Shown piece by piece: positions 1 to 64,000 of a stretch of 64,000 nucleotides of DNA. Both the position numbers and the translations under genes were made by a program. Source of the stretch: Savitreella phatthalungensis (lineage: Eukaryota); assembly GCA_051599415.1 (NCBI GenBank), contig AP039708.1, positions 124,001-188,000 of the forward strand, read 5' to 3'. Positions within the stretch are counted from its first letter, which is position 1; every line of letters starts with the position of its first letter. The notes under the pieces were generated by a model, which was not told the origin of the DNA, searched no databases, and saw only the letters and a program-made list of their open reading frames with translations.

Positions 1-2437
1 ACACTAGTCAGCTATCACCATGCATACTTTGAAGACTCGAACATTCTTCCAATGTCTCAAATGCACAAGCCAGGCTGATTCAGGTTTATACCAGCCAGCT
101 GTTCAGCCAGAAATTCAGCCAGCCGGATTTCTGTATCGGCTCTATTCTAGGTAAGAAGCCATTCACACGTTTACAAGAAATGGTAGCCCGCAGCAGTATC
201 AAAGTCAATAGTACTCGATTGAGCTCACAGGAAGCCACGATAGCTGACACGGGCACATTGCAGAAGAAAGCTGCTGATATTTCTGGCGTAGCTACCACAG
301 TAAGAGAAGCCTCATTGTAAACACACACGAATGAGAAATCCAGCTAAACAATTCGGTCCTCCCTACATACGCATCCACAATCTGCCCCTCATCCCCGTAG
401 CAGGCAACTTCTCCTCATTCGAAATTCCTGAATTCGAAATTCCTGATACTAATCTGACAGCTATGAGCAGAAATCAAAAAGAGATCGTCCTCGGCAATCC
501 ATGTCAGCTTGATGTATTGATAGTATGAGCGTGATCAGATTGGAGAATAACAGAAATGCGTATCTTTCGAGCAAGCGACAACCTCATTCTAACCTGAGAC
601 CGTGCACGAGAAGGATGGCTGGACACTTTACTTTCTCAAGCTTTTCCACCGGGGATCAAGCCATCAGTGGAGCAAGCAATCGGTGAATCAAGCCATCAGT
701 GAATGGTGGTGCTAGATCAAGAGAACGTATCACTCATGACACTAAGACAAAGGATTGAGTCTAGAGTAGGTCAAACACTGGCCACGCGTCCATTCCACGC
801 ATACACCCCACGCAACGACTTCATGAGACACTAAATGGCTACGATTCGATTCATGCAATTCTTCCTTTACAATCAATAGATCCATTTGATAGCAGTAGAA
901 AGTGGAAAAATAAATCGCTTCCTGAGCATGCGTCAGTCACACCACACGTTAAAGCAGATCAGTATGCAACCCTGTGTGTGTGGTGGCATGGCATGGCATA
1001 GCATGGCATAGCATCCTGGCGTAGCATGCACATTGATGCATCCCTCCCAGTACTTTTCGGCCTGATACGACCAACTCAAATGAGAGCACCAAGGTCTGTA
1101 TCGTAGAGGTCCATGCTACATATAGATTCTTATAAATGATTATACAGCATGTATCGATGAATGGACGCAGTGACATCAAAGGTATTCAAAGTAATACACC
1201 CAACACTGTGGCTGCCACGACAGATCAATTCCAGTCCCAGTCCGGCTGTATGAACACCCACGTTCCACCCTATTCATATGACATATGTGGCCCTAAGGAT
1301 GAAACTTGGTCTGCCTATATGATCTGTGAGAGGCCAATAGCACGCGTGCATTCGTGCAAAAGGACGTTCGATTGCGTGGATCAGCGCATGCGGGATTGCT
1401 CGTGTCTTTTGCACGCGTGAGTGGGATGCAACTCATCTGGCAGACACGTGCATCAACGTGATACACTGAAGCGTAGCCACGGTCCATCGCATCATACACG
1501 TATCGTCTAATCATCTTCAGAACCTCGCTGGAATGCACCGCGTCTGTCGGCAGAGACATGGACCACACGTGTATGTCCCTGGACCACCCCAAGGATATTC
1601 TGTGACCAGAGTCGCGCCACGGTCATAAAAGGCTAGCTGTCTCTGATAACGAGCACAAGCGATAAATTGTGCATCAAACTTGCTTAACCAGCACGGCCAT
1701 AGATCGAATCAAAGGTTGATCTGATCTGTCCGGAGCTTTGTATCAGCTAGCAATCCTTTCCACTCGCATGAGAGATGACAATGCAACCACCAAGCCCGGA
1801 TCGCGCGGCGTTGTGATCATAGAGAGGATATCACAGCACAAAGTCGTTCTATATGCACCAGAATGTTACAAACAAAGAAGGCTGAGACTGCCTCGTCCAG
1901 CTGCTGATAGGCTATAGCGAGTGCATCGGCATTCAACCACACTGTCCCCATGACACCTGCTGGACACCCGGAAGTTCCAGCCGCGTCAGGCAGCCATTCA
2001 GATAAGTGTAGTGGCCACAAGCATGACTGACATACGTGATCGATGTCTACAGGTCGAATGCACAAATTACCTGAGATTCATTTTAATGAGGATCCAGTTG
2101 AATTGGATTCGAATTGAGCTGCTGACCAGAAATGATGTCCATCACGTGCAACCCAGAATCTTATTCTGAAAGTGGCATGATCTTGGCATCCATCATTTGT
2201 CCGCAGGCGCTTATGAGCTCGTCTTACGCTTGCAGGTCACCACAACACCCCGCGAGACCTTCAAACGAGGTTCCGACGATCGCCTGAACATTGCAGACAA
2301 TCACTTACTCTCTATCATCCTTCACACGATTCTCAGTGCCCTTTTGAGGCTTCATTGAGTAGTGTGTAGTGTGAGCCGCAATTGCATCCACTTCAGCTTC
2401 TCTTGAAAGCATTGGAGTGCTCACTCCTCGCTGCTGA

Positions 2438-4576
2438 ATGGACACTATCAATCCAAGCTGGCTGGACGCTGGCAATGACTTTGAGTCTCTCCTTCGGGAT
2501 CTCTCTGGTGCGCGCTCAAATTCTACAGTCTCAGCGTCAGCCTCATCATCACTCAGTCCTGCGTCACACGGCGGCATCAACGAACCCTTCGACAATGATT
2601 GGCTAGACTGGGGAGCCGCTGTGCAGGAGCCGCTGTTTGACGGAGGCGCGAGTCCTTTGACTGGCGAGTCAGACGCACCCTTGGCGCTACCACAGCAGCT
2701 CGACCAGGACGAGGAGGAAGAAGATTCATCCATCGAGGACATTCCGCCGGACGTACTGGACGCGATTCTTGATTCGTCACGTGACAACAAAAAGCGCAAG
2801 CTCTCAAACACGGGCTCGCTCGGCAGTGATGAGCCTGACGATGAAGACATCTCCTCAGGACCAAACAGGCGCAAACCACATAAGACGTATGACGAGAACG
2901 GGAAGCCACAGAAGGTCTCCCACAATATCATTGAAAAGCGATACCGGTCGAACTTGAACGCACAAATCACAGAACTTCGTGACTGCGTACCCACGTTGCG
3001 TGCAGAGGCAATCAAGAATCCATCGATCAAGCACAACAAGGGCAAGATTATCTCTTCCGCAGCCACCTATATCCGGGAATTGGAGGACAAGATGAGGGAG
3101 GCAAGAGCGGACCAAGACAGAGCAGAGCACAGACTCGTTGCCCTGCATCGCCGTCTCGAACATGCAAAGGCAAAGCACAGTCGAGGCAAGGTCGCAAGAT
3201 TGGCTGTAGGAGGCCTCGCAGGGGTGGCTGCCATGTCTGGCATGCAATACGCCGGCGACCACGATACTCACGGTCTCGGTGCAGTGCCGTTGCCCCTGCC
3301 ACTAGCGAAGCGCTGGCTCGAACACGCTTCTATAACGTCCAACGGCTCTTTCCTGAAGATTGCCGCCGTGCTGGCCGTGCTTGGTCTCTTGGCGCTACTT
3401 TCGTTGCCACGGCGATCGCGCGACATCGATTCAGATGGAAAACAAGTTGCAGCAGCAGCGAGAACGACAGAGATATCCTCAACTCACCCTCTCGAGAGTC
3501 GTGGTCAGCTCGATACAGCAGAGCAGACACTAGCGATCGAAGATGGAGGTTTTGAGCTGAATCACCTATTCGAAGAGATTGTGAGGCTCGTACTACGTAC
3601 TGTCGGACTGTCGGATGCATCCTACCATAAAGACGCTCACCTGCTCGTTGCGCACGCGCAAGTTCTCGGCGCTTACGACACGCTCACCCGTACGCAGGTT
3701 CTTACCTCTGCTGTCGCTATGACAGGCCGAAATGCGCCTCAGGAACTACGGTCGATGCAGCTGGTCCTGCTACTGCACTGGCTCGCTCCTGCGTGGCTCG
3801 TGCGTCGCATCATCTCACTGTTCTGGTCGCCATCGACAGCGAAACTTCAGGGCCAAAGCGCAAGCGTGCGCGAGCTATTCACGAACGAAAAGATCTCCAC
3901 CATGCGGGCTGTAGCTCACGGACGTCGCGTGTCTGACGCCTTCGTCCGGTCGCGCGTCGTCCAAGCTCGCGACGCAGGTAGCCTGCTTGCTGCCATTACA
4001 CACGTCCAAACTATCCAGTCCGCGGCACGGCTGACTTTCACCTCCCTGCCTTTATCCAAGGAATCACAATCGCAACTAGCCTCAATCACTGCTACATGTG
4101 TCGACCAGTCCGATCCTGGATCGCTCATCAATCTCGACGCGCTTGCTCTGCAGGCTCTACTGAGAAAGGACTCGCTTGAGACGACTTTGGCGCAGGCGGC
4201 GAAGCACGCAGACAAGGTTGTCCCGACGCAAGCTGCGTGTTTCCTGGCAAGCATGTCACGTAAGTGCATTGAGGAGAAACGCACGCCGCAAGCGATCGAT
4301 GCGCTGATGAAGGTCCCTTCAATCCGCGTGCTCGACGATCTCGCCGCGGCGGCATTGCTCGACCTCGTCACGACCTTCATTACCTCCAAGATTCCATTGG
4401 ACGACCAAGTCGCTCAGCGACTGCACAAGATCACAGTAGCCGTCAAGCTCCATGCAGATGCATCTCTCAAGGGCAACAAACGTGATCAAATCGACGCAGT
4501 TTGTGTCGAGCACGTCAGACACCTGCTTGGACTCGACGGCGACAACGACAGTGGGTACGATTCTGCTAGCCAATGA
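2438..4576 (+). CDS. sre1: SREBP-family bHLH-zip membrane-bound transcription factor (Sre1/SrbA-like)
   Basis: 712-aa ORF. The bHLH KVSHNIIEKRYRSNLNAQITELRDCVP has the SREBP-diagnostic Tyr (EKRY). It is followed by a zipper, hydrophobic segments (LAVGGLAGVAAM; FLKIAAVLAVLGLLALLSL) and a long C-terminal domain. The N-terminus is acidic. Confidence 0.9.
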   Translation: MDTINPSWLDAGNDFESLLRDLSGARSNSTVSASASSSLSPASHGGINEPFDNDWLDWGAAVQEPLFDGGASPLTGESDAPLALPQQLDQDEEEEDSSIEDIPPDVLDAILDSSRDNKKRKLSNTGSLGSDEPDDEDISSGPNRRKPHKTYDENGKPQKVSHNIIEKRYRSNLNAQITELRDCVPTLRAEAIKNPSIKHNKGKIISSAATYIRELEDKMREARADQDRAEHRLVALHRRLEHAKAKHSRGKVARLAVGGLAGVAAMSGMQYAGDHDTHGLGAVPLPLPLAKRWLEHASITSNGSFLKIAAVLAVLGLLALLSLPRRSRDIDSDGKQVAAAARTTEISSTHPLESRGQLDTAEQTLAIEDGGFELNHLFEEIVRLVLRTVGLSDASYHKDAHLLVAHAQVLGAYDTLTRTQVLTSAVAMTGRNAPQELRSMQLVLLLHWLAPAWLVRRIISLFWSPSTAKLQGQSASVRELFTNEKISTMRAVAHGRRVSDAFVRSRVVQARDAGSLLAAITHVQTIQSAARLTFTSLPLSKESQSQLASITATCVDQSDPGSLINLDALALQALLRKDSLETTLAQAAKHADKVVPTQAACFLASMSRKCIEEKRTPQAIDALMKVPSIRVLDDLAAAALLDLVTTFITSKIPLDDQVAQRLHKITVAVKLHADASLKGNKRDQIDAVCVEHVRHLLGLDGDNDSGYDSASQ

Positions 4577-4834
4577 GTCTGTCCTAGTAGATATGACATG
4601 ATATGAACGACATCTATGAATAGGTATACCTTGCATTGTGAAGTGCAGTGTTGTCACACCTTTATCCTGCATGAACATGTGCAGTATTGCATCATTCAGG
4701 TTCCGAGCTTCCGCGTTCCGAGTTCCGTTCTGCGCCGGCCCCACGAAAACTCGGACTCAGTGACACCCATCCATCGCGACGCTCGATCTATAACATAGCG
4801 TCGTCTAACAGTTGCAAGCTACCATCTGGAGACG

Positions 4835-5677
4835 ATGTCTGTCTCTGGTCAGCAAGAGAAGCTGATCAATCGAAATCCTCATGGAGATTTTGATGCGGTC
4901 CAAGCCTCGCGGCAACCATACCAACGGCGTGATTTCCAACAATTCCAAACGCCCTCTCCCTCTTGGGCGCCTGGAACTGGTGCAAATACGACCAGTCCAG
5001 CGTCATCGTCCCCCCACGTTGCCATCGATCCGTACGCTGAAGGTCGTCCGGCAGTGTACAACTACAAGCTGCTGATTTCAGCCATGGTACCACGGCCGAT
5101 CGCTTTCCTCTCGACAGTGTCGAAGGATGGGCAGCGACGTAACCTCGCACCGTTCTCATACGCCAACATCATCAATCACGATCCGCCGCTGTTTGTGATT
5201 GGGATTGCAGGGAGCATGAAGGCGGCGAAAGACACACTCGCGAATCTGGCGTCTCAGGGGGAAGCTGTGCTAAACATTGTGTCTGACTCGTACGTGGAGG
5301 CGATGAATTACACGAGTATCGACGCTCCTTCGGACGTTAGCGAGTGGGATCTGACTGGGTTGACTCCAGTGGCATCGGATCACGTGAAGCCTGCACGCGT
5401 GGGTGAAGCCATCTTCGCGGCAGAGTGCAAGCTCGTCGAACCAGCCCGGGAATGGCGCAACCGCCAAGGCCAAGTCACAGGCGTCTCTGTCTTCCTCGAA
5501 GCATCTCTCTTCCACGCAAGGCAAGACGCAATCAACCAAGACCACAACCTCATCGATCCAGCAGTCCTCAGACCAGTAGGCAGACTAGGAGGCATCACCT
5601 ACGCCACCATCCAAGATGGATTCGAGCTCCTCAGACCTAGCTACGAGAAGGAAATCACGAGCAAGAGCATGCAGTAG
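4835..5677 (+). CDS. Flavin reductase-like / flavoredoxin-family FMN-binding protein
   Basis: Motifs YKLLISAMVPRPIAFLST, NLAPFSY, KDTLAN and RPVGRLGGITY are typical of the flavin-reductase-like (DIM6/NTAB) family. Confidence 0.85.
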   Translation: MSVSGQQEKLINRNPHGDFDAVQASRQPYQRRDFQQFQTPSPSWAPGTGANTTSPASSSPHVAIDPYAEGRPAVYNYKLLISAMVPRPIAFLSTVSKDGQRRNLAPFSYANIINHDPPLFVIGIAGSMKAAKDTLANLASQGEAVLNIVSDSYVEAMNYTSIDAPSDVSEWDLTGLTPVASDHVKPARVGEAIFAAECKLVEPAREWRNRQGQVTGVSVFLEASLFHARQDAINQDHNLIDPAVLRPVGRLGGITYATIQDGFELLRPSYEKEITSKSMQ

Positions 5678-6235
5678 ACAAGGGTTTCATCCTGCCTATC
5701 CTGACTGCATCCATGAAAAGAGCATCCGATCATGGCTGCGATGCAGAGCTGAGGACATGAGATACTCGTGTACAGTGTAGGTCACATCAGAGGAGCTGAT
5801 CTAATGGGTTTGCGAGGGGCAGTGTCTGTGCGAGGATAGATCTTGACAGGTCTCAAGTAGATATTTCTAAATCTGACTGTCTCTAGATTACAAAACAGGA
5901 TAATCCCCTTGTGCGAGTTGCAAAATGACCGAGTTCCATAATCAGCTGCAGATCCTCCGACTGAGACAACTACGCAACTTCCATACATCACCCTCTTATA
6001 TCAACCACAAGCACAGGCAATCATTCATACCAGGGGAACGCTACTCACAAGTCACAACCTACTAGATTGATCAGACGACTGTGAGTTGCGCAGGAATGTT
6101 GTCGATATATGAGCATGCAGTATAGTTCGAGTTGACGCTATCATCTTGCCGCAACGCCATTGCCAACTGGTCCAGTCGCATTCCGCAGGTGGTCTGAGTA
6201 GCGCACTTGGCTCTCGAGTCGCTTTCAAGCTGACG

Positions 6236-7516
6236 ATGTTCTTATTCTCGAGTGCGCGCAAGCAGGTAGCCCGCGATATGATGGCAGATCGTCATCGTCG
6301 TGAGGCTGGCGGCTCGCGCAGATCATCGCGATCGAATTCCGCAGCAGCCTTCACGCAATCGCTCGACGGCTATTCCGACGCCTTTTTCAACTGGGACATG
6401 CAGGAGCAACTCCGTGCAGCCTACTACGCGAATGCAGGCGACACAGAGCGCGCAGCCCTCGCCAAACCCTCTGCTGAAGCAAACCCTTCCACTGTACCTC
6501 CTAACATGCAGAATCCAGGACAATCACACCGTCCTCGACAGCGAGCCCAACCTTCGTTCGATGCTGCAGCACCTGGTGCCAGTAAGCGGCGTATCACCGA
6601 TCATGGGACGATTCGCCAACCGGGGCCCCCTGCAGAGACAGGCTCGAACATGGCTGCTCCGCCAGCGACAGCACCTGGATCTGTCCATACCGCTACAGCC
6701 AACACGCAAACAGACGCAGGTGCCCTGAATGCAAGCGGCAAGTCGCCAAGGCTGCCATCATCCTCCACGAGACTCGATGGACCTGCACTGAAGCGTGCTG
6801 GGAAGATGCACAAGCAGGCAGTCCTGGACGCCTGGGTCGCTTGCCAGCGATGTATGGTCGCACAAGAGCACTCGACACAGTCGCGCCTGCGGGAGGACAA
6901 GCTCGAGCGTGTGCGTCGGCAGCAGCGTGCCATGACATCGAACGCCAGCACCGCCACAGCCACCGACTCGTCAACCGCAGACTTCACAGCGCCAAGGACA
7001 CCTGTGGGCAGGCAGAGCGAAGTGAGCAGCAGCTTTGGCGCAAGCGCTTCCGACCCCGTCGCCCGCAAATCTCACAATATCATCGGCTGGAAGGGTCTAC
7101 TCGGCAAGAAATCTGCCCCACAAAAGGAATCCACCGCGCCTGCCTCCATCCACACTGGAGCAGGTGATCAAACAATAGAGTCCTCGACAACCTTCACCTA
7201 CGGCATCCGGTTTGAGGATCTCCCAGACGAGCGACCCAAACCACTGCCCTCCATAGATCCAGACCTGAGCGCGGCAGCCAGAGGACGAGATCTTCAACTC
7301 GATCTCGAGCATCTCGACCGTGCGTTCCGCAGAGCACTCCAGCTCCAAGCTCCACCTTCATCAGCATCCAAGAGCCACAGGTCGAGAACGCAGCAACAGC
7401 GTCAGCAGCAGAAGCACGAGAAAGCAGGAGATCCTTCAAGTCCGAGTCGAAAGAGACTAGCTCACCAGGCGAGTGCTCGAGGACCTTCCTTTGCAGCACT
7501 CGAAGCAGCAGTCTAG
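6236..7516 (+). CDS. Hypothetical low-complexity protein
   Basis: Long open frame (track 6146-7516; first ATG at 6236, alternatives 6278/6281). Ser/Ala/Pro-rich, no recognised domain. Confidence 0.6.
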   Translation: MFLFSSARKQVARDMMADRHRREAGGSRRSSRSNSAAAFTQSLDGYSDAFFNWDMQEQLRAAYYANAGDTERAALAKPSAEANPSTVPPNMQNPGQSHRPRQRAQPSFDAAAPGASKRRITDHGTIRQPGPPAETGSNMAAPPATAPGSVHTATANTQTDAGALNASGKSPRLPSSSTRLDGPALKRAGKMHKQAVLDAWVACQRCMVAQEHSTQSRLREDKLERVRRQQRAMTSNASTATATDSSTADFTAPRTPVGRQSEVSSSFGASASDPVARKSHNIIGWKGLLGKKSAPQKESTAPASIHTGAGDQTIESSTTFTYGIRFEDLPDERPKPLPSIDPDLSAAARGRDLQLDLEHLDRAFRRALQLQAPPSSASKSHRSRTQQQRQQQKHEKAGDPSSPSRKRLAHQASARGPSFAALEAAV

Positions 7517-8289
7517 CAGAAAAGTGAGCGAGTGAGAGAGAGTTGAAGACGATGGTAGTGTGTGGCGACTCCTCCCGCCAACGGTATTAGTAAATGTTTT
7601 GTATGAAGATTAATCAACTTTCTAATGAAGAACAATCAGAGAACAAAGGATTTCTTAGATCCCCACATTCTCAAATTAAATGTAATATTAGAATTTATTA
7701 AATTTGTAGTGTATTTGAGCATAAATTTCCCCACAAGATTCATCTGTGTAACCTCTCACACACGTACGCAAGCATTCATTCTTTCACCAGCCAACGCCAT
7801 TCAACATCCCCTATCACCCTCCTTTTACCAACGTCAACACCCATCAACTCCGCAACAAACATCATCAAGTCCTCCGGTCTCGACGTCTCTCCATCAGGAA
7901 CATCTTCCATCCCATTGCGCTCCCTCACATACCCTTGTAGACGTATCAGCGACTCTGCGCATCTCACAAGACAGCAGCATCATCGCTAGCTTACATCACA
8001 ACTCACTCGTTTAAACGACCTTCAGTCACCCGTCTAGACCGTCCCAAGCAAGTCGCCCATCACGGTACCGCCGCGCGAACGCCCACTCAAGTCTCTCCCG
8101 CGTTCAGCCACCAGCACAGGCGCACTAAACACACTCAAGAACCTCAGGACCAATAACGGCGGCAGTGGTGGTGGAGGCGGAGGAGGGGCTTTTCATCAGA
8201 GCGGGTCGGCGATCGCATCGCGCGCTGGCCCCGGCAACGGTTCACATTCAGGCTCACATACAGGTACAGGAACTGGCACTGGAGCAACC

Positions 8290-9483
8290 ATGGGTCGACG
8301 AAAGATCGAAATCAAGTACATCGCGGACGACCGCAATAGGAGTGTCACCTTCATCAAGCGCAAGAACGGCCTGTTCAAAAAGGCGTATGAGTTGTCTGTG
8401 CTGACTGGAGCGAAGGTGACCGTCCATGTCGAAGACATCAAGGAGCGCAGGTTCGACTACAAATCCGCCAACCATGGTGACGGTGGAACCGGCTTTGAAG
8501 GTCTAGACGGCGACGACGATGACTCAGCAGACGAAGACGATGCCGACAGTGATCCATTCCTTGATCTTGCACAAGCCGGTCCAGACAGTGGGCTTGCGCC
8601 TGGCACATTGAGCATGCCGCAAACGCCAGGCGCAGGAGCGCCGATTGCCATCAAGAACGAGCATGGCGGCGTTACCTCCGGCGCATCCACACCACGCAAG
8701 CCAGCGCACGTCCGAAGCCTCAGCAGCGCTCAACTCACAGTGTCTCCCTCACATGCACAATCGCAGCCCCAGCAACAACCCCAGCAACAACAATCACAGC
8801 TTGTCCCGCCACCACTCTCGCGCAGAAGTACAGGCCACCCCTACGCATCGCGCTCGCCCAATCCACAACAGATCCCGTCAGCAGTCTTTGCCAATGGTGC
8901 AGCACGTCCTATGAGTGTCGATCTAGCTGGTTATCCGTCTCGCAAGAGCCTCGAGCAGCAGACTGGACCAGGACCCAGATCAGGTGATCTCGCCCTGCTT
9001 CAACAACAGCAGCAGGCACAGCAGCAGCAGCAGCAACAACAACAACAGATCCTTTCCAGTCCAGGATCATCCTTCGCATTCGACACGTCAGACAACGCTA
9101 TCCCAGGTCAGCTTCCACGATACGGCAGCTCGACCAGCGTTCATTCAGTCCAGACTTCTGCTTCAGCAGCAGGAGGACCGATGCGGAACTCAATCTACAG
9201 CGTCGGTGGCTCAGCTCTACAATCGCGTCAGCAGTCATCCCTGCAAGTCTCCTCGCTCGAGCCGGCCTACGAGTACAGCGTCAACGGCGGACCAGACGAG
9301 ATGGACGAAACTAGAACCCAACCTTCGACACCAGGCAACTACGACTTTTCCACGGCACCATCGGCCAACCCTTCACTGACCCATATTCCACTTGACTATG
9401 ACATCGCAGGCAATCTCGCGGCAGCGCTAGCTGCCAATCCTACAGCAGCAGGGTCTCGCAGACTCAGCCCGAACAGTCAACCT

Positions 9484-9525
<42 letters not shown>

Positions 9526-9996
9526 GCGTTCGTCCCGTCTAATGGCTACCCCGACTACGAGGCGCAAGTCGAGGCGTACGTGCGCGGTAACGCGACTGCC
9601 ATGGACATTGATGGCATGTACGCGCAAGCATACGGCCATCCTCAACAGCAGCAGCAACTCCAGCAGCAGCAACGCTATCCCGCTGTCCGTGGTCGCAACG
9701 GGATTGGCGGCGCAAGTCATCTCGCTCCATCGCACGGCAACAGCTTCTACTCGTCAGCTAGTGGCGCCATGTCGACCCCAAATCTAGGATACTACCAGCA
9801 CAGCCAACCGACCTCTTTACAGCTCGCCTACGCTCAGCATCACCAGCAACAGCAGCAGCAGCAACAGCATGCGCAAGCCTATGCAGCTGCCATCGCCGCT
9901 CAGCAGCAATACCATCCTCACCCGCAGCCCCAGCAACAGCCAGGACCTCATGCCCCCGGTCCTGGATCAGGCGGAGGTCCCAGTCCAAGGAGATGA
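8290..9996 (+). CDS. MEF2-type MADS-box transcription factor (Rlm1/Mbx1-like)
   Basis: Begins MGRRKIEIKYIADDRNRSVTFIKRKNGLFKKAYELSVL. A MADS domain at the extreme N-terminus indicates the MEF2 type. The remainder is Gln-rich and disordered. Confidence 0.9.
9484..9525 (+). repeat. (CAG)13CAA coding microsatellite (polyQ)
   Basis: Uninterrupted CAG run read directly; encodes Q14 in the MADS protein. Confidence 0.9.
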
Positions 9997-10251
9997 ACTC
10001 TGTACCACTAGATCCTACTACTTAAGCACTAATAAGAGACACGTCCCCACAAATTCATCGTTTCGCCCCTCGAGCGTTGCTATCCTTCGAGTCAGTAGCT
10101 CACTCGACGTGACTCGTTTTTATTTATCTCTTCGGCAACTGCCTGGTGCCGTGCATTTCTTTACCCCACACTTTGTGCGCACCTCGGGCATCAATCTTCT
10201 CGTGCAAGGTCAAGACATACATCAAAGCAGTGTGAATAGAGCGATCGTTGT

Positions 10252-11355
10252 ATGCTACAGCTGTCACGACGCTTCTTCATCATGTCATCACGTCGAGCAG
10301 CACCTCCATCTTCAACATCGTCCGGCGGTCGTCCCGATGATGTCGCTCCCGGCGCTCCGGTCATCTCCCCGGCTGGCAGCTCCCTGACGTCGATCGCAGC
10401 CAAGCCAGCGTCAAAGCAAGACAAGCCACGGAAACCTCCAGCACCCATCCGCCCGTCAGCTTCACTCATCCTCCTATCGACCTTGCCCGCGGGAGAAAAG
10501 ACGGCAGACGGTTACGACTACAGGATCGTCATGGTCAGGCGGAACGACAAATCATCCTTCAAGAACGCCACAGTCTTCGCCGGCGGCAACCTCGACAAAG
10601 CGGACGGTGCTGTGACCTGGCCGTCGCTCATGGCGTCTCGGCGGTGTGCAGTGCGGGAGTGCTTCGAGGAGACTGGTATCTTGGTGTCGGCGGGCGAGAC
10701 GGAAGATGTGTTCGCGAAGGGGACCGGTGAGCGTCGTGCTTGGCGTGAGAAGGTGCACAGTCGTGCTGAGGCGTGGGAGGAGCTTGTGAGGGAGAAGGGG
10801 GTGAAGATCGACTACGAGAATACACTCGTCCACTACCACAACTGGATCACCCCAACCATCCTCCCGAAGCGTTACGACACACACTTCTTCCTCGCAGCCC
10901 TCCCGCGAACCCTCACCGCAAACGCACGACACGACGCCTCAGAGACACTCGCACTCACACACTACACCCCGACCGAAGCCATCGACGCTCACAGCAAAGA
11001 CGAAATCGTCCTTTTCGTCCCACAGCTCTACATCCTACACGACCTCGCACACCTCAAGTCGTGGCGCGAGGTCATGCAGCAGCGCCGCTCCGGAGGCTCC
11101 ACCCCAGAAGAGCAGGTCCTCGGGGATGGCAGAGGCTGGCTACCCATGATGCAGCCAAAACTAGGATGCTCCATCCTCCCAGGAGACAACGCCTACCCCG
11201 GCCACCCAACAAACCCGCACGCCCTCAACAGGAGCTACGTCAAGATGGGACCAGACGGTCTCAAACCGCTCAGAATCGTCAGAAAGGGAGTCAAGGGACT
11301 ACACGACTTTGACTCCAATCCAGCTGGACCCAATCACGAGCCAGCCAAGCTGTAG
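10252..11355 (+). CDS. Nudix hydrolase, NUDT19-like (acyl-CoA diphosphatase)
   Basis: Motifs RPSASLIL, VFAGGNLD, Nudix box AVRECFEETGI and WITP...KRYDTHFF. C-terminal AKL is a PTS1. Confidence 0.85.
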   Translation: MLQLSRRFFIMSSRRAAPPSSTSSGGRPDDVAPGAPVISPAGSSLTSIAAKPASKQDKPRKPPAPIRPSASLILLSTLPAGEKTADGYDYRIVMVRRNDKSSFKNATVFAGGNLDKADGAVTWPSLMASRRCAVRECFEETGILVSAGETEDVFAKGTGERRAWREKVHSRAEAWEELVREKGVKIDYENTLVHYHNWITPTILPKRYDTHFFLAALPRTLTANARHDASETLALTHYTPTEAIDAHSKDEIVLFVPQLYILHDLAHLKSWREVMQQRRSGGSTPEEQVLGDGRGWLPMMQPKLGCSILPGDNAYPGHPTNPHALNRSYVKMGPDGLKPLRIVRKGVKGLHDFDSNPAGPNHEPAKL

Positions 11356-11697
11356 ACTCTCCTCCCAACATTTCGGGTCACAGACCTATAGATCCCACCA
11401 GGCTTGTTCTGACAAGAGTGTGTCGGATGTGTGAGCATTTTAATCTGTGCATTATATCCTCAGTCAATTCTCTCGTGACCGTATTGGGCATGTAAAGAGT
11501 GGCGTGCCGAGCTAGGCAAGACAACAGAGTCACAGGCGCCCTGGTTCATTCCCGTCATCTCGTAGTGCTCCATCACTGCCCCGAAGGACTCGCAGCGGCC
11601 GTCACTGGTCCTCTCTTTGTCGTGTCTGTAGCGTTCATACTCCTCATCAACGATATTCATGACGACGCACGCACCTGACTCTTGAGCCTTCCTCATC

Positions 11698-12987
11698 ATG
11701 GGCGCGTGCTCGTCGTGTCTTGCAAGTCAGACGGAGGTCGCGCTGCCTCAAGACAGTCCTGGTGGGAGTGAGACGCGGACGGTCGCTGTCCAAGCGGCGC
11801 CGACGTACCACGTCCGCCATGCGCGCAAGCACTCAGACCAATACCGTCGTGAGATGGCACAGCAGCTTGCGCGATCTCGAGAGATCGATCGGGACCTGCG
11901 GCGGAGTCAGCAAACGCTGGCTGCGCAAGTGAAGATACTTCTCCTAGGCGCAGGTGAAAGTGGCAAGACCACAGTCCTCAAACAGATGCGACTGATCCAC
12001 ACGTCCGGCTTCACAGCCAAAGAGCGAGCGCAGTGGCGAACGATCGTGTTTGCGAACGTAGTCCAGGCGATGCGAGACACCCTCCACGCCATGGACGCGC
12101 TCGAGCTCACCTTTGAGCGGGACGAGAACGACGAGCATGTGGACCTGATCTTGTCCGACCGCGAACTCGCATTCACCGAACCACTCCCGCCAGAGTACCT
12201 GCCGGCGCTCAGGAGCCTGTGGGAGGACGGTGGGGTGCAGGCGGGCGTGGCGATGGGCAACCAGTTCGCACTCCACGACAACTGCACGTACTTCTATAGC
12301 GCCCTAGACAGGATCTTCAGGGAATCATATCTCCCCACCGACCAGGACATCCTCAGATGCCGACTCAAGACCACAGGCATCCACGAGACCGTCTTCCACC
12401 TCAGAGACCTCACCTACCGGATGGTCGATGTCGGTGGCCAGCGGAGCGAGCGGAAGAAGTGGATCCACTGCTTCGAGGGCGTCACCAGCGTCCTGTTCCT
12501 CGCCAACGTCGCAGGGTACGACCAGGTGTTGGAGGAGGACAGGTCTGGCCTGCCTGAAAAGAACAACCAGATGCGCGAGGCGATCATGCTCTTTGACTCG
12601 ATCTGCAACTCACACTGGTTCGCCCAGTCAAGCATGATTGTCTTCCTCAACAAGATCGACCTCCTACGATCGAAGCTGCGCGCAAAAGGAGGCGTCTCCC
12701 ACGTGCGCGAGTACTTCCCAGAGTTTGTCACCACGGACGACGGCGGAGGGGATGACAAGCGCAGAGCAAGGCATTCGCTAGCACGCGACGCTCACAAGCT
12801 AGATGCAGATCTCCAAGCGACCCTCGCATTCTTCAAGCAGAAATTCGCAGGCACCAACAGGGATCCAGACGCCAAAAACGTCTACACACACTACACCAAC
12901 GCAACCGACACCAATCTACTCAGAAACGTCATGCTCAGCGTCACAGATACAATACTCCAGCGGAACTTGCAGGACCTCGACCTGTAG
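11698..12987 (+). CDS. gpa1: Heterotrimeric G-protein alpha subunit (Gpa1-like)
   Basis: MGACSSC acylation signal, GAGESGKTT P-loop, RLKTTG, DVGGQRSERKKWIHCF, NKID and TNATDT. Confidence 0.93.
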   Translation: MGACSSCLASQTEVALPQDSPGGSETRTVAVQAAPTYHVRHARKHSDQYRREMAQQLARSREIDRDLRRSQQTLAAQVKILLLGAGESGKTTVLKQMRLIHTSGFTAKERAQWRTIVFANVVQAMRDTLHAMDALELTFERDENDEHVDLILSDRELAFTEPLPPEYLPALRSLWEDGGVQAGVAMGNQFALHDNCTYFYSALDRIFRESYLPTDQDILRCRLKTTGIHETVFHLRDLTYRMVDVGGQRSERKKWIHCFEGVTSVLFLANVAGYDQVLEEDRSGLPEKNNQMREAIMLFDSICNSHWFAQSSMIVFLNKIDLLRSKLRAKGGVSHVREYFPEFVTTDDGGGDDKRRARHSLARDAHKLDADLQATLAFFKQKFAGTNRDPDAKNVYTHYTNATDTNLLRNVMLSVTDTILQRNLQDLDL

Positions 12988-13386
12988 CACTGGAGGCGTA
13001 CCCAAATCGACGCAGAGCATGAGGGGTGGAGAGTGTAAGGCAGAGTAGCTTGTTTACTGTAGCTGCATCTATCTAACTCGTGGTCGTATCCCAGGTGAGT
13101 TCACGTGTAAGGATCTTTTGGGATGTAATCTGTAAATGCACGTGATTCGAAGATAGCTTCGAAATTCTGTTTTCTCACGGACGAATGTTCACTCTAATCC
13201 AATATGCAGCAATTCCCCTCGCACCACACCCGCAGGAAATCTACACAGGGCATCGTACGAGGCACGTCCTCTCCATCCTCCTAGCCTGCTTCCTGACATC
13301 CTAGAAGATACTGTGCTGCAACGGAGATCAGTTTCTTTAGACGAAACCGCAAGGAATTAGATCGCAACACTTCAAAATCTCTAAAA

Positions 13387-13764
13387 ATGGCTCCTCAGAC
13401 TGCTAAGAAGGTCGCTCAGACGAAGAAGATCACGCTGGATGCTACGCAGCCTGTGGCCGACAAGATCTTCGACATTGCCGCGTTCGAGAAGTTCCTGAAC
13501 GACCGCGTCAAGGTTGACGGCCGCACGAACAACCTCGGGGATGTTGTCAAGATCTCGCGCGAGGGAGAGGGCAAGATTGTGCTTGTCGCTCACGGCCAGT
13601 TCTCCGGCAGATACCTGAAGTACCTGACGAAGAAGTTCCTGAAGAAGCACCAGCTCAGGGACTGGCTCCGAGTGGTCGCCACCGCAAAGCAGACCTACAC
13701 CCTCAAGTTCTACAACGTCCAGATGGATGGTGAGCAAGCCGACGAGGAGGCCGACGAGGAGTAA
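13387..13764 (+). CDS. RPL22: 60S ribosomal protein eL22
   Basis: FEKFLNDRVKVDGRTNNLG and FSGRYLKYLTKKFLKKHQLRDWLRVVA; acidic C-terminal tail. Confidence 0.96.
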   Translation: MAPQTAKKVAQTKKITLDATQPVADKIFDIAAFEKFLNDRVKVDGRTNNLGDVVKISREGEGKIVLVAHGQFSGRYLKYLTKKFLKKHQLRDWLRVVATAKQTYTLKFYNVQMDGEQADEEADEE

Positions 13765-15037
13765 ACCAAGAAAAGGAATCTCAAGAATCTTCATATGCTG
13801 AGCATGGGTTTAAAATCGCTCCGGGCTTTGCGCATATGTCTGTTTCTACACGACAAGACAGAAAGGTGACCTTTCGCAAATGCACAGGTGCATGAGTGAA
13901 GGCGCCGCTACAGCGTAGGTCTGATGCAATGATTGATCTCTCGACAACTCCCACCATACGGTCACCCGTCACGGACCCCTTGCCCTCATTCTCTTTTTGC
14001 CCCGCGTGCTTGCCCCCTGTCTCTGTGATGTGACTACGCGTGTGTGTGAGTCCTAAGGATCATCAATCGATGTCCTTGCACTTCCACTTCCTACCAAATC
14101 CCCCCTGTATTTACTTGAGGAAGCTTTCTATAGCTGTACAGATGAATCATGCAATTCGAGTATGATGCACGTGCGATATGGATCACGTCTGTACACGTGA
14201 TAAATGCTCCATCGAACTCAATCTCGATCATATATATGATACATCTATACCTGATACTTCCGATTGTGAACAGCTGAGCAGCGTCTACCAATCAAAAGAC
14301 TATACAAATCTCGTTTAACCAACTCCCGTTCATGTAGAATGAATGTTTGTATCTGACTTGCTGACTTTTGAATCTAAACCGACTCAAATACGAATTTCAT
14401 TCCCAAACGGATCATTTCGTCACCGCACAGCCTTTCTCAATTCAAATTCTGATTGGCTTTTGAAAGGGGAATATCCGAGCATATCCAGTATTCAAGCTGT
14501 GTTACCCTTGCACAGAAACAAATTTCCCTTTTACACGAGTAAGCTTCAGTACAGAGGATCTAGCGTAGAAGGATCTAGCGTAGAAGGATCCCTGGGTGTA
14601 TTGTAATGTATCAATAGAGTTCTATCATTGATGTATACGCTTTACACGCTCTCCCACAAAACGATGTCATCCGTCCATCCTTTCTAAGCTCGGTTGAAGC
14701 CCCTCAGCACTGGACACTCACTCACTGTCACCAGAGTCTTTGCACAGACACACTAACACACACACACACGCACTCCTACTCTCACAGACACAATTACACA
14801 CATACGTACGCATCCTCTCCAAACAATTTCTCCTGACACAAACCCCCGCCTACATCATCTCTCTCCCTCTAAACTATTCTGTCGACCTGCCGCTAGTCCA
14901 GAGTTCACTCCCACAGAGTCACTCCCACAGAGTCACCAGAATCTGACTCTCCTTTCTCCCTCATCCCTTTTTACTTTTCATCTTCCTGTAAACCCCCTTC
15001 CTACACATTAGCCTGCCCACCCCATCACTACACAGCC

Positions 15038-16018
15038 ATGGACAAGTCCAAGTTGCCGCCAAAGAAGATCCCGACGCGATCAGCAACAATCGACGATCAT
15101 GTCAACACCAAGCGTGAAATTCTCATCTTCTCCGACTTTGACGGGACGATCGCACTCCAAGACACCGGCCACCTGCTCTTTGACAAGCACGGATGCGGAC
15201 CTGAGCGGAGACAGGCGCTCGATGACCAGATCCACTCTGGCGAACGGTCCTTCCGCGAGGTCTCCGAGGAGATGTGGGGATCCCTGAACGTCGGCTTTGA
15301 CGACGGATTCGAGGTCATGAAGGAGAAGCTCGTCTTTGACCCTGATTTCCGTGACTTCCACCTCTTCTGCGTCCGCAACAGTATCCCATTCAACGTCATC
15401 TCCGCAGGCCTGAAGCCACTCCTCCGGGCGGTGCTGGAGAACCACCTGGGCGCAGACGCAGCCCACATCGACATCATCTCAAACGACATGCGGATGGGTC
15501 CCGATGGAAAGACGTGGGAGGTCGTATGGCGTGACGACACACCACTCGGTCACGACAAGGCGGCCTCCATCCAGGCCTTCAAGGGCGACAGTGCAATTCT
15601 CGACGAAGGAGAACTCCCGCCGCTGATTGTCTTCATCGGTGACGGCGTGTCCGATCTACCAGCCGCTCGGGAGGCTGACATCCTGTTTGCCCGACGCGGT
15701 CTCCGCCTCGAGGAGTACTGTATCGAGAACAAGATCCCATACATTCCCTTTGACTCGTTTGCGAGCATCAAGAAGGAGATCCAGCGACTGGCGGCAGAGG
15801 ACAAGAAGGCAGAAGAGGAGACAGGTGTGCCAAAGTTCTTCAACCCACGTGCAAACTTCTGGCGGAGGGCATCGTCAAAGGGCGCTCAAGACGGCGCAGT
15901 CACACTCGCATCCATGAAGGAAGCCATGAAATCCACATCATCACTCCACTCTGGAGCCAAGACACCAACGGCAGAACCAGTCTCAGACCCACTTCACACC
16001 GTCGGCGTCCAAAGCTGA
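15038..16018 (+). CDS. HAD-superfamily phosphatase (MtnX/PHOSPHO2-like; yeast YNL010W/PYP1-like)
   Basis: Motif I FSDFDGTI, motif II VISAG, HDK lysine, motif IV FIGDGVSDLPAA. Confidence 0.88.
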   Translation: MDKSKLPPKKIPTRSATIDDHVNTKREILIFSDFDGTIALQDTGHLLFDKHGCGPERRQALDDQIHSGERSFREVSEEMWGSLNVGFDDGFEVMKEKLVFDPDFRDFHLFCVRNSIPFNVISAGLKPLLRAVLENHLGADAAHIDIISNDMRMGPDGKTWEVVWRDDTPLGHDKAASIQAFKGDSAILDEGELPPLIVFIGDGVSDLPAAREADILFARRGLRLEEYCIENKIPYIPFDSFASIKKEIQRLAAEDKKAEEETGVPKFFNPRANFWRRASSKGAQDGAVTLASMKEAMKSTSSLHSGAKTPTAEPVSDPLHTVGVQS

Positions 16019-16492
16019 AGTCTCTCGAAGGAAGAACTAAAAGGAGATGCAGTAGCAGAAGCAAAAAAGCAGAACAACACAAGCAAGCACTAGCGATCGA
16101 GCAATTCAATCCTTTGTAGACGTACTCGTGAGCAATGAAAGACAGACTTGACCTGTGAATGTACCAGTGCTGTAGCTGTATGGACCTGTGATACGGATTC
16201 CACCTGTGAGCTTCTCCCCTGTCACAAAATTTCCTTGTCTAGCCACGCACGCACGGATGTATATGCACGCACGTACGCACGCACGGGAAATATGGATGCA
16301 CGAGACATGGATTAATTTCTGCACTGAAGAAGATAGCAAAGCGGACGACAACCGCACAGGGGACGCGCACATCAGTAGAGCAGCTCCTTCTACTGCCCTC
16401 TCTTAACACATTCTCTCTCAAAAAGTCCAGGAGAAGCTCTTCCAATCGGAGTAACATCGCTGCTGGACCCAAGTCTTTTCATTCTAGCATTC

Positions 16493-17467
16493 ATGCTCCT
16501 GCGGATCCTGCGACCGTACGGCAATGCTTCCGCGAGAATCACCTCATCTGCTCGAGTAACCAATGTACTAACATCAACAACAACAACGAGCCATCCGACA
16601 TGTCTACTCCAGACAGCTCGTCCTCTATCATGTGGAGCGCGTCGAATGTCTTCTAGTTCATCGTCCCGGTCGGCTGGTCCAGGGAACGCGGATGGGGATG
16701 CGGAAGCAGTCAAACTCGGAGACTCAAAACGTCCATGTCCGTCCCGCAGATCGGCCATTGCAACGACGTCCACCACGACAGACAAGGATCTAGCGATACC
16801 AAGCGGGAAAACCACACGGCCGGTCGACCGGGCGCCATCGACTGAGGGCATCTCACCGCAGGACGTCGCAGTGTCGCGATTCATGACACGACACGGTCCT
16901 CTCGAAGTCGCAAACCGGTTGCTCGGGAAGCTGAAGGTCGGGGTGGATGAGACGCGGACGGAGACGACTACAGGGTCGCACAAGCGCGACACGCTGATCG
17001 AGACGGTGGTGTGGCAGAGCGCGACAGGGTCAGAGTACGAGCTGGCGAAGATCCCTCGGTCTGCAGCGCAGGATGTCAAACGGAGCTGCAGCGTGCGCCC
17101 ACCGACGACGAGCGAGTTGCTGTGGCCCGAGGGGGAGGCCGGTGAGAGCGAAGGTGAGAGTGTGTCTGGAGCGGATACGACCACGGCTGCCACGGCGAAC
17201 CCGGTCGTGGGCGCGTTCGAGGACGCAAGGGTCGTCGTCGTACCTTTCCCAGGAGGCAACCCAGGAGGCCTCAACTCAGGCATCAACGCGACCCAGCAAC
17301 TGTTCCAGAACCTCATGGACGCAGTCCAGCTAGGACTCTCACAAGTAGAATCGATCGAGTACGACATGACATCCACAAAGAGAAAGAGAAGGCTCAAGAT
17401 GAACAAGCACAAGCAGCGTGTCAAGCGTCGTCGAGAAGCAGCACTCAGAAAGCGACTTGGAAAGTAG
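16493..17467 (+). CDS. COX24: Mitochondrial ribosomal protein mS38 / Cox24-like (C-terminal DUF1713)
   Basis: Arg/Ser-rich mitochondrial-type presequence. C-terminal TSTKRKRRLKMNKHKQRVKRRREAALRKRLGK matches the DUF1713 signature. Confidence 0.8.
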   Translation: MLLRILRPYGNASARITSSARVTNVLTSTTTTSHPTCLLQTARPLSCGARRMSSSSSSRSAGPGNADGDAEAVKLGDSKRPCPSRRSAIATTSTTTDKDLAIPSGKTTRPVDRAPSTEGISPQDVAVSRFMTRHGPLEVANRLLGKLKVGVDETRTETTTGSHKRDTLIETVVWQSATGSEYELAKIPRSAAQDVKRSCSVRPPTTSELLWPEGEAGESEGESVSGADTTTAATANPVVGAFEDARVVVVPFPGGNPGGLNSGINATQQLFQNLMDAVQLGLSQVESIEYDMTSTKRKRRLKMNKHKQRVKRRREAALRKRLGK

Positions 17468-18197
17468 ACTTTGAGCGCCATCAAGCACTCTACCTCTGCT
17501 GAAGACTTCCCTTCGACCTTTGGGCCTGCATCTAGAGAAGGACTAGAGCTAGGACTATAATCACATGCATTAACTCACGCTCTCCTTCTCTCTTGGAAGC
17601 TGGAGACCCATGTAGGTGAGGTGTGTGGGTGTGTAGAGAGTGAAAGGATCGACGTCGATCTGGTGGTGGGTAGAAAGATCTGATCGATTGCGCCATACCC
17701 GTGGCAGATTTCCTCTTTTACAGTCTACTGAAGTCCTCGCACAAGGCTTTGAATAAAATTTGAATAAATCCGGGGAATCGCACAAAGCAAATTTAATCAA
17801 CTCGAATCAAATCAATATTCAATCAGAAGTGGCCAATTGACAATCATCCCTCATCCATCAGCAAGCTGTCCTCGGCAGTCAACATCAACCCTGCTCCTTC
17901 AATCTTCCGTAGATCCTATCCAGTAACAAGTCTTCTCGCGCACACCATCCCGAAGCATGGCCCTGTCATCCTCCGCCTCCGATCAATCACCTGTCCACAC
18001 TCGCACGTCTTGCAAGTCGATCGCGCCATCCTCACACTCACCTCCAGAATCCTTCTGAGCTTAGTGCAAGTGACCTTGTGCCGTGCAATCATCTCCAACT
18101 CTTGCGTGCTCATCCTTTCTCCTCCTGCCTGTCAGACGTGAGTATGTAGTATATATCACGAGGTCGTTGTCCTTCAGTGGTACAACCTTCACCAAAC

Positions 18198-19205
18198 ATG
18201 TCCGCCAACAATAATCCCCCGGTTGATGGATCCGCTGCTCGGTCCGATTACGCCGTGACCCTGAACAACTCTCACCGGCCGTCGCTACCTGACGAGAAGT
18301 TTGCAAACTCCGGCGTTGCACCTGCGCCACCGACCTCAGCTCCCCTGAACGATGCAGGCGCTGCCGCGTACGCGTCCTCGGAGGAGAGTGGCAATGGCAA
18401 GGCCGGTGGCCAACCAGCCCAAAGAACCCACTACGACCGCCGTCCATCAGAACGAACATTCCAAGACCTTACTGGAAACTTCCCGATCCCGTACATCGTC
18501 CGCCCCCGCCGTGGACCACGCCGATCACCAGGCAACCCATCGTCGCTGGCGTTATTCACGTTCGCCATCACGCTAGGATCGCTCGGTGTGATCCTGCTAG
18601 ACGGCGGAATCGCGAAGAACAACAACATCGTCGGACTTTCGTTCTTCGGTGGCGGTTTCACGCTGTGGGTGATGGCATTGCTGGAGCTGCTGCAGGGCAA
18701 CACGTACGGAGCGACGGTGCTCGGTGGCTTCTCCGTGTTCTACCTCGCATTCTCTGCGACGATCATCCCGTGGTTCGGCGCGACGTCCGCGTACGACGCC
18801 ACAAACTACTCGTCCTCGTCCGGCGTCACCCAGGCGGACCTCGACAGGCAGTCGTCCAGGGTGCTGGGAATCTGGTACTTTGCCTACGGCGTCTTCGACA
18901 CCATCGTCTGGCTACCCACCTGGAGAATCTCAGTCGTCTTCAACTTCATCATCGGCATCCTCATCCCCTGCTTCTTCGCACTCTCCATCGGTCAATTCAT
19001 CCAGGACCCAACCCAGCGAGAACACTGGAACAAGGCAGGCGGCGCATTCGCCGTTGCTTCAGCAGTCGCAGGATTCTACGCAGGCGCAGCAGCCATCTGG
19101 AACAAGGATTCAGTCGGTTTCAACGTCCCAGTCGGTGAATACGTCAGGAAGGACAAACCTACCACAGACGTCGATGACGAAGAGTACGTCGTCGAGAGGA
19201 ACTAG
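18198..19205 (+). CDS. GPR1/FUN34/YaaH (Ady2/Ato) acetate/ammonia transporter family
   Basis: GNPSSLALFTFAIT (variant of the NPAPLGL motif), FFGGG, GNTYGATVLGGFSVFY; about six TM helices. ATG at 18198. Confidence 0.85.
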   Translation: MSANNNPPVDGSAARSDYAVTLNNSHRPSLPDEKFANSGVAPAPPTSAPLNDAGAAAYASSEESGNGKAGGQPAQRTHYDRRPSERTFQDLTGNFPIPYIVRPRRGPRRSPGNPSSLALFTFAITLGSLGVILLDGGIAKNNNIVGLSFFGGGFTLWVMALLELLQGNTYGATVLGGFSVFYLAFSATIIPWFGATSAYDATNYSSSSGVTQADLDRQSSRVLGIWYFAYGVFDTIVWLPTWRISVVFNFIIGILIPCFFALSIGQFIQDPTQREHWNKAGGAFAVASAVAGFYAGAAAIWNKDSVGFNVPVGEYVRKDKPTTDVDDEEYVVERN

Positions 19206-19523
19206 GTCAATCGGTCGAATATCGAAATCCCGTCACCTCGCATTTCCTCTTCTCTTGTTCATAGCTTACATGTAACGACGTCGTATCTCGCCGTTCACGG
19301 ACACGTACACGTAGACGTAGACGTAGATTATGGAAGAGCCGTACATCGTTCCTTCATGGTCACACTTTGCTTCACAGTGCCACGCCACAGAATTTGAAAT
19401 TCACGTGCAAATCCAAATATAGGCCAAGCGACGATCAGCGACAATCAATCGTCATCCTCGTCCTCATCTTCATCGTCAAAAGTCATCTTCACAGAGCAAG
19501 TCAGTCTGTAAGGAGTGGTACGG

Positions 19524-19947
19524 ATGTCGGCGCAGAGCACAGCGTCGATTCAGACGCTTCTGGAAGCCGAGCGCGAAGCTTCTGGCATCGTCGAGAAGGC
19601 AAGAGCGTACCGGGCACAGCGTGTCAAGGACGCTCGCTCGCAGGCGACCAAGGAGGTCGACGCCTACAAGGCAGAGAAGGAGAAGGCCTTTAAGGAGTAC
19701 GAGGAAAAGGTAAGCGCACACAATCCTCTGTGAAAGAAGCTGGATGGTAAGACTGACAGTTGGGGCGATCTAGAACTCTGGCAATAACGAAGATATCGAG
19801 AAGCAGGCAGAGAAGGACGTCGAGCAGACCCTGAAAGACATTGACGCCGCGCACAAGGAAGGAAAGAAGGCGATCGTTGATGGACTCTTGAAATCGCTCG
19901 TCAAGGCAGATCCAGAGATGCACCCAAATGCTGTCAAGGTTAAGTAA
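19524..19947 (+). CDS. VMA10: V-ATPase subunit G; two exons (19524-19709, 19774-19947)
   Basis: Exon 1 reads MSAQSTASIQTLLEAEREASGIVEKARAYRAQRVKDAR. The 64-nt intron has GTAAGC, a GACTGAC branch site and TAG. Exon 2 continues in frame NSGNNEDIEKQAEKDVE...PEMHPNAVKVK*. Confidence 0.92.
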
Positions 19948-19976
19948 ATTCCTACTACCTGCATCCTTCCCCCACC

Positions 19977-20762
19977 TCAGTCATCCTCAATCTTAATCAA
20001 CTCGGGCTTCTCATTCTCATCATCGTCCTCGTCAGCTCCAGCACCCACAGTGGCCCCGCGAGTACCAGAGCCACCAGCGCGATCGAGCTCCCTAGCGTAC
20101 AGCCGTTTCCACTGACGGACGAGCGCATCGTACGGACTCTTGTCTGTCGCCAGTCTACGCATCTTTGCCTTTGTGCTGTCTGGAATATCTCTGTCGTCGA
20201 CGTCGCTATTGCCGATATCGTCAACCTCGCGCTTGAGTCTGTGTGGTCGCGGAGCATCTGTCCGGGTGTGGGTGTGTGTCTCGTCTTCTTTGTCGTCGTC
20301 ATCGTCATCGTCGTGTGCGTGGTCGCGAACGAGATTCAGCTGCTTCGCTCTTGCAATCCGCTGCAGTCTCTCTCGCTCGCGCTGTCTGGCAGCATCATCT
20401 TCATCCGTGCCCTGCACCGCATCCCCATCAGCAACCTGGCCGACCTCCGGACCTTCCTCCTCTGCCGTCCCAATCAACCTCGCACAACGTCGCTCTCTCA
20501 CGGCTCGCGCCTTGCACCAGTTGGCGACCTTGCGCAGGAAGGCCGCCCTCAACTGTGCCTGCGTCAGCTCACGAGGCATCTTCCCGCGACTGTCCCTGAA
20601 CAGCACATCAAACACAGCACCAGCAGCCCCAGCCGGCAAACCCACACCTACACCGGCAACAACCATCGTCCCCCGCGCCAGAACCTCGTCCAGCAGCAGC
20701 GACTGAGCCTCCGCCCACAGTGCAGCGTCAGGAAATCGAGGTGCCATCCGCCGCGCGCTCAC
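19977..20762 (-). CDS. Hypothetical protein (5' end uncertain)
   Basis: 261-codon frame with acidic and coiled-coil stretches, convergent with VMA10. The start may be an internal ATG or an upstream exon. Confidence 0.55.
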   Translation of the reverse strand: MSARRMAPRFPDAALWAEAQSLLLDEVLARGTMVVAGVGVGLPAGAAGAVFDVLFRDSRGKMPRELTQAQLRAAFLRKVANWCKARAVRERRCARLIGTAEEEGPEVGQVADGDAVQGTDEDDAARQRERERLQRIARAKQLNLVRDHAHDDDDDDDKEDETHTHTRTDAPRPHRLKREVDDIGNSDVDDRDIPDSTKAKMRRLATDKSPYDALVRQWKRLYARELDRAGGSGTRGATVGAGADEDDDENEKPELIKIEDD

Positions 20763-21312
20763 AAGTACACTCGCAAGCAGGCTATTTGTGAGTTTCTGTA
20801 GTCATGGTATGACATAGATACAAGCACACAAAGATGACACGCGACATGGGTCACACGGGGCGATCGAGCACGCGTCATTCGCAACGTCGACGAGATGGAG
20901 CAGATCAAGCAGGGACAAGACATGAAGGAGGAAGAGAGAAGGCCCAATCAATGATGTGGATGTCTGTGAGTAGGAGATGACTTTGAGAGGATGTTTGAAT
21001 GTGCTTGGTGTTGAGGGTGAAGGGTGAAGGCTGAAGTGGATGATGGAAAGTGGGTGCATGTACGCGTGAAGGACGCGTCTGAAACAAAAATGCAATTCAT
21101 TCTCAAATGCACAAACTCCCAAACGACGCGTCAGACAGCCACCCACCTACATCTACACCCACACCTACACCTACATCCTCATCCTTCATCTCTCCGTCGC
21201 AGTCACATCAGAGTCTAGCGTCTACAAAGAGTCACAACTCGTTCATTCTCTTCTTGACTACCCTTTCAGGCTCATTTCTTTCATAGTCTTCTTGAACCAG
21301 GGTCACCCACAG

Positions 21313-22512
21313 ATGGCACGCACAAAGCACAGCGTCCGTCACACTACCAAGTCAACTACGCATCACGGTACTTCTGGTGCTATGACAGGTCATGCACACG
21401 CTCTAGCACCACGCAAACCAGCTGGACCGCTTCTACCATCCCAGCGCGCCACTAACAATGCCATTGCCGTCAAGAGGCCAACCGCTGAGGAGTCCGACGA
21501 TGAAGTCATCGATCTTACTCACAGACTCCCAATCGCTCAACTCCGTCATCTCGACGGCAACAGTCCAACTGTCGGGGCTGACCTCCGTCGTCTCCGTCGT
21601 CAGCTAGCACAAAAGCAGGTGATCCAAGATCAGCTTGAGAAGAGACTCGCGGTGGCAGATGCCAGGATCAAAGCGGCAGACAACATTATCAAAATCGAGA
21701 CTGAAGCTCTCGCTGAAGCCGAGGCTGAGGATGATGACCAGGCAGCTATCGATCTCCGGAAGCCGCTAACCACCAGGCAACTAGCGGCTACCGACCATGA
21801 GAACTCACCGTGTGCTCGCAAGCGTGTCCGACTCGATACCACGCTCGTTCTCCCTGCACCGCAGCCTTCCTCGCCCACGCCCGCACAGAGACAGTCGCCA
21901 GTCAAACGTGCCGCGCGACCTGTCCAGACGGTGACGGAGTTGCCAGGCCAAGGGTTCCGCAGAGCTGTTCGCCTATCGGAAGCGATCAAGACACCGAAGC
22001 GGACTCGCCGGTCGAAATCACGTCGGGGCGGGAGACACGTGCAGCAGCACGAGGAGAGAATCGAGACTTCAGACATCACCACACCCTGGGAGTGCGAGCG
22101 TGACGCAGAGACAGGCAGCATCACCTCACTCAGGAAGAGCTCGTCCTTCAGCCAAGGTGCCCTGGACGTTCATCCTGCACTCAGGATCGAGACTCTGCCA
22201 GGTGGAGCACTCCGGATGGTCAGCGGCAAGGGGCAGCCTTCGCCAGTCAAGCGTGCCCAGCAGCCCTTGCAAGCAGGCTCACCAGAGACCGTAGAGATCC
22301 GGCTAGGTTCGTCACCACCGTGGTCAAGATCCCCCCTTGACGCAGACGAGGGCGTCCATCTCGATCTCCACGAACAGGCGTACCTTGGGCTACGGCACCT
22401 CTCGCCAGACCACCGCTTCGGCAGCGACACCGTCCTAAAGCATAAACCTCAGCCTACCACAGTCCCAGACAATGCACCGGACTCTGGCTTCTTCTCCTCC
22501 GAAGCCTACTAG
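21313..22512 (+). CDS. Hypothetical protein with histone H3-like N-terminal tail and coiled coil
   Basis: ATG at 21313 gives MARTKHSVRHTTKSTT...LAPRKP, then a coiled coil (LRRLRRQLAQKQVIQDQLEKRL) and many S/T-P sites. No histone fold seen. Confidence 0.7.
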   Translation: MARTKHSVRHTTKSTTHHGTSGAMTGHAHALAPRKPAGPLLPSQRATNNAIAVKRPTAEESDDEVIDLTHRLPIAQLRHLDGNSPTVGADLRRLRRQLAQKQVIQDQLEKRLAVADARIKAADNIIKIETEALAEAEAEDDDQAAIDLRKPLTTRQLAATDHENSPCARKRVRLDTTLVLPAPQPSSPTPAQRQSPVKRAARPVQTVTELPGQGFRRAVRLSEAIKTPKRTRRSKSRRGGRHVQQHEERIETSDITTPWECERDAETGSITSLRKSSSFSQGALDVHPALRIETLPGGALRMVSGKGQPSPVKRAQQPLQAGSPETVEIRLGSSPPWSRSPLDADEGVHLDLHEQAYLGLRHLSPDHRFGSDTVLKHKPQPTTVPDNAPDSGFFSSEAY

Positions 22513-23496
22513 TGTGGGTCTCTCAAACTGTTTACTTGTACAATAGTCACAATGATCAACGAATTGGATTCTCTGGATGAAAGACAAAGCCGCCTGCTCA
22601 TGTCATGGACATATTCTGACGTGGTTGACTGGCAGACGACGATGATCACACACGTGTAAGCGAGACTAGGAGCAATCGCAAGGGCAAGAGCAAGAGCAAG
22701 AGCAAGAGCAACAGGGTTCCATCGGAGACGTAACCGCTTTCAATCAGACACATTCCCGTTTCTCATTGTACCGAGTGTCCAATCAAGACCCAACCGTTTT
22801 TTCATCATTGTCTCTTCAAACCTTAGCTCTGGAACACCTGAACAGCGTACTCACTCACTTTCGCCTCTTGAGACTCCAGAGCAATGGGCTTTGACGATTG
22901 ACGCAATTCAACCTATCGAGAGTGTCATTCCTCGAATTCTATCTGACACTACTCCAGCAGATATATGTGTGACCCCGAATTGACCATTCCAGATACAGCG
23001 TGCACAAAGAACGCTGAAAGATCTAAAAAAAGTCCTCATGAACTGACCTCGCCTGAGCTTGATGATCGTCCAATACGCCCACCTGCCGCCTGCCGGCTGC
23101 CGTTGACTTCCAGCGCCCATCCTGTGGTGCAGTGGCTCGAATTTGATTGAAGCAGCAGATCTGATCATCCATTATCACCGTCATCAGCCTGATAGATCAT
23201 TCCTTAGAAGCAAATGTCCTTCTTGGACCCCAACATCCACATCGGCCTAGACGTTCATTGTTAGATCTCTATTGCCGCCACTGCCGCCGCCGCCGCCGCA
23301 ATAGCAGCAGTACTAGCAGCAGCACCAGCAGTAGTAGCATACACCCCCACGCCAGCTATTCTGCACGTCAGCGGTCGATCGGCCCTTTTGCCATCCCATC
23401 ACCTGTTGCCTCCCTCAGTAACCACCCCGTACGACTATATAGAGTCTGTACCACCTTCGACACCTTGTACAACGTTACACACACATAACAAACATC

Positions 23497-23964
23497 ATGG
23501 TCAAGGTCGGAGACAGCATCCCACAGGTCGGTCCACTCGAGGAGGGTGGTCCTGGACAGAAGGTGTCCTTGCCGACGTCTGGCAAGTACATCTTGTCTCT
23601 TGTGCCAGGAGCCTTCACGACCCCGTGCTCTAACCAGGTGCCTGGGTTCGTGGAGAACGAGAAGGCATTTGCGTCCAAGGGCTACGACAAGATCTACGTC
23701 GTCGCGGTGAACGACGCGTTCGTCGTGACTGCATGGAAGGAGCACCTGGCCAAGTCGTCCGGTGTACACTTCCTAGCAGACCCGACAGGTCACTTCACAA
23801 ACGCACTAGACCTCCTCTTCGACGCCTCAGGACTCCTAGGCAACCACAGAGCAAAGAGAGCCGTCCTAGCAGTCGAAGACGGTAAGGTCAAGTCGATCGT
23901 CGTCGAAGACGAGGCACCCAACATCACAGTCACAAAGGCAGACAACGTCCTCGCATCACTATAA
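23497..23964 (+). CDS. Type II peroxiredoxin (Prx5/Pmp20/Ahp1-like)
   Basis: MVKVGDSIP, VPGAFTTPCS (peroxidatic Cys), AVNDAFVVTAW and FLADPTG. Confidence 0.92.
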   Translation: MVKVGDSIPQVGPLEEGGPGQKVSLPTSGKYILSLVPGAFTTPCSNQVPGFVENEKAFASKGYDKIYVVAVNDAFVVTAWKEHLAKSSGVHFLADPTGHFTNALDLLFDASGLLGNHRAKRAVLAVEDGKVKSIVVEDEAPNITVTKADNVLASL

Positions 23965-24568
23965 GCGTCCTATATCAAGCTTAGTCTATCACTCATCAAT
24001 CAGAGATGCGATGGGATGCTCAAGGACATGCTTCAGAGCAGATAATACAAAATGACTTTGCAGGAGGACCGTCTACGTGTCCAGTGTGTGATTTCCTATT
24101 GCTGTGATCATGTGCATGATCATGTGCATGTGTATACATTAGCCGAAGCCGTATTTCACTCTTTTGCCATGGCTGTAACTCTCTCTCCTTGCTAAAAAGG
24201 TTAATGCGTATACCCTACTGAACTCAAGACGCGCTACAAAATTAGACTGCAGATTATGAAGAATGACGCGCATCACTTCCGAATCATTACAAAACGCGTC
24301 AACAAAATCTAAGCATCTCAACTCCTGAATAGATAAATTTATTAGATCAGAATCTCAACCTCTTAGAAACGTATCTAATGTATACCTGACTCGTACCAAG
24401 TAATTAGTCTGAGACGTGACCTAGTACAAGCTATACAGACGCCATCTCTATATCCATACAACCCTTCCATCTCCTATCGTCCCTTCATCTTCTTCTGTAC
24501 TCCATTGTGCTTCTTCTCTGGCAAAGGCTGCTGCCGATACTGCCCTTGCTGATACACCGGCTGCGAGG

Positions 24569-25948
24569 ATGACATCGTCATGGCACGCGCTAGAAACGCC
24601 AGAGGCTCGTGGACCTCCAAGTGATCCGCACAGCAGTTCCTCATCAGCCATGCGCAGGCGCCGCAGAACGACTGCCCAAGAGCTAGTCATCCTCGAGCGT
24701 GAGTTTCTACGGTGTGATAAGCCGTCGATGGGCGAGCGTGAGCGGATCGCCCGAGAGATCGTCCAGGCCGGCGGTGTGGGCATGAACGGCCGTGAGATCC
24801 AGGTCTGGTTCCAGAACAAGCGGCAGGCAATCCGTCGCGTCCAGCCGTCCCTTTCTGCATCGGCACCGCATCGCCACTTCTCATCGTCCTCACTCACAGG
24901 AGACGAGACAGAGTCATCACCACCCGCAACCGATCGACCACATGACCCATCACACCCACGCACCTCTATCACGCCCCCGGCACTCTCACAATCTTCCACA
25001 GCAGGACATGGAGGACATCATCAACCCAAGACCAATCCACCTGTACCGACGCCAGACTCCATTGCTCATCACAGCCGCCACCATCAGATCGACAAGCGTA
25101 AGATGGCCGGTGTCCTCTTGGGGAACCTGGATGGTCGTGCCGAAGTCATGTTCAGCGCGCCACCACTGAAACCGTCATCTCCGCCGCGTGAGCCCCAACT
25201 CGTGACGCCGATCAAGACGCCACTTGCACGGAAGCAGCATCCTGCCGGAGGCCACAAGGCTGCCCTCCGAAGTGCCTCCTCGCCGGCACTCCTGGGATCG
25301 CCCATGTCATCCCTGCTCAACTCTGCCCAGGCTGCATCAGCCCTGCAGAACATGTGCGCAGGCACAGGATCAGGTGCAGATTCACGTGCAAATGTGCCGA
25401 GACCTGGAGATCCCAGAGGTCACGCTCGCAAGCGATCCCTCCTGAACGATGATGAGGACGACGATGTGGACGACGGCAGGACCGCAGCACTACAACTCCC
25501 ACACTCGACGCGCGAGTCCGCTCCGATCGCGAAGCGGAGGCCGAACGACACTGGATTTGGCAAAATCACGACGTTCAACGGCAAAGAGAACGTCCCACCT
25601 GCATTACTACCGATCCACGTGGGTCCACGCTCACAAGCGTCTCCAACAGACCCGTCCGCATACAGCCTGTCACGGCGAGTGGTCTCACAACCGGCGCCGT
25701 CTCTCAACCTCCCTCGGACAAATGGACCGTTCGACCTGCGTGACTCCACCTTCACCTCCCTCATCCCATCATCAAAACTACACAGATCAGTGTCAGAAAT
25801 GCTACCCCTCCCACGCCCATCACACCGCACTATCACCATCCACGCAGACACCAGCCACGAGAACGAGCATGAGGATGAAGAGAGGCGCAGAGAAATGACT
25901 GCAGAAGAGTGCGCACTCAGTCTTGTAGGTCTTGCTAGCGCGAGATAG
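24569..25948 (+). CDS. Homeodomain transcription factor (Yox1-like)
   Basis: RRRRRTTAQELVILEREF...REIQVWFQNKRQAIRR homeodomain. C-terminal EECALSLVGL helix as in Yox1-type repressors. Confidence 0.85.
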   Translation: MTSSWHALETPEARGPPSDPHSSSSSAMRRRRRTTAQELVILEREFLRCDKPSMGERERIAREIVQAGGVGMNGREIQVWFQNKRQAIRRVQPSLSASAPHRHFSSSSLTGDETESSPPATDRPHDPSHPRTSITPPALSQSSTAGHGGHHQPKTNPPVPTPDSIAHHSRHHQIDKRKMAGVLLGNLDGRAEVMFSAPPLKPSSPPREPQLVTPIKTPLARKQHPAGGHKAALRSASSPALLGSPMSSLLNSAQAASALQNMCAGTGSGADSRANVPRPGDPRGHARKRSLLNDDEDDDVDDGRTAALQLPHSTRESAPIAKRRPNDTGFGKITTFNGKENVPPALLPIHVGPRSQASPTDPSAYSLSRRVVSQPAPSLNLPRTNGPFDLRDSTFTSLIPSSKLHRSVSEMLPLPRPSHRTITIHADTSHENEHEDEERRREMTAEECALSLVGLASAR

Positions 25949-26661
25949 TGAGTGAGTAGACTACTAGGGATACTCTGTGTGCATATAAATACATAAATAC
26001 CTCATTCACAGTATCTCACATGTCTCGATCACGTGCAAATCTATCCCAGATGTCTGAGCTGCCCTCGTACAAGAATTCCAGCCACAGGTACAATGACGTA
26101 CATGCTAGAGTATATAAATAGAATTGAATCTGAGAAGAGTCAAAATTGTTTTTTGTGTCGTGTCAGGTATATCTGCATTCCAACATTGTACAAACAAATC
26201 CAGAATCAAGATTTCATTCTATATATATTATATTGTATTATTTTACTCCCTATTCAATTCGAAACCAGATTTACCCGGCCGGGAATGCATCAATTTCCGG
26301 AGACCGAGATCTGGGGTAAAATTTAATCAATCTGAATCTATGTCTACCTAGCACAATAAATCAGACCGCAATTGGAAGAGTCAGTCAGTCATTTACAGCC
26401 AGTCAGTCAGTCACACAGACGCGTACACACGCATAACAGCCAGTCTATGTATCGTATAGCGTATATTGCAAGGAACACGAGTCAAAGTCAAAGTCATTGC
26501 AAAATCTACATAATCCTTCATTCCATCCTTATACACAGGTCCAAAGAATAGTCACAGGTCACCTTGCGCACTCACCCAGTCACTCACTCACTCACTCACT
26601 CACTCAGTTCACCTACCCGTATACATACAACTTCTCCATCGACCTGTAATCCACCTTCGCC

Positions 26662-28071
26662 ATGTCATCAGTCGGTACAGGCAGTGACTTTGGTGATCCA
26701 GCACTACAGGAACGACCTGTCAGACGTCGAACACCTCCAGATCCGAGAAGACCCAGTAATCTATTCCCTCCTGGCCGTGACGCCATCTTCCCTAAAGCCG
26801 CAGCGCTCATGCGCGCACACTCAGACACATGTCCTCAAACAGTCGCACACAGGGGATTCAACAAAATCTACCCTGAAAACTCTATCGAGGCACTCTCATC
26901 TGCGCTCTCGACTGACGCCGTCCGCTCGTACGCCGCAAAAGCACAGCTCTCAACGAGACCGCCCTCCTCGCGAGATGCACAGGACGAGCTCAAATCGCAA
27001 TCGTTCATCGAGGCCGCAGGTCAAGCATCCTTCTCGACATTGACCTCGACCAAAGCACAGCCAAATTTCTCGCCAGACGCATACACAGCAGCCGACGGAA
27101 TCGAGCTGGACGTGCGACTGTCACGAGACGGTCAAGTCGTCATCTCTCATGACGCCTCACTCAAAAGGTGTTACGGGATTGATAAGCTTGTCGGGGAAGT
27201 CGACTGGTTTGGTCCTGGGGGAATTGCCTCGCTCGAGTCTGTACGAGAGCCAAAAACGAAGATGCCATTATTGGAGGACGTGCTGCGTGTGGTGGAGGGT
27301 GAGAAGGGCAAGTGGTGTATGCTGGACGTCAAGATCGATAACTCTGTGGAGATTATCGAAGCTGTCGGCAAAGTCCTCCGTCGGTGTTCCCCATACGACA
27401 CCGCCAACCCAAAGAACCTCACCTACTGGGCAGACAAGTGTGTCCTCGGTCTCTGGCACACAAAGTTCCTCAACGAAGCCGCACAGCACCTCCCCGGTAT
27501 CCCCATCTCGCACATCGGCACAGATCTCACGTACGCCAGGTCACACTGGCTCAACGACGATCGTGTCGTAGGGTTCAATATGCAGATCTTCACACTCATG
27601 AATCCAGGAGCCAGATCACCGCCACCCATCCCGCAACACCTACCGATCCTGTCGAGCGAAAGCACGGAAGGGCAGAAACAAAGGCCTCAATACTCGTCAC
27701 AGCGGTCCTGGGGATCCTGGCTACTCCCAGGCTCAGGCACCGCCACCGACGCTCACGCAGACATTCTTTCCAGAAGAGCAGCCATTTCTGACGGTGACAG
27801 ATTTGTGGCAGAGTGTCATGCACGCGGCAAAGCCGTCAGCGTCTGGACTGTCAACTCCCCAGACATCGTCCACTACGCCCACTCCCTCGGCGTCGACGTC
27901 GTCATGACAGACGATCCCCTCCTCATCGGCACACGCCGACCCTACCTCCTCAACAACACTACAAACTGGTCGAGAGAGCGGTTCTGGCAAGGTTGGTCAA
28001 TCAAGGCAAGAGTCCACGCAACCAGGTGGTTCATCTGGGGAATCTCACTCTACAGGCAGTGGAAGTACTAA
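26662..28071 (+). CDS. Glycerophosphodiester phosphodiesterase (Pgc1-like GDPD)
   Basis: VAHRG, YPENS, GIELDVRLSRDGQVVISHD, VWTVN and GVDVVMTDDP. Confidence 0.9.
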   Translation: MSSVGTGSDFGDPALQERPVRRRTPPDPRRPSNLFPPGRDAIFPKAAALMRAHSDTCPQTVAHRGFNKIYPENSIEALSSALSTDAVRSYAAKAQLSTRPPSSRDAQDELKSQSFIEAAGQASFSTLTSTKAQPNFSPDAYTAADGIELDVRLSRDGQVVISHDASLKRCYGIDKLVGEVDWFGPGGIASLESVREPKTKMPLLEDVLRVVEGEKGKWCMLDVKIDNSVEIIEAVGKVLRRCSPYDTANPKNLTYWADKCVLGLWHTKFLNEAAQHLPGIPISHIGTDLTYARSHWLNDDRVVGFNMQIFTLMNPGARSPPPIPQHLPILSSESTEGQKQRPQYSSQRSWGSWLLPGSGTATDAHADILSRRAAISDGDRFVAECHARGKAVSVWTVNSPDIVHYAHSLGVDVVMTDDPLLIGTRRPYLLNNTTNWSRERFWQGWSIKARVHATRWFIWGISLYRQWKY

Positions 28072-28502
28072 TGACCTTTCCCACCATAAAAAGAATAGCA
28101 TCCAGCATCAAGCATGAAATCCCTTTCCCTTCCACCCATTGACCTGTGGCCGGGCGTACTAATTGCAAGTCTACTACGTCTTTGTGTTACCCTGTGCCCC
28201 GTATACATACATTGACATTCGGGAAATTTAAGCTTTCTCAACGGTCAAAGCAAATCAACCTCGCACCGGGTTAACAGCCAATGAGAATGTCTCACAGCGC
28301 ATGCGCAGTCACATCATTGGACAACCAAGAAATCCTCGAGGATGATGATCTTCCTGCTCTTCCCTTCCAAGAGCTCATCCGTCTACTTAGCGAGCCAATC
28401 GACGTCTTCCTGTAAGTCATTCCCCTGTCCCTTCTCATCTCTCACCTCCACCTACAAGAAGGGGACAAGATCCGTCCTCGATCATGAACACCCAAAGACA
28501 GC

Positions 28503-30362
28503 ATGTACATCGCGTCGCGGATAGCAGGTCTAGCGGCCTTTGTAGCAGTAGTCAAGGCAACTGCTACCGCTGCACCACGTCTAGATGACAATCTCTCATA
28601 CCAGTCACCCTCGTTGAAGCACGCGGACCTCGCTATCGACACCGAAGCCATCCACTCGAAGCTCGTCAAGCGTCAGCTGTACTACTTCGAGTCCGACACG
28701 GGCAACGAGGGCGGTCCGGACAACTACCTGCCCGAGCTCACTTGGACAAACGCCAACTACACTGGCGCCATCTCTTTTACTCATGGTGTCGCCTCCGGAG
28801 ACCCTTCCACAGACTCAGTCGTCCTCTGGACCCGTGCAGCACCTGCCAACAACGTCTCCACAGACTACCCGATCCCGGTCTCCTACCAAGTCGCCCTCGA
28901 CCGCAACTTCACCCAGATCGTCGACGCCAAGACGGTCTACACCACGCAGGACGTCGACTACACCGTGAAAGTGCTCGCCCAGAATCTGTCCCCATGGACA
29001 TACTACTACTACCGCTTCTCAGCCAAGGGCTCATCCACAGCCGCAAACGCCACCGCCCTCTCCATCATCGGTCGCACAAAGACCCTGCCTCGACCAGACT
29101 GGGACGGCACAACACACGACATGACGCTCGCCACCTTCTCGTGCTCAAACTTTCCCTTCGGACGGTTCGTCGCCTACGGCAACGCGGCCCGTCGTGACAA
29201 GGCTGACTTGTTTGTGCACCTGGGTGACTCGATCTACGAGTACGCGCGTGGAGAGTACGACCTGGGAGCGATGACTGACCAGATCGGTCGGACAGACAAG
29301 CCATCGACGGCACTGCTGACGCTGAACGACTACCGAACACGGTACAAGCACTACCGTACGGACGAGGACTTTGCACTGGCGCTGCGCCGAGCGCCGTGGG
29401 TGTTTGTGTGGGACGACCACGAGGTGGCGGACAACACCTGGCGTGGTGGTTCGGCCCAAAGCAACGACTCCTCGAATGGGCTCATCAACGGCGTCGACTT
29501 CACCTCACGCAAGGCAGCGGCCATCCGCGCCTACTTCGAGTACACACCCATCAGGCCAGACATCCTCACCAACAACCTCCGACTCTACCGATCGCTCAAG
29601 CTAGGCAAGCTCGCAGACCTCTTCCTCCTCGACACCAGAGTCAGAGACAGAGATCTCACCGACCTCTACTACAACACTCAATTCGTTCAGAGTATTCGAA
29701 AAGACCAGAGACGCTCGCTCATGGGACTCGAGCAGGAAGAGTGGCTGTACGGCAACCTGCGCAAGTCGAAGAACAGAGGAGCGACCTGGAGAATTCTAGG
29801 TCAGCAGATCGTCATGTCGGAACTCGTATACACGGCCGCCGGCCGGATCAACGTCGATGCCTGGAGTGGATATGTGAGCAACCGAGCTCGTCTCTTTGAC
29901 GTCCTTTCGAACCTCGGCGACGGCAACAACGTCGTCCTCTCTGGCGACTCACACATCGCCACGGCCTGGTCCCTCAACGGCACATACGTCGACAAGTCGT
30001 ATGGTCCACTCGGTATCGAGCTCGCCGGCACCGCCGTGTCCTCACCTTCCCCGATCCAACCCCGCAACGCGACCTTCGCAGTCCGTCAGCAGCAGAACGC
30101 CGACCTCGTCGGTCTCAACCCGCCCATGGCATGGGCAGATGTCGGCTACCGAGGATACTTCGAGCTCACCTTGAACGCTCAGAAAGTCAACGCAACCTTC
30201 TACGCAACCCCAGACCTCTACACCCCAAACAACACACTCGAAATCACCGGACCACAGCTCACAATGCTCAAGAACAAGGGTCTCCTCCAAACACCCCTCA
30301 ACAACGGCAACAGATCCGTCGCCTTTGGCGTCCTCTCCAACACCACAGCCTACCGTGGATAG
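28503..30362 (+). CDS. Secreted alkaline phosphatase D (PhoD family)
   Basis: Signal peptide; FTHGVASGDP, SCSN, HLGDSIYEY, WDDHEVADN, LDTR, DAWSGY and LSGDSH. Confidence 0.93.
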   Translation: MYIASRIAGLAAFVAVVKATATAAPRLDDNLSYQSPSLKHADLAIDTEAIHSKLVKRQLYYFESDTGNEGGPDNYLPELTWTNANYTGAISFTHGVASGDPSTDSVVLWTRAAPANNVSTDYPIPVSYQVALDRNFTQIVDAKTVYTTQDVDYTVKVLAQNLSPWTYYYYRFSAKGSSTAANATALSIIGRTKTLPRPDWDGTTHDMTLATFSCSNFPFGRFVAYGNAARRDKADLFVHLGDSIYEYARGEYDLGAMTDQIGRTDKPSTALLTLNDYRTRYKHYRTDEDFALALRRAPWVFVWDDHEVADNTWRGGSAQSNDSSNGLINGVDFTSRKAAAIRAYFEYTPIRPDILTNNLRLYRSLKLGKLADLFLLDTRVRDRDLTDLYYNTQFVQSIRKDQRRSLMGLEQEEWLYGNLRKSKNRGATWRILGQQIVMSELVYTAAGRINVDAWSGYVSNRARLFDVLSNLGDGNNVVLSGDSHIATAWSLNGTYVDKSYGPLGIELAGTAVSSPSPIQPRNATFAVRQQQNADLVGLNPPMAWADVGYRGYFELTLNAQKVNATFYATPDLYTPNNTLEITGPQLTMLKNKGLLQTPLNNGNRSVAFGVLSNTTAYRG

Positions 30363-30412
30363 ATCGTGATTGTTAGAACTGTAGAAGAAAAAGTATAGAA
30401 GCTTTATGATGT

Positions 30413-31090
30413 CTACTGTCCACCGCCACCGCCTCCAGAGAACAGGAACACGATGACCAGTGGGATCAAGTAGATCCCGTACTTCTGGAACAGTGTCTTT
30501 TCAGGCTCAGGCGTCTCCACTTCCTCAACGCCGTCAGCGCCGCCAATTGTCTCAGACCCCTGACCCCTCTTGTCGTCCGCTGCCGCTCTTCGTGTCTGTT
30601 TCTGTAGCGTCGTCCGGGGTCCCTTTTCTGGGTCGATCAGGTCGATGACGACCTTCGTCTCCTGTGCTGCAACTCCTCGGAAAACCTTGTACGAGACGTG
30701 GTAAATCTCAATCTGATCCAAGTCCACCTCGCTCGCTCGAGTTATGTCACTCCCAGACTGCGGCCTCCGTCTCCCATGCAGCGTGATCACCTCCTTCACC
30801 GGCCCCTCACCGACCCCCGCAGGCCCCCGCACATTCGCCTGCACCTCCTCCGTCCCAACCACATACACCTCCCCTTCCCGCACATCCAGCCTACCACCAG
30901 GCCCTGCAACAAACGCAGCATCGTAACCACCATTCACCGTTACCACACCTTTCCTCTTCAACTCCACCACAGAGTTTCCATCACCAAGCCGACGTACACC
31001 GTGAACTAGAGAAATCGATCGACCCAGTCCATTCTCCCCACTGACTAACCCCACCACCATCACCAGCACACCCAATAAGCCAGCTCTCAT
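30413..31090 (-). CDS. EMC10: ER membrane protein complex subunit 10-like
   Basis: Signal peptide from the Met at 31090 (MRAGLLGVLVMVVGLVSG). C-terminal PEKTLFQKYGIYLIPLVIVFLFSGGGG is typical of EMC10. Confidence 0.75.
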   Translation of the reverse strand: MRAGLLGVLVMVVGLVSGENGLGRSISLVHGVRRLGDGNSVVELKRKGVVTVNGGYDAAFVAGPGGRLDVREGEVYVVGTEEVQANVRGPAGVGEGPVKEVITLHGRRRPQSGSDITRASEVDLDQIEIYHVSYKVFRGVAAQETKVVIDLIDPEKGPRTTLQKQTRRAAADDKRGQGSETIGGADGVEEVETPEPEKTLFQKYGIYLIPLVIVFLFSGGGGGGQ

Positions 31091-31327
31091 AGCCTTCTGT
31101 ACTGTGTCGTACGTAGTCTGTGCAATGTCTTTGTACGATGTGGTGTATGTGTGATAGGCTGACACATTCAGGCTCCACAAAACTTTTGTGCATATGTTTG
31201 TTCTGTGATAGATGTAGTGGAATGGACCCCGTGATTTGGTTCTGTGACAGGTGTGTGACATAGCATTAAAGAACACGGTGTCCTTCTCCCCCATCCACCC
31301 ACAGACACACGCCTACTCCCCGGGAGG

Positions 31328-32620
31328 ATGCTGCGATCGCGACTACGGTCTTCCGCTGTCCCGCACCTGCGCGGGTTCGCGACTGCCGGCGCCGTAGCGA
31401 CAACGCTCCGACAGTCGCCGCTGAACGACCTGCACGTGTCGCTTGGTGGGAAGATGGTTCCGTTTGCCGGGTGGTCGTTGCCGGTGCTGTACGGCGGGAT
31501 GTCGCTTGGTGAGTCTCACCTGTGGACTCGCGGGAAGAGTTCTATTTTTGACGTGTCGCACATGTGCCAGTTTGTGTTCAAGGGTGAGCACGCAACCGCG
31601 TTCCTCGAGACCGTCATCCCCGCCGGTCTCCGCGACCTCCCCCGCAACCGCTCAACCCTCTCGCTCATCCTCGACCCGCACACCGCAGGCATCCTCGACG
31701 ACCTCATCGTCACAAAATGGGACGACCACACCTACTACGTCGTCACCAACGCCGCCACACGCGACAAAGACCTCGCCCACTTCCAATCCCAACTCACAGC
31801 ATTCGCACAAGCATCAAACAAGCAGCCACCCACACTCCAAGAGCTCACCCAGAACGCACTCATCGCAATCCAGGGACCAGAAGCTCACATCGCCCTTGCA
31901 TCAGTCCTAGATCGGGCGGATGCAGGCGCACTAGACACGGTCACTTTCGGTGGCTCTCGCCACGTCCACGTGTCCACGGGAGACGGTGGTAGCGTGGGGG
32001 TGCACGTTGCGAGGGGTGGGTACACTGGTGAGGATGGGTTTGAGATTTCTGTGGGTGCGGGGGATGTGAGAGGGTTGGTGGATCGGTTGCTGGATGGGTC
32101 GAGCAGTGGGGTGGAGGTGCGGATGGCTGGGCTGGGTGTACGGGACTCGCTCAGGCTCGAGGCCGGGATGTGTCTGTACGGGCACGACCTCGACGCCACC
32201 GTCACCCCAGCCGAGGCCAACTTGATGTGGACCATCCCGGCCCACAGGAGGGCGAGAGGTGAGGGCGAGGTGGTGTTCAACGGGCGTGATGCGCTGATGG
32301 CTCAGATCGAGGAGGGGAAGGTGAGGAGGAAGCGAGTGGGTTTGGTTGTTGATGGCGCACCGGCGAGAGAGGGCGCACCCGTGTACGAACTCGCACTCTC
32401 AGACACACAGCCTCTCAAGGGACCAACCAAAGACAGAGAGCCCATCGGCAAAGTCACCTCGGGCTGCCCCTCACCATCGCTAGGCAAGAACATCGCCATG
32501 GCGTACGTGCCCACCCACGCAGCAAAGTCAGGCACCCTCGTCGACCTCCTCGTCAGAGGTAAGCTCCGTCGAGCGGAAGTGACCAAGATGCCGTTCGTCA
32601 AGACCAACTACGTCAAATGA
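31328..32620 (+). CDS. GCV1: Glycine cleavage system T protein (aminomethyltransferase), mitochondrial
   Basis: MVPFAGWSLP, FDVSHM, RGGYTGEDGFEI, RDSLRLEAGMCLYGHD and VTSGCPSPSLGKNIAM. Confidence 0.96.
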   Translation: MLRSRLRSSAVPHLRGFATAGAVATTLRQSPLNDLHVSLGGKMVPFAGWSLPVLYGGMSLGESHLWTRGKSSIFDVSHMCQFVFKGEHATAFLETVIPAGLRDLPRNRSTLSLILDPHTAGILDDLIVTKWDDHTYYVVTNAATRDKDLAHFQSQLTAFAQASNKQPPTLQELTQNALIAIQGPEAHIALASVLDRADAGALDTVTFGGSRHVHVSTGDGGSVGVHVARGGYTGEDGFEISVGAGDVRGLVDRLLDGSSSGVEVRMAGLGVRDSLRLEAGMCLYGHDLDATVTPAEANLMWTIPAHRRARGEGEVVFNGRDALMAQIEEGKVRRKRVGLVVDGAPAREGAPVYELALSDTQPLKGPTKDREPIGKVTSGCPSPSLGKNIAMAYVPTHAAKSGTLVDLLVRGKLRRAEVTKMPFVKTNYVK

Positions 32621-32718
32621 GCATAGAAAGTTGTTATGGGTGGGAGTTGAAATTCGTGATCGTCATTCTCTATCTACATGATTACGTGTGTTTGTGTGTG
32701 GGGGTGGTGCGAACTAGT

Positions 32719-35700
32719 CTAGCCGAACCACTTGGAGAAGGCTGCTGAGGCTGTGTTGGCAAGGCGATCTAGTTGCTCGCCTGCGACTTGTGCTGACGCT
32801 TGTGCAGCCTGTGCTGCTGCTGCTGACGCCTGTGAGACCGCCTGCTGGGTCTGCGACCTGAGTGGCGGAGCGCCTGCGGTGGAGAAGAAGTTGGTGGTGG
32901 CGTTGGTGGTGAAGGACGAGTTCGAGGTCTTGCGCGGACCTGTGGGACGCTTGGCGAATGGCGAGGGGTCGTAGCCCTCAGCATCCTCGTCCTCGTCGTC
33001 AGAGTTGCGTGCGAGAGCACGTCGGATATCGAACCCGCCAGAGGCGACCGAAGACGTTCCCATCTGCGTGGCAGCCCTCTGCTTCGGCGCAGAGGCGGCA
33101 GCCGGAGCCTGGTGGTAGAGACCACCGTTGGTCGTCGTGTTGCTACGCTGGTGGGAGGGACCGCCGAGGTCAGGGCGTATGCGGATGTCGGTGACGGTGT
33201 CTGCACGACGGAGTGCTGCTGCCGGCTGGTTCTGAGTTTGAGCGATGCGCGGGCTCGCAGGCGCGTTTCTGGTGACTGCACACGCTGCCACCGAGGAGGA
33301 CTGTTGCGGGCGATCGAGATCCGGCGATCTGGCTGTCTGGAGCTGCTCGAGCGACTTGTAGACCTGGGGCTGGACCGGCTGTGGCGGAGTCGGGTCGATG
33401 GTGGTCAGCTGAGGGATCGAGCTCGTGCTCGTGGTCCTGCCTGAGGATCTCCGTTTTTCGGCCTCTTCATACCCAAACAGCGCATCCTCTGCAGCCGCGA
33501 GCGAGGAGATGCGCTGGTGACGTGTCATGCCAGCGCTGGACTGCTGCTGCGCCGCCATCTGCTCGTGCAGCACGATCGATTCCACGGACGCCTGTCTGAC
33601 GGTGGCTGGGCGGGCGAGCGAGGAAGAAGTCTCTGGCACGTACGACTGCGCTCCTGCGAAGGTGGCCCGCACCGGTGACGACTCTCCGCCGTCTGGGGAC
33701 GATGTCCAGGCTGGGGAGTTCGGCACGCGGAAAGGTGCAGGGACGTCGGCCCGGTTGAAGTACGCAGACTGCGGGGTGTTGTTGGGAGCTGCCATGTCTG
33801 GTGACTGCGTCGGGGTAGCGGCGGCAGTGCCTGCCTGCTGAGCAGACGCCTGCACCACTCGCGGGGTTCTCTCGGTGTGTTGGGGGAGCACAGGCGTGGT
33901 CACCGGCACAGGACTCGATGCCGATGGCGTTCGGCTGCCAAGCTGACGGGCGGTCGAGACTCGACGTGCTGCCTGGAATGCGTTCATCTGCTGAGGCTGT
34001 GGGGAGGCGACGCTCGGCGACCGCTGCTGACCGACCTGCAGGTCGCCGAACAGGTTCGGGGAAGCAGAAGCAGCCTGTTGTTGCTGCGGCACCGGAGACG
34101 CGATCTTGAGCTGCTGGGCGTACTTGTTGACGAGGGAGTCGATCGAGCTGCCAGTCTGCACGCTCGAGTTTGAGACGGTACGCGCGTGTGTACGAGTGTT
34201 CGGCGCTGGCGCAAGTGCAAAGCCTGCTGCCGCAGGAACCTGCTGGTGTTGCTGTGTGTCTGAGAGGGCAGAGCGGGTGCTGCTGGCCGCGGACGCCTTG
34301 CGGGCAGAGACGTGCGACGAGGGCGCCTGAAGGGAAGAGAGATGCCTGAATGGGTCTGAGGAGGGTGCGAGGTCGAGCGCGGGGCTCTTGATCGATGTCG
34401 CCGGAGACTTCTGCGGCTGACGGGCTGCAGCGGCGAGGACGCTGTTGCTGACGCTCTTGTTCGACTTGTTGGATATCATCGACGGCCTTCTCGAGAGATT
34501 GCGGAACGGATCGTTCTGCATGACCGGCGACGGCTTCGAGGTCGAGGCGGCGGTGTCTGCAGACGGGTCGTAGTACGAGATGTTGTAGTCGCGGTTGGAC
34601 GAGGTTGCAGAGATCCGCGATTCCCGTGACACTGATCTGATCGAGGCAGTCTCGCGGATCGAGGTCGGTCGAGACGTGCGAGCTGGGTTGCTGAGTGCCA
34701 TGCGGTCGCGCGTCGACTTGCGAGAGCTTACGCCTGGACGAGAGATGGTGAGCGGAGTGGGATTCGGGTTCGACATGGACCAGTCGAGGGACTCCTGACG
34801 GGGACGCTGGATGGGTGCAGGCAATGGTGCCGCCACAGGTGCAGGAACGGGCTCCGGCGCTGGCTGGAATGTGGATTGTTGGGAGGCGCGAGGGGTGTCG
34901 GCCTCAGACTCGCTCGGCACGTCTGGGACCGTGAGTCCGAGGCCGGCGAACTCGCCACTCTTTCTGCTCGACTTGCGCGACGAGGCTGTGGAGGCCGGCC
35001 TGTGAACGTAATCCTCGCTCGGCGCGCTGTCGTGACTCGACTGGGATGGCTGGCTGTTGAGCTTGGACGGCGGCTGAGGCACTCGAGCTTCCGGGCTGTT
35101 CTCGCGCTGGGGCACGCGCGGAGACTGTTCGATCGTCGGCAAATTAGTGCCTGTCGCGACCGAAGCCTGCCTGAACATGTCTCTGTTCTGACGAGACCTC
35201 CTGCGTGCTTCCTTGATGGCCTCTGCGCGTGCCTGCGAGAAGTTCTGGCTTGCGGATCTCGTCTTTGGGGTGTCTGCTGCTGCTGCTGCTGCTGCTACAT
35301 CCTTCTTGAGCTCGAACGACATCTGCGGGATCTCGTCCAGGTCAAGTCGGGCTGCAAGCTCGGCCATCTCCATCTTGAGCTTCGACTCGCGGCTGGACTT
35401 GTCATTCAGATTGCCCGGCAGTGGTCCCTGGGAGTTGTTGCGCTTCATCTGCTGCTGGAGCTGCTGCTGCATCATGCCGTAGGCGCCGCCCATGCCGAGC
35501 AGAGGGTTTGCCGGCGCAGCAGGCTCTGCTGGCGCCTGGGCTGGTACTGGCGTCGGAGCCTCCATGAGCAGCCTCTGTGTGACGGACGTGTCTGGGAAGG
35601 CCTCGCTCGTTGGGGAGACTGCAGAAGGGCCGCGGGGCGGGCCTGCCTCGATCGCTCTGAAATTGGCGCTGGTCGGGGACGAAGTGCTGGGGCTGCGAGG

Positions 35701-38334
35701 ACCATTCAACAGAAGACCCGGGTTGTCCGGGTGGGTGAGTGCCGATGTGGCCCGGAGAGGGAAGCTCGCAGCCGAGGGCGATGGCAGGGACCGGAGACGA
35801 GAATGGTGCTGCTGGCTGGAGGCCGTGCCGACACTTATGACGGACGCCCTGGCCGGCTGCCTTCCGCCGTTCAGATGACCGAGCTCATACGTGTCAAACT
35901 GGAGTGATGGGTCGTCTCCCGCAGAGGTCTCTCCCGTCGTGATTGGGATCTGCAGCGGGAAGGAGATGTTCGTAGGGGAGAGGACGGACTCGAGGTGGAA
36001 GTCTGAGAGCTGTGCATTGTCTGGAGACGATCGTCGAGCAGACGATCCACGCTTGCGGATGGGAGGACGCTCAGCGAGCTTTCGCTGACGCTGGGCAGTC
36101 TTCTTCCGCTTCGCCTCGAGCTTGACTGCGAAGTTGGCTGCGTTGCTCGTGAGACCGAGGAGCTTCTGAGCCTTTGAGGCCATGGATTTCTCTGGCACCA
36201 TGGACTTCTGAAGGGCTCCGTACAGATCAGTCGCCTCATCCGAGTCGTCGCTGTCGACATCGGAGTAGTCGCTGTCTCCCTGACGGAGACCGAGCGTCGA
36301 CAATGCCTTTGCCTCCTTTCGGTTGTCCTGGCGGTCCTGGTGGGCGGCGTAAATGTCGTTCGGCATGTCGAACTCGTCCAGGTTGTACATGGACACGCGA
36401 GGCTGCCTGCGGGCGACGGTTGTCGGCGCGGCAATCTGGCGGATCGGGACGGGTGCCTGGAGTTGCGTCGATGTCGGCACCACGGCCTTTGAGAGCGGCG
36501 GTGCGAGGACTGCGCTTTGCTCGGGCTGAGGCGAGTTAGCCGACTTGACCGATGGGCTCGAGGTCTGTGACTTTGCGCCGGAGAATGGGTCGAAGAAGGC
36601 GACAGAATTGGCCACGAGCTTTGTGCGGTCCTCGGAACGAGCTGGCGAGGCTGCGCGAGCTGGTACGATGATCGGCGCTGGCTTGACAATTGGGGTGGCT
36701 CGGGGTGCAGGCTCCTGCTTTGTCGGGCGATCCTGTGGCCAGGAGAAGTCCTTGAAGGGCTGATCTGGCGCGGGACTCCTGGGCGCGCCGAAGACGAGCT
36801 TTGGGGAGCGTGAAGGTGCCCGTACAGCAGGTGCTGCAACTGGTGCCGGTGCGGGCACAGCTGGCGGAGGACTCGGTGTCAGGACCATCGGTCGCAGACC
36901 CTGGGAGTCGATGGTCGGGGAGGGCGGCTTGGGATCAGGCTTGACAATCTCCTTTGCCTTGAGCTCCTCGTCCAGCTTGTGCTGCATGTACGCGTTGTAC
37001 GACTCGAGTAGCCACTTGACGTCGACGCCTCGGAATTGCTCGGCTGCTGCTCCACCCTGTGCCATCGCTGCCATCGCAGCCATCGGGTCTATTGCTGATG
37101 GCGCAGGTGTCGGTGCTGGTGCTGGTGCTGGTGCCGATGCTGATGCCGGTGCTGCAGGAGTAGTTGCTGCGGGCGACTGTGCGGGCGCCGGTGCTGCTGC
37201 TGCTGCTGCTGCTGCCGCCGGTATTTCCCGTTTCTGTGAGACCTCCTTGTTCATGTCGTCCGATGTAGCAGAGGGCCGCTTGACGATAGAGGATGGCCGC
37301 CTGGAGCCGTTGCTGATCTGGGAGGAGGTCTTGCGTAGTCCTGCACTTGAGGGTGAACGCACGGAGCCCGATCTGAGAGACGCACGGATCGCTGCCGGTG
37401 AGAATGTGCCTGATGTGGGTGACGCGACAGGGTACTTGGGCGAGCCACTTGCGTAAGGGTTTGCCACTTTTGCACCTGGACTCGGCGTCGCTGGCGGATC
37501 GATCTTGCGGGTGGGTGTGAGGTTGAGCGGTGCAGGTCGGTGCTGCTCCGGACGGTTTGCGAAGGGGTCCTTGAAACCTGTTTCTGCCAGACCGTCGGAA
37601 GGAGGCTTGACCGTCTTGTCTAGCGATGCGAGGAATTTGTCGACGTTGTTGGTCTGGGTTGAGGCGACACGAGCGGACGACGGCGATGGTGATCCCGCTT
37701 GTGCCCGTGTCGTTGCTGGTGGTGATGTGAGCCTCTGCGGTACGGCTTTGGGGGTGCTGGCAGTGGGTTTCCCAACTTTGACTGGCAGTGGCTCAAGAAC
37801 CTCGACCTGCTGCTTGATGATGTTGTCGTCGCTCTTGAAGGTCCCACCGCCGAGTTTGGGGGAGACTGCTATACTCTTTGGCCTGGCGCTGCCGATTGAG
37901 ACACTCTTGCGACTTGCTCCGGAGATGCTCTTTCGGGGGGATGCGCTAGAGATGCTCTTTCGGGGTGATGCGCTAGAGATGCTCTTTCGGAGGGACGCGC
38001 CGGAGATGCTCTTTCTCGGGTTGACCTGGGGCAGACGAACGTTGGCCTTGCTGACCCTGCGCACATGTCTGACCTCGCCTGTGACTGCGTCCTTTCCTGT
38101 GAGGACAGTGACGGACTTTCCCTTCTGCCAGGGGACGAGGTCCTTGAACGGGTTATTGTCGTCGACGCTGTTTCCATCGTCGCCGTTCGAGAGACCTGAT
38201 TGCTGAGATGTCCTGCGCAGCTTTTTGACGCCGATGATGCCGCTCGACAACCTGCGCTCGTATGAAGGGTCGCGAACAGGCGCCTTTGGCAACTTGCGAT
38301 CCTCCTTCTTCAACCGACGGATCCTATCCGCCAT
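32719..38334 (-). CDS. Large intrinsically disordered S/P/A-rich hypothetical protein (1871 aa)
   Basis: 5.6-kb stop-free frame, low complexity, several DPF-type motifs, no recognised fold. Confidence 0.75.
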   Translation of the reverse strand: MADRIRRLKKEDRKLPKAPVRDPSYERRLSSGIIGVKKLRRTSQQSGLSNGDDGNSVDDNNPFKDLVPWQKGKSVTVLTGKDAVTGEVRHVRRVSKANVRLPQVNPRKSISGASLRKSISSASPRKSISSASPRKSISGASRKSVSIGSARPKSIAVSPKLGGGTFKSDDNIIKQQVEVLEPLPVKVGKPTASTPKAVPQRLTSPPATTRAQAGSPSPSSARVASTQTNNVDKFLASLDKTVKPPSDGLAETGFKDPFANRPEQHRPAPLNLTPTRKIDPPATPSPGAKVANPYASGSPKYPVASPTSGTFSPAAIRASLRSGSVRSPSSAGLRKTSSQISNGSRRPSSIVKRPSATSDDMNKEVSQKREIPAAAAAAAAAPAPAQSPAATTPAAPASASAPAPAPAPTPAPSAIDPMAAMAAMAQGGAAAEQFRGVDVKWLLESYNAYMQHKLDEELKAKEIVKPDPKPPSPTIDSQGLRPMVLTPSPPPAVPAPAPVAAPAVRAPSRSPKLVFGAPRSPAPDQPFKDFSWPQDRPTKQEPAPRATPIVKPAPIIVPARAASPARSEDRTKLVANSVAFFDPFSGAKSQTSSPSVKSANSPQPEQSAVLAPPLSKAVVPTSTQLQAPVPIRQIAAPTTVARRQPRVSMYNLDEFDMPNDIYAAHQDRQDNRKEAKALSTLGLRQGDSDYSDVDSDDSDEATDLYGALQKSMVPEKSMASKAQKLLGLTSNAANFAVKLEAKRKKTAQRQRKLAERPPIRKRGSSARRSSPDNAQLSDFHLESVLSPTNISFPLQIPITTGETSAGDDPSLQFDTYELGHLNGGRQPARASVISVGTASSQQHHSRLRSLPSPSAASFPLRATSALTHPDNPGLLLNGPRSPSTSSPTSANFRAIEAGPPRGPSAVSPTSEAFPDTSVTQRLLMEAPTPVPAQAPAEPAAPANPLLGMGGAYGMMQQQLQQQMKRNNSQGPLPGNLNDKSSRESKLKMEMAELAARLDLDEIPQMSFELKKDVAAAAAAADTPKTRSASQNFSQARAEAIKEARRRSRQNRDMFRQASVATGTNLPTIEQSPRVPQRENSPEARVPQPPSKLNSQPSQSSHDSAPSEDYVHRPASTASSRKSSRKSGEFAGLGLTVPDVPSESEADTPRASQQSTFQPAPEPVPAPVAAPLPAPIQRPRQESLDWSMSNPNPTPLTISRPGVSSRKSTRDRMALSNPARTSRPTSIRETASIRSVSRESRISATSSNRDYNISYYDPSADTAASTSKPSPVMQNDPFRNLSRRPSMISNKSNKSVSNSVLAAAARQPQKSPATSIKSPALDLAPSSDPFRHLSSLQAPSSHVSARKASAASSTRSALSDTQQHQQVPAAAGFALAPAPNTRTHARTVSNSSVQTGSSIDSLVNKYAQQLKIASPVPQQQQAASASPNLFGDLQVGQQRSPSVASPQPQQMNAFQAARRVSTARQLGSRTPSASSPVPVTTPVLPQHTERTPRVVQASAQQAGTAAATPTQSPDMAAPNNTPQSAYFNRADVPAPFRVPNSPAWTSSPDGGESSPVRATFAGAQSYVPETSSSLARPATVRQASVESIVLHEQMAAQQQSSAGMTRHQRISSLAAAEDALFGYEEAEKRRSSGRTTSTSSIPQLTTIDPTPPQPVQPQVYKSLEQLQTARSPDLDRPQQSSSVAACAVTRNAPASPRIAQTQNQPAAALRRADTVTDIRIRPDLGGPSHQRSNTTTNGGLYHQAPAAASAPKQRAATQMGTSSVASGGFDIRRALARNSDDEDEDAEGYDPSPFAKRPTGPRKTSNSSFTTNATTNFFSTAGAPPLRSQTQQAVSQASAAAAQAAQASAQVAGEQLDRLANTASAAFSKWFG
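37905..38020 (-). repeat. 27-nt coding tandem repeat (PRKSISxAS x4)
   Basis: GAGATGCTCTTTC recurs every 27 nt; the protein reads PRKSISGASLRKSISSASPRKSISSASPRKSISGAS. Confidence 0.85.
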
Positions 38335-39234
38335 GATGAGAGAACGGAAGAGAAGTCGAGAAGGAAAGTTTTTGTGTGGTGCGTCAAGGTTAGAAGAGGT
38401 CCATCGATGTTTTCGTGTCGCCTTGGGAGAGAGAAGGTCGAAGGGAGACCGAGGTCGACCGATAGAACGGTTCGTTGAATGGAGGTAGGTGTTTGTAGCC
38501 GAGAACCCAAGCTTGTATGAAGATGAGGGTGCGTGTATACGTGCGCGCGCGCGCGATGATCGTCTTTGCCAAAGAGAGACAGGGTCTTCTTCTAGAAGCG
38601 AGGACTAGATCTCTTTCTGTGCAGGCGTGGCGGGGGGAAGGGATGAAAGTAGTGAAGGGAAAGATAGACTCAGAAACCGTTACATGCAGGAAGGTAACCA
38701 GACTGGACTATACCCTACTGTACTAGAGAGTCTGGTCAACTGTACTCTTTTCTGATCGAGTGAGCTGTATGTACTGTATATGGTCATTTTGAGGACGGAA
38801 ATGAAAGCCCAGCTCGGCTTGCATTGTCTATCTCCTCTCTCTGCCGTTCTATTCTACCTGACCCTGTTACCTGACCCTGTTACCTGACCCTTTTATCTGT
38901 GCTGCTGTACGTACTCTTTTAGGCGGAAGGTGATGGGAAAGTCAATGTCTGTAGAGACTAATTAGGTCAGAGGAGATCTATATTCTGTCATGATCTAATC
39001 AACCACTTCTAGCAGAAATAGAATTCGATAGGTGGTTGTGCGAGGGTATTTGAAATCTGGGGTAAGTCAAAACTGATTAATGTTACAGATTGATAAAATT
39101 GATTTTCGTTTTTGGAATTTAACAATCAATCCCATACAGAATCTAATGTCAGAAAATAGATTAAAAATTACTAATTCGGGAATTCTCTTTCACCTAAAAC
39201 GGAAAAACGTCATCCAAGACCGGCCATTTCCCTC

Positions 39235-39315
39235 ACCCACTCACACACCCACTCACACACCCACTCACACACCCACTCACACACCCACTCACACACCCAC
39301 TCAAACACCCACTCA
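39235..39315. repeat. 12-nt minisatellite (ACCCACTCACAC)n, ~6.5 copies
   Basis: Direct tandem repeat read in intergenic DNA. Confidence 0.9.
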
Positions 39316-39833
39316 GACTTAGACGACCTCGGACAAGAATACCATCCATGGATGCATCAATCACTCAATTACTCGTACAGACTTGCTATAGCATATTAGT
39401 ATAGTATAGTCTATATCACATTTATATTCTCCGACTCGTATGATACGTGAATCGTATGCAGCATTGTAATGTATCATGAGCAGCCTTGTGCGACCACTGA
39501 GGATACGCTCGACACACGTGCATTTCAGGGAGAGGGGAGTATAGTTAGCAGGGACACTCTAAGAGTATAGGAGAGTTAGGCTCAGACCTTAGAATCTTCA
39601 GATCAGATCACTCATCTGTCGCTGTCTGACACACTCACTCACTCGCTCACTAGATTCTCTGTTCGAGTGACGGAATGACCACCAGAATTCCGTTCCATTC
39701 CATTCCATTCCATTGCATTAAAACTCTCGACCTCTAAAGACTTGGTTTTTCATCTCGTCTTGAACCCGTCTCGTCTCGTCTCGTCTCTTCTCGTCTTCCT
39801 TTCATTTACCTGTCCCACACGACTTCCCCCCTG

Positions 39834-41411
39834 TCACCCTAGCAATGGAAACCACCTACGTTCGTACATGCCGTCCATCCATGCGCTTGAAGGTTGACCA
39901 TGGTTGTCTTGGAGGTGCCAGACGTTTTCGATGTACCTTGTGACGTCTGCGATTCCCTCGATTCCTACTTTTTCGAGTAGGAGGTTCATTCTGCTTGTGA
40001 TGAATAGCCTCTCTGGGTGTGAGACGACGTCTGGTGCGACGACGAACAGGATCCACTGGTGTGTGCAGGTGGTCGGGGATGTGCCGTCGATGGAGCGGAG
40101 GAGGTTGATGACGCGTGAGGCGACGCTCTGAAGCATGTGCTGCCGGGATACTCCCTCAAAGTCTTCTTCTTCGCCAGCTTGGAGCGCGTGCGGGAACGTT
40201 CGGTAGAGCAGGAGGAGTGAGCACTGACGGTAGGCCTCCGAGGTGAAGATCAGGTCCTCCAGCCGGCACGTCTTGAACACGTCCAGGCACCCCTGCAGCC
40301 GGTCAGGGTCCAGCTCGGGCTTCCACGACTGTAGTCGCAGTTCGAGTTCGAGTGCATGCTGCTCGTCCAGGTCTGTTGGGTGGACTCGAACCCCCCGCAG
40401 AAAGTTCTCGACCTCGATGATGATCGGGAAAAGGTCTCTGCCGATGCCGAGGGTCGGGTCGATAAAGTCGATCGGGTGCTCGTCCGAGCATCTGCCCTGA
40501 AGCATCTCTGGAGAGAAGCCGTCGACGGTCGTGTCGGAGTGCAGGCTCACGAGCATATCCCAGTAGACGACCAGGTTGACGAGGAACCTGGGTGGGAGTA
40601 GCATGTGTGCGCGCGCACGCTCGACAATCAGCATCTTGCTCGCCTGCAGGTGCATCGCCCCGCTCTCGTTCGCCCTGATTGGGTGCCACGGTTCTGTCAT
40701 GCCGATGTGAACGATCGCCGCAAATAGCGCGTCCGTACGCCGGGCCTCCTCGTCCTGCATCGCCGCCTGGATCTCCTGGTAGGCAGCGTGCTGGAGCTCG
40801 AGACCCCGGTTCATGCAGTCTATCCGGTCGTCCACCTGGTACCCTGAAGCGATGAAGCTCGCCATCGCCTGGAGTGCCAGACTTGCAGCCCGACTTTGGA
40901 GCACGTACTTTCGCAGACGCATGAACGGGTTGCAGTCGCCCGTGTACACGCTCAGCAGGTGGGTTGCCGTTGCGAAGAACGTGTTGAGCAAGAGTACCTC
41001 GTCGTCGAATGAGCTGCTAGGGGAAGGCTCGCTCGTCGTCCGAGGGCTTCCACCAATCAAAAGCTGATCTATTGGCAGGGGTGTGCCATGGACTCCGTGT
41101 CGCTTCGGACTCTTTTTGTTGGGAAGACTTAGGGCTGCCGAGTGGGAGGAGGGGGAGGAGACTGAGGGTGGTCCGCCTGAGCCTGAACTGTAGGTTTTTG
41201 GGGTGTTGCTGTTGTTGTTGTTGTTGTTGTGACTCGCGTACGCGCATGTCAGTCCCTTTCGCCGACACTGGACGCACTCGGGCTTTGTCTCGTCACACTT
41301 GATCCGTCGACTCTTGCACGACAGACAACCGGTCTTGCTCTTTGGCCCACGATGACCCTTGAGCTTGTGTTCAGGTCGCCTGCCCAGTGACGCGATCGGC
41401 AGTCTATCCAT
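39834..41411 (-). CDS. Zn(II)2Cys6 transcription factor with fungal-specific C-terminal domain (Fungal_trans_2/DUF3468-like)
   Basis: SKTGCLSCKSRRIKCDETKPECVQCRRKGLTCAY; C-terminal HLQAS, YWDML, SEAYR and WILFV motifs. Confidence 0.9.
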   Translation of the reverse strand: MDRLPIASLGRRPEHKLKGHRGPKSKTGCLSCKSRRIKCDETKPECVQCRRKGLTCAYASHNNNNNNSNTPKTYSSGSGGPPSVSSPSSHSAALSLPNKKSPKRHGVHGTPLPIDQLLIGGSPRTTSEPSPSSSFDDEVLLLNTFFATATHLLSVYTGDCNPFMRLRKYVLQSRAASLALQAMASFIASGYQVDDRIDCMNRGLELQHAAYQEIQAAMQDEEARRTDALFAAIVHIGMTEPWHPIRANESGAMHLQASKMLIVERARAHMLLPPRFLVNLVVYWDMLVSLHSDTTVDGFSPEMLQGRCSDEHPIDFIDPTLGIGRDLFPIIIEVENFLRGVRVHPTDLDEQHALELELRLQSWKPELDPDRLQGCLDVFKTCRLEDLIFTSEAYRQCSLLLLYRTFPHALQAGEEEDFEGVSRQHMLQSVASRVINLLRSIDGTSPTTCTHQWILFVVAPDVVSHPERLFITSRMNLLLEKVGIEGIADVTRYIENVWHLQDNHGQPSSAWMDGMYERRWFPLLG

Positions 41412-44400
41412 CGCGACCGGCCCAATCGATGTCGACCCTTCCTATGTGTGAAGAATTTCGAAGGTCTAAACGTCCGACATGATCTGCTATATCTGCTGCT
41501 GCGCGCTTCCCCCAAGATTGTTTCGTCTTTCTTGCCTTGTCTCTGCCTTTTGGGGAGTTTGTCCTCAAACGTAGAGGTGAAACGGCTGCGGCAGAGATCG
41601 AAGCGAGGTAAAGGGGAGTAAAGTGAAGGCTGCGGTGCGATCTGTCGTTGTTACTGTCAGTTTCCTGCTTCTGTCTGTCTGTCTGCTTGTCTGTCTATCC
41701 TTTTCTCTGCCTCTCTGTCCGTCTTTCCTCTTCCCTCTGACGCTCTTCTCTTTGACTCTTGTCTCTTGACTCCAGGTCTTTTTCTTCCCCCCGTCTGTCG
41801 CTGTAACGCTGACTGTATCTCTCTTCCTCCAGTATATGAATTCCTGTACCTAGGGCGTTTCGGGTGATTGGACGCTGGGCGGATGCCGGGGATTCGGCTT
41901 CCTCCGTCTGCTATACTAGCAAGTTGGAGTTCTTCTTTTTTGACTCGAGCTCAGCTCAATTTGCGCTGGAGATGGGAGTTAGGATTTTGGGTGCATCTAG
42001 TACAGATGAGTCAAGTCAACGGTCTTGGAAAACAGGCGCAGGAGATGACAATGGGCTTTGCGCAATCGATCGTCGGAGGGCTAAAGCAAGTTAGAATCTG
42101 GGGAGGTTGCAAGAGACGGGGTCTGTACAGATTAGAGCTCCCAGCTAAATTCTTCCCTGTGGTAAGACATTCGGATTTTCACGGGGGGTGGATGAAGCGG
42201 GTTGATGGATGAAGTCGAGTGAGATTCTCTTCCGTTGGTAAATTGGCCCGCTCACTCTGGAGGTTTGGTAGTAGGGAGCGCTGTCTTCTTTTCTTGGGTC
42301 TGTGACCTGTAGCCTGTACTGCAATTCTTATGTGATGTGTGCCCGGTGATGAGAGACAGGTCTGTGGTGTTGTTGTAGTCTGAGGACTGTGAGATATGTA
42401 GGAAGGAGGATCCGGAGATCTGTGACAGGTCGCACATTGATTATAGATTTCAGACAAATTTATTCAGTTGTTGAATTTTGAACCGAATGGCAAGCTTGTT
42501 CAATTTGAAGTTCATTGTAAATTGCTCATGAATCGATTTTAATGAATAGAATAGAATTGAGGTGACGTGAGTCAGACTCATACTCAATCAATCTAAGTCA
42601 TTAATATTCGGATATTGAATTTTAGAGTGCTGATCTTCCGATGTGCGACACTTTAAATTCTGAGACTCAATTGAGCCAGAGGGTTAGTCCCGATGCATGG
42701 ATCGAATGTTGATTCGATCATGTGTCGGAGCTAGAACAAGGAGCAAGGGATTTCACGTGCATGGGAAACCCAATCCCAAGCACGTGCAGCGTAAGAGCGC
42801 AGACCCTTATGTCTTCACTCCTTCCTGATACCAACCACATCTTCCAAGAGACGCTCATTTGTGCATTGAAATTTCATCTCTTGCCGACGCTCTCCTATAG
42901 CGACGCATTTCTCGCAAGTAGGCATGCGCCTCAGACCGGATGACGCCGATCGAGCGCTTCAGATGTGACGTGTCTCTTTCACAACCTCATAATTGATGGG
43001 ATCGAGTAGATCCATGTTTATTTGTGTAGCGAGGTATGCAGCAACGCGGCTCCGGTACGATGCTCACCAGCAGGCGCTTCAGGAGTCAAAGCCGACAGAC
43101 TGGGCAGAACGCATTATTGACGAACTCAAAGAGAATCTTGCCACTGTACAGGCAATCCTAGCATCCACTGCACCGCACGCCTATGCTCAAGCAGGCGGAA
43201 GAGCAAGATCGCCCGTGCAGGGACGCCGGAAATGCACAGAGGCTGCGCCTTTTTCGGTTGTTTCCAGGCTATGACTCGAGATGGTACGCTCAGCGGTCGC
43301 TGTCCTGGAGAGTGGCATTCGGCTCCGTTTTTTGGGGATGCGCCGCCCTAGTGGTCATTCCTGTTTTGCTTAGAGGTCACGTAGACGTCACTGTCGCTTT
43401 CAAACTCGTGCATTGGGGTATGGAGGTGAGATGTTGGTGATTCATGGTCGGCGACCACACGCTCTTCTGCGTGGACTAAGGGACATGACACATGTCATTG
43501 GTCACACGACGCATGCAGCGAGCAGACAAATATCTTAGACGCCCACAGCCCCTACATCAATTTTCAATGGGAATGCGGGTGATGCATCTTCTCGCGAGTA
43601 TGAACTCTATATCCATCATGCACAGCATTGGAAGCTCTACAGATGTTCCTGCATCTCTTCTATGCGTCTGGGCAACATCGTCTGCGTCAGATCATGGAGG
43701 AGGAGGAAGAGCGAATCTATATTTGTGATAGGTGCATACGTCTTTGTGACCCTGGATATGTGACAGCTGGGTGAATTAATTTGCCATCCGCAAAGGATGC
43801 ACGGGATTTTTAGGCTGAATAGGGGGGTATGGGGAGCACCAATCACAAAACATCACCTCCATCTCTCGTCCACAGAGTCCATACTCGCACAGGGGGCAAA
43901 TGCAAGTGCAAAGGCGGGCGCGGGTCGCGGGAAGAGGTGCAAATGGATGCGGATGCAGGAAAAAAGGTCATGGTGCGGAGGTGAAGATGCTTGTTGGTGT
44001 TTTAGTTTTTCTATTGGTGAAAGCAATTGCTTTGTTTCCAGTTACAGCACAAGCATCTGCCTCTACGTTTAAAGCCCACTTCCCAGGGGACAGAGACGCT
44101 ACCGGGGATATCTCGCTCGGATAAGTCGCATCGGCAAGATCGATTTTGACAGGGACAGGCACCGACCCTGGAAGAAACCCCCGAAGGTATGAATGCCGCG
44201 CGTCCCTAGAAGTCTTTGGGGGCTAAGGCAACAGGCAGCCTCGAAGACTTTTGCAGCGCAGATGGCTTGTGCCTTTCGTTAGCTGCAAGCCGAAACGGAG
44301 GAAAATGTCATGCGGGAGGCTTCTATCGGGGAAACAAATGGCGACTGGAGAAACATTCATGCGCCGCGGATGCAAGATCGGGATCCGTTCGTCCGTCCGT

Positions 44401-44936
44401 CCATCCGTCTGTGCCTCAACCATTCAAAGAGTGGGGGGAAAGCTTTGCACAGGAACACAAATCCAAGGAAAAGGACAAAATCCGCAAAAAGAGCAGCGCG
44501 CGGACCTCTAGAAGGGAAGAACCCAAATTTAGCAGACGCCATGGCGGCGGTCAGACGGGGTGCCAGTAGGTTCCCGTAGAGGAAGAAGCAGAAATGGGCG
44601 GAAGAATCCCGTGGGGGGCGGCAATACTACGATCGATCGGATGAGCTGCCCTGAATGGTCGCGTCATTATCCCTTAAACGCCCCTATCCGTCCATTGTGA
44701 CTTGTACTACTTCTAGAAATCGATCCCCAGAAGGGCGTCAGCTTCCCTGTGCGGGAGATATCGATAGAATCTGTGCAGGGAAAGGAATGAGTTGGACGCC
44801 GGTCTGATTGGTGCCTGTCACTGTCATAATTATCTGTACTGGAAGGGGGGTCACTGCCTGACAGAATTCAGATTGGGTCGCGATGAATTTCCCCGGGTAA
44901 ATTGTTGAATCTTTAAAACACCCACGAGTCAATCTG

Positions 44937-44946
44937 AAATCTGGGG
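44937..44946 (+). promoter_or_regulatory. Putative Mig1/CreA carbon-catabolite repression site
   Basis: AAATCTGGGG (AT-rich flank plus SYGGRG) lies ~375 nt upstream of the sugar transporter. Further GTGGGG sites occur near 44431 and 44612. Confidence 0.35.
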
Positions 44947-45319
44947 AAGGTCGCACCTGTTACATCTCCGTCGAACCCGGAATGAAAGAAAGAAATAATG
45001 GTTGCGGGATACCCTTGGGGGAGGAGGTGGATGCGATTGGGTAGAGATCTACAAAGGCCCCACGCCTCTTTTCTTTCCCGTCCTTCTAGAGCTATAACCC
45101 ACTCGGTCCTTCTCTCTCTCTCTCTTTCCTAATATTCACCTGCCCTCTTGCCATCTCCATCGCAATCTTGTGCGCGTGCTTCATCTTCTTTCATACTTCC
45201 AAGCTCGGGCTCAGGTGGGCTCGGAGTTTTGGTCAAACCGGGTCAGGTCACACTTTTGACCAATTCTCCTACATAAAGCGTCTCGTCTGCCCACTCCAGA
45301 AAATCACCAAAAAGTCGCC

Positions 45320-47143
45320 ATGAACAAGAGCGACGTCCATCACGAAGAATCGGCCATCGGCGGTCATCCACACATCACCAAGGATGACCTCAACAACAAC
45401 CTCGACGCGAGAATCTCGAATCCGCTTCAATTTCTCACAAAGGACCAGCTCCTTGCAGACGTAGACAACTTCTGCAGCGAGAATGGGCTTGGCGCGGAGC
45501 AGGAGATCATCCGCAAGGGCGCACTCGTCGCCCAGAACCCACAGGAATTCGAAAACATCGGCGAGCTCTCGTCCGACGATGTGGCCCACCTGCGCGAGGA
45601 GGTCACCCACAGGTGGAGGCACCCGAGCATGCTCTACTTCGCCATCGTCCTCTGCTCCATCGGTTCGGCCGTCCAGGGATGGGACCAGACTGGCTCCAAC
45701 GGAGCAAACCTCTCATTCCCACAAGAATTCGGCATCGGGTCCGAGTCGGACTACGACACCCTCGTCGTCGGCGCCGTCAACGCCTCCCCCTACATCGCCT
45801 CTGCAGTCCTGGGTGTCTGGCTGTGCGACCCGTTCAACACGCTTTTCGGACGTCGCGCGACCATTTTCGTTTCTGCCATCCTCTGCATCGTCGGACCCCT
45901 CTGGTCCGGATTCTGCGTCTCCTGGCGCGAGCTCTTCATGGCCCGATTCGTCATGGGTCTCGGCATGGGACTAAAGGGCTCGACCATCCCGATCTACGCG
46001 GCAGAGTCCGCACCCACCCTCATCCGCGGCGCCCTCGTCATGTCTTGGCAGCTCTGGACCGCCTTTGGCATCTTCCTCGGCTTCTGCGCAAACCTCGTCT
46101 TCAAGGACGTCGGCAAGAACGCCTGGAGGTTCCAGCTCGCATCCGCCCTCGTCCCGGCAGTCCCACTCGCAGCAGGCATCTTCTTCATCCCAGAGTCCCC
46201 GCGTTGGCTCGTCCGCAAGGGCCGCTATGCAGAGGCCTATGCATCCCTCCTCAAATTCAGAAATTCACAAGTTCAGGCAGCACGTGACCTCTATGCCGTC
46301 CACGCACAGGTCCGCGAGGAGACTCTTGTCATCGGCCCTGTCGGCAACCCCTTCAGCCGATTTGTCGAGCTCTGGACCATTCCTCGCAATCGTCGCGCGG
46401 CCATCGCGTCCGGCACAGTCATGCTGGCACAGCAATTGTGCGGTATTAACATTATCGCATTCTACTCGTCGACCATCTTTGTCAAGAGTGGTGCGACTGC
46501 TACAGAGGCTCTGGCTGCCTCCACTGGCTTCGGTGCTCTCAACTTCGTCTTCGCCATCCCAGCCCTGTTCTTGATGGACACTTTCGGTCGTCGTTCGCTT
46601 CTCCTTGCCGCTTTTCCGGCAATGGCCTTCTGGCTACTCGCCACAGGCCTCTTCTACATCATCCCGGAGACCTCCAAGGCCCACCTCGGCCTTGTAGCCC
46701 TCGGCGTGTATTTATACAGTGCCTTGTACTCAGCGAGCGAGGGTCCAGTCCCGTTTGCGTACAGCGCTGAGGTCCACGCGCTTCGGGTACGCGAAGTCGG
46801 CATGTCCTGGGCCGTTGCGACATGTTTAGGATGGGCTTCGGTGCTTTCGCTCACTTTCCCGCGGATGCTTGTCGCTTTTGGCGTCACTGGATCGTTCATC
46901 TTCTACGCCGGGACCAACTTGCTCGCTCTCTTCCTCATTTTCCTGTTCGTGCCCGAGACAAAGCAGCTGTCGATGGAGGAGCTCGACTTCGTCTTCGCCA
47001 CCCCTCACAGAGTCTTCATCCGCTACCAGTTCAAGGAGGCTCTGCCGCACTGGTTCAAGACCAAGATCCTCCGCCAGAGGCTTCCACCTCTCGAGCCACT
47101 TTTCCGTCGCACTTCAGTTGCGTCGTCTCAGCTCGAGAAGTAA
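45320..47143 (+). CDS. MFS sugar porter (polyol/myo-inositol-like transporter)
   Basis: QGWDQTGSNGAN, FGRR, PIYAAESAP..IRGALVMSWQLWTAFGI, PESPRW, QQLCGINIIAFYS and VPETK; 12 TM helices. Confidence 0.93.
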   Translation: MNKSDVHHEESAIGGHPHITKDDLNNNLDARISNPLQFLTKDQLLADVDNFCSENGLGAEQEIIRKGALVAQNPQEFENIGELSSDDVAHLREEVTHRWRHPSMLYFAIVLCSIGSAVQGWDQTGSNGANLSFPQEFGIGSESDYDTLVVGAVNASPYIASAVLGVWLCDPFNTLFGRRATIFVSAILCIVGPLWSGFCVSWRELFMARFVMGLGMGLKGSTIPIYAAESAPTLIRGALVMSWQLWTAFGIFLGFCANLVFKDVGKNAWRFQLASALVPAVPLAAGIFFIPESPRWLVRKGRYAEAYASLLKFRNSQVQAARDLYAVHAQVREETLVIGPVGNPFSRFVELWTIPRNRRAAIASGTVMLAQQLCGINIIAFYSSTIFVKSGATATEALAASTGFGALNFVFAIPALFLMDTFGRRSLLLAAFPAMAFWLLATGLFYIIPETSKAHLGLVALGVYLYSALYSASEGPVPFAYSAEVHALRVREVGMSWAVATCLGWASVLSLTFPRMLVAFGVTGSFIFYAGTNLLALFLIFLFVPETKQLSMEELDFVFATPHRVFIRYQFKEALPHWFKTKILRQRLPPLEPLFRRTSVASSQLEK

Positions 47144-48404
47144 CCATGTCGCCTCTCGTCCTTTGGCAGCTAACCTAGGTAAAATTGCTGGCTCCGGCCC
47201 CACTCTCTTCTGCCGCTGCGTAACCCGTAGTTTTATCTGATGCTATTCTCACGGCCAAAATTGATCGATTCACCAAAAAATGATACCTTTACCACTCAAA
47301 TTAATCCGAATGCACAAACAACCGTGTAAGTCAGCTATCAGTGTCTCTGGTAGCACGAGACGGCGCATCTCCCAATGTCAATGCAGAGCAATGCATATAC
47401 TTAACTCAGGCGATCCATCCAGCTCAAGCTACCAACTGCCGCATAGTGTTGTCAGCTACGTAGAGCACATTCGGGCCGTGCAAGGCATGTTATCAGAGGA
47501 CTCGATCCAGCTCAAGGGCAAAAGACGGCGCGATGTGCTGAAGGTTGAAGAGCTAACTCCCAATGCGCAGCGACCACGCGGAGCATAGTCAGCGCATGGA
47601 AATCCATTGCACTCGAATGTGCAAAATAACACACCCAGGCTCAAGGGATTGTCCAGCTCGAACGTACACTACGGCGCGATACAATCAAGTCTGTAGGTCC
47701 CCGTTGCGGAGCATATTCGTCAGGAAGGAAGGATCAAAGGTCCCGAAAGCAATAGCTCTGATACTCGCTCGCCCGCCTGCACGGGACTCTGATTGACATT
47801 TCGCTCAAGCCGTTCATCAGACTCTCCAAATGGGCTGACAAGTACATGAAGCCATACTCCAGCCTCGTATTCACCCTATCTTTGACCCGTCTATACTCTG
47901 GACAGGAGCATTATACAAGTGCACGTGTACGTGATCGATCGATCAATCAGGGCTCAGACACGTGCATGATCGTGAGGACATATGGCGGTGAAGGCAGCTG
48001 CTGCTGCCGCCGCCACATCCGCAGAGGCGGCAAGTCAGTCAGAAGGACGATGCTGTCGTGCAGAACCAGTCTTGCACAGCTCCGAGGACATCTGCGAGCG
48101 AGACGGGCAAGCGCAGACACGTCCAGACACAGGACTGATATGTATAGATGTGTGTCGAATTCGCCTGCACGGATGAGTTGCCGTCACGTGAACACTTAGA
48201 CCGATTGATCACTCCTTTTGGCTCGTATAGTCAATCTATACAGAGTGTCGTCATCAGCTCTTGCCAGCCCTGAGTCTTAACGTAGAGACTCCCTGAGCTC
48301 CTTCACCCGCTTAGTCACAGCACGGCAAAGGTCATCTCAAGCACTTCTCAACATTTCGTGCTCAACAGTCAAGTGCTCAACAGTCAAGGATTTCACCGCA
48401 TTCA

Positions 48405-50522
48405 ATGGACGATCGAGGAGAGGGAACTTCGCGACAGCCGTATACCCGCACTGAGACCTCGCAGCCTGGACCAGTAGATCAAGCCATGTCTACTGGTTCT
48501 GAAGGGACGCCCGGCAGGCTCGACTGGATCGAGGCTCTTGAAGGTGGTCCAAGACTGACGAACTTCCGCAAGCAAGTCTGGTCTTGGTGGGAGGAGTGGT
48601 TGGAAGATCAAGAGCTTCAAGAGGTAATCACTCCGGACAAGCCACCAACGGGCCGTCAGCTACTTGAGTTCATGGCCGTACTCGCCGCGCGCATGGAAGG
48701 CAACCCAAAGCAACCGTATATCCAGGGCAAGCCGGACAGGCGCCCGAGTATAGACACTGTGAAGGAGATACTTGGCGCAATCTTGAAGTGTCTGCAAAGC
48801 TGGGCGCGTGGGGAGGCTCAAGACGCCCTGTTGCACTGGAACCTTAAAATGCAAGGAGCAGTCAACATCATGTCTCGCTTGCGCGACTTTGATCTGATAT
48901 CTCTCGGAACAGACCGAGAATGCTTGAATCTCTACGGCACGGATTACCTCGAAATGATGCTCGCAGGGTTCAAGATACAATTCAATTCCCAACTTCACGA
49001 CTGGGGGGAGTTTGTTGCCAAAGCTTCGGTGCTATCAATAGGTTACATGACCGCTGCACATGCTGATGAGATCTTATACGACCGTGAAGATGCTGAGCCT
49101 TCCACAAGACCGAAAGACCTGCCAACGATGCGATGGCGCGATATCCAGTTTCTGCTTCCTTTGTCGGAGGATAGCGGTTTCCGAGCACTGATCTCGTTCG
49201 AGCACAGCAGAGGGAAGAAGAGGACGGTCGCAATCGAACAGACTCGCGAGGGTCCGTATGCAGCCATCGATCCTGTGTCGATATTATTGGCACACGCTTT
49301 CCGACAAAAGGTCTTTCAAGACTTCAAGCGCGAGGAGCCAGGCGAACATCCATTTGATTGGCTGAAGCGCAATGTTCTCGCAACCGGATCCATCCTACGG
49401 ATCCGTCCTGAGGCTCGGGACAGGCCGGTCTTCGCGACTGACTCCGGATTCCCGCAAGACACACGGTTCGCGGACGCAGCCTTGAGCATGTTCCTCGATG
49501 CAGCAGGCATAGTCCAAGACCTCAATTACATGGACATGCGGCGGGGAGCTGCTTCGTGCTGGCGCCACATCCGGAACATTGTTCCGGGGTATCTCGAAAT
49601 GGTAGACACGACTGAGAAGGCCGCTCACAAGCTGATGCAGGCAGGCAAAGGCATCAAGGTGACTGAACACAACATACCACGTCCTCCAAAGCGCATTTCT
49701 GCTCTGTTCGACTCAAAGCAAGACGATTATGAGTATCGGTACATCAGTCTTGTGGCCTGCCTGAATGCGTCTTACTGTCGTCGGATCAAGTTTCTTTCAC
49801 AGTTCGTCGACGATGCTCTACCGAGCACTATGCCATCTGTCAGAAAGGTCGAGCGACTGCGCTTCCTGGATGATATACGAGCGGTGCTCGTGACGCATCA
49901 TTCTGCATCGGAGATTCCCGCCAAGTCTATTCTACTGACGGCTGTGGAAGGGGAGAGAGCATTCATGGAACTGCCCGCCGACTTCGACCAGATGCGCCTA
50001 GCGGGTCGTAAGACCGCTGAGCAAGCGAGACAGGACGCTCCAGCTCATCAACGTAAAGATGCTCCTGAGATCGACACACGGGCTACTGATGCCTGCGACG
50101 ACGACTTAGAGGGTCAGCGCTTCTACTACGATGACCAAAACAGAGAAGATCCGGTGAGCTATAATCAGTTTGTCGAATTGGCATGCGGCAACTTCGACGA
50201 AATATCGAAAACTGGCTCGAAAGGAAACCCGATCATCAATGATCGACAACTTGTGAAAGTTTTGGCGACAGCCACTCGTCACATCAACTCACCGACCGCG
50301 CCTACTCGCTACGTGTGTACAAGGTGCAAATTTTCAGCAACTTCCGTGGGTCTTATTTGCTGCCACCTGCGCGAATCGTGCCCGACAAGCCGAGATGCTG
50401 TGCTCCCTGTGCAACGCGAACCCAACATGGATGATCGCAGCTCCAAAGCGAGCGAGCCACAAGGTAATCTCGGCTCGGCAGACCAGGAGGCAGGAGACGC
50501 GAAGCGGCGTCGGCTCGGATGA
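48405..50522 (+). CDS. Tyrosine-recombinase-like protein (DUF3435/Crypton-like), intact ORF with apparently substituted active site; C-terminal Cys/His zinc finger
   Basis: The motif order TAAHADEIL...MRWRDIQFLL...IDPVSILLAHAF...LRIRPEARDRPVF...YMDMRRGAA matches fungal transposon YRs. CTRC-x12-HLRESC forms a finger. Two degraded paralogues lie downstream. Confidence 0.72.
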   Translation: MDDRGEGTSRQPYTRTETSQPGPVDQAMSTGSEGTPGRLDWIEALEGGPRLTNFRKQVWSWWEEWLEDQELQEVITPDKPPTGRQLLEFMAVLAARMEGNPKQPYIQGKPDRRPSIDTVKEILGAILKCLQSWARGEAQDALLHWNLKMQGAVNIMSRLRDFDLISLGTDRECLNLYGTDYLEMMLAGFKIQFNSQLHDWGEFVAKASVLSIGYMTAAHADEILYDREDAEPSTRPKDLPTMRWRDIQFLLPLSEDSGFRALISFEHSRGKKRTVAIEQTREGPYAAIDPVSILLAHAFRQKVFQDFKREEPGEHPFDWLKRNVLATGSILRIRPEARDRPVFATDSGFPQDTRFADAALSMFLDAAGIVQDLNYMDMRRGAASCWRHIRNIVPGYLEMVDTTEKAAHKLMQAGKGIKVTEHNIPRPPKRISALFDSKQDDYEYRYISLVACLNASYCRRIKFLSQFVDDALPSTMPSVRKVERLRFLDDIRAVLVTHHSASEIPAKSILLTAVEGERAFMELPADFDQMRLAGRKTAEQARQDAPAHQRKDAPEIDTRATDACDDDLEGQRFYYDDQNREDPVSYNQFVELACGNFDEISKTGSKGNPIINDRQLVKVLATATRHINSPTAPTRYVCTRCKFSATSVGLICCHLRESCPTSRDAVLPVQREPNMDDRSSKASEPQGNLGSADQEAGDAKRRRLG

Positions 50523-53500
50523 TCGAGGACGACGACCCTTGCCCGACCACATATTGGCGCTCAGCAGCACCTCCCGCGCATATATACGCACTTAACGACT
50601 ATTCTGCTACATCGTCTCTGACGTTGCCAAGCAGTGCTCCGCCATCATCTCAAGAAGGATTCCGAGCCCATCATCAGCAATGCATCTCTATTGAACGACT
50701 AATCTCGACGTGAATCTGTGTCCAAGCATCCCTGTACGAGCCCTTGTGCGCCTTGATCGCTGTTGTCGAGTGAACGAGAGCAAGTGCAATCGGCACATAT
50801 TGCTGTCCCACGCTCAGAAGACCTTTCACTCGTACATGCATCCGCAGGCACGTACACACTTACACACATTATCACGCACGACCAGACCAAGACGGGCGCA
50901 CGTTCGCTGGTAAGACCTGTCAGCTCACCAGATTGAAGAGTAAGCTGCGAGTATAGCACCTATGCCCTTCGGCCTCATCGGACGATGATGACAACACCGA
51001 CCTCCTCTTTCACGGCATAGAATAAAACCTCGACAAATGATGCAGGCGAGATGACGCTGAAGAGATTCAATATTTGCCATCCGACAACATGCATGCATGT
51101 TTTCTAAGTCATGTCAAATAGCGCATGACTGACAGGTCCTACACGATGCACATAATCAGTCGACTCCCTGAGATTGTGACAGTTATGGTCAACACTTGCG
51201 CGCGACGCGCTTCAGATGGTGCTCACGAGCCTTGCTCTTGGACAACGGTGGGAGCGAGCTTGATCTTAAAAGCGCTCCTGCATCGTAAAGGCACGCTGCG
51301 CAATGAGATCTTTGGACATCACGCTCGCCAGGATGCGCTTCAATCAGGCTATCGCTGATGCTCCCTCTACGACCTTCACTTACGCCCGCGGCGGAGCTCG
51401 AACAACAACTCCGATCAGAAATGATTGACAATGACGCAGATCAGAAGCGCTCGCCACCCCTCATCGCCGGACGGATTGCCGGCGCTCTCAAAAACCAGGC
51501 GCATGCGTGGATCGCGTACAATGATCGACCAGACGGTACAATCTCTCTCGGCTCAGCTGGCTGCAGCGGAAGTGTTCATCGCCCTTATACTGAGCGGGTC
51601 GCGCGAAGACACCTCATGCGTCTGGATCTTTGAGGACGCTCGCGATATGGACCGCATTCAGGCATTGACGGCACATGAGACGTCGCGGCAGGGGACGACG
51701 CAATCTGCGCTTTCTTGCGTGCAAAGATGCTGCAGAAGAGACGAGTACCCCGATGAAGTTTACCTCAGTCAATTGAGTCTATGAACCATCGGAATCATGA
51801 AGATGCCGACAAGCTGCTGTCAGGTGAGACGGTCGGTCTTGGCAATCTTCCCTAGATCATCAGCTTTCACGTTGCGGTGGCTCTCGACATCTACAGCCTT
51901 GACAGTATGACGATGCCCGAGCTGCAATTTACACTTCTGATGTCACGCCTGAATTTGACGAAGACGGCATCGCCTTCAGCGCTACCTTGTCTTGAGATCA
52001 GAATATAATTGCTAGAGATGCGGACGATTGAAACGGACGGTAAGTGAGCGTTGATGAAGCTCCTACCCGTCGCTTGCTTGAGACTTGTACTTGTCGGGTT
52101 GTTCGACTATTCAGGAAGCTGTATGAGGGGCTCTCGAGTGTCAAAGTTAACAGGCGAGCGAGACTGAGAGCTCGACGGCGGCTGTCTCACCACGGCACAC
52201 TGGCATGGCCATTATCCCACTTAACTGTCTTGACTCGTCGTCAGCCGGGACCCTCATCACAGACTGGTAACAACGCCTGCTTCTACTCATGCGGCTGCGT
52301 TAGCAGCATTGTGGATTCTCATTGTTGTCCTACTCCGATCGCATCTCTATGCCCATACTCACCGTCAACGCCGATTATGGTGTACGATGCAAAGTGCGAA
52401 GAGTGCTTGTGGCCTGTGCCAGTCGCGAGATCGTCAGCGCGCTACTGGTCAGTAGTTCTTGCACTTGCTCGACCACACATTGACTGGCGTTAATCTCGAT
52501 GCCGCGCTCCATCGCCGGTACGTCTGGCAGTTGCGGAACAATTTTTCTTCCAACAATCGACGTGCTCGATGTTCCGTCTAGTGGACGACAGCCGCTAAAA
52601 TCGGCTTTGCAGGCCGCGCATCTCCAGGTGGATTCAGTCCAGCACTACTCCGAGGACGAGTGCACCAAGCTCAGACACTATCCTTCTGCAGAGCCTTTAC
52701 ATGTCAAGTAACCGATCAGACATCGTCACGTGAGCGCGCAGACCGATTGGACAATGCATATATGCATGTTCATTGTGTGTACAAACATGCATGCCTTGTA
52801 CAAAAGTCATGATCGTCGACGCTCTCAATGCGAAGTATCTCTATTGTCATTGTCTTGTGCGCCTGGCAAGAAACTTCAATCATAACCCGTCGTTGTATGA
52901 ATACATCACGTCACCAATACTCTCCTGTCGTGCAAATGGCTGAGTTGCGCAGACGGTTGGCTAACGCCCACACGACATTGACCTTGAACACGTGTGTGCT
53001 CAAGGTTGCCACGACTTGCAAACACACTGCCCGGCAGCTCCATATATTGACTATCTTTAGTATGATCAGCGTCTCAACGACGGGTTCCACATCAGAGACT
53101 GCCGTCATACGTCAGTCATCCTTGAATGGACCGGTGTCCGTCGAGCAGCCGTTGATAAGATAAACGTGCATGACGCGTTGGAAATTCGCGGTGAATGAAT
53201 ATTCGAAATCTGTTGGGCGTGTTCAGATATCATCCCCTCTCACTGGGCCCAGGTTCACGTGCCATGAATTAGTCTCGAGCGATGCACAATCTCCATCAAT
53301 CGCCCCTCAATCATCAGTGATCGCGCAACACCTTAATCGCCACGTCGGAAGATGGAGAGGAAAGACAATGGTCGACCTGAGAAGCAGCGCATCGAGCGTC
53401 CTAGGTCTTCTGCCAGGGAATTGTCGTCTTTCGGCGACCTTGAGAGACCGTGAGACGTAGTACAGACCCCTGCAGGACTGCTTTTCTGTGGTGTTCATTC

Positions 53501-53704
53501 GTATCAATCGATTGAGCTGCATTCAGCTCGAAATGAAACCAGGCGTGCTAGTCCCAGTGACGTAAAGGCATTTTACAGTTGCTCATTGATGCATAGCCGG
53601 TCTGCGAATACTTATAGTCGTCCATAGTCTCTTCAAAAAACTCTACATCGCTATCGCTCTCCAGAACATCAAGACTTCGTCAATCAGCATGCGAAGCGCC
53701 CACC

Positions 53705-55972
53705 ATGAGTGACAATGGAGAGGAGACGTCTACACAGCACCCAAGACGCCGAAGCAGGCGCAAGCTCACGCCTGTGAACAGGTCGCTGATTCGAGATATT
53801 GAATCGAAGACTAATGACTGTGACTGGATCGATCGACTCGTGGAGCACCTCGGACGAGGGTCCGGAAAGAAAAACAGTGGTTGCGAAGGCATTTGTGAGG
53901 CCTATCGCGTGTGAACCAAGATTTCAGCAACACCAGTATCGCGTCGGGGACTTTTCGAATCGTATCCACTCCTGGGCGGATGTCGTACTTGCCATTGACT
54001 GGTGGCCACTTGGGATTGCCAACCAACCGTGTGGCAGTATAGCAGATGAAAGCTAGCAGATCTTTTGCCCTTGGCGGATTTTCGAAGGCGAACTCGTATT
54101 GGCATGCTCGGTCCTTTCCCAGAACTTCCACAAGTTCACGTTCGAGCACCACCCAACCTCAGGAGATCTACCCGCTTTCATCTGCCATACTACTACACGC
54201 TTGGCTGGCATTCCCAAGTGGCCACCAGTCAATGGCAAGTAGGGCATCCGCTCAGGATTGGATACGATTCAAAAAGTCCTCGACGCGATACTCGTGTTGC
54301 TGAAACCTTCATTCACACGTGACAGACCCCACAAATGCCTTCGCGACTGGACAAGCGCGAGGTAGAACAACATCAATACCATGTCAATTGTCAGAGACCT
54401 TGATCTGGTGTTCCTCTGAACCACTCGTCCCGAAATTTGTATTCACGCCACAGAGTACCGAGAAGCAATGCTCGCAGGCGTCAAGTCGCAGCTGAACACA
54501 AGACACCACAATTGGGACGTTTTCTTTGCGAGAGCCGCAGCCGTCTCTATTGCGTTTATTATTGTGGCTCGCGTAGGGGGCATTCTGTGCGACCGACTGG
54601 CATTGAAACAGCCCGGGTCAGACGAACCACCGACAATGCGCTAGTCGGCGTTAAGGCTCTTCCTTGCTACAAGGAACGGCGCTGGTTTTCGCATCGAGAT
54701 CGCGCTCATGGAAAGGCTGCCTAGAGTCGTGCTGTCCAAGTTGTCATGGCTAAACAGGTCGTCAACGGCTCCCTTGCCGCAGTCGATCCGGTGATAATGT
54801 TGCTTGCCCATGCCATCAGGAACAACGTAATCGAGACGACCACCCCTTGCGAGCCAAATGAGACGGTCATGACCTAGCTATAGCGCACGCGCCCCACCGA
54901 GGACAAATGCCTCACGATACGCCCTGAAGTGCAGCATGAGCCAGTCTTCGTCACTCGTGCTGACGAAGCGCACCACACACGGTTTTCGAACGAGGCGCTT
55001 GGACACTTCTTTGGCGTCGCCGGTGTCAAGATGTACCTCTCCATCCACGACCTTCGTCGAGGAGCTGCTGCGTGCAAGGCTGCCCTGAATACGATGGACC
55101 CTGAGTTCTCACTCTGCTGAGCGTGGTCCATTGCGTACGGGAGAGTACTATGGCGATCGTCAATTCAGGGAGCTAAGCTTTGTGACCAAAGAGGAAGTCA
55201 GACGATCCGCTGGAAAGCGCATTCCTGCTACGCTCGACGAACTCCGTCTATCGGGTCGTGATTCGACACTACGACAGTACAACACCACCTCTGCCGAGAA
55301 AGAGGACGAGGACGAGAATGACGACGAAGATAAACAGGAGGACCAGGACTATGATGAGGACAAGGACGATGACGACAGCGACAATTGTTCAGAGAGTAAC
55401 GTCACGAGCAAGGCCCCGAAGATGAAGGTCGAAAATTCGGCCGAGCTTCAGGAAATCATCGGCGAAGAAGACGAATGCGAAGACGAAAGTCGATGAACGA
55501 CTCGACGACGCCCTTGTTCAGCAATTCATTCCCGACGCGGACGAGAGGCTAGACTCCACCGTGGCCGATGACTTGCTGGTGGATGCCGAATATCTCTTAC
55601 TCATCGCGACGACTGCCGCCGGCTGCTCGGAGTCGGTGAACAAGACCGTGTACAGAAGCGCTGGGTGCAGTTACCAGACAAATGTGGTATCGCGTATTTG
55701 CAATCACATGCTGGGAGTGTGAACACTCCGTGCGAACGACCGGTCGGCGGTTCCTCGCATTGCGCGCGGATGCGTGGAGACCTTCGTCGGAAATACTGAC
55801 AACCGGACAACCATGCTCATGCATGCCCAAACCCACCACCGCCACATGCGCATCTGACCCAATTTTGGGAGAAGATTTCAACGCTTACCCGTCTGCGCGG
55901 AGTGCTTCATTCCGATGCACCAAGAAAACATGTTTGTGCACAAGGCTCATTATCAGCGACCAGGGAACTTGA
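53705..55972 (+). pseudogene. Disrupted YR paralogue (copy 2) with internal inverted segment
   Basis: Collinear similarity to the 48405 ORF: MSDNGEETS/DWIDRL; HNWDVFFARAAAVSIAFIIVARVGGIL...PTMR*; VDPVIMLLAHAI; IRPEVQHEPVF; IHDLRRGAA; IPATLDELRLSGR. In-frame stops, frameshifts and deletions are present. Confidence 0.8.
53880..54346. repeat. Long inverted repeat (hairpin A): arms ~53880-54053 and ~54174-54346
   Basis: CTTGCCATTGACTGGTGGCCACTTGGGA in the left arm is the reverse complement of TCCCAAGTGGCCACCAGTCAATGGCAAG in the right arm. Complementarity extends ~170 nt. Confidence 0.9.
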
Positions 55973-56021
55973 TGGTGCAATGAGATCGCCTTCTGGCCGC
56001 GAATGTCTCGTTCGTGGCGAA

Positions 56022-56594
56022 CAATAGGCTACCACGTCCTCCAACGCCTCTACACAATGCAGGAGAGCCTCTTAGGTCTGAGGGCCCTTGGCTGCTCTAC
56101 CAGACTAAGCTCTACGACGTTGCAAATCTGCCAGAGTCGAATATGCCGGCGAAGCACCGCAGCGCCAAGGGTATGGCATTCAAGAGAGACCCTCGTACGC
56201 TTGCGCGGACCGGAGCACTATGTCTGTCGCCACCAGTAAGAGACTTCTTGGCCTGACTTCTCGCTTCTTGATGGGTGCGAGTCTTGTTAGGACCGGGCGC
56301 TCCATCTTCGTTGTCATTGACAATCAGTTCGCCGCCATCGTCGGCGATGGTGATGACGTCCGCGGCAACTTGGTTCTTACTGGTGGCGACAGACATAGTG
56401 CTCCGGTCCACGCAACCCGTGTGAGGGTCTCTCTTGAATGTCTTACCCTTGATGCCGCGGTGCTTCGCCGGCGTATTCGACTCTGGCAGATTTGCGACGT
56501 CGTATAACCTGGCCTGGACGGGAAGCCAAGGTCCTTCAGACCTCAGAGGCTCTCCTGCATCGTGTAGAGGCGTTGGAGGTCGTGGTAGCCTAGT
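56022..56594. repeat. Long inverted repeat (hairpin B): arms ~56022-56240 and ~56375-56594
   Basis: GGACCGGAGCACTATGTCTGTCGCCACCAGTAAGA pairs with TCTTACTGGTGGCGACAGACATAGTGCTCCGGTCC. Both strands encode the RLPRPPTPLHxAGEPLRSEGPWL peptide. Confidence 0.9.
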
Positions 56595-57443
56595 GCCCGC
56601 TACGATCGCAGGGGAAAAGGCAAGGTGACCTACTATCGTGTTCCTCCCGAGGACGACCATGACGGCGGCTTTGCAGCCGGTCTTAGTAAGCGTCTGACCC
56701 GCCAAACCACGAGAGCCCAGACAAAGAAGCCTCGTATCTCTAACCCCGGCGAAGATCTTCTGACAGCTTCATCAGTCAATCGCGGTAACTAGAACAAGAC
56801 TCATATTCGTCAGGCTCGCTCGACCAAGGCCGCTCGACCAAGGCCAATGACAGCGAGGATGACGAAGGTCCGCAAGGACATTCACAGCGCCAGAACCTTC
56901 GCGAAAGAAAAGGGCAAGGCTGAACAGATTTACGACTATCCTTCCTCTGAGGAAGATTAGACATCATCTGAATCATCGACTTGAGAGCGACTTGAAACCT
57001 GTCCAAACCTATCCAACTTAACGAAGTCTATTACGAACGGATCCACACATGACTATCATCCGGCTCATCCAGTTCATCAGTCCATCGGCCTTCAGCCACA
57101 GTTCTTTTCCACCAAGTGGTCCTCAGTCTAGAGAAGGTCGTGTAGGCTTCCATATTGACTATCACTCGTTTTCACTCGGATTACGTACCAAGACTTAAAC
57201 GGAATCCGTCTGGGGGAGAGGTTACACACGCGCCACTGTCTCTAGCATCGGACATAACGTGTGATATCCCATGATCCATCCGGTTGACGCTCTATCCTCG
57301 GAAGAACATATCAATCGCAGCGTTGTGGTGTGTCTGTGAAGCACTGATCACTCTTGTGGACAGCTCATACGATGACGTTCACCGTATGTCACACACAACT
57401 TGTACGTGTACGTCCATATAATTTACAGATTTACATATACCTA

Positions 57444-57534
57444 CAAGAGACCCTTCCACACACCGTCACTGTCCAAGAGACAAACCTTCGAGACCCTTCC
57501 ACACGACCGTCACTGCCCAAGAGACGGACCTTCT
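57444..57534. repeat. ~45-nt direct tandem duplication
   Basis: GAGACCCTTCCACAC(G)ACCGTCACTG(T/C)CCAAGAGAC occurs twice. Confidence 0.8.
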
Positions 57535-57590
57535 GACTTTCACACACTATCAAGAACACACACCGCGCACCCTACGAGACTCTCGTGAAA

Positions 57591-58228
57591 ATGACGCGAA
57601 AGGAATCTGTCAGCCACGAGAGCCAAATTCTGCCAGATGATGGCATTTGGCTACACCCCGCCATTCGAGTCGATCCGATCAAAGGCGAACATATCTTCGC
57701 ACTCACGCGTATCATACGCAGTGTTGAGGCGCATGCTGTACGCCTCGACTGGCTGCTGAAGATCGACGGACTTGATCCTCAGCCTCCGGAGCTGCTAGCG
57801 ATGCGGCACCAATGTACCGCTTTCGCCCTCAGTGGTGCTCGGCCAATCGACATTGCTGCTCCGGACGACCGGTTCAAGATCAAGGCCGGGGCTTCAAGGA
57901 TCACCGGAAACCATGGGATGCGCCCTTGAGACGCGCTGCTAGGCTTCAGGGCACTGAAGCGACCTTGATTGCGCGTGTCGACGTTTCTGGCAACCTGGAC
58001 CTTTCCATTGAAGGGCACACCGACGGAGTTCTTCAGAGCACAACACACGAGCTGTACTGCAATGCAAATTATGAGAACGCCATCAATGTCTTCGAGCTGG
58101 ACAATGTTGCGTGTGGTCAAACTCGCCCGAGGCTGCATCTTCTGGATCGATATGCAGGTGCAGGAGACCACGCATGCAACATTGCACTATCTGCACTGAG
58201 TTACCCTCGAATTATCATTGCGATGTAG
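57591..58228 (+). pseudogene. Frameshifted gene of unknown family (paralogue of the 58342-58830 minus-strand copy)
   Basis: ORFs 57585-57929 and 57812-58228 overlap in different frames. RAARLQGTEATLIARVDVSGNLDLSIEGH matches the minus-strand RAARLQGVKAILSARMDDYSHLGMSIDGH. Confidence 0.55.
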
Positions 58229-58341
58229 CCGCACCAGCCGCCACTCATTCTCGACGCGGTTGCTGGGTATCAGGGTGTTCTGATCGTCCTTTCATGTTCC
58301 GGTGCTTGGAACGCCCAGCTAACGCTCACATGGAAAGACGA

Positions 58342-58830
58342 TCAGAACACCCTGATATCTAGCAACCGCGTCGAGAAGGATGCTTGGAACCTCGCCATAG
58401 CCTCGAGTCGATCGAGACAATCATTCTCGTCTCCCTCGGCCACATTTTCAAGCAAAAGTTGCAGGAAGACAACCCACACGAGTGGATGCCCAACATACCA
58501 TAGGGCGCGACCTTCTGAGGGCTTCTCTTCTGCCAGGCTGAAAAGATCAATGGCAATCTCCCAGTGGCCATTACACCTTAGCCCGTGAGAGTCACTCTGC
58601 AGGATGGTAACAATGTGCCCGTCGATTGACATGCCTAGATGACTGTAATCGTCCATACGGGCGCTCAAAATCGCTTTGACTCCCTGGAGTCTTGCAGCGC
58701 GAGTCAAGGGCGTATTCTACTGTCTCGCTTTGCTAGGAGCAGGATTCTCTGTTGACTTGAAGCGGTTGGTTGCAGGAGCAAAGTCGACAGAGAATTCTGT
58801 TCCTGCCACGGAAAGACAATGGGATGCGCC
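58342..58830 (-). pseudogene. 5'-truncated paralogue of the same unknown family
   Basis: Peptide similarity to 57812-58228 (LQSxxHxLxCNxxxExAIxxFxL). An upstream stop interrupts the frame. Confidence 0.55.
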
Positions 58831-59152
58831 CTGCTGTGACCAACGGAACTGTACATGAAGGCTGGCATTCCACGGTCAGCGATCAGCATTTGATCATCCG
58901 ACCTTCCTCGAGGCCGATATTGACCATCTTGTCGATGGTGCGATAGGCGGAGGCAATCGATTCGGCCAGCGGTGCAGTATCGTTCGCGATACAACGGCAG
59001 GTGTGGCCGACCTTCTTGCTAACAACTTGGTGATACAAGCGCTCACGAGCAGCTTCCTCGCCGTCTTCGACACTTTGCCAGAATTCTGGGGCCATCATCT
59101 TCATCGCAGCTTCGCACGCAGCACTTCCACGACGGATATCGTGAATGCTGAG

Positions 59153-59445
59153 ATGGTTCGCGATGCCGGCAGCTAAAAGGATATGGCCAAGTGCATCGTT
59201 CAGGAACCTCGTGTGGTGCGGTTCTCCAGCAGAATTCACGAACACGGACTTGTCCATAATCTCGGTTCGCGTCCTCAGAACTTTGACTACAGCGAACAAC
59301 CGTCACTGTTGACCAAGTCTTGAGGATGCGAACCGAGGTCATGGACAAGTCCGTGTTCGTGAATTCTGCTGGGGAACCACACCACACGAGGTTCCTGTAC
59401 AATGCACTTGGCCATTTCCTTTTAGCTGCTGGCATCGCGAACCAT
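59153..59445. repeat. Near-palindromic inverted repeat (hairpin C): ~143-nt arms, loop under 10 nt
   Basis: Hand alignment gives about 15 mismatches over ~143 nt, including a perfect 32-bp block CCAGCAGAATTCACGAACACGGACTTGTCCAT. Confidence 0.93.
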
Positions 59446-59463
59446 TAACGACGACGACGGCGA

Positions 59464-60011
59464 CCGAGACGATGCTGGGGACGCAGCCATCGAATTTGTA
59501 AATGACCAGGACTGCTGAATCGTGCGGCTTGGTAATGCTTGCCAACGAATGACCGAACACAGACGCATGATGTGGATGCTCTGGGAGGAGAATCTGACGG
59601 ACGAAAGCTTAGTCTTCACGGTCGCCAATCCACCCGACAGTCGGGACCTTTTGAACTTCAGGTGCTCAACGATCAGCACCCAACCGCATGCAATCCGAAA
59701 GACCCAAAGGTTACCGGAAAGCTCACCGACAAGGAAGCTCACCGACGGTGAAGCTCGCCGCCCTTGCTTTAGGTGCTTTAGGATTGCATGCTGATGATGA
59801 TGGTTGAGCGCATAAAGTTCAAAAGGTCCCGACTGTCGGGTGGATCGGCGACCGTGAAGACTAAGCTTTCGTCCGCTAGATACTCCCCCCAGAGCATCCA
59901 CATCATTCGTCTGTGCTCGGTTAATCTTTGGCAAGCATCATCAAGCCGCACGATCCAGTCGTCCTGGTCGTGTAGAAATTTGGGTGGCTGCGTCCCCAGC
60001 TTCGTCTCCGG
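59464..60011. repeat. Long inverted repeat (hairpin D): arms ~59464-59710 and ~59765-60011
   Basis: CGGACGAAAGCTTAGTCTTCACGGTCGCC and CCACCCGACAGTCGGGACCTTTTGAACTT recur as exact reverse complements. The loop contains AAGCTCACCGAC repeats. Confidence 0.92.
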
Positions 60012-60373
60012 GACGCATTTTGTGCCCACTTTGGTGTTGTCGCGGCTGCCTGGATCTGCCCTCGCCGGGATTAGTGACCTTCGAAATGCACTTGAGGATC
60101 TTTCAGAGCGTCTCAAAGAATCCTTAGCAGATGAGTGGAATCCAGAGAAGCCTGTCGTGAATGGACGGTGGAGGTGTAGATGACGGACGGCTTCTATAAG
60201 ACAGTAATTGACTCACATCTTCGTCGTGAGCCTTCTCAGACCGGCGTAATTCGTTACATTCTTAGTTGAGTCCAATTAATCGCATAGGCAAGTTCTGCGC
60301 CTTCTCAATGGTGCAGATGGTGCACATGATTTGATCAGCTGATCAACGTAATGATGGCAATGGATCTGCTACT

Positions 60374-60434
60374 TTCAAAGATGGCAATCATCCCGATTCT
60401 GTTCAAAGTTGGCAATCATCCCGATTTTGTTCAA
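60374..60434. repeat. 28-nt direct repeat x2
   Basis: TTCAAAG(A/T)TGGCAATCATCCCGATT(C/T)TG occurs twice in tandem. Confidence 0.85.
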
Positions 60435-61186
60435 TCTCGTGTGGCGACCAAAGTTTCGGGGCAACAGGTTGACCAACGTGCGCATTGACCGGGACACCCC
60501 TGAAGATCTATGTCTATGAGGATACACCACAAACACACACATGGTTGCTCGTGGATATATGGATGATCAAACGATTCCATTCTGAATCAGGACCGTGCAT
60601 TGATCGGACTTATCCGGTAGTTCCAAATCTAAGCGGGCTGATTGAACGGGAATAGTTTCGTGGAAATCAACCACGGCACGAATCTACATATATTTAGTGT
60701 GCTCGATAGAGCAGGCGAGATCGAGCAAGAAGAAGTAGTCGTAGGCGCAGTGGTCGGAAGGCAGATCGATTTGCACGTCGCATCAGACTACGTGGCGAGT
60801 CCGTCACTGCAAATTCGGATGTGTGTTCGTCAGCTCATCGTTGCATGGGGACAAAACAATGCGGTCGTGCATTGCAAAAGCCTTGTATGAGTTTTTGCCA
60901 AAAATAGAAATGACGACATCCTGCCGGGGGGCTACTCGTAGCTGATTGATTACAAAGGTTCTATTCTAGCAAAAGCATCGACTGGACTTTAGCCGGCAAG
61001 AACTCGATCCATCTTTTTGCCATTCACAAAAGTGAGATAGGTACGAATGTTTGCAAAGAGAAGCTTGTAGCAGGCAGCAGGCCTGCAAGCACCAGAGAAG
61101 CACGGGAGATCACAACACTTCAAGGTTGGGAAGTCGCCTGCAATCTCCTTCAGCTTGAAGTTGCCTGTAGCCTGAAGTCGGCTTTA

Positions 61187-61258
61187 GCCTGCGGTCGCCT
61201 GTGATTGCCTGTGGGTGCCTGTGGGCGCCTATGGTTGCCTGCTGTTGCCTGTGGTCGC
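61187..61258. repeat. Degenerate 10-nt minisatellite (GCCTGTGGTT-like)
   Basis: GCCTG(T/C)G recurs at 10-nt spacing about seven times. Confidence 0.7.
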
Positions 61259-62469
61259 AGTAGTTGTGAGCCTGACTGTCGCAGTCTCATGGGACCATGC
61301 CACTCTGCGGCCGACTGCAAGTGGTCTTTGAAGTTCGACAGTTGTCTGATCGATTGTTGTCCACCTTCATCCTCGAGATCAATCAGGAGCAGACAGTAGC
61401 AGATAATAGTAGGCAGTAGTCGACAGACAGACAGACCGAGAGTATTCTGCGGTCGCAGTCAGCAGTATTTCACGTGTAGCAGTCATCGGATATGTGTTGT
61501 CACGTGAAGCAGTAATCAAATATGTGTTGCTGGTGCCGACGTCGCTGGTACACAATTGACGACTGGCTACCACCTGAATTTATCACGGACCGTTTGGCAG
61601 CAAGCCGCCATGAGCAGCGGCAGCAAAATCAGTAACGAGACAGCAATGAGCAGTCGCAGCAGCTGCTGTTGCAGCCGCACCAGCGCAGCGATCCCTCGAA
61701 TAATTGGAATTGCTCTAGATTTTTGTTCCGACTCGCCCTCGTGTTCCACATTGCGGGAGGCCGAATGAACTATCATGAGTATAAAGATCGACGAGAGCAC
61801 GGCTAAAGGACACCATGCGCTTGTGATGGGCCTTGGGAGGATCGAGATGGTCCTTCCAATTCGTACGTACATGGGATGCCGACGCGCGAGACACCACGAG
61901 ATTCGCTCCATCGTCAACTAGGCATGCGTCTTCGCATCCCACACAATGACCATCGAGCAATCTGCGACATTTCACGAAGTCACTCCTTACATAGGAAGAC
62001 GTTTCTGCCGCTCTGTGTTCATGGAGACCGAGAGTGCGGTCTTTTCAACTCGCTGTTCTTCTGACGCGGTTCCTCCTACAGATCCTCTTTTCGTGCAGCA
62101 CGTGTTCCCACACCTGAAAATAGTAGCTCAATAGCCACCCTGACAGTGCTGAAATAATTGCAGGAAATCAAGAATATGAATTCTGTGGTACACCTGACTC
62201 GAATATCCAGCATATTGTTCCGCTACTTATGGTCGGGACGACAAGATAACCAATATCTCCTCAGCTAAACTCAATATACATCCACGTCTCTTCGCTCTGG
62301 CATTCTTTTCACTGAGAGATCTGAAGTCGATCGCATTTCCACATCGATAAATTACCCGTCCTGATCAAACTCGACAATCGTATTCCTGAGCAGAGAAGGA
62401 CTATTGAATAACGTCAACACCAAGGAGAATACGCGGATGCGCTCGATGGGAGAATGTCTTCCGATCTAG

Positions 62470-63054
62470 TCAGGTCAGGTCAACCTGCTTCTCGCTGGTG
62501 AATCTGCGCTGGCGTTCCTCGCACTCCTTCACGAATACCCTCTGCGCCAGGAGAGCAAGGGCTCCTGCAACTGTCATCGCAAAAATCGCGGTGTAGATGC
62601 GCGCCAAGGTGTCCTCACCGAATGCTGCCAGTGGCGCGTAGCAGGTCCGCTGTGAGATCGATCTACCCATATCATTACAGAACGCCGAAGGGACGAACGG
62701 CTGCCAACAACACGATAACAGGTCCTGTACCAATGGTGAACCCTCCTCTCGGAAATACAGTGATAGCGGACGCAGCGACAGGAACCAGGCGTAGCTCCCA
62801 AGTCCTATCTCGCAAGCGACCGAAAGGACTGTGATGATCGACACCACTCGTGTCAGTCGGACCGATCGCGTGAAGTATGCCGGAATCGATAAAAGCGCAG
62901 CCACGAGAATGATAGCACCGACCACGAAGGAAAACCGCAAGTCTAGGGGCGCAATCCCGATCTTCAACCCAGCGTCCTTCGTTCCCAGGAGCAGTATTTC
63001 CCCTGCGATGTACGCTATCCCCGTCAAGGCAAACGGCGCGTGGACAAGAATCAT
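62470..63054 (-). CDS. Fungal tetraspanin, Pls1-like
   Basis: Four TM helices; LLSIPA after TM2; WFLSL after TM3; loop QDLLSCC...PFV...C...TCYAP; C-terminal KECEERQRRF. This is the Pls1 pattern. Confidence 0.72.
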   Translation of the reverse strand: MILVHAPFALTGIAYIAGEILLLGTKDAGLKIGIAPLDLRFSFVVGAIILVAALLSIPAYFTRSVRLTRVVSIITVLSVACEIGLGSYAWFLSLRPLSLYFREEGSPLVQDLLSCCWQPFVPSAFCNDMGRSISQRTCYAPLAAFGEDTLARIYTAIFAMTVAGALALLAQRVFVKECEERQRRFTSEKQVDLT

Positions 63055-63218
63055 GGATGGAGGTTCCCGATCGACATCTGTGGCGGGGTCGGTTTCGATT
63101 TATATCTTTTTGGAGGAGATGACAGACCGTGCATCAGAGTGCCAAGTCTGATACGCGGACGGTTTAAAAACGACGGCCCCACACACTACTTGGAACACAC
63201 ATCACTCTCTTCTGGATA

Positions 63219-64000
63219 ATGTCGAGAACGGTGGCCGAGCATGGGGATCTGCGCAGCTATGGTCGGATCGTCTTGTTCGGCGACAGTATCACTGAGCAGG
63301 CCTGGAATATCGAGTGGGGAGGACACGCAATCCTGCTGTCCGATCAATTCAGTCGACGTCTAGACGTGATCAACCGTGGATTTTCTGGGTACACAACCCG
63401 ACAGGCGCTTGCCCTGCACCCGCGAATCTTTGGAGATGCTTATGACGACGATGTGAAGCTGATCGTCGTCTTCTTCGGCGCGAATGATGCAGCCCTGCCT
63501 GGAGCCTACCAGCATGTCCCCCTCGAAGAATATCTCGATAACCTAGGTAAGCTCCTGGCTTCACCACAGCTCAGGGGAAAGACGATCTGCGTCACACCAC
63601 CGCCGCTCGATGAGCACGGCTGGCCTGAAGATCGGACCGCTGCCCACACTGCAAAGTATGCGCGCGCAGCCAGGGCTCTGTGTGAGGATATGGGCGTCCC
63701 TTGCGCCGATGTGTGGGGGGAAATGATGCGCGAGGCGGATTATGATGGGTCAGGCGACTTCCCAGGAGATGTCCACCTCCCCAGGAACGCAGCCCTCCAA
63801 AATTTGCTCAGGGACGGCCTTCACCCGTCACCGGACGGCTACCGTCTCATCTACAACCTGATCGCGACCGTTATCAGGGATAGTTTCCCGGACGTCAATG
63901 ACGCCCCGAGGCCGACACCGCTCTGGAGGGACGCCATCGTCAACAACGGCGCGACTCTCGCCCAAATCGATACAAGAAAGTGGACGGACGAGGAAAACGA
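63219..64000 (+). CDS. IAH1: SGNH/GDSL esterase, isoamyl acetate-hydrolysing esterase-like (3' truncated by window edge)
   Basis: ATG at 63219; IVLFGDSIT, RRLDVINRGFSGYTT, FFGANDA and DGLHP. No stop before 64000, so it is absent from the ORF track. Confidence 0.9.
   Translation, partial: MSRTVAEHGDLRSYGRIVLFGDSITEQAWNIEWGGHAILLSDQFSRRLDVINRGFSGYTTRQALALHPRIFGDAYDDDVKLIVVFFGANDAALPGAYQHVPLEEYLDNLGKLLASPQLRGKTICVTPPPLDEHGWPEDRTAAHTAKYARAARALCEDMGVPCADVWGEMMREADYDGSGDFPGDVHLPRNAALQNLLRDGLHPSPDGYRLIYNLIATVIRDSFPDVNDAPRPTPLWRDAIVNNGATLAQIDTRKWTDEEN

Follow-up and report, generated by a model that had tools for sequence, protein, structure and literature searches.

A 705-codon reading frame of putative tyrosine recombinase ancestry that lacks catalytic residues and lies beside decayed relatives in Savitreella phatthalungensis

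The window analyzed here, a stretch of 64,000 nucleotides from Savitreella phatthalungensis, contains an intact single-exon ORF in which three of the four positions of the tyrosine recombinase tetrad (R-H-R-Y) are replaced and Arg-II (Arg379) alone is kept. We propose that the ORF descends from the tyrosine recombinase of a fungal transposon, of the DUF3435/Crypton type, no longer cuts DNA, and has been preserved in frame by selection for a non-catalytic role, a reading to which we give an even chance of being correct. The preserved frame of 705 codons is what we take as the sign of such selection. As parts of this proposal we infer a recombinase fold, DNA binding, a nuclear location, and selection that serves either the host or the element.

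Table 1. Features of the ORF and of its decayed relatives, in positions of the window.
Feature	Position	Strand	Basis or remark
Intact single-exon ORF (P0001)	48405..50522	+	705 codons plus stop, ATG to stop; putative recombinase-derived protein without catalytic residues
N-terminal helical region, about residues 46-190, possible core-binding-type domain	48540..48974	+	helical in both low-quality AF2 models
Recombinase-like catalytic-type domain, about residues 191-470	48975..49814	+	helix, three strands, helices; language-model neighbors; hhalign
His219 (CAT) at Arg-I position	49059..49061	+	aligned to relic 2 Arg (CGC, 54570) and Cre R173
Lys271-Lys272, possible counterpart of the beta-hairpin Lys	49215..49220	+	between predicted strands 2 and 3; low-confidence models
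Box II: Met376 (ATG) at His position, Arg379 (CGG) kept as Arg-II	49530..49541	+	relics: His CAC, Arg CGT
Met411-Gln412 at relic 3 Tyr position, likely nucleophile site	49635..49640	+	alignment with relics
C2HC zinc-finger-like pattern C638-x2-C641-x12-H654-x4-C659	50316..50381	+	pattern match
Basic run, four residues 700-703, possible nuclear localization signal	50502..50513	+	pattern; function inferred
Relic 2, decayed relative, 34-45% amino acid identity	53705..55108	+	keeps Arg-I and box-II His..Arg
HSP in relic 2	53916-54116	-	tblastn of ORF
HSPs in relic 2	54135-54707 and 54737-55108	+	34% and 37% identity, joint E 6e-43
P0002, 124-codon ORF of relic 3	58883..59257		
Relic 3, decayed rearranged fragments of a third lineage	59048..60066	-	keeps box-II His..Arg
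HSP in relic 3	59048-59299	-	38% identity, E 9e-13
HSP in relic 3	59287-59520	+	tblastn of ORF
HSPs in relic 3	59811-59960 and 59953-60066	-	tblastn of ORF

The unbroken frame reported in an earlier, sequence-only reading of this DNA was confirmed over its whole length (Table 1). In the neighboring 12 kb, stop density is 0.031-0.039 per codon across the six frames, and no other open stretch exceeds 218 codons; by arithmetic from this density, a frame of 705 codons would stay open by chance with a probability of ~1e-11, and its openness is thus far beyond chance. At the stop density of the relics, 705 codons would be expected to contain 8.9 stops, with a probability of 1.3e-4 for none. The GC content at the three codon positions (0.61, 0.44, and 0.58) matches the pattern of host genes. 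Codon adaptation is 0.577, the lowest among 18 ORFs (0.615-0.765 for the others), and is no better in the frame of the ORF than in its own off-frames. No flanking repeat pair enclosing the ORF was found, nor did scans for tRNA genes and Rfam families over 40-64 kb return an integration target.

A competent tyrosine recombinase carries Arg-I, the box-II His, Arg-II, and, some 32-35 residues beyond the latter, a nucleophile Tyr. In the ORF, Arg-II is present and the other three are absent, and such an incomplete tetrad is a hallmark of domesticated genes derived from recombinases. The sequence-only reading had claimed substituted catalytic residues, and this stands, the three positions being lost where decayed relatives keep them. 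Its placement of His219 opposite the relic 2 Arg, and of Met376 with Arg379 following, was reproduced, as were the positions of Gln412 (CAG, 49638) and Asn423 (AAC, 49671); its choice of Asn423 as the likely Tyr position did not hold, as this residue aligns with Leu/Thr in the relics. The Tyr of relic 3 (TAT) is aligned with Gln412, or with Met411 on a one-residue shift, a placement based on one relic only and in a region that the hhalign alignment to the Cre family stops short of. That alignment sets Met376 on Cre H289, Arg379 on Cre R292, and Glu222, next to the Arg-I site, on Cre E176. An Arg occupies the position of Arg379 in all three sequences (ORF, relic 2, and relic 3). Replacement of Arg-I by His219, of the box-II His by Met376, and of the nucleophile by Met411/Gln412 would have abolished DNA cutting, with Arg-II and Glu222 apparently retained.

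The substitutions lie within blocks that align well between the ORF and the relics: identity is 44% across the 43 codons that surround Arg-I and 38-40% across the 68 codons that surround box II. In these conserved blocks pN is 0.28-0.42 and pS is 0.67-0.98, so that synonymous sites are saturated. The three catalytic codons of the ORF differ from the relic codons by 2, 3, and 2 bases; at Met376 all three bases differ from the His codon of both relics, and Met at this site is three nucleotide changes away from any His codon. From the saturated synonymous sites and a Met codon that needs three changes, it seems that the frame was kept while the catalytic sites drifted. An ORF without catalysis yet with a retained coding frame is the picture that these comparisons support.

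The relics are anciently diverged lineages in which stops, frameshifts, and rearrangements into palindromes interrupt the coding sequence. A tblastn search of the ORF within the window gave seven non-self HSPs (Table 1); at the nucleotide level no match of the ORF to the relics was found, and relic 2 and relic 3 share 70% identity over 166 nt only. Relic 2 has six stops across its two forward HSPs (315 homologous codons) and at least one frameshift, and its 5' part is an inverted duplication with arms at 53880-54097 and 54130-54347. Relic 3 contains palindromes at 59153-59445 and 59466-60008; counted from its Arg-II, a Trp follows at 18 residues and a Tyr at 33, the Tyr lying 36 residues after the His. 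Together the relics carry eight stops in 632 homologous codons, and the arms of their palindromes are 13-20% diverged. They had been described as dead copies that keep catalytic residues; they are indeed dead and do keep these residues, but with 34-45% identity to the ORF and saturated synonymous sites they are not copies. The ORF sits among the debris of its own family, in an interval bordered by genes for a sugar transporter (45320..47143) and a GDSL lipase (from 63219).

Searches beyond the window returned little. HMMER against 1.84 billion representatives found the ORF itself and the relic 3 ORF only, and no homologue outside the window was detected among 5.8 billion clusters; relatives may be unsequenced. 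Protein homologue searches with the whole protein and with an alignment profile each scored 8000 candidates and recovered the query alone, and a search with residues 170-470 found nothing beyond self among 2260 candidates at E up to 10. Among metagenome contigs, none of 34 pattern matches was confirmed. The public protein collection has a single entry for the protein, whose 90% cluster consists of one member from one contig. Conserved syntenic orthologues under purifying selection are a hallmark of domesticated genes, and none was found in the protein collections or metagenome contigs. The protein collections that contain the ORF and the relic 3 ORF hold no intact, catalytically complete family member. 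Pieces of the ORF at >=99% identity are present in contigs from runs of four other studies; these contigs are only 150-240 nt and belong to the same species, and each run differs at 0-2 positions over 169-542 nt. The two differences in one run, at a depth under 5, are one synonymous and one non-synonymous. Among runs on record as RNA the ORF stretch was not found. A run presumed to be RNA (X7) has a 169-nt contig identical to 48885-49053, which is not readable as transcription.

The alternative that survives best is that the ORF is a remnant without function, an element copy, either non-autonomous or disabled not long ago, that arrived late by trans mobilization or horizontal transfer and is open merely because it has spent too little time at the locus. 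We consider this reading unlikely. It is favored by the position of the ORF within an island of debris of its own family, by the failure to find an orthologue in any collection searched, by its codon adaptation, which ranks last in the window, and by a neighborhood without any other recognizable gene (no Pfam family on any of the 52 stop-to-stop fragments around the ORF and the relics). Against it, the catalytic loss appears old relative to the accumulation of stops in the relics, since the catalytic codons differ by several bases and synonymous sites are saturated, and trans mobilization needs an active relative, of which there is none in the collections containing the proteins of this genome. 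Selection for a non-catalytic role is our preferred explanation of the open frame.

The ancestry of the ORF is itself to be weighed. A tyrosine recombinase origin is inferred from language-model neighbors, a sub-threshold match of relic 3 to PF00589, and a weak hhalign alignment to Cre. For the whole protein the three nearest language-model clusters are all DUF3435, at 0.98, 0.97, and 0.97, the first sharing 211 of 256 features with the ORF protein. For the domain alone the top named neighbor is NDC10_II at 0.93, followed by DUF3435 at 0.89 and DUF3504 at 0.88, and another cluster at 0.92 has PF00589 in 17% of its members. Relic 3 matches profile positions 80-137 of 172 of PF00589, in the box-II part of the profile, at E 0.0071 and 16.6 bits, below the cut-off of 27.1. 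The single hhalign alignment, to a nine-member Cre-family profile, is collinear over 114 columns, motif on motif, at Prob 1.2% and P 0.044; none of 200 column shuffles reached its score, whereas the reversed sequence scored 19.5 against 21.4 for the real one.

Alternatively, the motifs could be a chance resemblance, with the ORF and the relics forming an unrelated lineage-specific gene family, which we consider improbable. The earlier suggestion to compare the ORF by HMMER with DUF3435, phage integrase, and Ndc10-type Pfam profiles gave no match, and a lack of recombinase kinship would agree with this: PF00589, PF11917, PF16787, and PF12012 are absent from the ORF and its parts even at E 10, up to which there are two Pfam matches, both unrelated and sub-threshold. 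PHROGs and NCBIfam gave nothing relevant, and PDB searches by sequence and by profile gave no homologue and one chance match at E 1.8. The low hhalign Prob with a reversed control nearly as high, and the want of a usable structure model, point the same way; the AF2 models are poor (pLDDT 42.4 for the whole protein and 37.7 for the domain), only the order of helix, three strands, and helices fits, and Foldseek with the low-confidence domain model found no match below E 1.5. On the other hand, the language-model neighbors belong to the recombinase clan throughout, for whole protein and domain alike, the PF00589 match of relic 3 falls on the box-II part, the relics show Arg, His-x-x-Arg, and Tyr in the expected order and with the Tyr at the expected distance, and the sole hhalign alignment places motif on motif.

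Within a protein of recombinase descent, the most likely role would be DNA binding in the nucleus by means of the clamp scaffold of the recombinase and the C-terminal C2HC finger, without strand exchange; the ORF, open yet without the cutting residues, may have been retained as such a DNA-binding protein. The zinc finger and basic run that the sequence-only reading saw at the C-terminus are both present as patterns. On the finger region Pfam matches were weak only (zf_C2H2_ZHX, E 0.048, below the cut-off). Residues 5-133 have relic counterparts by tblastn; for the C-terminal 298 residues there is no significant one (best E 0.069), and a search of the relic regions for the finger pattern found none.

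A binding-competent but catalytically dead protein could also act against its own transposon family, as a repressor that occupies recombination sites or as a dominant-negative subunit that poisons recombinase tetramers. Recombinases of the tyrosine class act as multimers, with which a dead subunit could interfere, and Arg-II and the scaffold blocks are common to the ORF and the relics. We nevertheless judge this highly improbable: no intact catalytic family member was detectable as a target, the relics are long dead to judge from the divergence of their palindrome arms, and co-assembly is doubtful at 34-45% identity. Least probable of all is that the ORF remains an active recombinase with a non-canonical site, in which another Tyr (such as Tyr396 or one of those clustered near 447-451) serves catalysis and His is accepted in place of Arg-I. 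In its favor, the Tyr assignment is based on one relic, and the box-II position varies naturally between His and Tyr in Captains, in the excerpted text of PMC10104507. Against it, the ORF has simultaneous replacements at Arg-I, the box-II His, and the aligned Tyr; the residue opposite Tyr396 is Phe in relic 2 and relic 3 alike; no trace of recent transposition was seen for this single-copy ORF; and R173, H289, R292, and Y324 are invariant in the nine-member Cre-family alignment.

Taken further, selection for a non-catalytic role may describe a young, lineage-restricted exaptation, in which the last member of an otherwise extinct and very divergent DUF3435/Crypton-like family became a non-cutting, zinc-finger-bearing, single-copy gene for a DNA-binding protein, at a site where three anciently separated lineages had landed repeatedly and where fossils still show the catalytic residues that were lost. 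We put this version forward as tentative and somewhat doubtful. The known domestications of tyrosine recombinases (Ndc10/Cbf2, Gcr1, and the DUF3504 genes) are very old events, and the transposons from which they arose disappeared long ago. If functional, the ORF would be a case of recent domestication, still adjoined by fossils that bear the catalytic motifs, and could show which residues go first, how the scaffold is reused, and whether host or element benefits; if not, it is an ordinary transposon remnant. As a protein of 705 residues of the recombinase class escapes Pfam, HMMER, and AlphaFold entirely, divergent recombinase-derived genes of fungi are probably undercounted.

When compared with known systems, the ORF resembles several of them in part. 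In the Cre family of phage P1, the Arg-I helix and box II superpose on the ORF in the weak hhalign alignment described above (114 columns, Prob 1.2%). The Cre invariants R173 and H289 correspond to His and Met in the ORF and Y324 is absent, and the ORF has twice the length of Cre and a C-terminal extension.

The Starship Captains (DUF3435, PF11917; HhpA, Kirc) are fungal and of about 700-800 amino acids, like the ORF, and provide its nearest language-model clusters, the first of which is named as carrying a C2H2-type domain. In the excerpted text of PMC10104507, the spacing from the His site to the Tyr in HhpA is 35, compared to 36 in relic 3 with the same residue order, and Captains carry an RKHRY pentad, of which Arg-I, the His/Tyr site, and the nucleophile Tyr are missing from the ORF. 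In that text Captains tolerate Tyr at the box-II His site, and Met is not reported there (PMC10104507). In contrast to Captains, the ORF has no PF11917 match even at E 10, and neither cargo nor terminal repeats were found around it, the single copy giving no boundaries.

Recombinase-derived proteins without the tetrad are described in the part of PMC3212892 used here (DUF3504 genes, Cbf2/Ndc10, and Gcr1). CryptonF elements and their yeast derivatives (Cbf2/Ndc10, Gcr1, Hot1/Msn1) share with the ORF a fungal lineage and, for the derivatives, non-catalytic DNA binding, again as far as that part goes (PMC3212892). The likeness to Ndc10 is one of analogy and of a language-model neighbor, NDC10_II being the top named one of the domain, and no such Pfam domain is present in the ORF. 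CryptonF proteins and derivatives are listed there with GCR1_C (PMC3212892), of which there is none in the ORF at E up to 10; the C-terminus has the C2HC finger pattern instead. CryptonF-derived genes are conserved across species, whereas the ORF has no detectable orthologue.

The animal DUF3504 genes (ZMYM2-4, QRICH1, KCTD1, KIAA1958, and WOC) lack most of the R-H-R-Y residues, often carry zinc fingers, and function in the regulation of transcription, according to the sections of PMC3212892 and PMC13465315 at hand, and DUF3504 clusters are among the language-model neighbors of the ORF domain. These genes lost Arg-II and the Tyr; the ORF keeps Arg-II and lost Arg-I, the His, and the Tyr, and is a candidate addition to the known non-catalytic derivatives of recombinases.

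As judged from its alignment with relics 2 and 3, two decayed relatives in the same window, the 705-codon recombinase-like ORF lacks three of the four residues of the tyrosine recombinase R-H-R-Y tetrad (Arg-I, box-II His, Arg-II and nucleophile Tyr), with Arg-II kept. An earlier, sequence-only reading had pointed to substituted catalytic residues in an intact frame, and the codons it named in the ORF and the Arg of relic 2 lie exactly where it had placed them. In the alignment, the relic-2 Arg falls opposite His219 of the ORF, the His (CAC) of both relics opposite Met376, and Arg occupies the Arg379 position, three residues after Met376, in all three sequences. The Tyr of relic 3 (TAT) aligns with Gln412, or with Met411 if shifted by one residue; counted on the relic-3 sequence, it lies 33 residues past Arg-II and 36 past the His. 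In the Starship Captain HhpA, Y381 at the His site and the nucleophilic Y416 are 35 apart according to the available part of the source (PMC10104507), which makes the relic-3 Tyr the best candidate for the nucleophile. Asn423, previously proposed as the Tyr site, aligns with Leu and Thr of the relics and was not adopted. The C-terminal zinc finger and basic run of the same reading are present as patterns, C638-x2-C641-x12-H654-x4-C659 (C2HC, with sub-threshold hits only in Pfam) and residues 700-703.

The neighborhood of the ORF is fungal, gene-dense and nearly intron-free. Between 2438 and 47143 the host genes are mostly single long ORFs without evident introns, which points to an intron-poor fungus. 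Contigs matching this sequence appear at trace depth in one phyllosphere metagenome run. From 47.1 to 62.5 kb no other recognisable gene was found: a Pfam search (E up to 0.01) with the 52 stop-to-stop fragments of at least 70 aa in this region was empty.

Features of the ORF, its relatives and their surroundings (window coordinates)
Feature	Position	Strand	Remark
G-protein alpha subunit	11698..12987		upstream host gene; 429 aa, one long ORF
MADS-box factor; homeodomain factor; glycine-cleavage T protein			upstream host genes
PhoD phosphatase; Zn-cluster factor			upstream host genes
Sugar transporter	ends 47143		upstream host gene
Open frame	32719..38334	-	1871 aa; 62-64% G+C stretch; no Pfam family, E up to 1e-5
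ORF (protein P0001)	48405..50522	+	single open frame, 705 codons, no break
His219 (CAT)	49059		ORF
Met376 (ATG)	49530		ORF
Gln412 (CAG)	49638		ORF
Asn423 (AAC)	49671		ORF
Relic 2	53705..55108	+	tblastn match 53916-55108
Relic-2 Arg (CGC)	54570		
Relic 3	59048..60066	-	tblastn match 59048-60066
Relic-3 124-codon ORF (P0002)	58883..59257	-	dead-gene fragment, listed as predicted protein in public collections
Palindromic inverted duplications	53880-54347, 56009-56608, 58245-58380, 59153-59445, 59466-60008		arms 80-87% identical
Tandem pair of 28-nt unit	60374-60429		93% identical; just past relic 3
GDSL lipase	starts 63219		

Several indirect lines of comparison, which agree with one another, suggest that the ORF very probably descends from a tyrosine recombinase. 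Against Pfam (E up to 10) it had no family save two unrelated sub-threshold hits, and the proposed HMMER check against DUF3435 and phage integrase (PF00589) profiles gave no match. Nothing was found in PDB, PHROGs and NCBIfam, word-indexed protein searches returned the ORF alone, no homologue was found in metagenome contigs, and HMMER against 1.84 billion representatives retrieved the ORF itself and the 124-aa ORF of relic 3. By language model, the whole protein lies nearest to DUF3435 clusters from Ascomycota (0.98, 0.97 and 0.97), the closest sharing 211 of 256 features with the ORF, and 9 of the 10 best family-bearing hits have one family or clan in common. Residues 185-470 had as named neighbors NDC10_II (0.93), a cluster whose name refers to a Tyr recombinase domain and whose members carry PF00589 in 17% of cases (0.92), DUF3435 (0.89) and DUF3504 (0.88); these scores are uncalibrated for parts of proteins, and all four are recombinase-derived folds. 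The relic-3 fragment matches PF00589 at E 0.0071, below the gathering score, in the stretch of the profile that includes box II (positions 80-137 of 172).

AF2 models of the ORF are of low confidence (pLDDT 42.4 and 37.7), and Foldseek on the domain model found no match; the order of elements in these models, an Arg-I-site helix, three strands and helices, would fit a catalytic domain. The alignment of the ORF and relics was also compared by hhalign with a Cre-family alignment, made from cre of phage P1 and eight relatives in phages, in which the invariant columns include R173, E176, K201, H289, R292 and Y324. A single collinear alignment of 114 columns was obtained (probability 1.2%, P 0.044), pairing His219 with R173, Glu222 with E176, Met376 with H289 and Arg379 with R292. 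In a control of our own, the real alignment scored 21.4, above each of 200 column shuffles (mean 13.5, sd 2.2, max 21.2), and a reversed alignment scored 19.5, which makes the hhalign backing weak.

The relics are relatives of the ORF rather than the dead copies they had been called, as it has no nucleotide-level similarity to either. Seven non-self tblastn HSPs fall in two places, at 34-37% identity in relic 2 (joint E 6e-43) and 38-44% in relic 3. Between the relics, nucleotide identity is 70% over 166 nt only, and 68 aligned codons give 56% amino acid identity (pS 0.60, pN 0.27); in conserved blocks, the ORF and relics differ at pS 0.67-0.98 and pN 0.28-0.42. These values point to three anciently separated family lineages within 12 kb, diverged largely under purifying selection, and their clustering hints that elements inserted more than once at a preferred site or that the family is an old tandem one; neither tRNA genes nor Rfam families were found that would mark an integration target. 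Both relics are decayed beyond function, as shown by 8 stops in 632 homologous codons, by changes of frame between neighboring HSPs and by the five palindromes. Two of these palindromes double relic coding parts head to head (the relic-2 N-terminal part and the relic-3 box-II block). The palindromes may stem from fold-back repair, from aberrant strand exchange or from a hairpin-RNA source.

The six frames of 50523-62470 contain 0.031-0.039 stops per codon and no other open stretch longer than 218 codons; by our own arithmetic, 705 open codons would occur by chance at ~1e-11. At the stop density of the relics, 8.9 stops are expected in 705 codons, with P(none) 1.3e-4. The catalytic codons of the ORF and relics differ by two (CAT/CGC), three (ATG/CAC) and two (CAG/TAT) bases, Met being at least three base steps from any His codon, so that catalytic loss is probably old relative to the time an unconstrained frame needs to break. 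This argument, which would not hold for an ORF that came here lately from a source outside the sampling, suggests selection on the frame and is silent on its level (host or element).

In public collections the ORF protein occurs once (1 member, 1 contig), and neither a paralogue nor an intact catalytic relative was found there; the family thus seems extinct except for the ORF. Runs from four other studies include short contigs at least 99% identical to parts of the ORF (0-2 differences in 169-542 nt per run), so that other samples contain its sequence with hardly a change. Two differences, at codons 289 (synonymous) and 368 (non-synonymous), have depth <5.

We propose that the recombinase scaffold would bind DNA and be unable to cleave it, lacking the nucleophile, Arg-I and the box-II His. 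Arg-II and the Glu beside the Arg-I site (Glu222) are kept, the hairpin Lys possibly so (K271/K272), and the C2HC finger and basic C-terminus may extend the scaffold and would direct the protein to the nucleus. What stands of the previous interpretation is catalytic death with the open frame retained; the domestication or dominant-negative action that it added are candidate readings. The protein may have regulated a former element, or it may serve the host; its codon usage counts against adaptation to that host: the codon-adaptation index of 0.577 is the lowest of 18 window ORFs (others 0.615-0.765) and no better than in its off-frames, and GC3 (0.58) is inside the host range, near its low end. 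The ORF may also be a remnant not yet broken, a reading that the probable age of the catalytic loss makes less attractive.

Captains are described as carrying RKHRY, with His or Tyr at the His site, in the available text of PMC10104507, and DUF3435 recombinases as a clade of their own, separate from Cryptons, in that of PMC9156397. The ORF fails the DUF3435, PF00589 and CryptonF profile tests, the CryptonF feature GCR1_C being absent, and is therefore classed only as a divergent relative of the fungal recombinase group. Among the literature matches listed, no catalytically inactive or domesticated DUF3435 protein was found, though supplements may hold alignments. Non-catalytic recombinase derivatives are already an established kind. 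According to the portions available of two other sources (PMC3212892, PMC13465315), most tetrad residues are missing from DUF3504 genes, and the catalytic site has not been conserved in Cbf2/Ndc10 and Gcr1. For this class of domesticated derivatives, the ORF is a candidate, as yet unproven.
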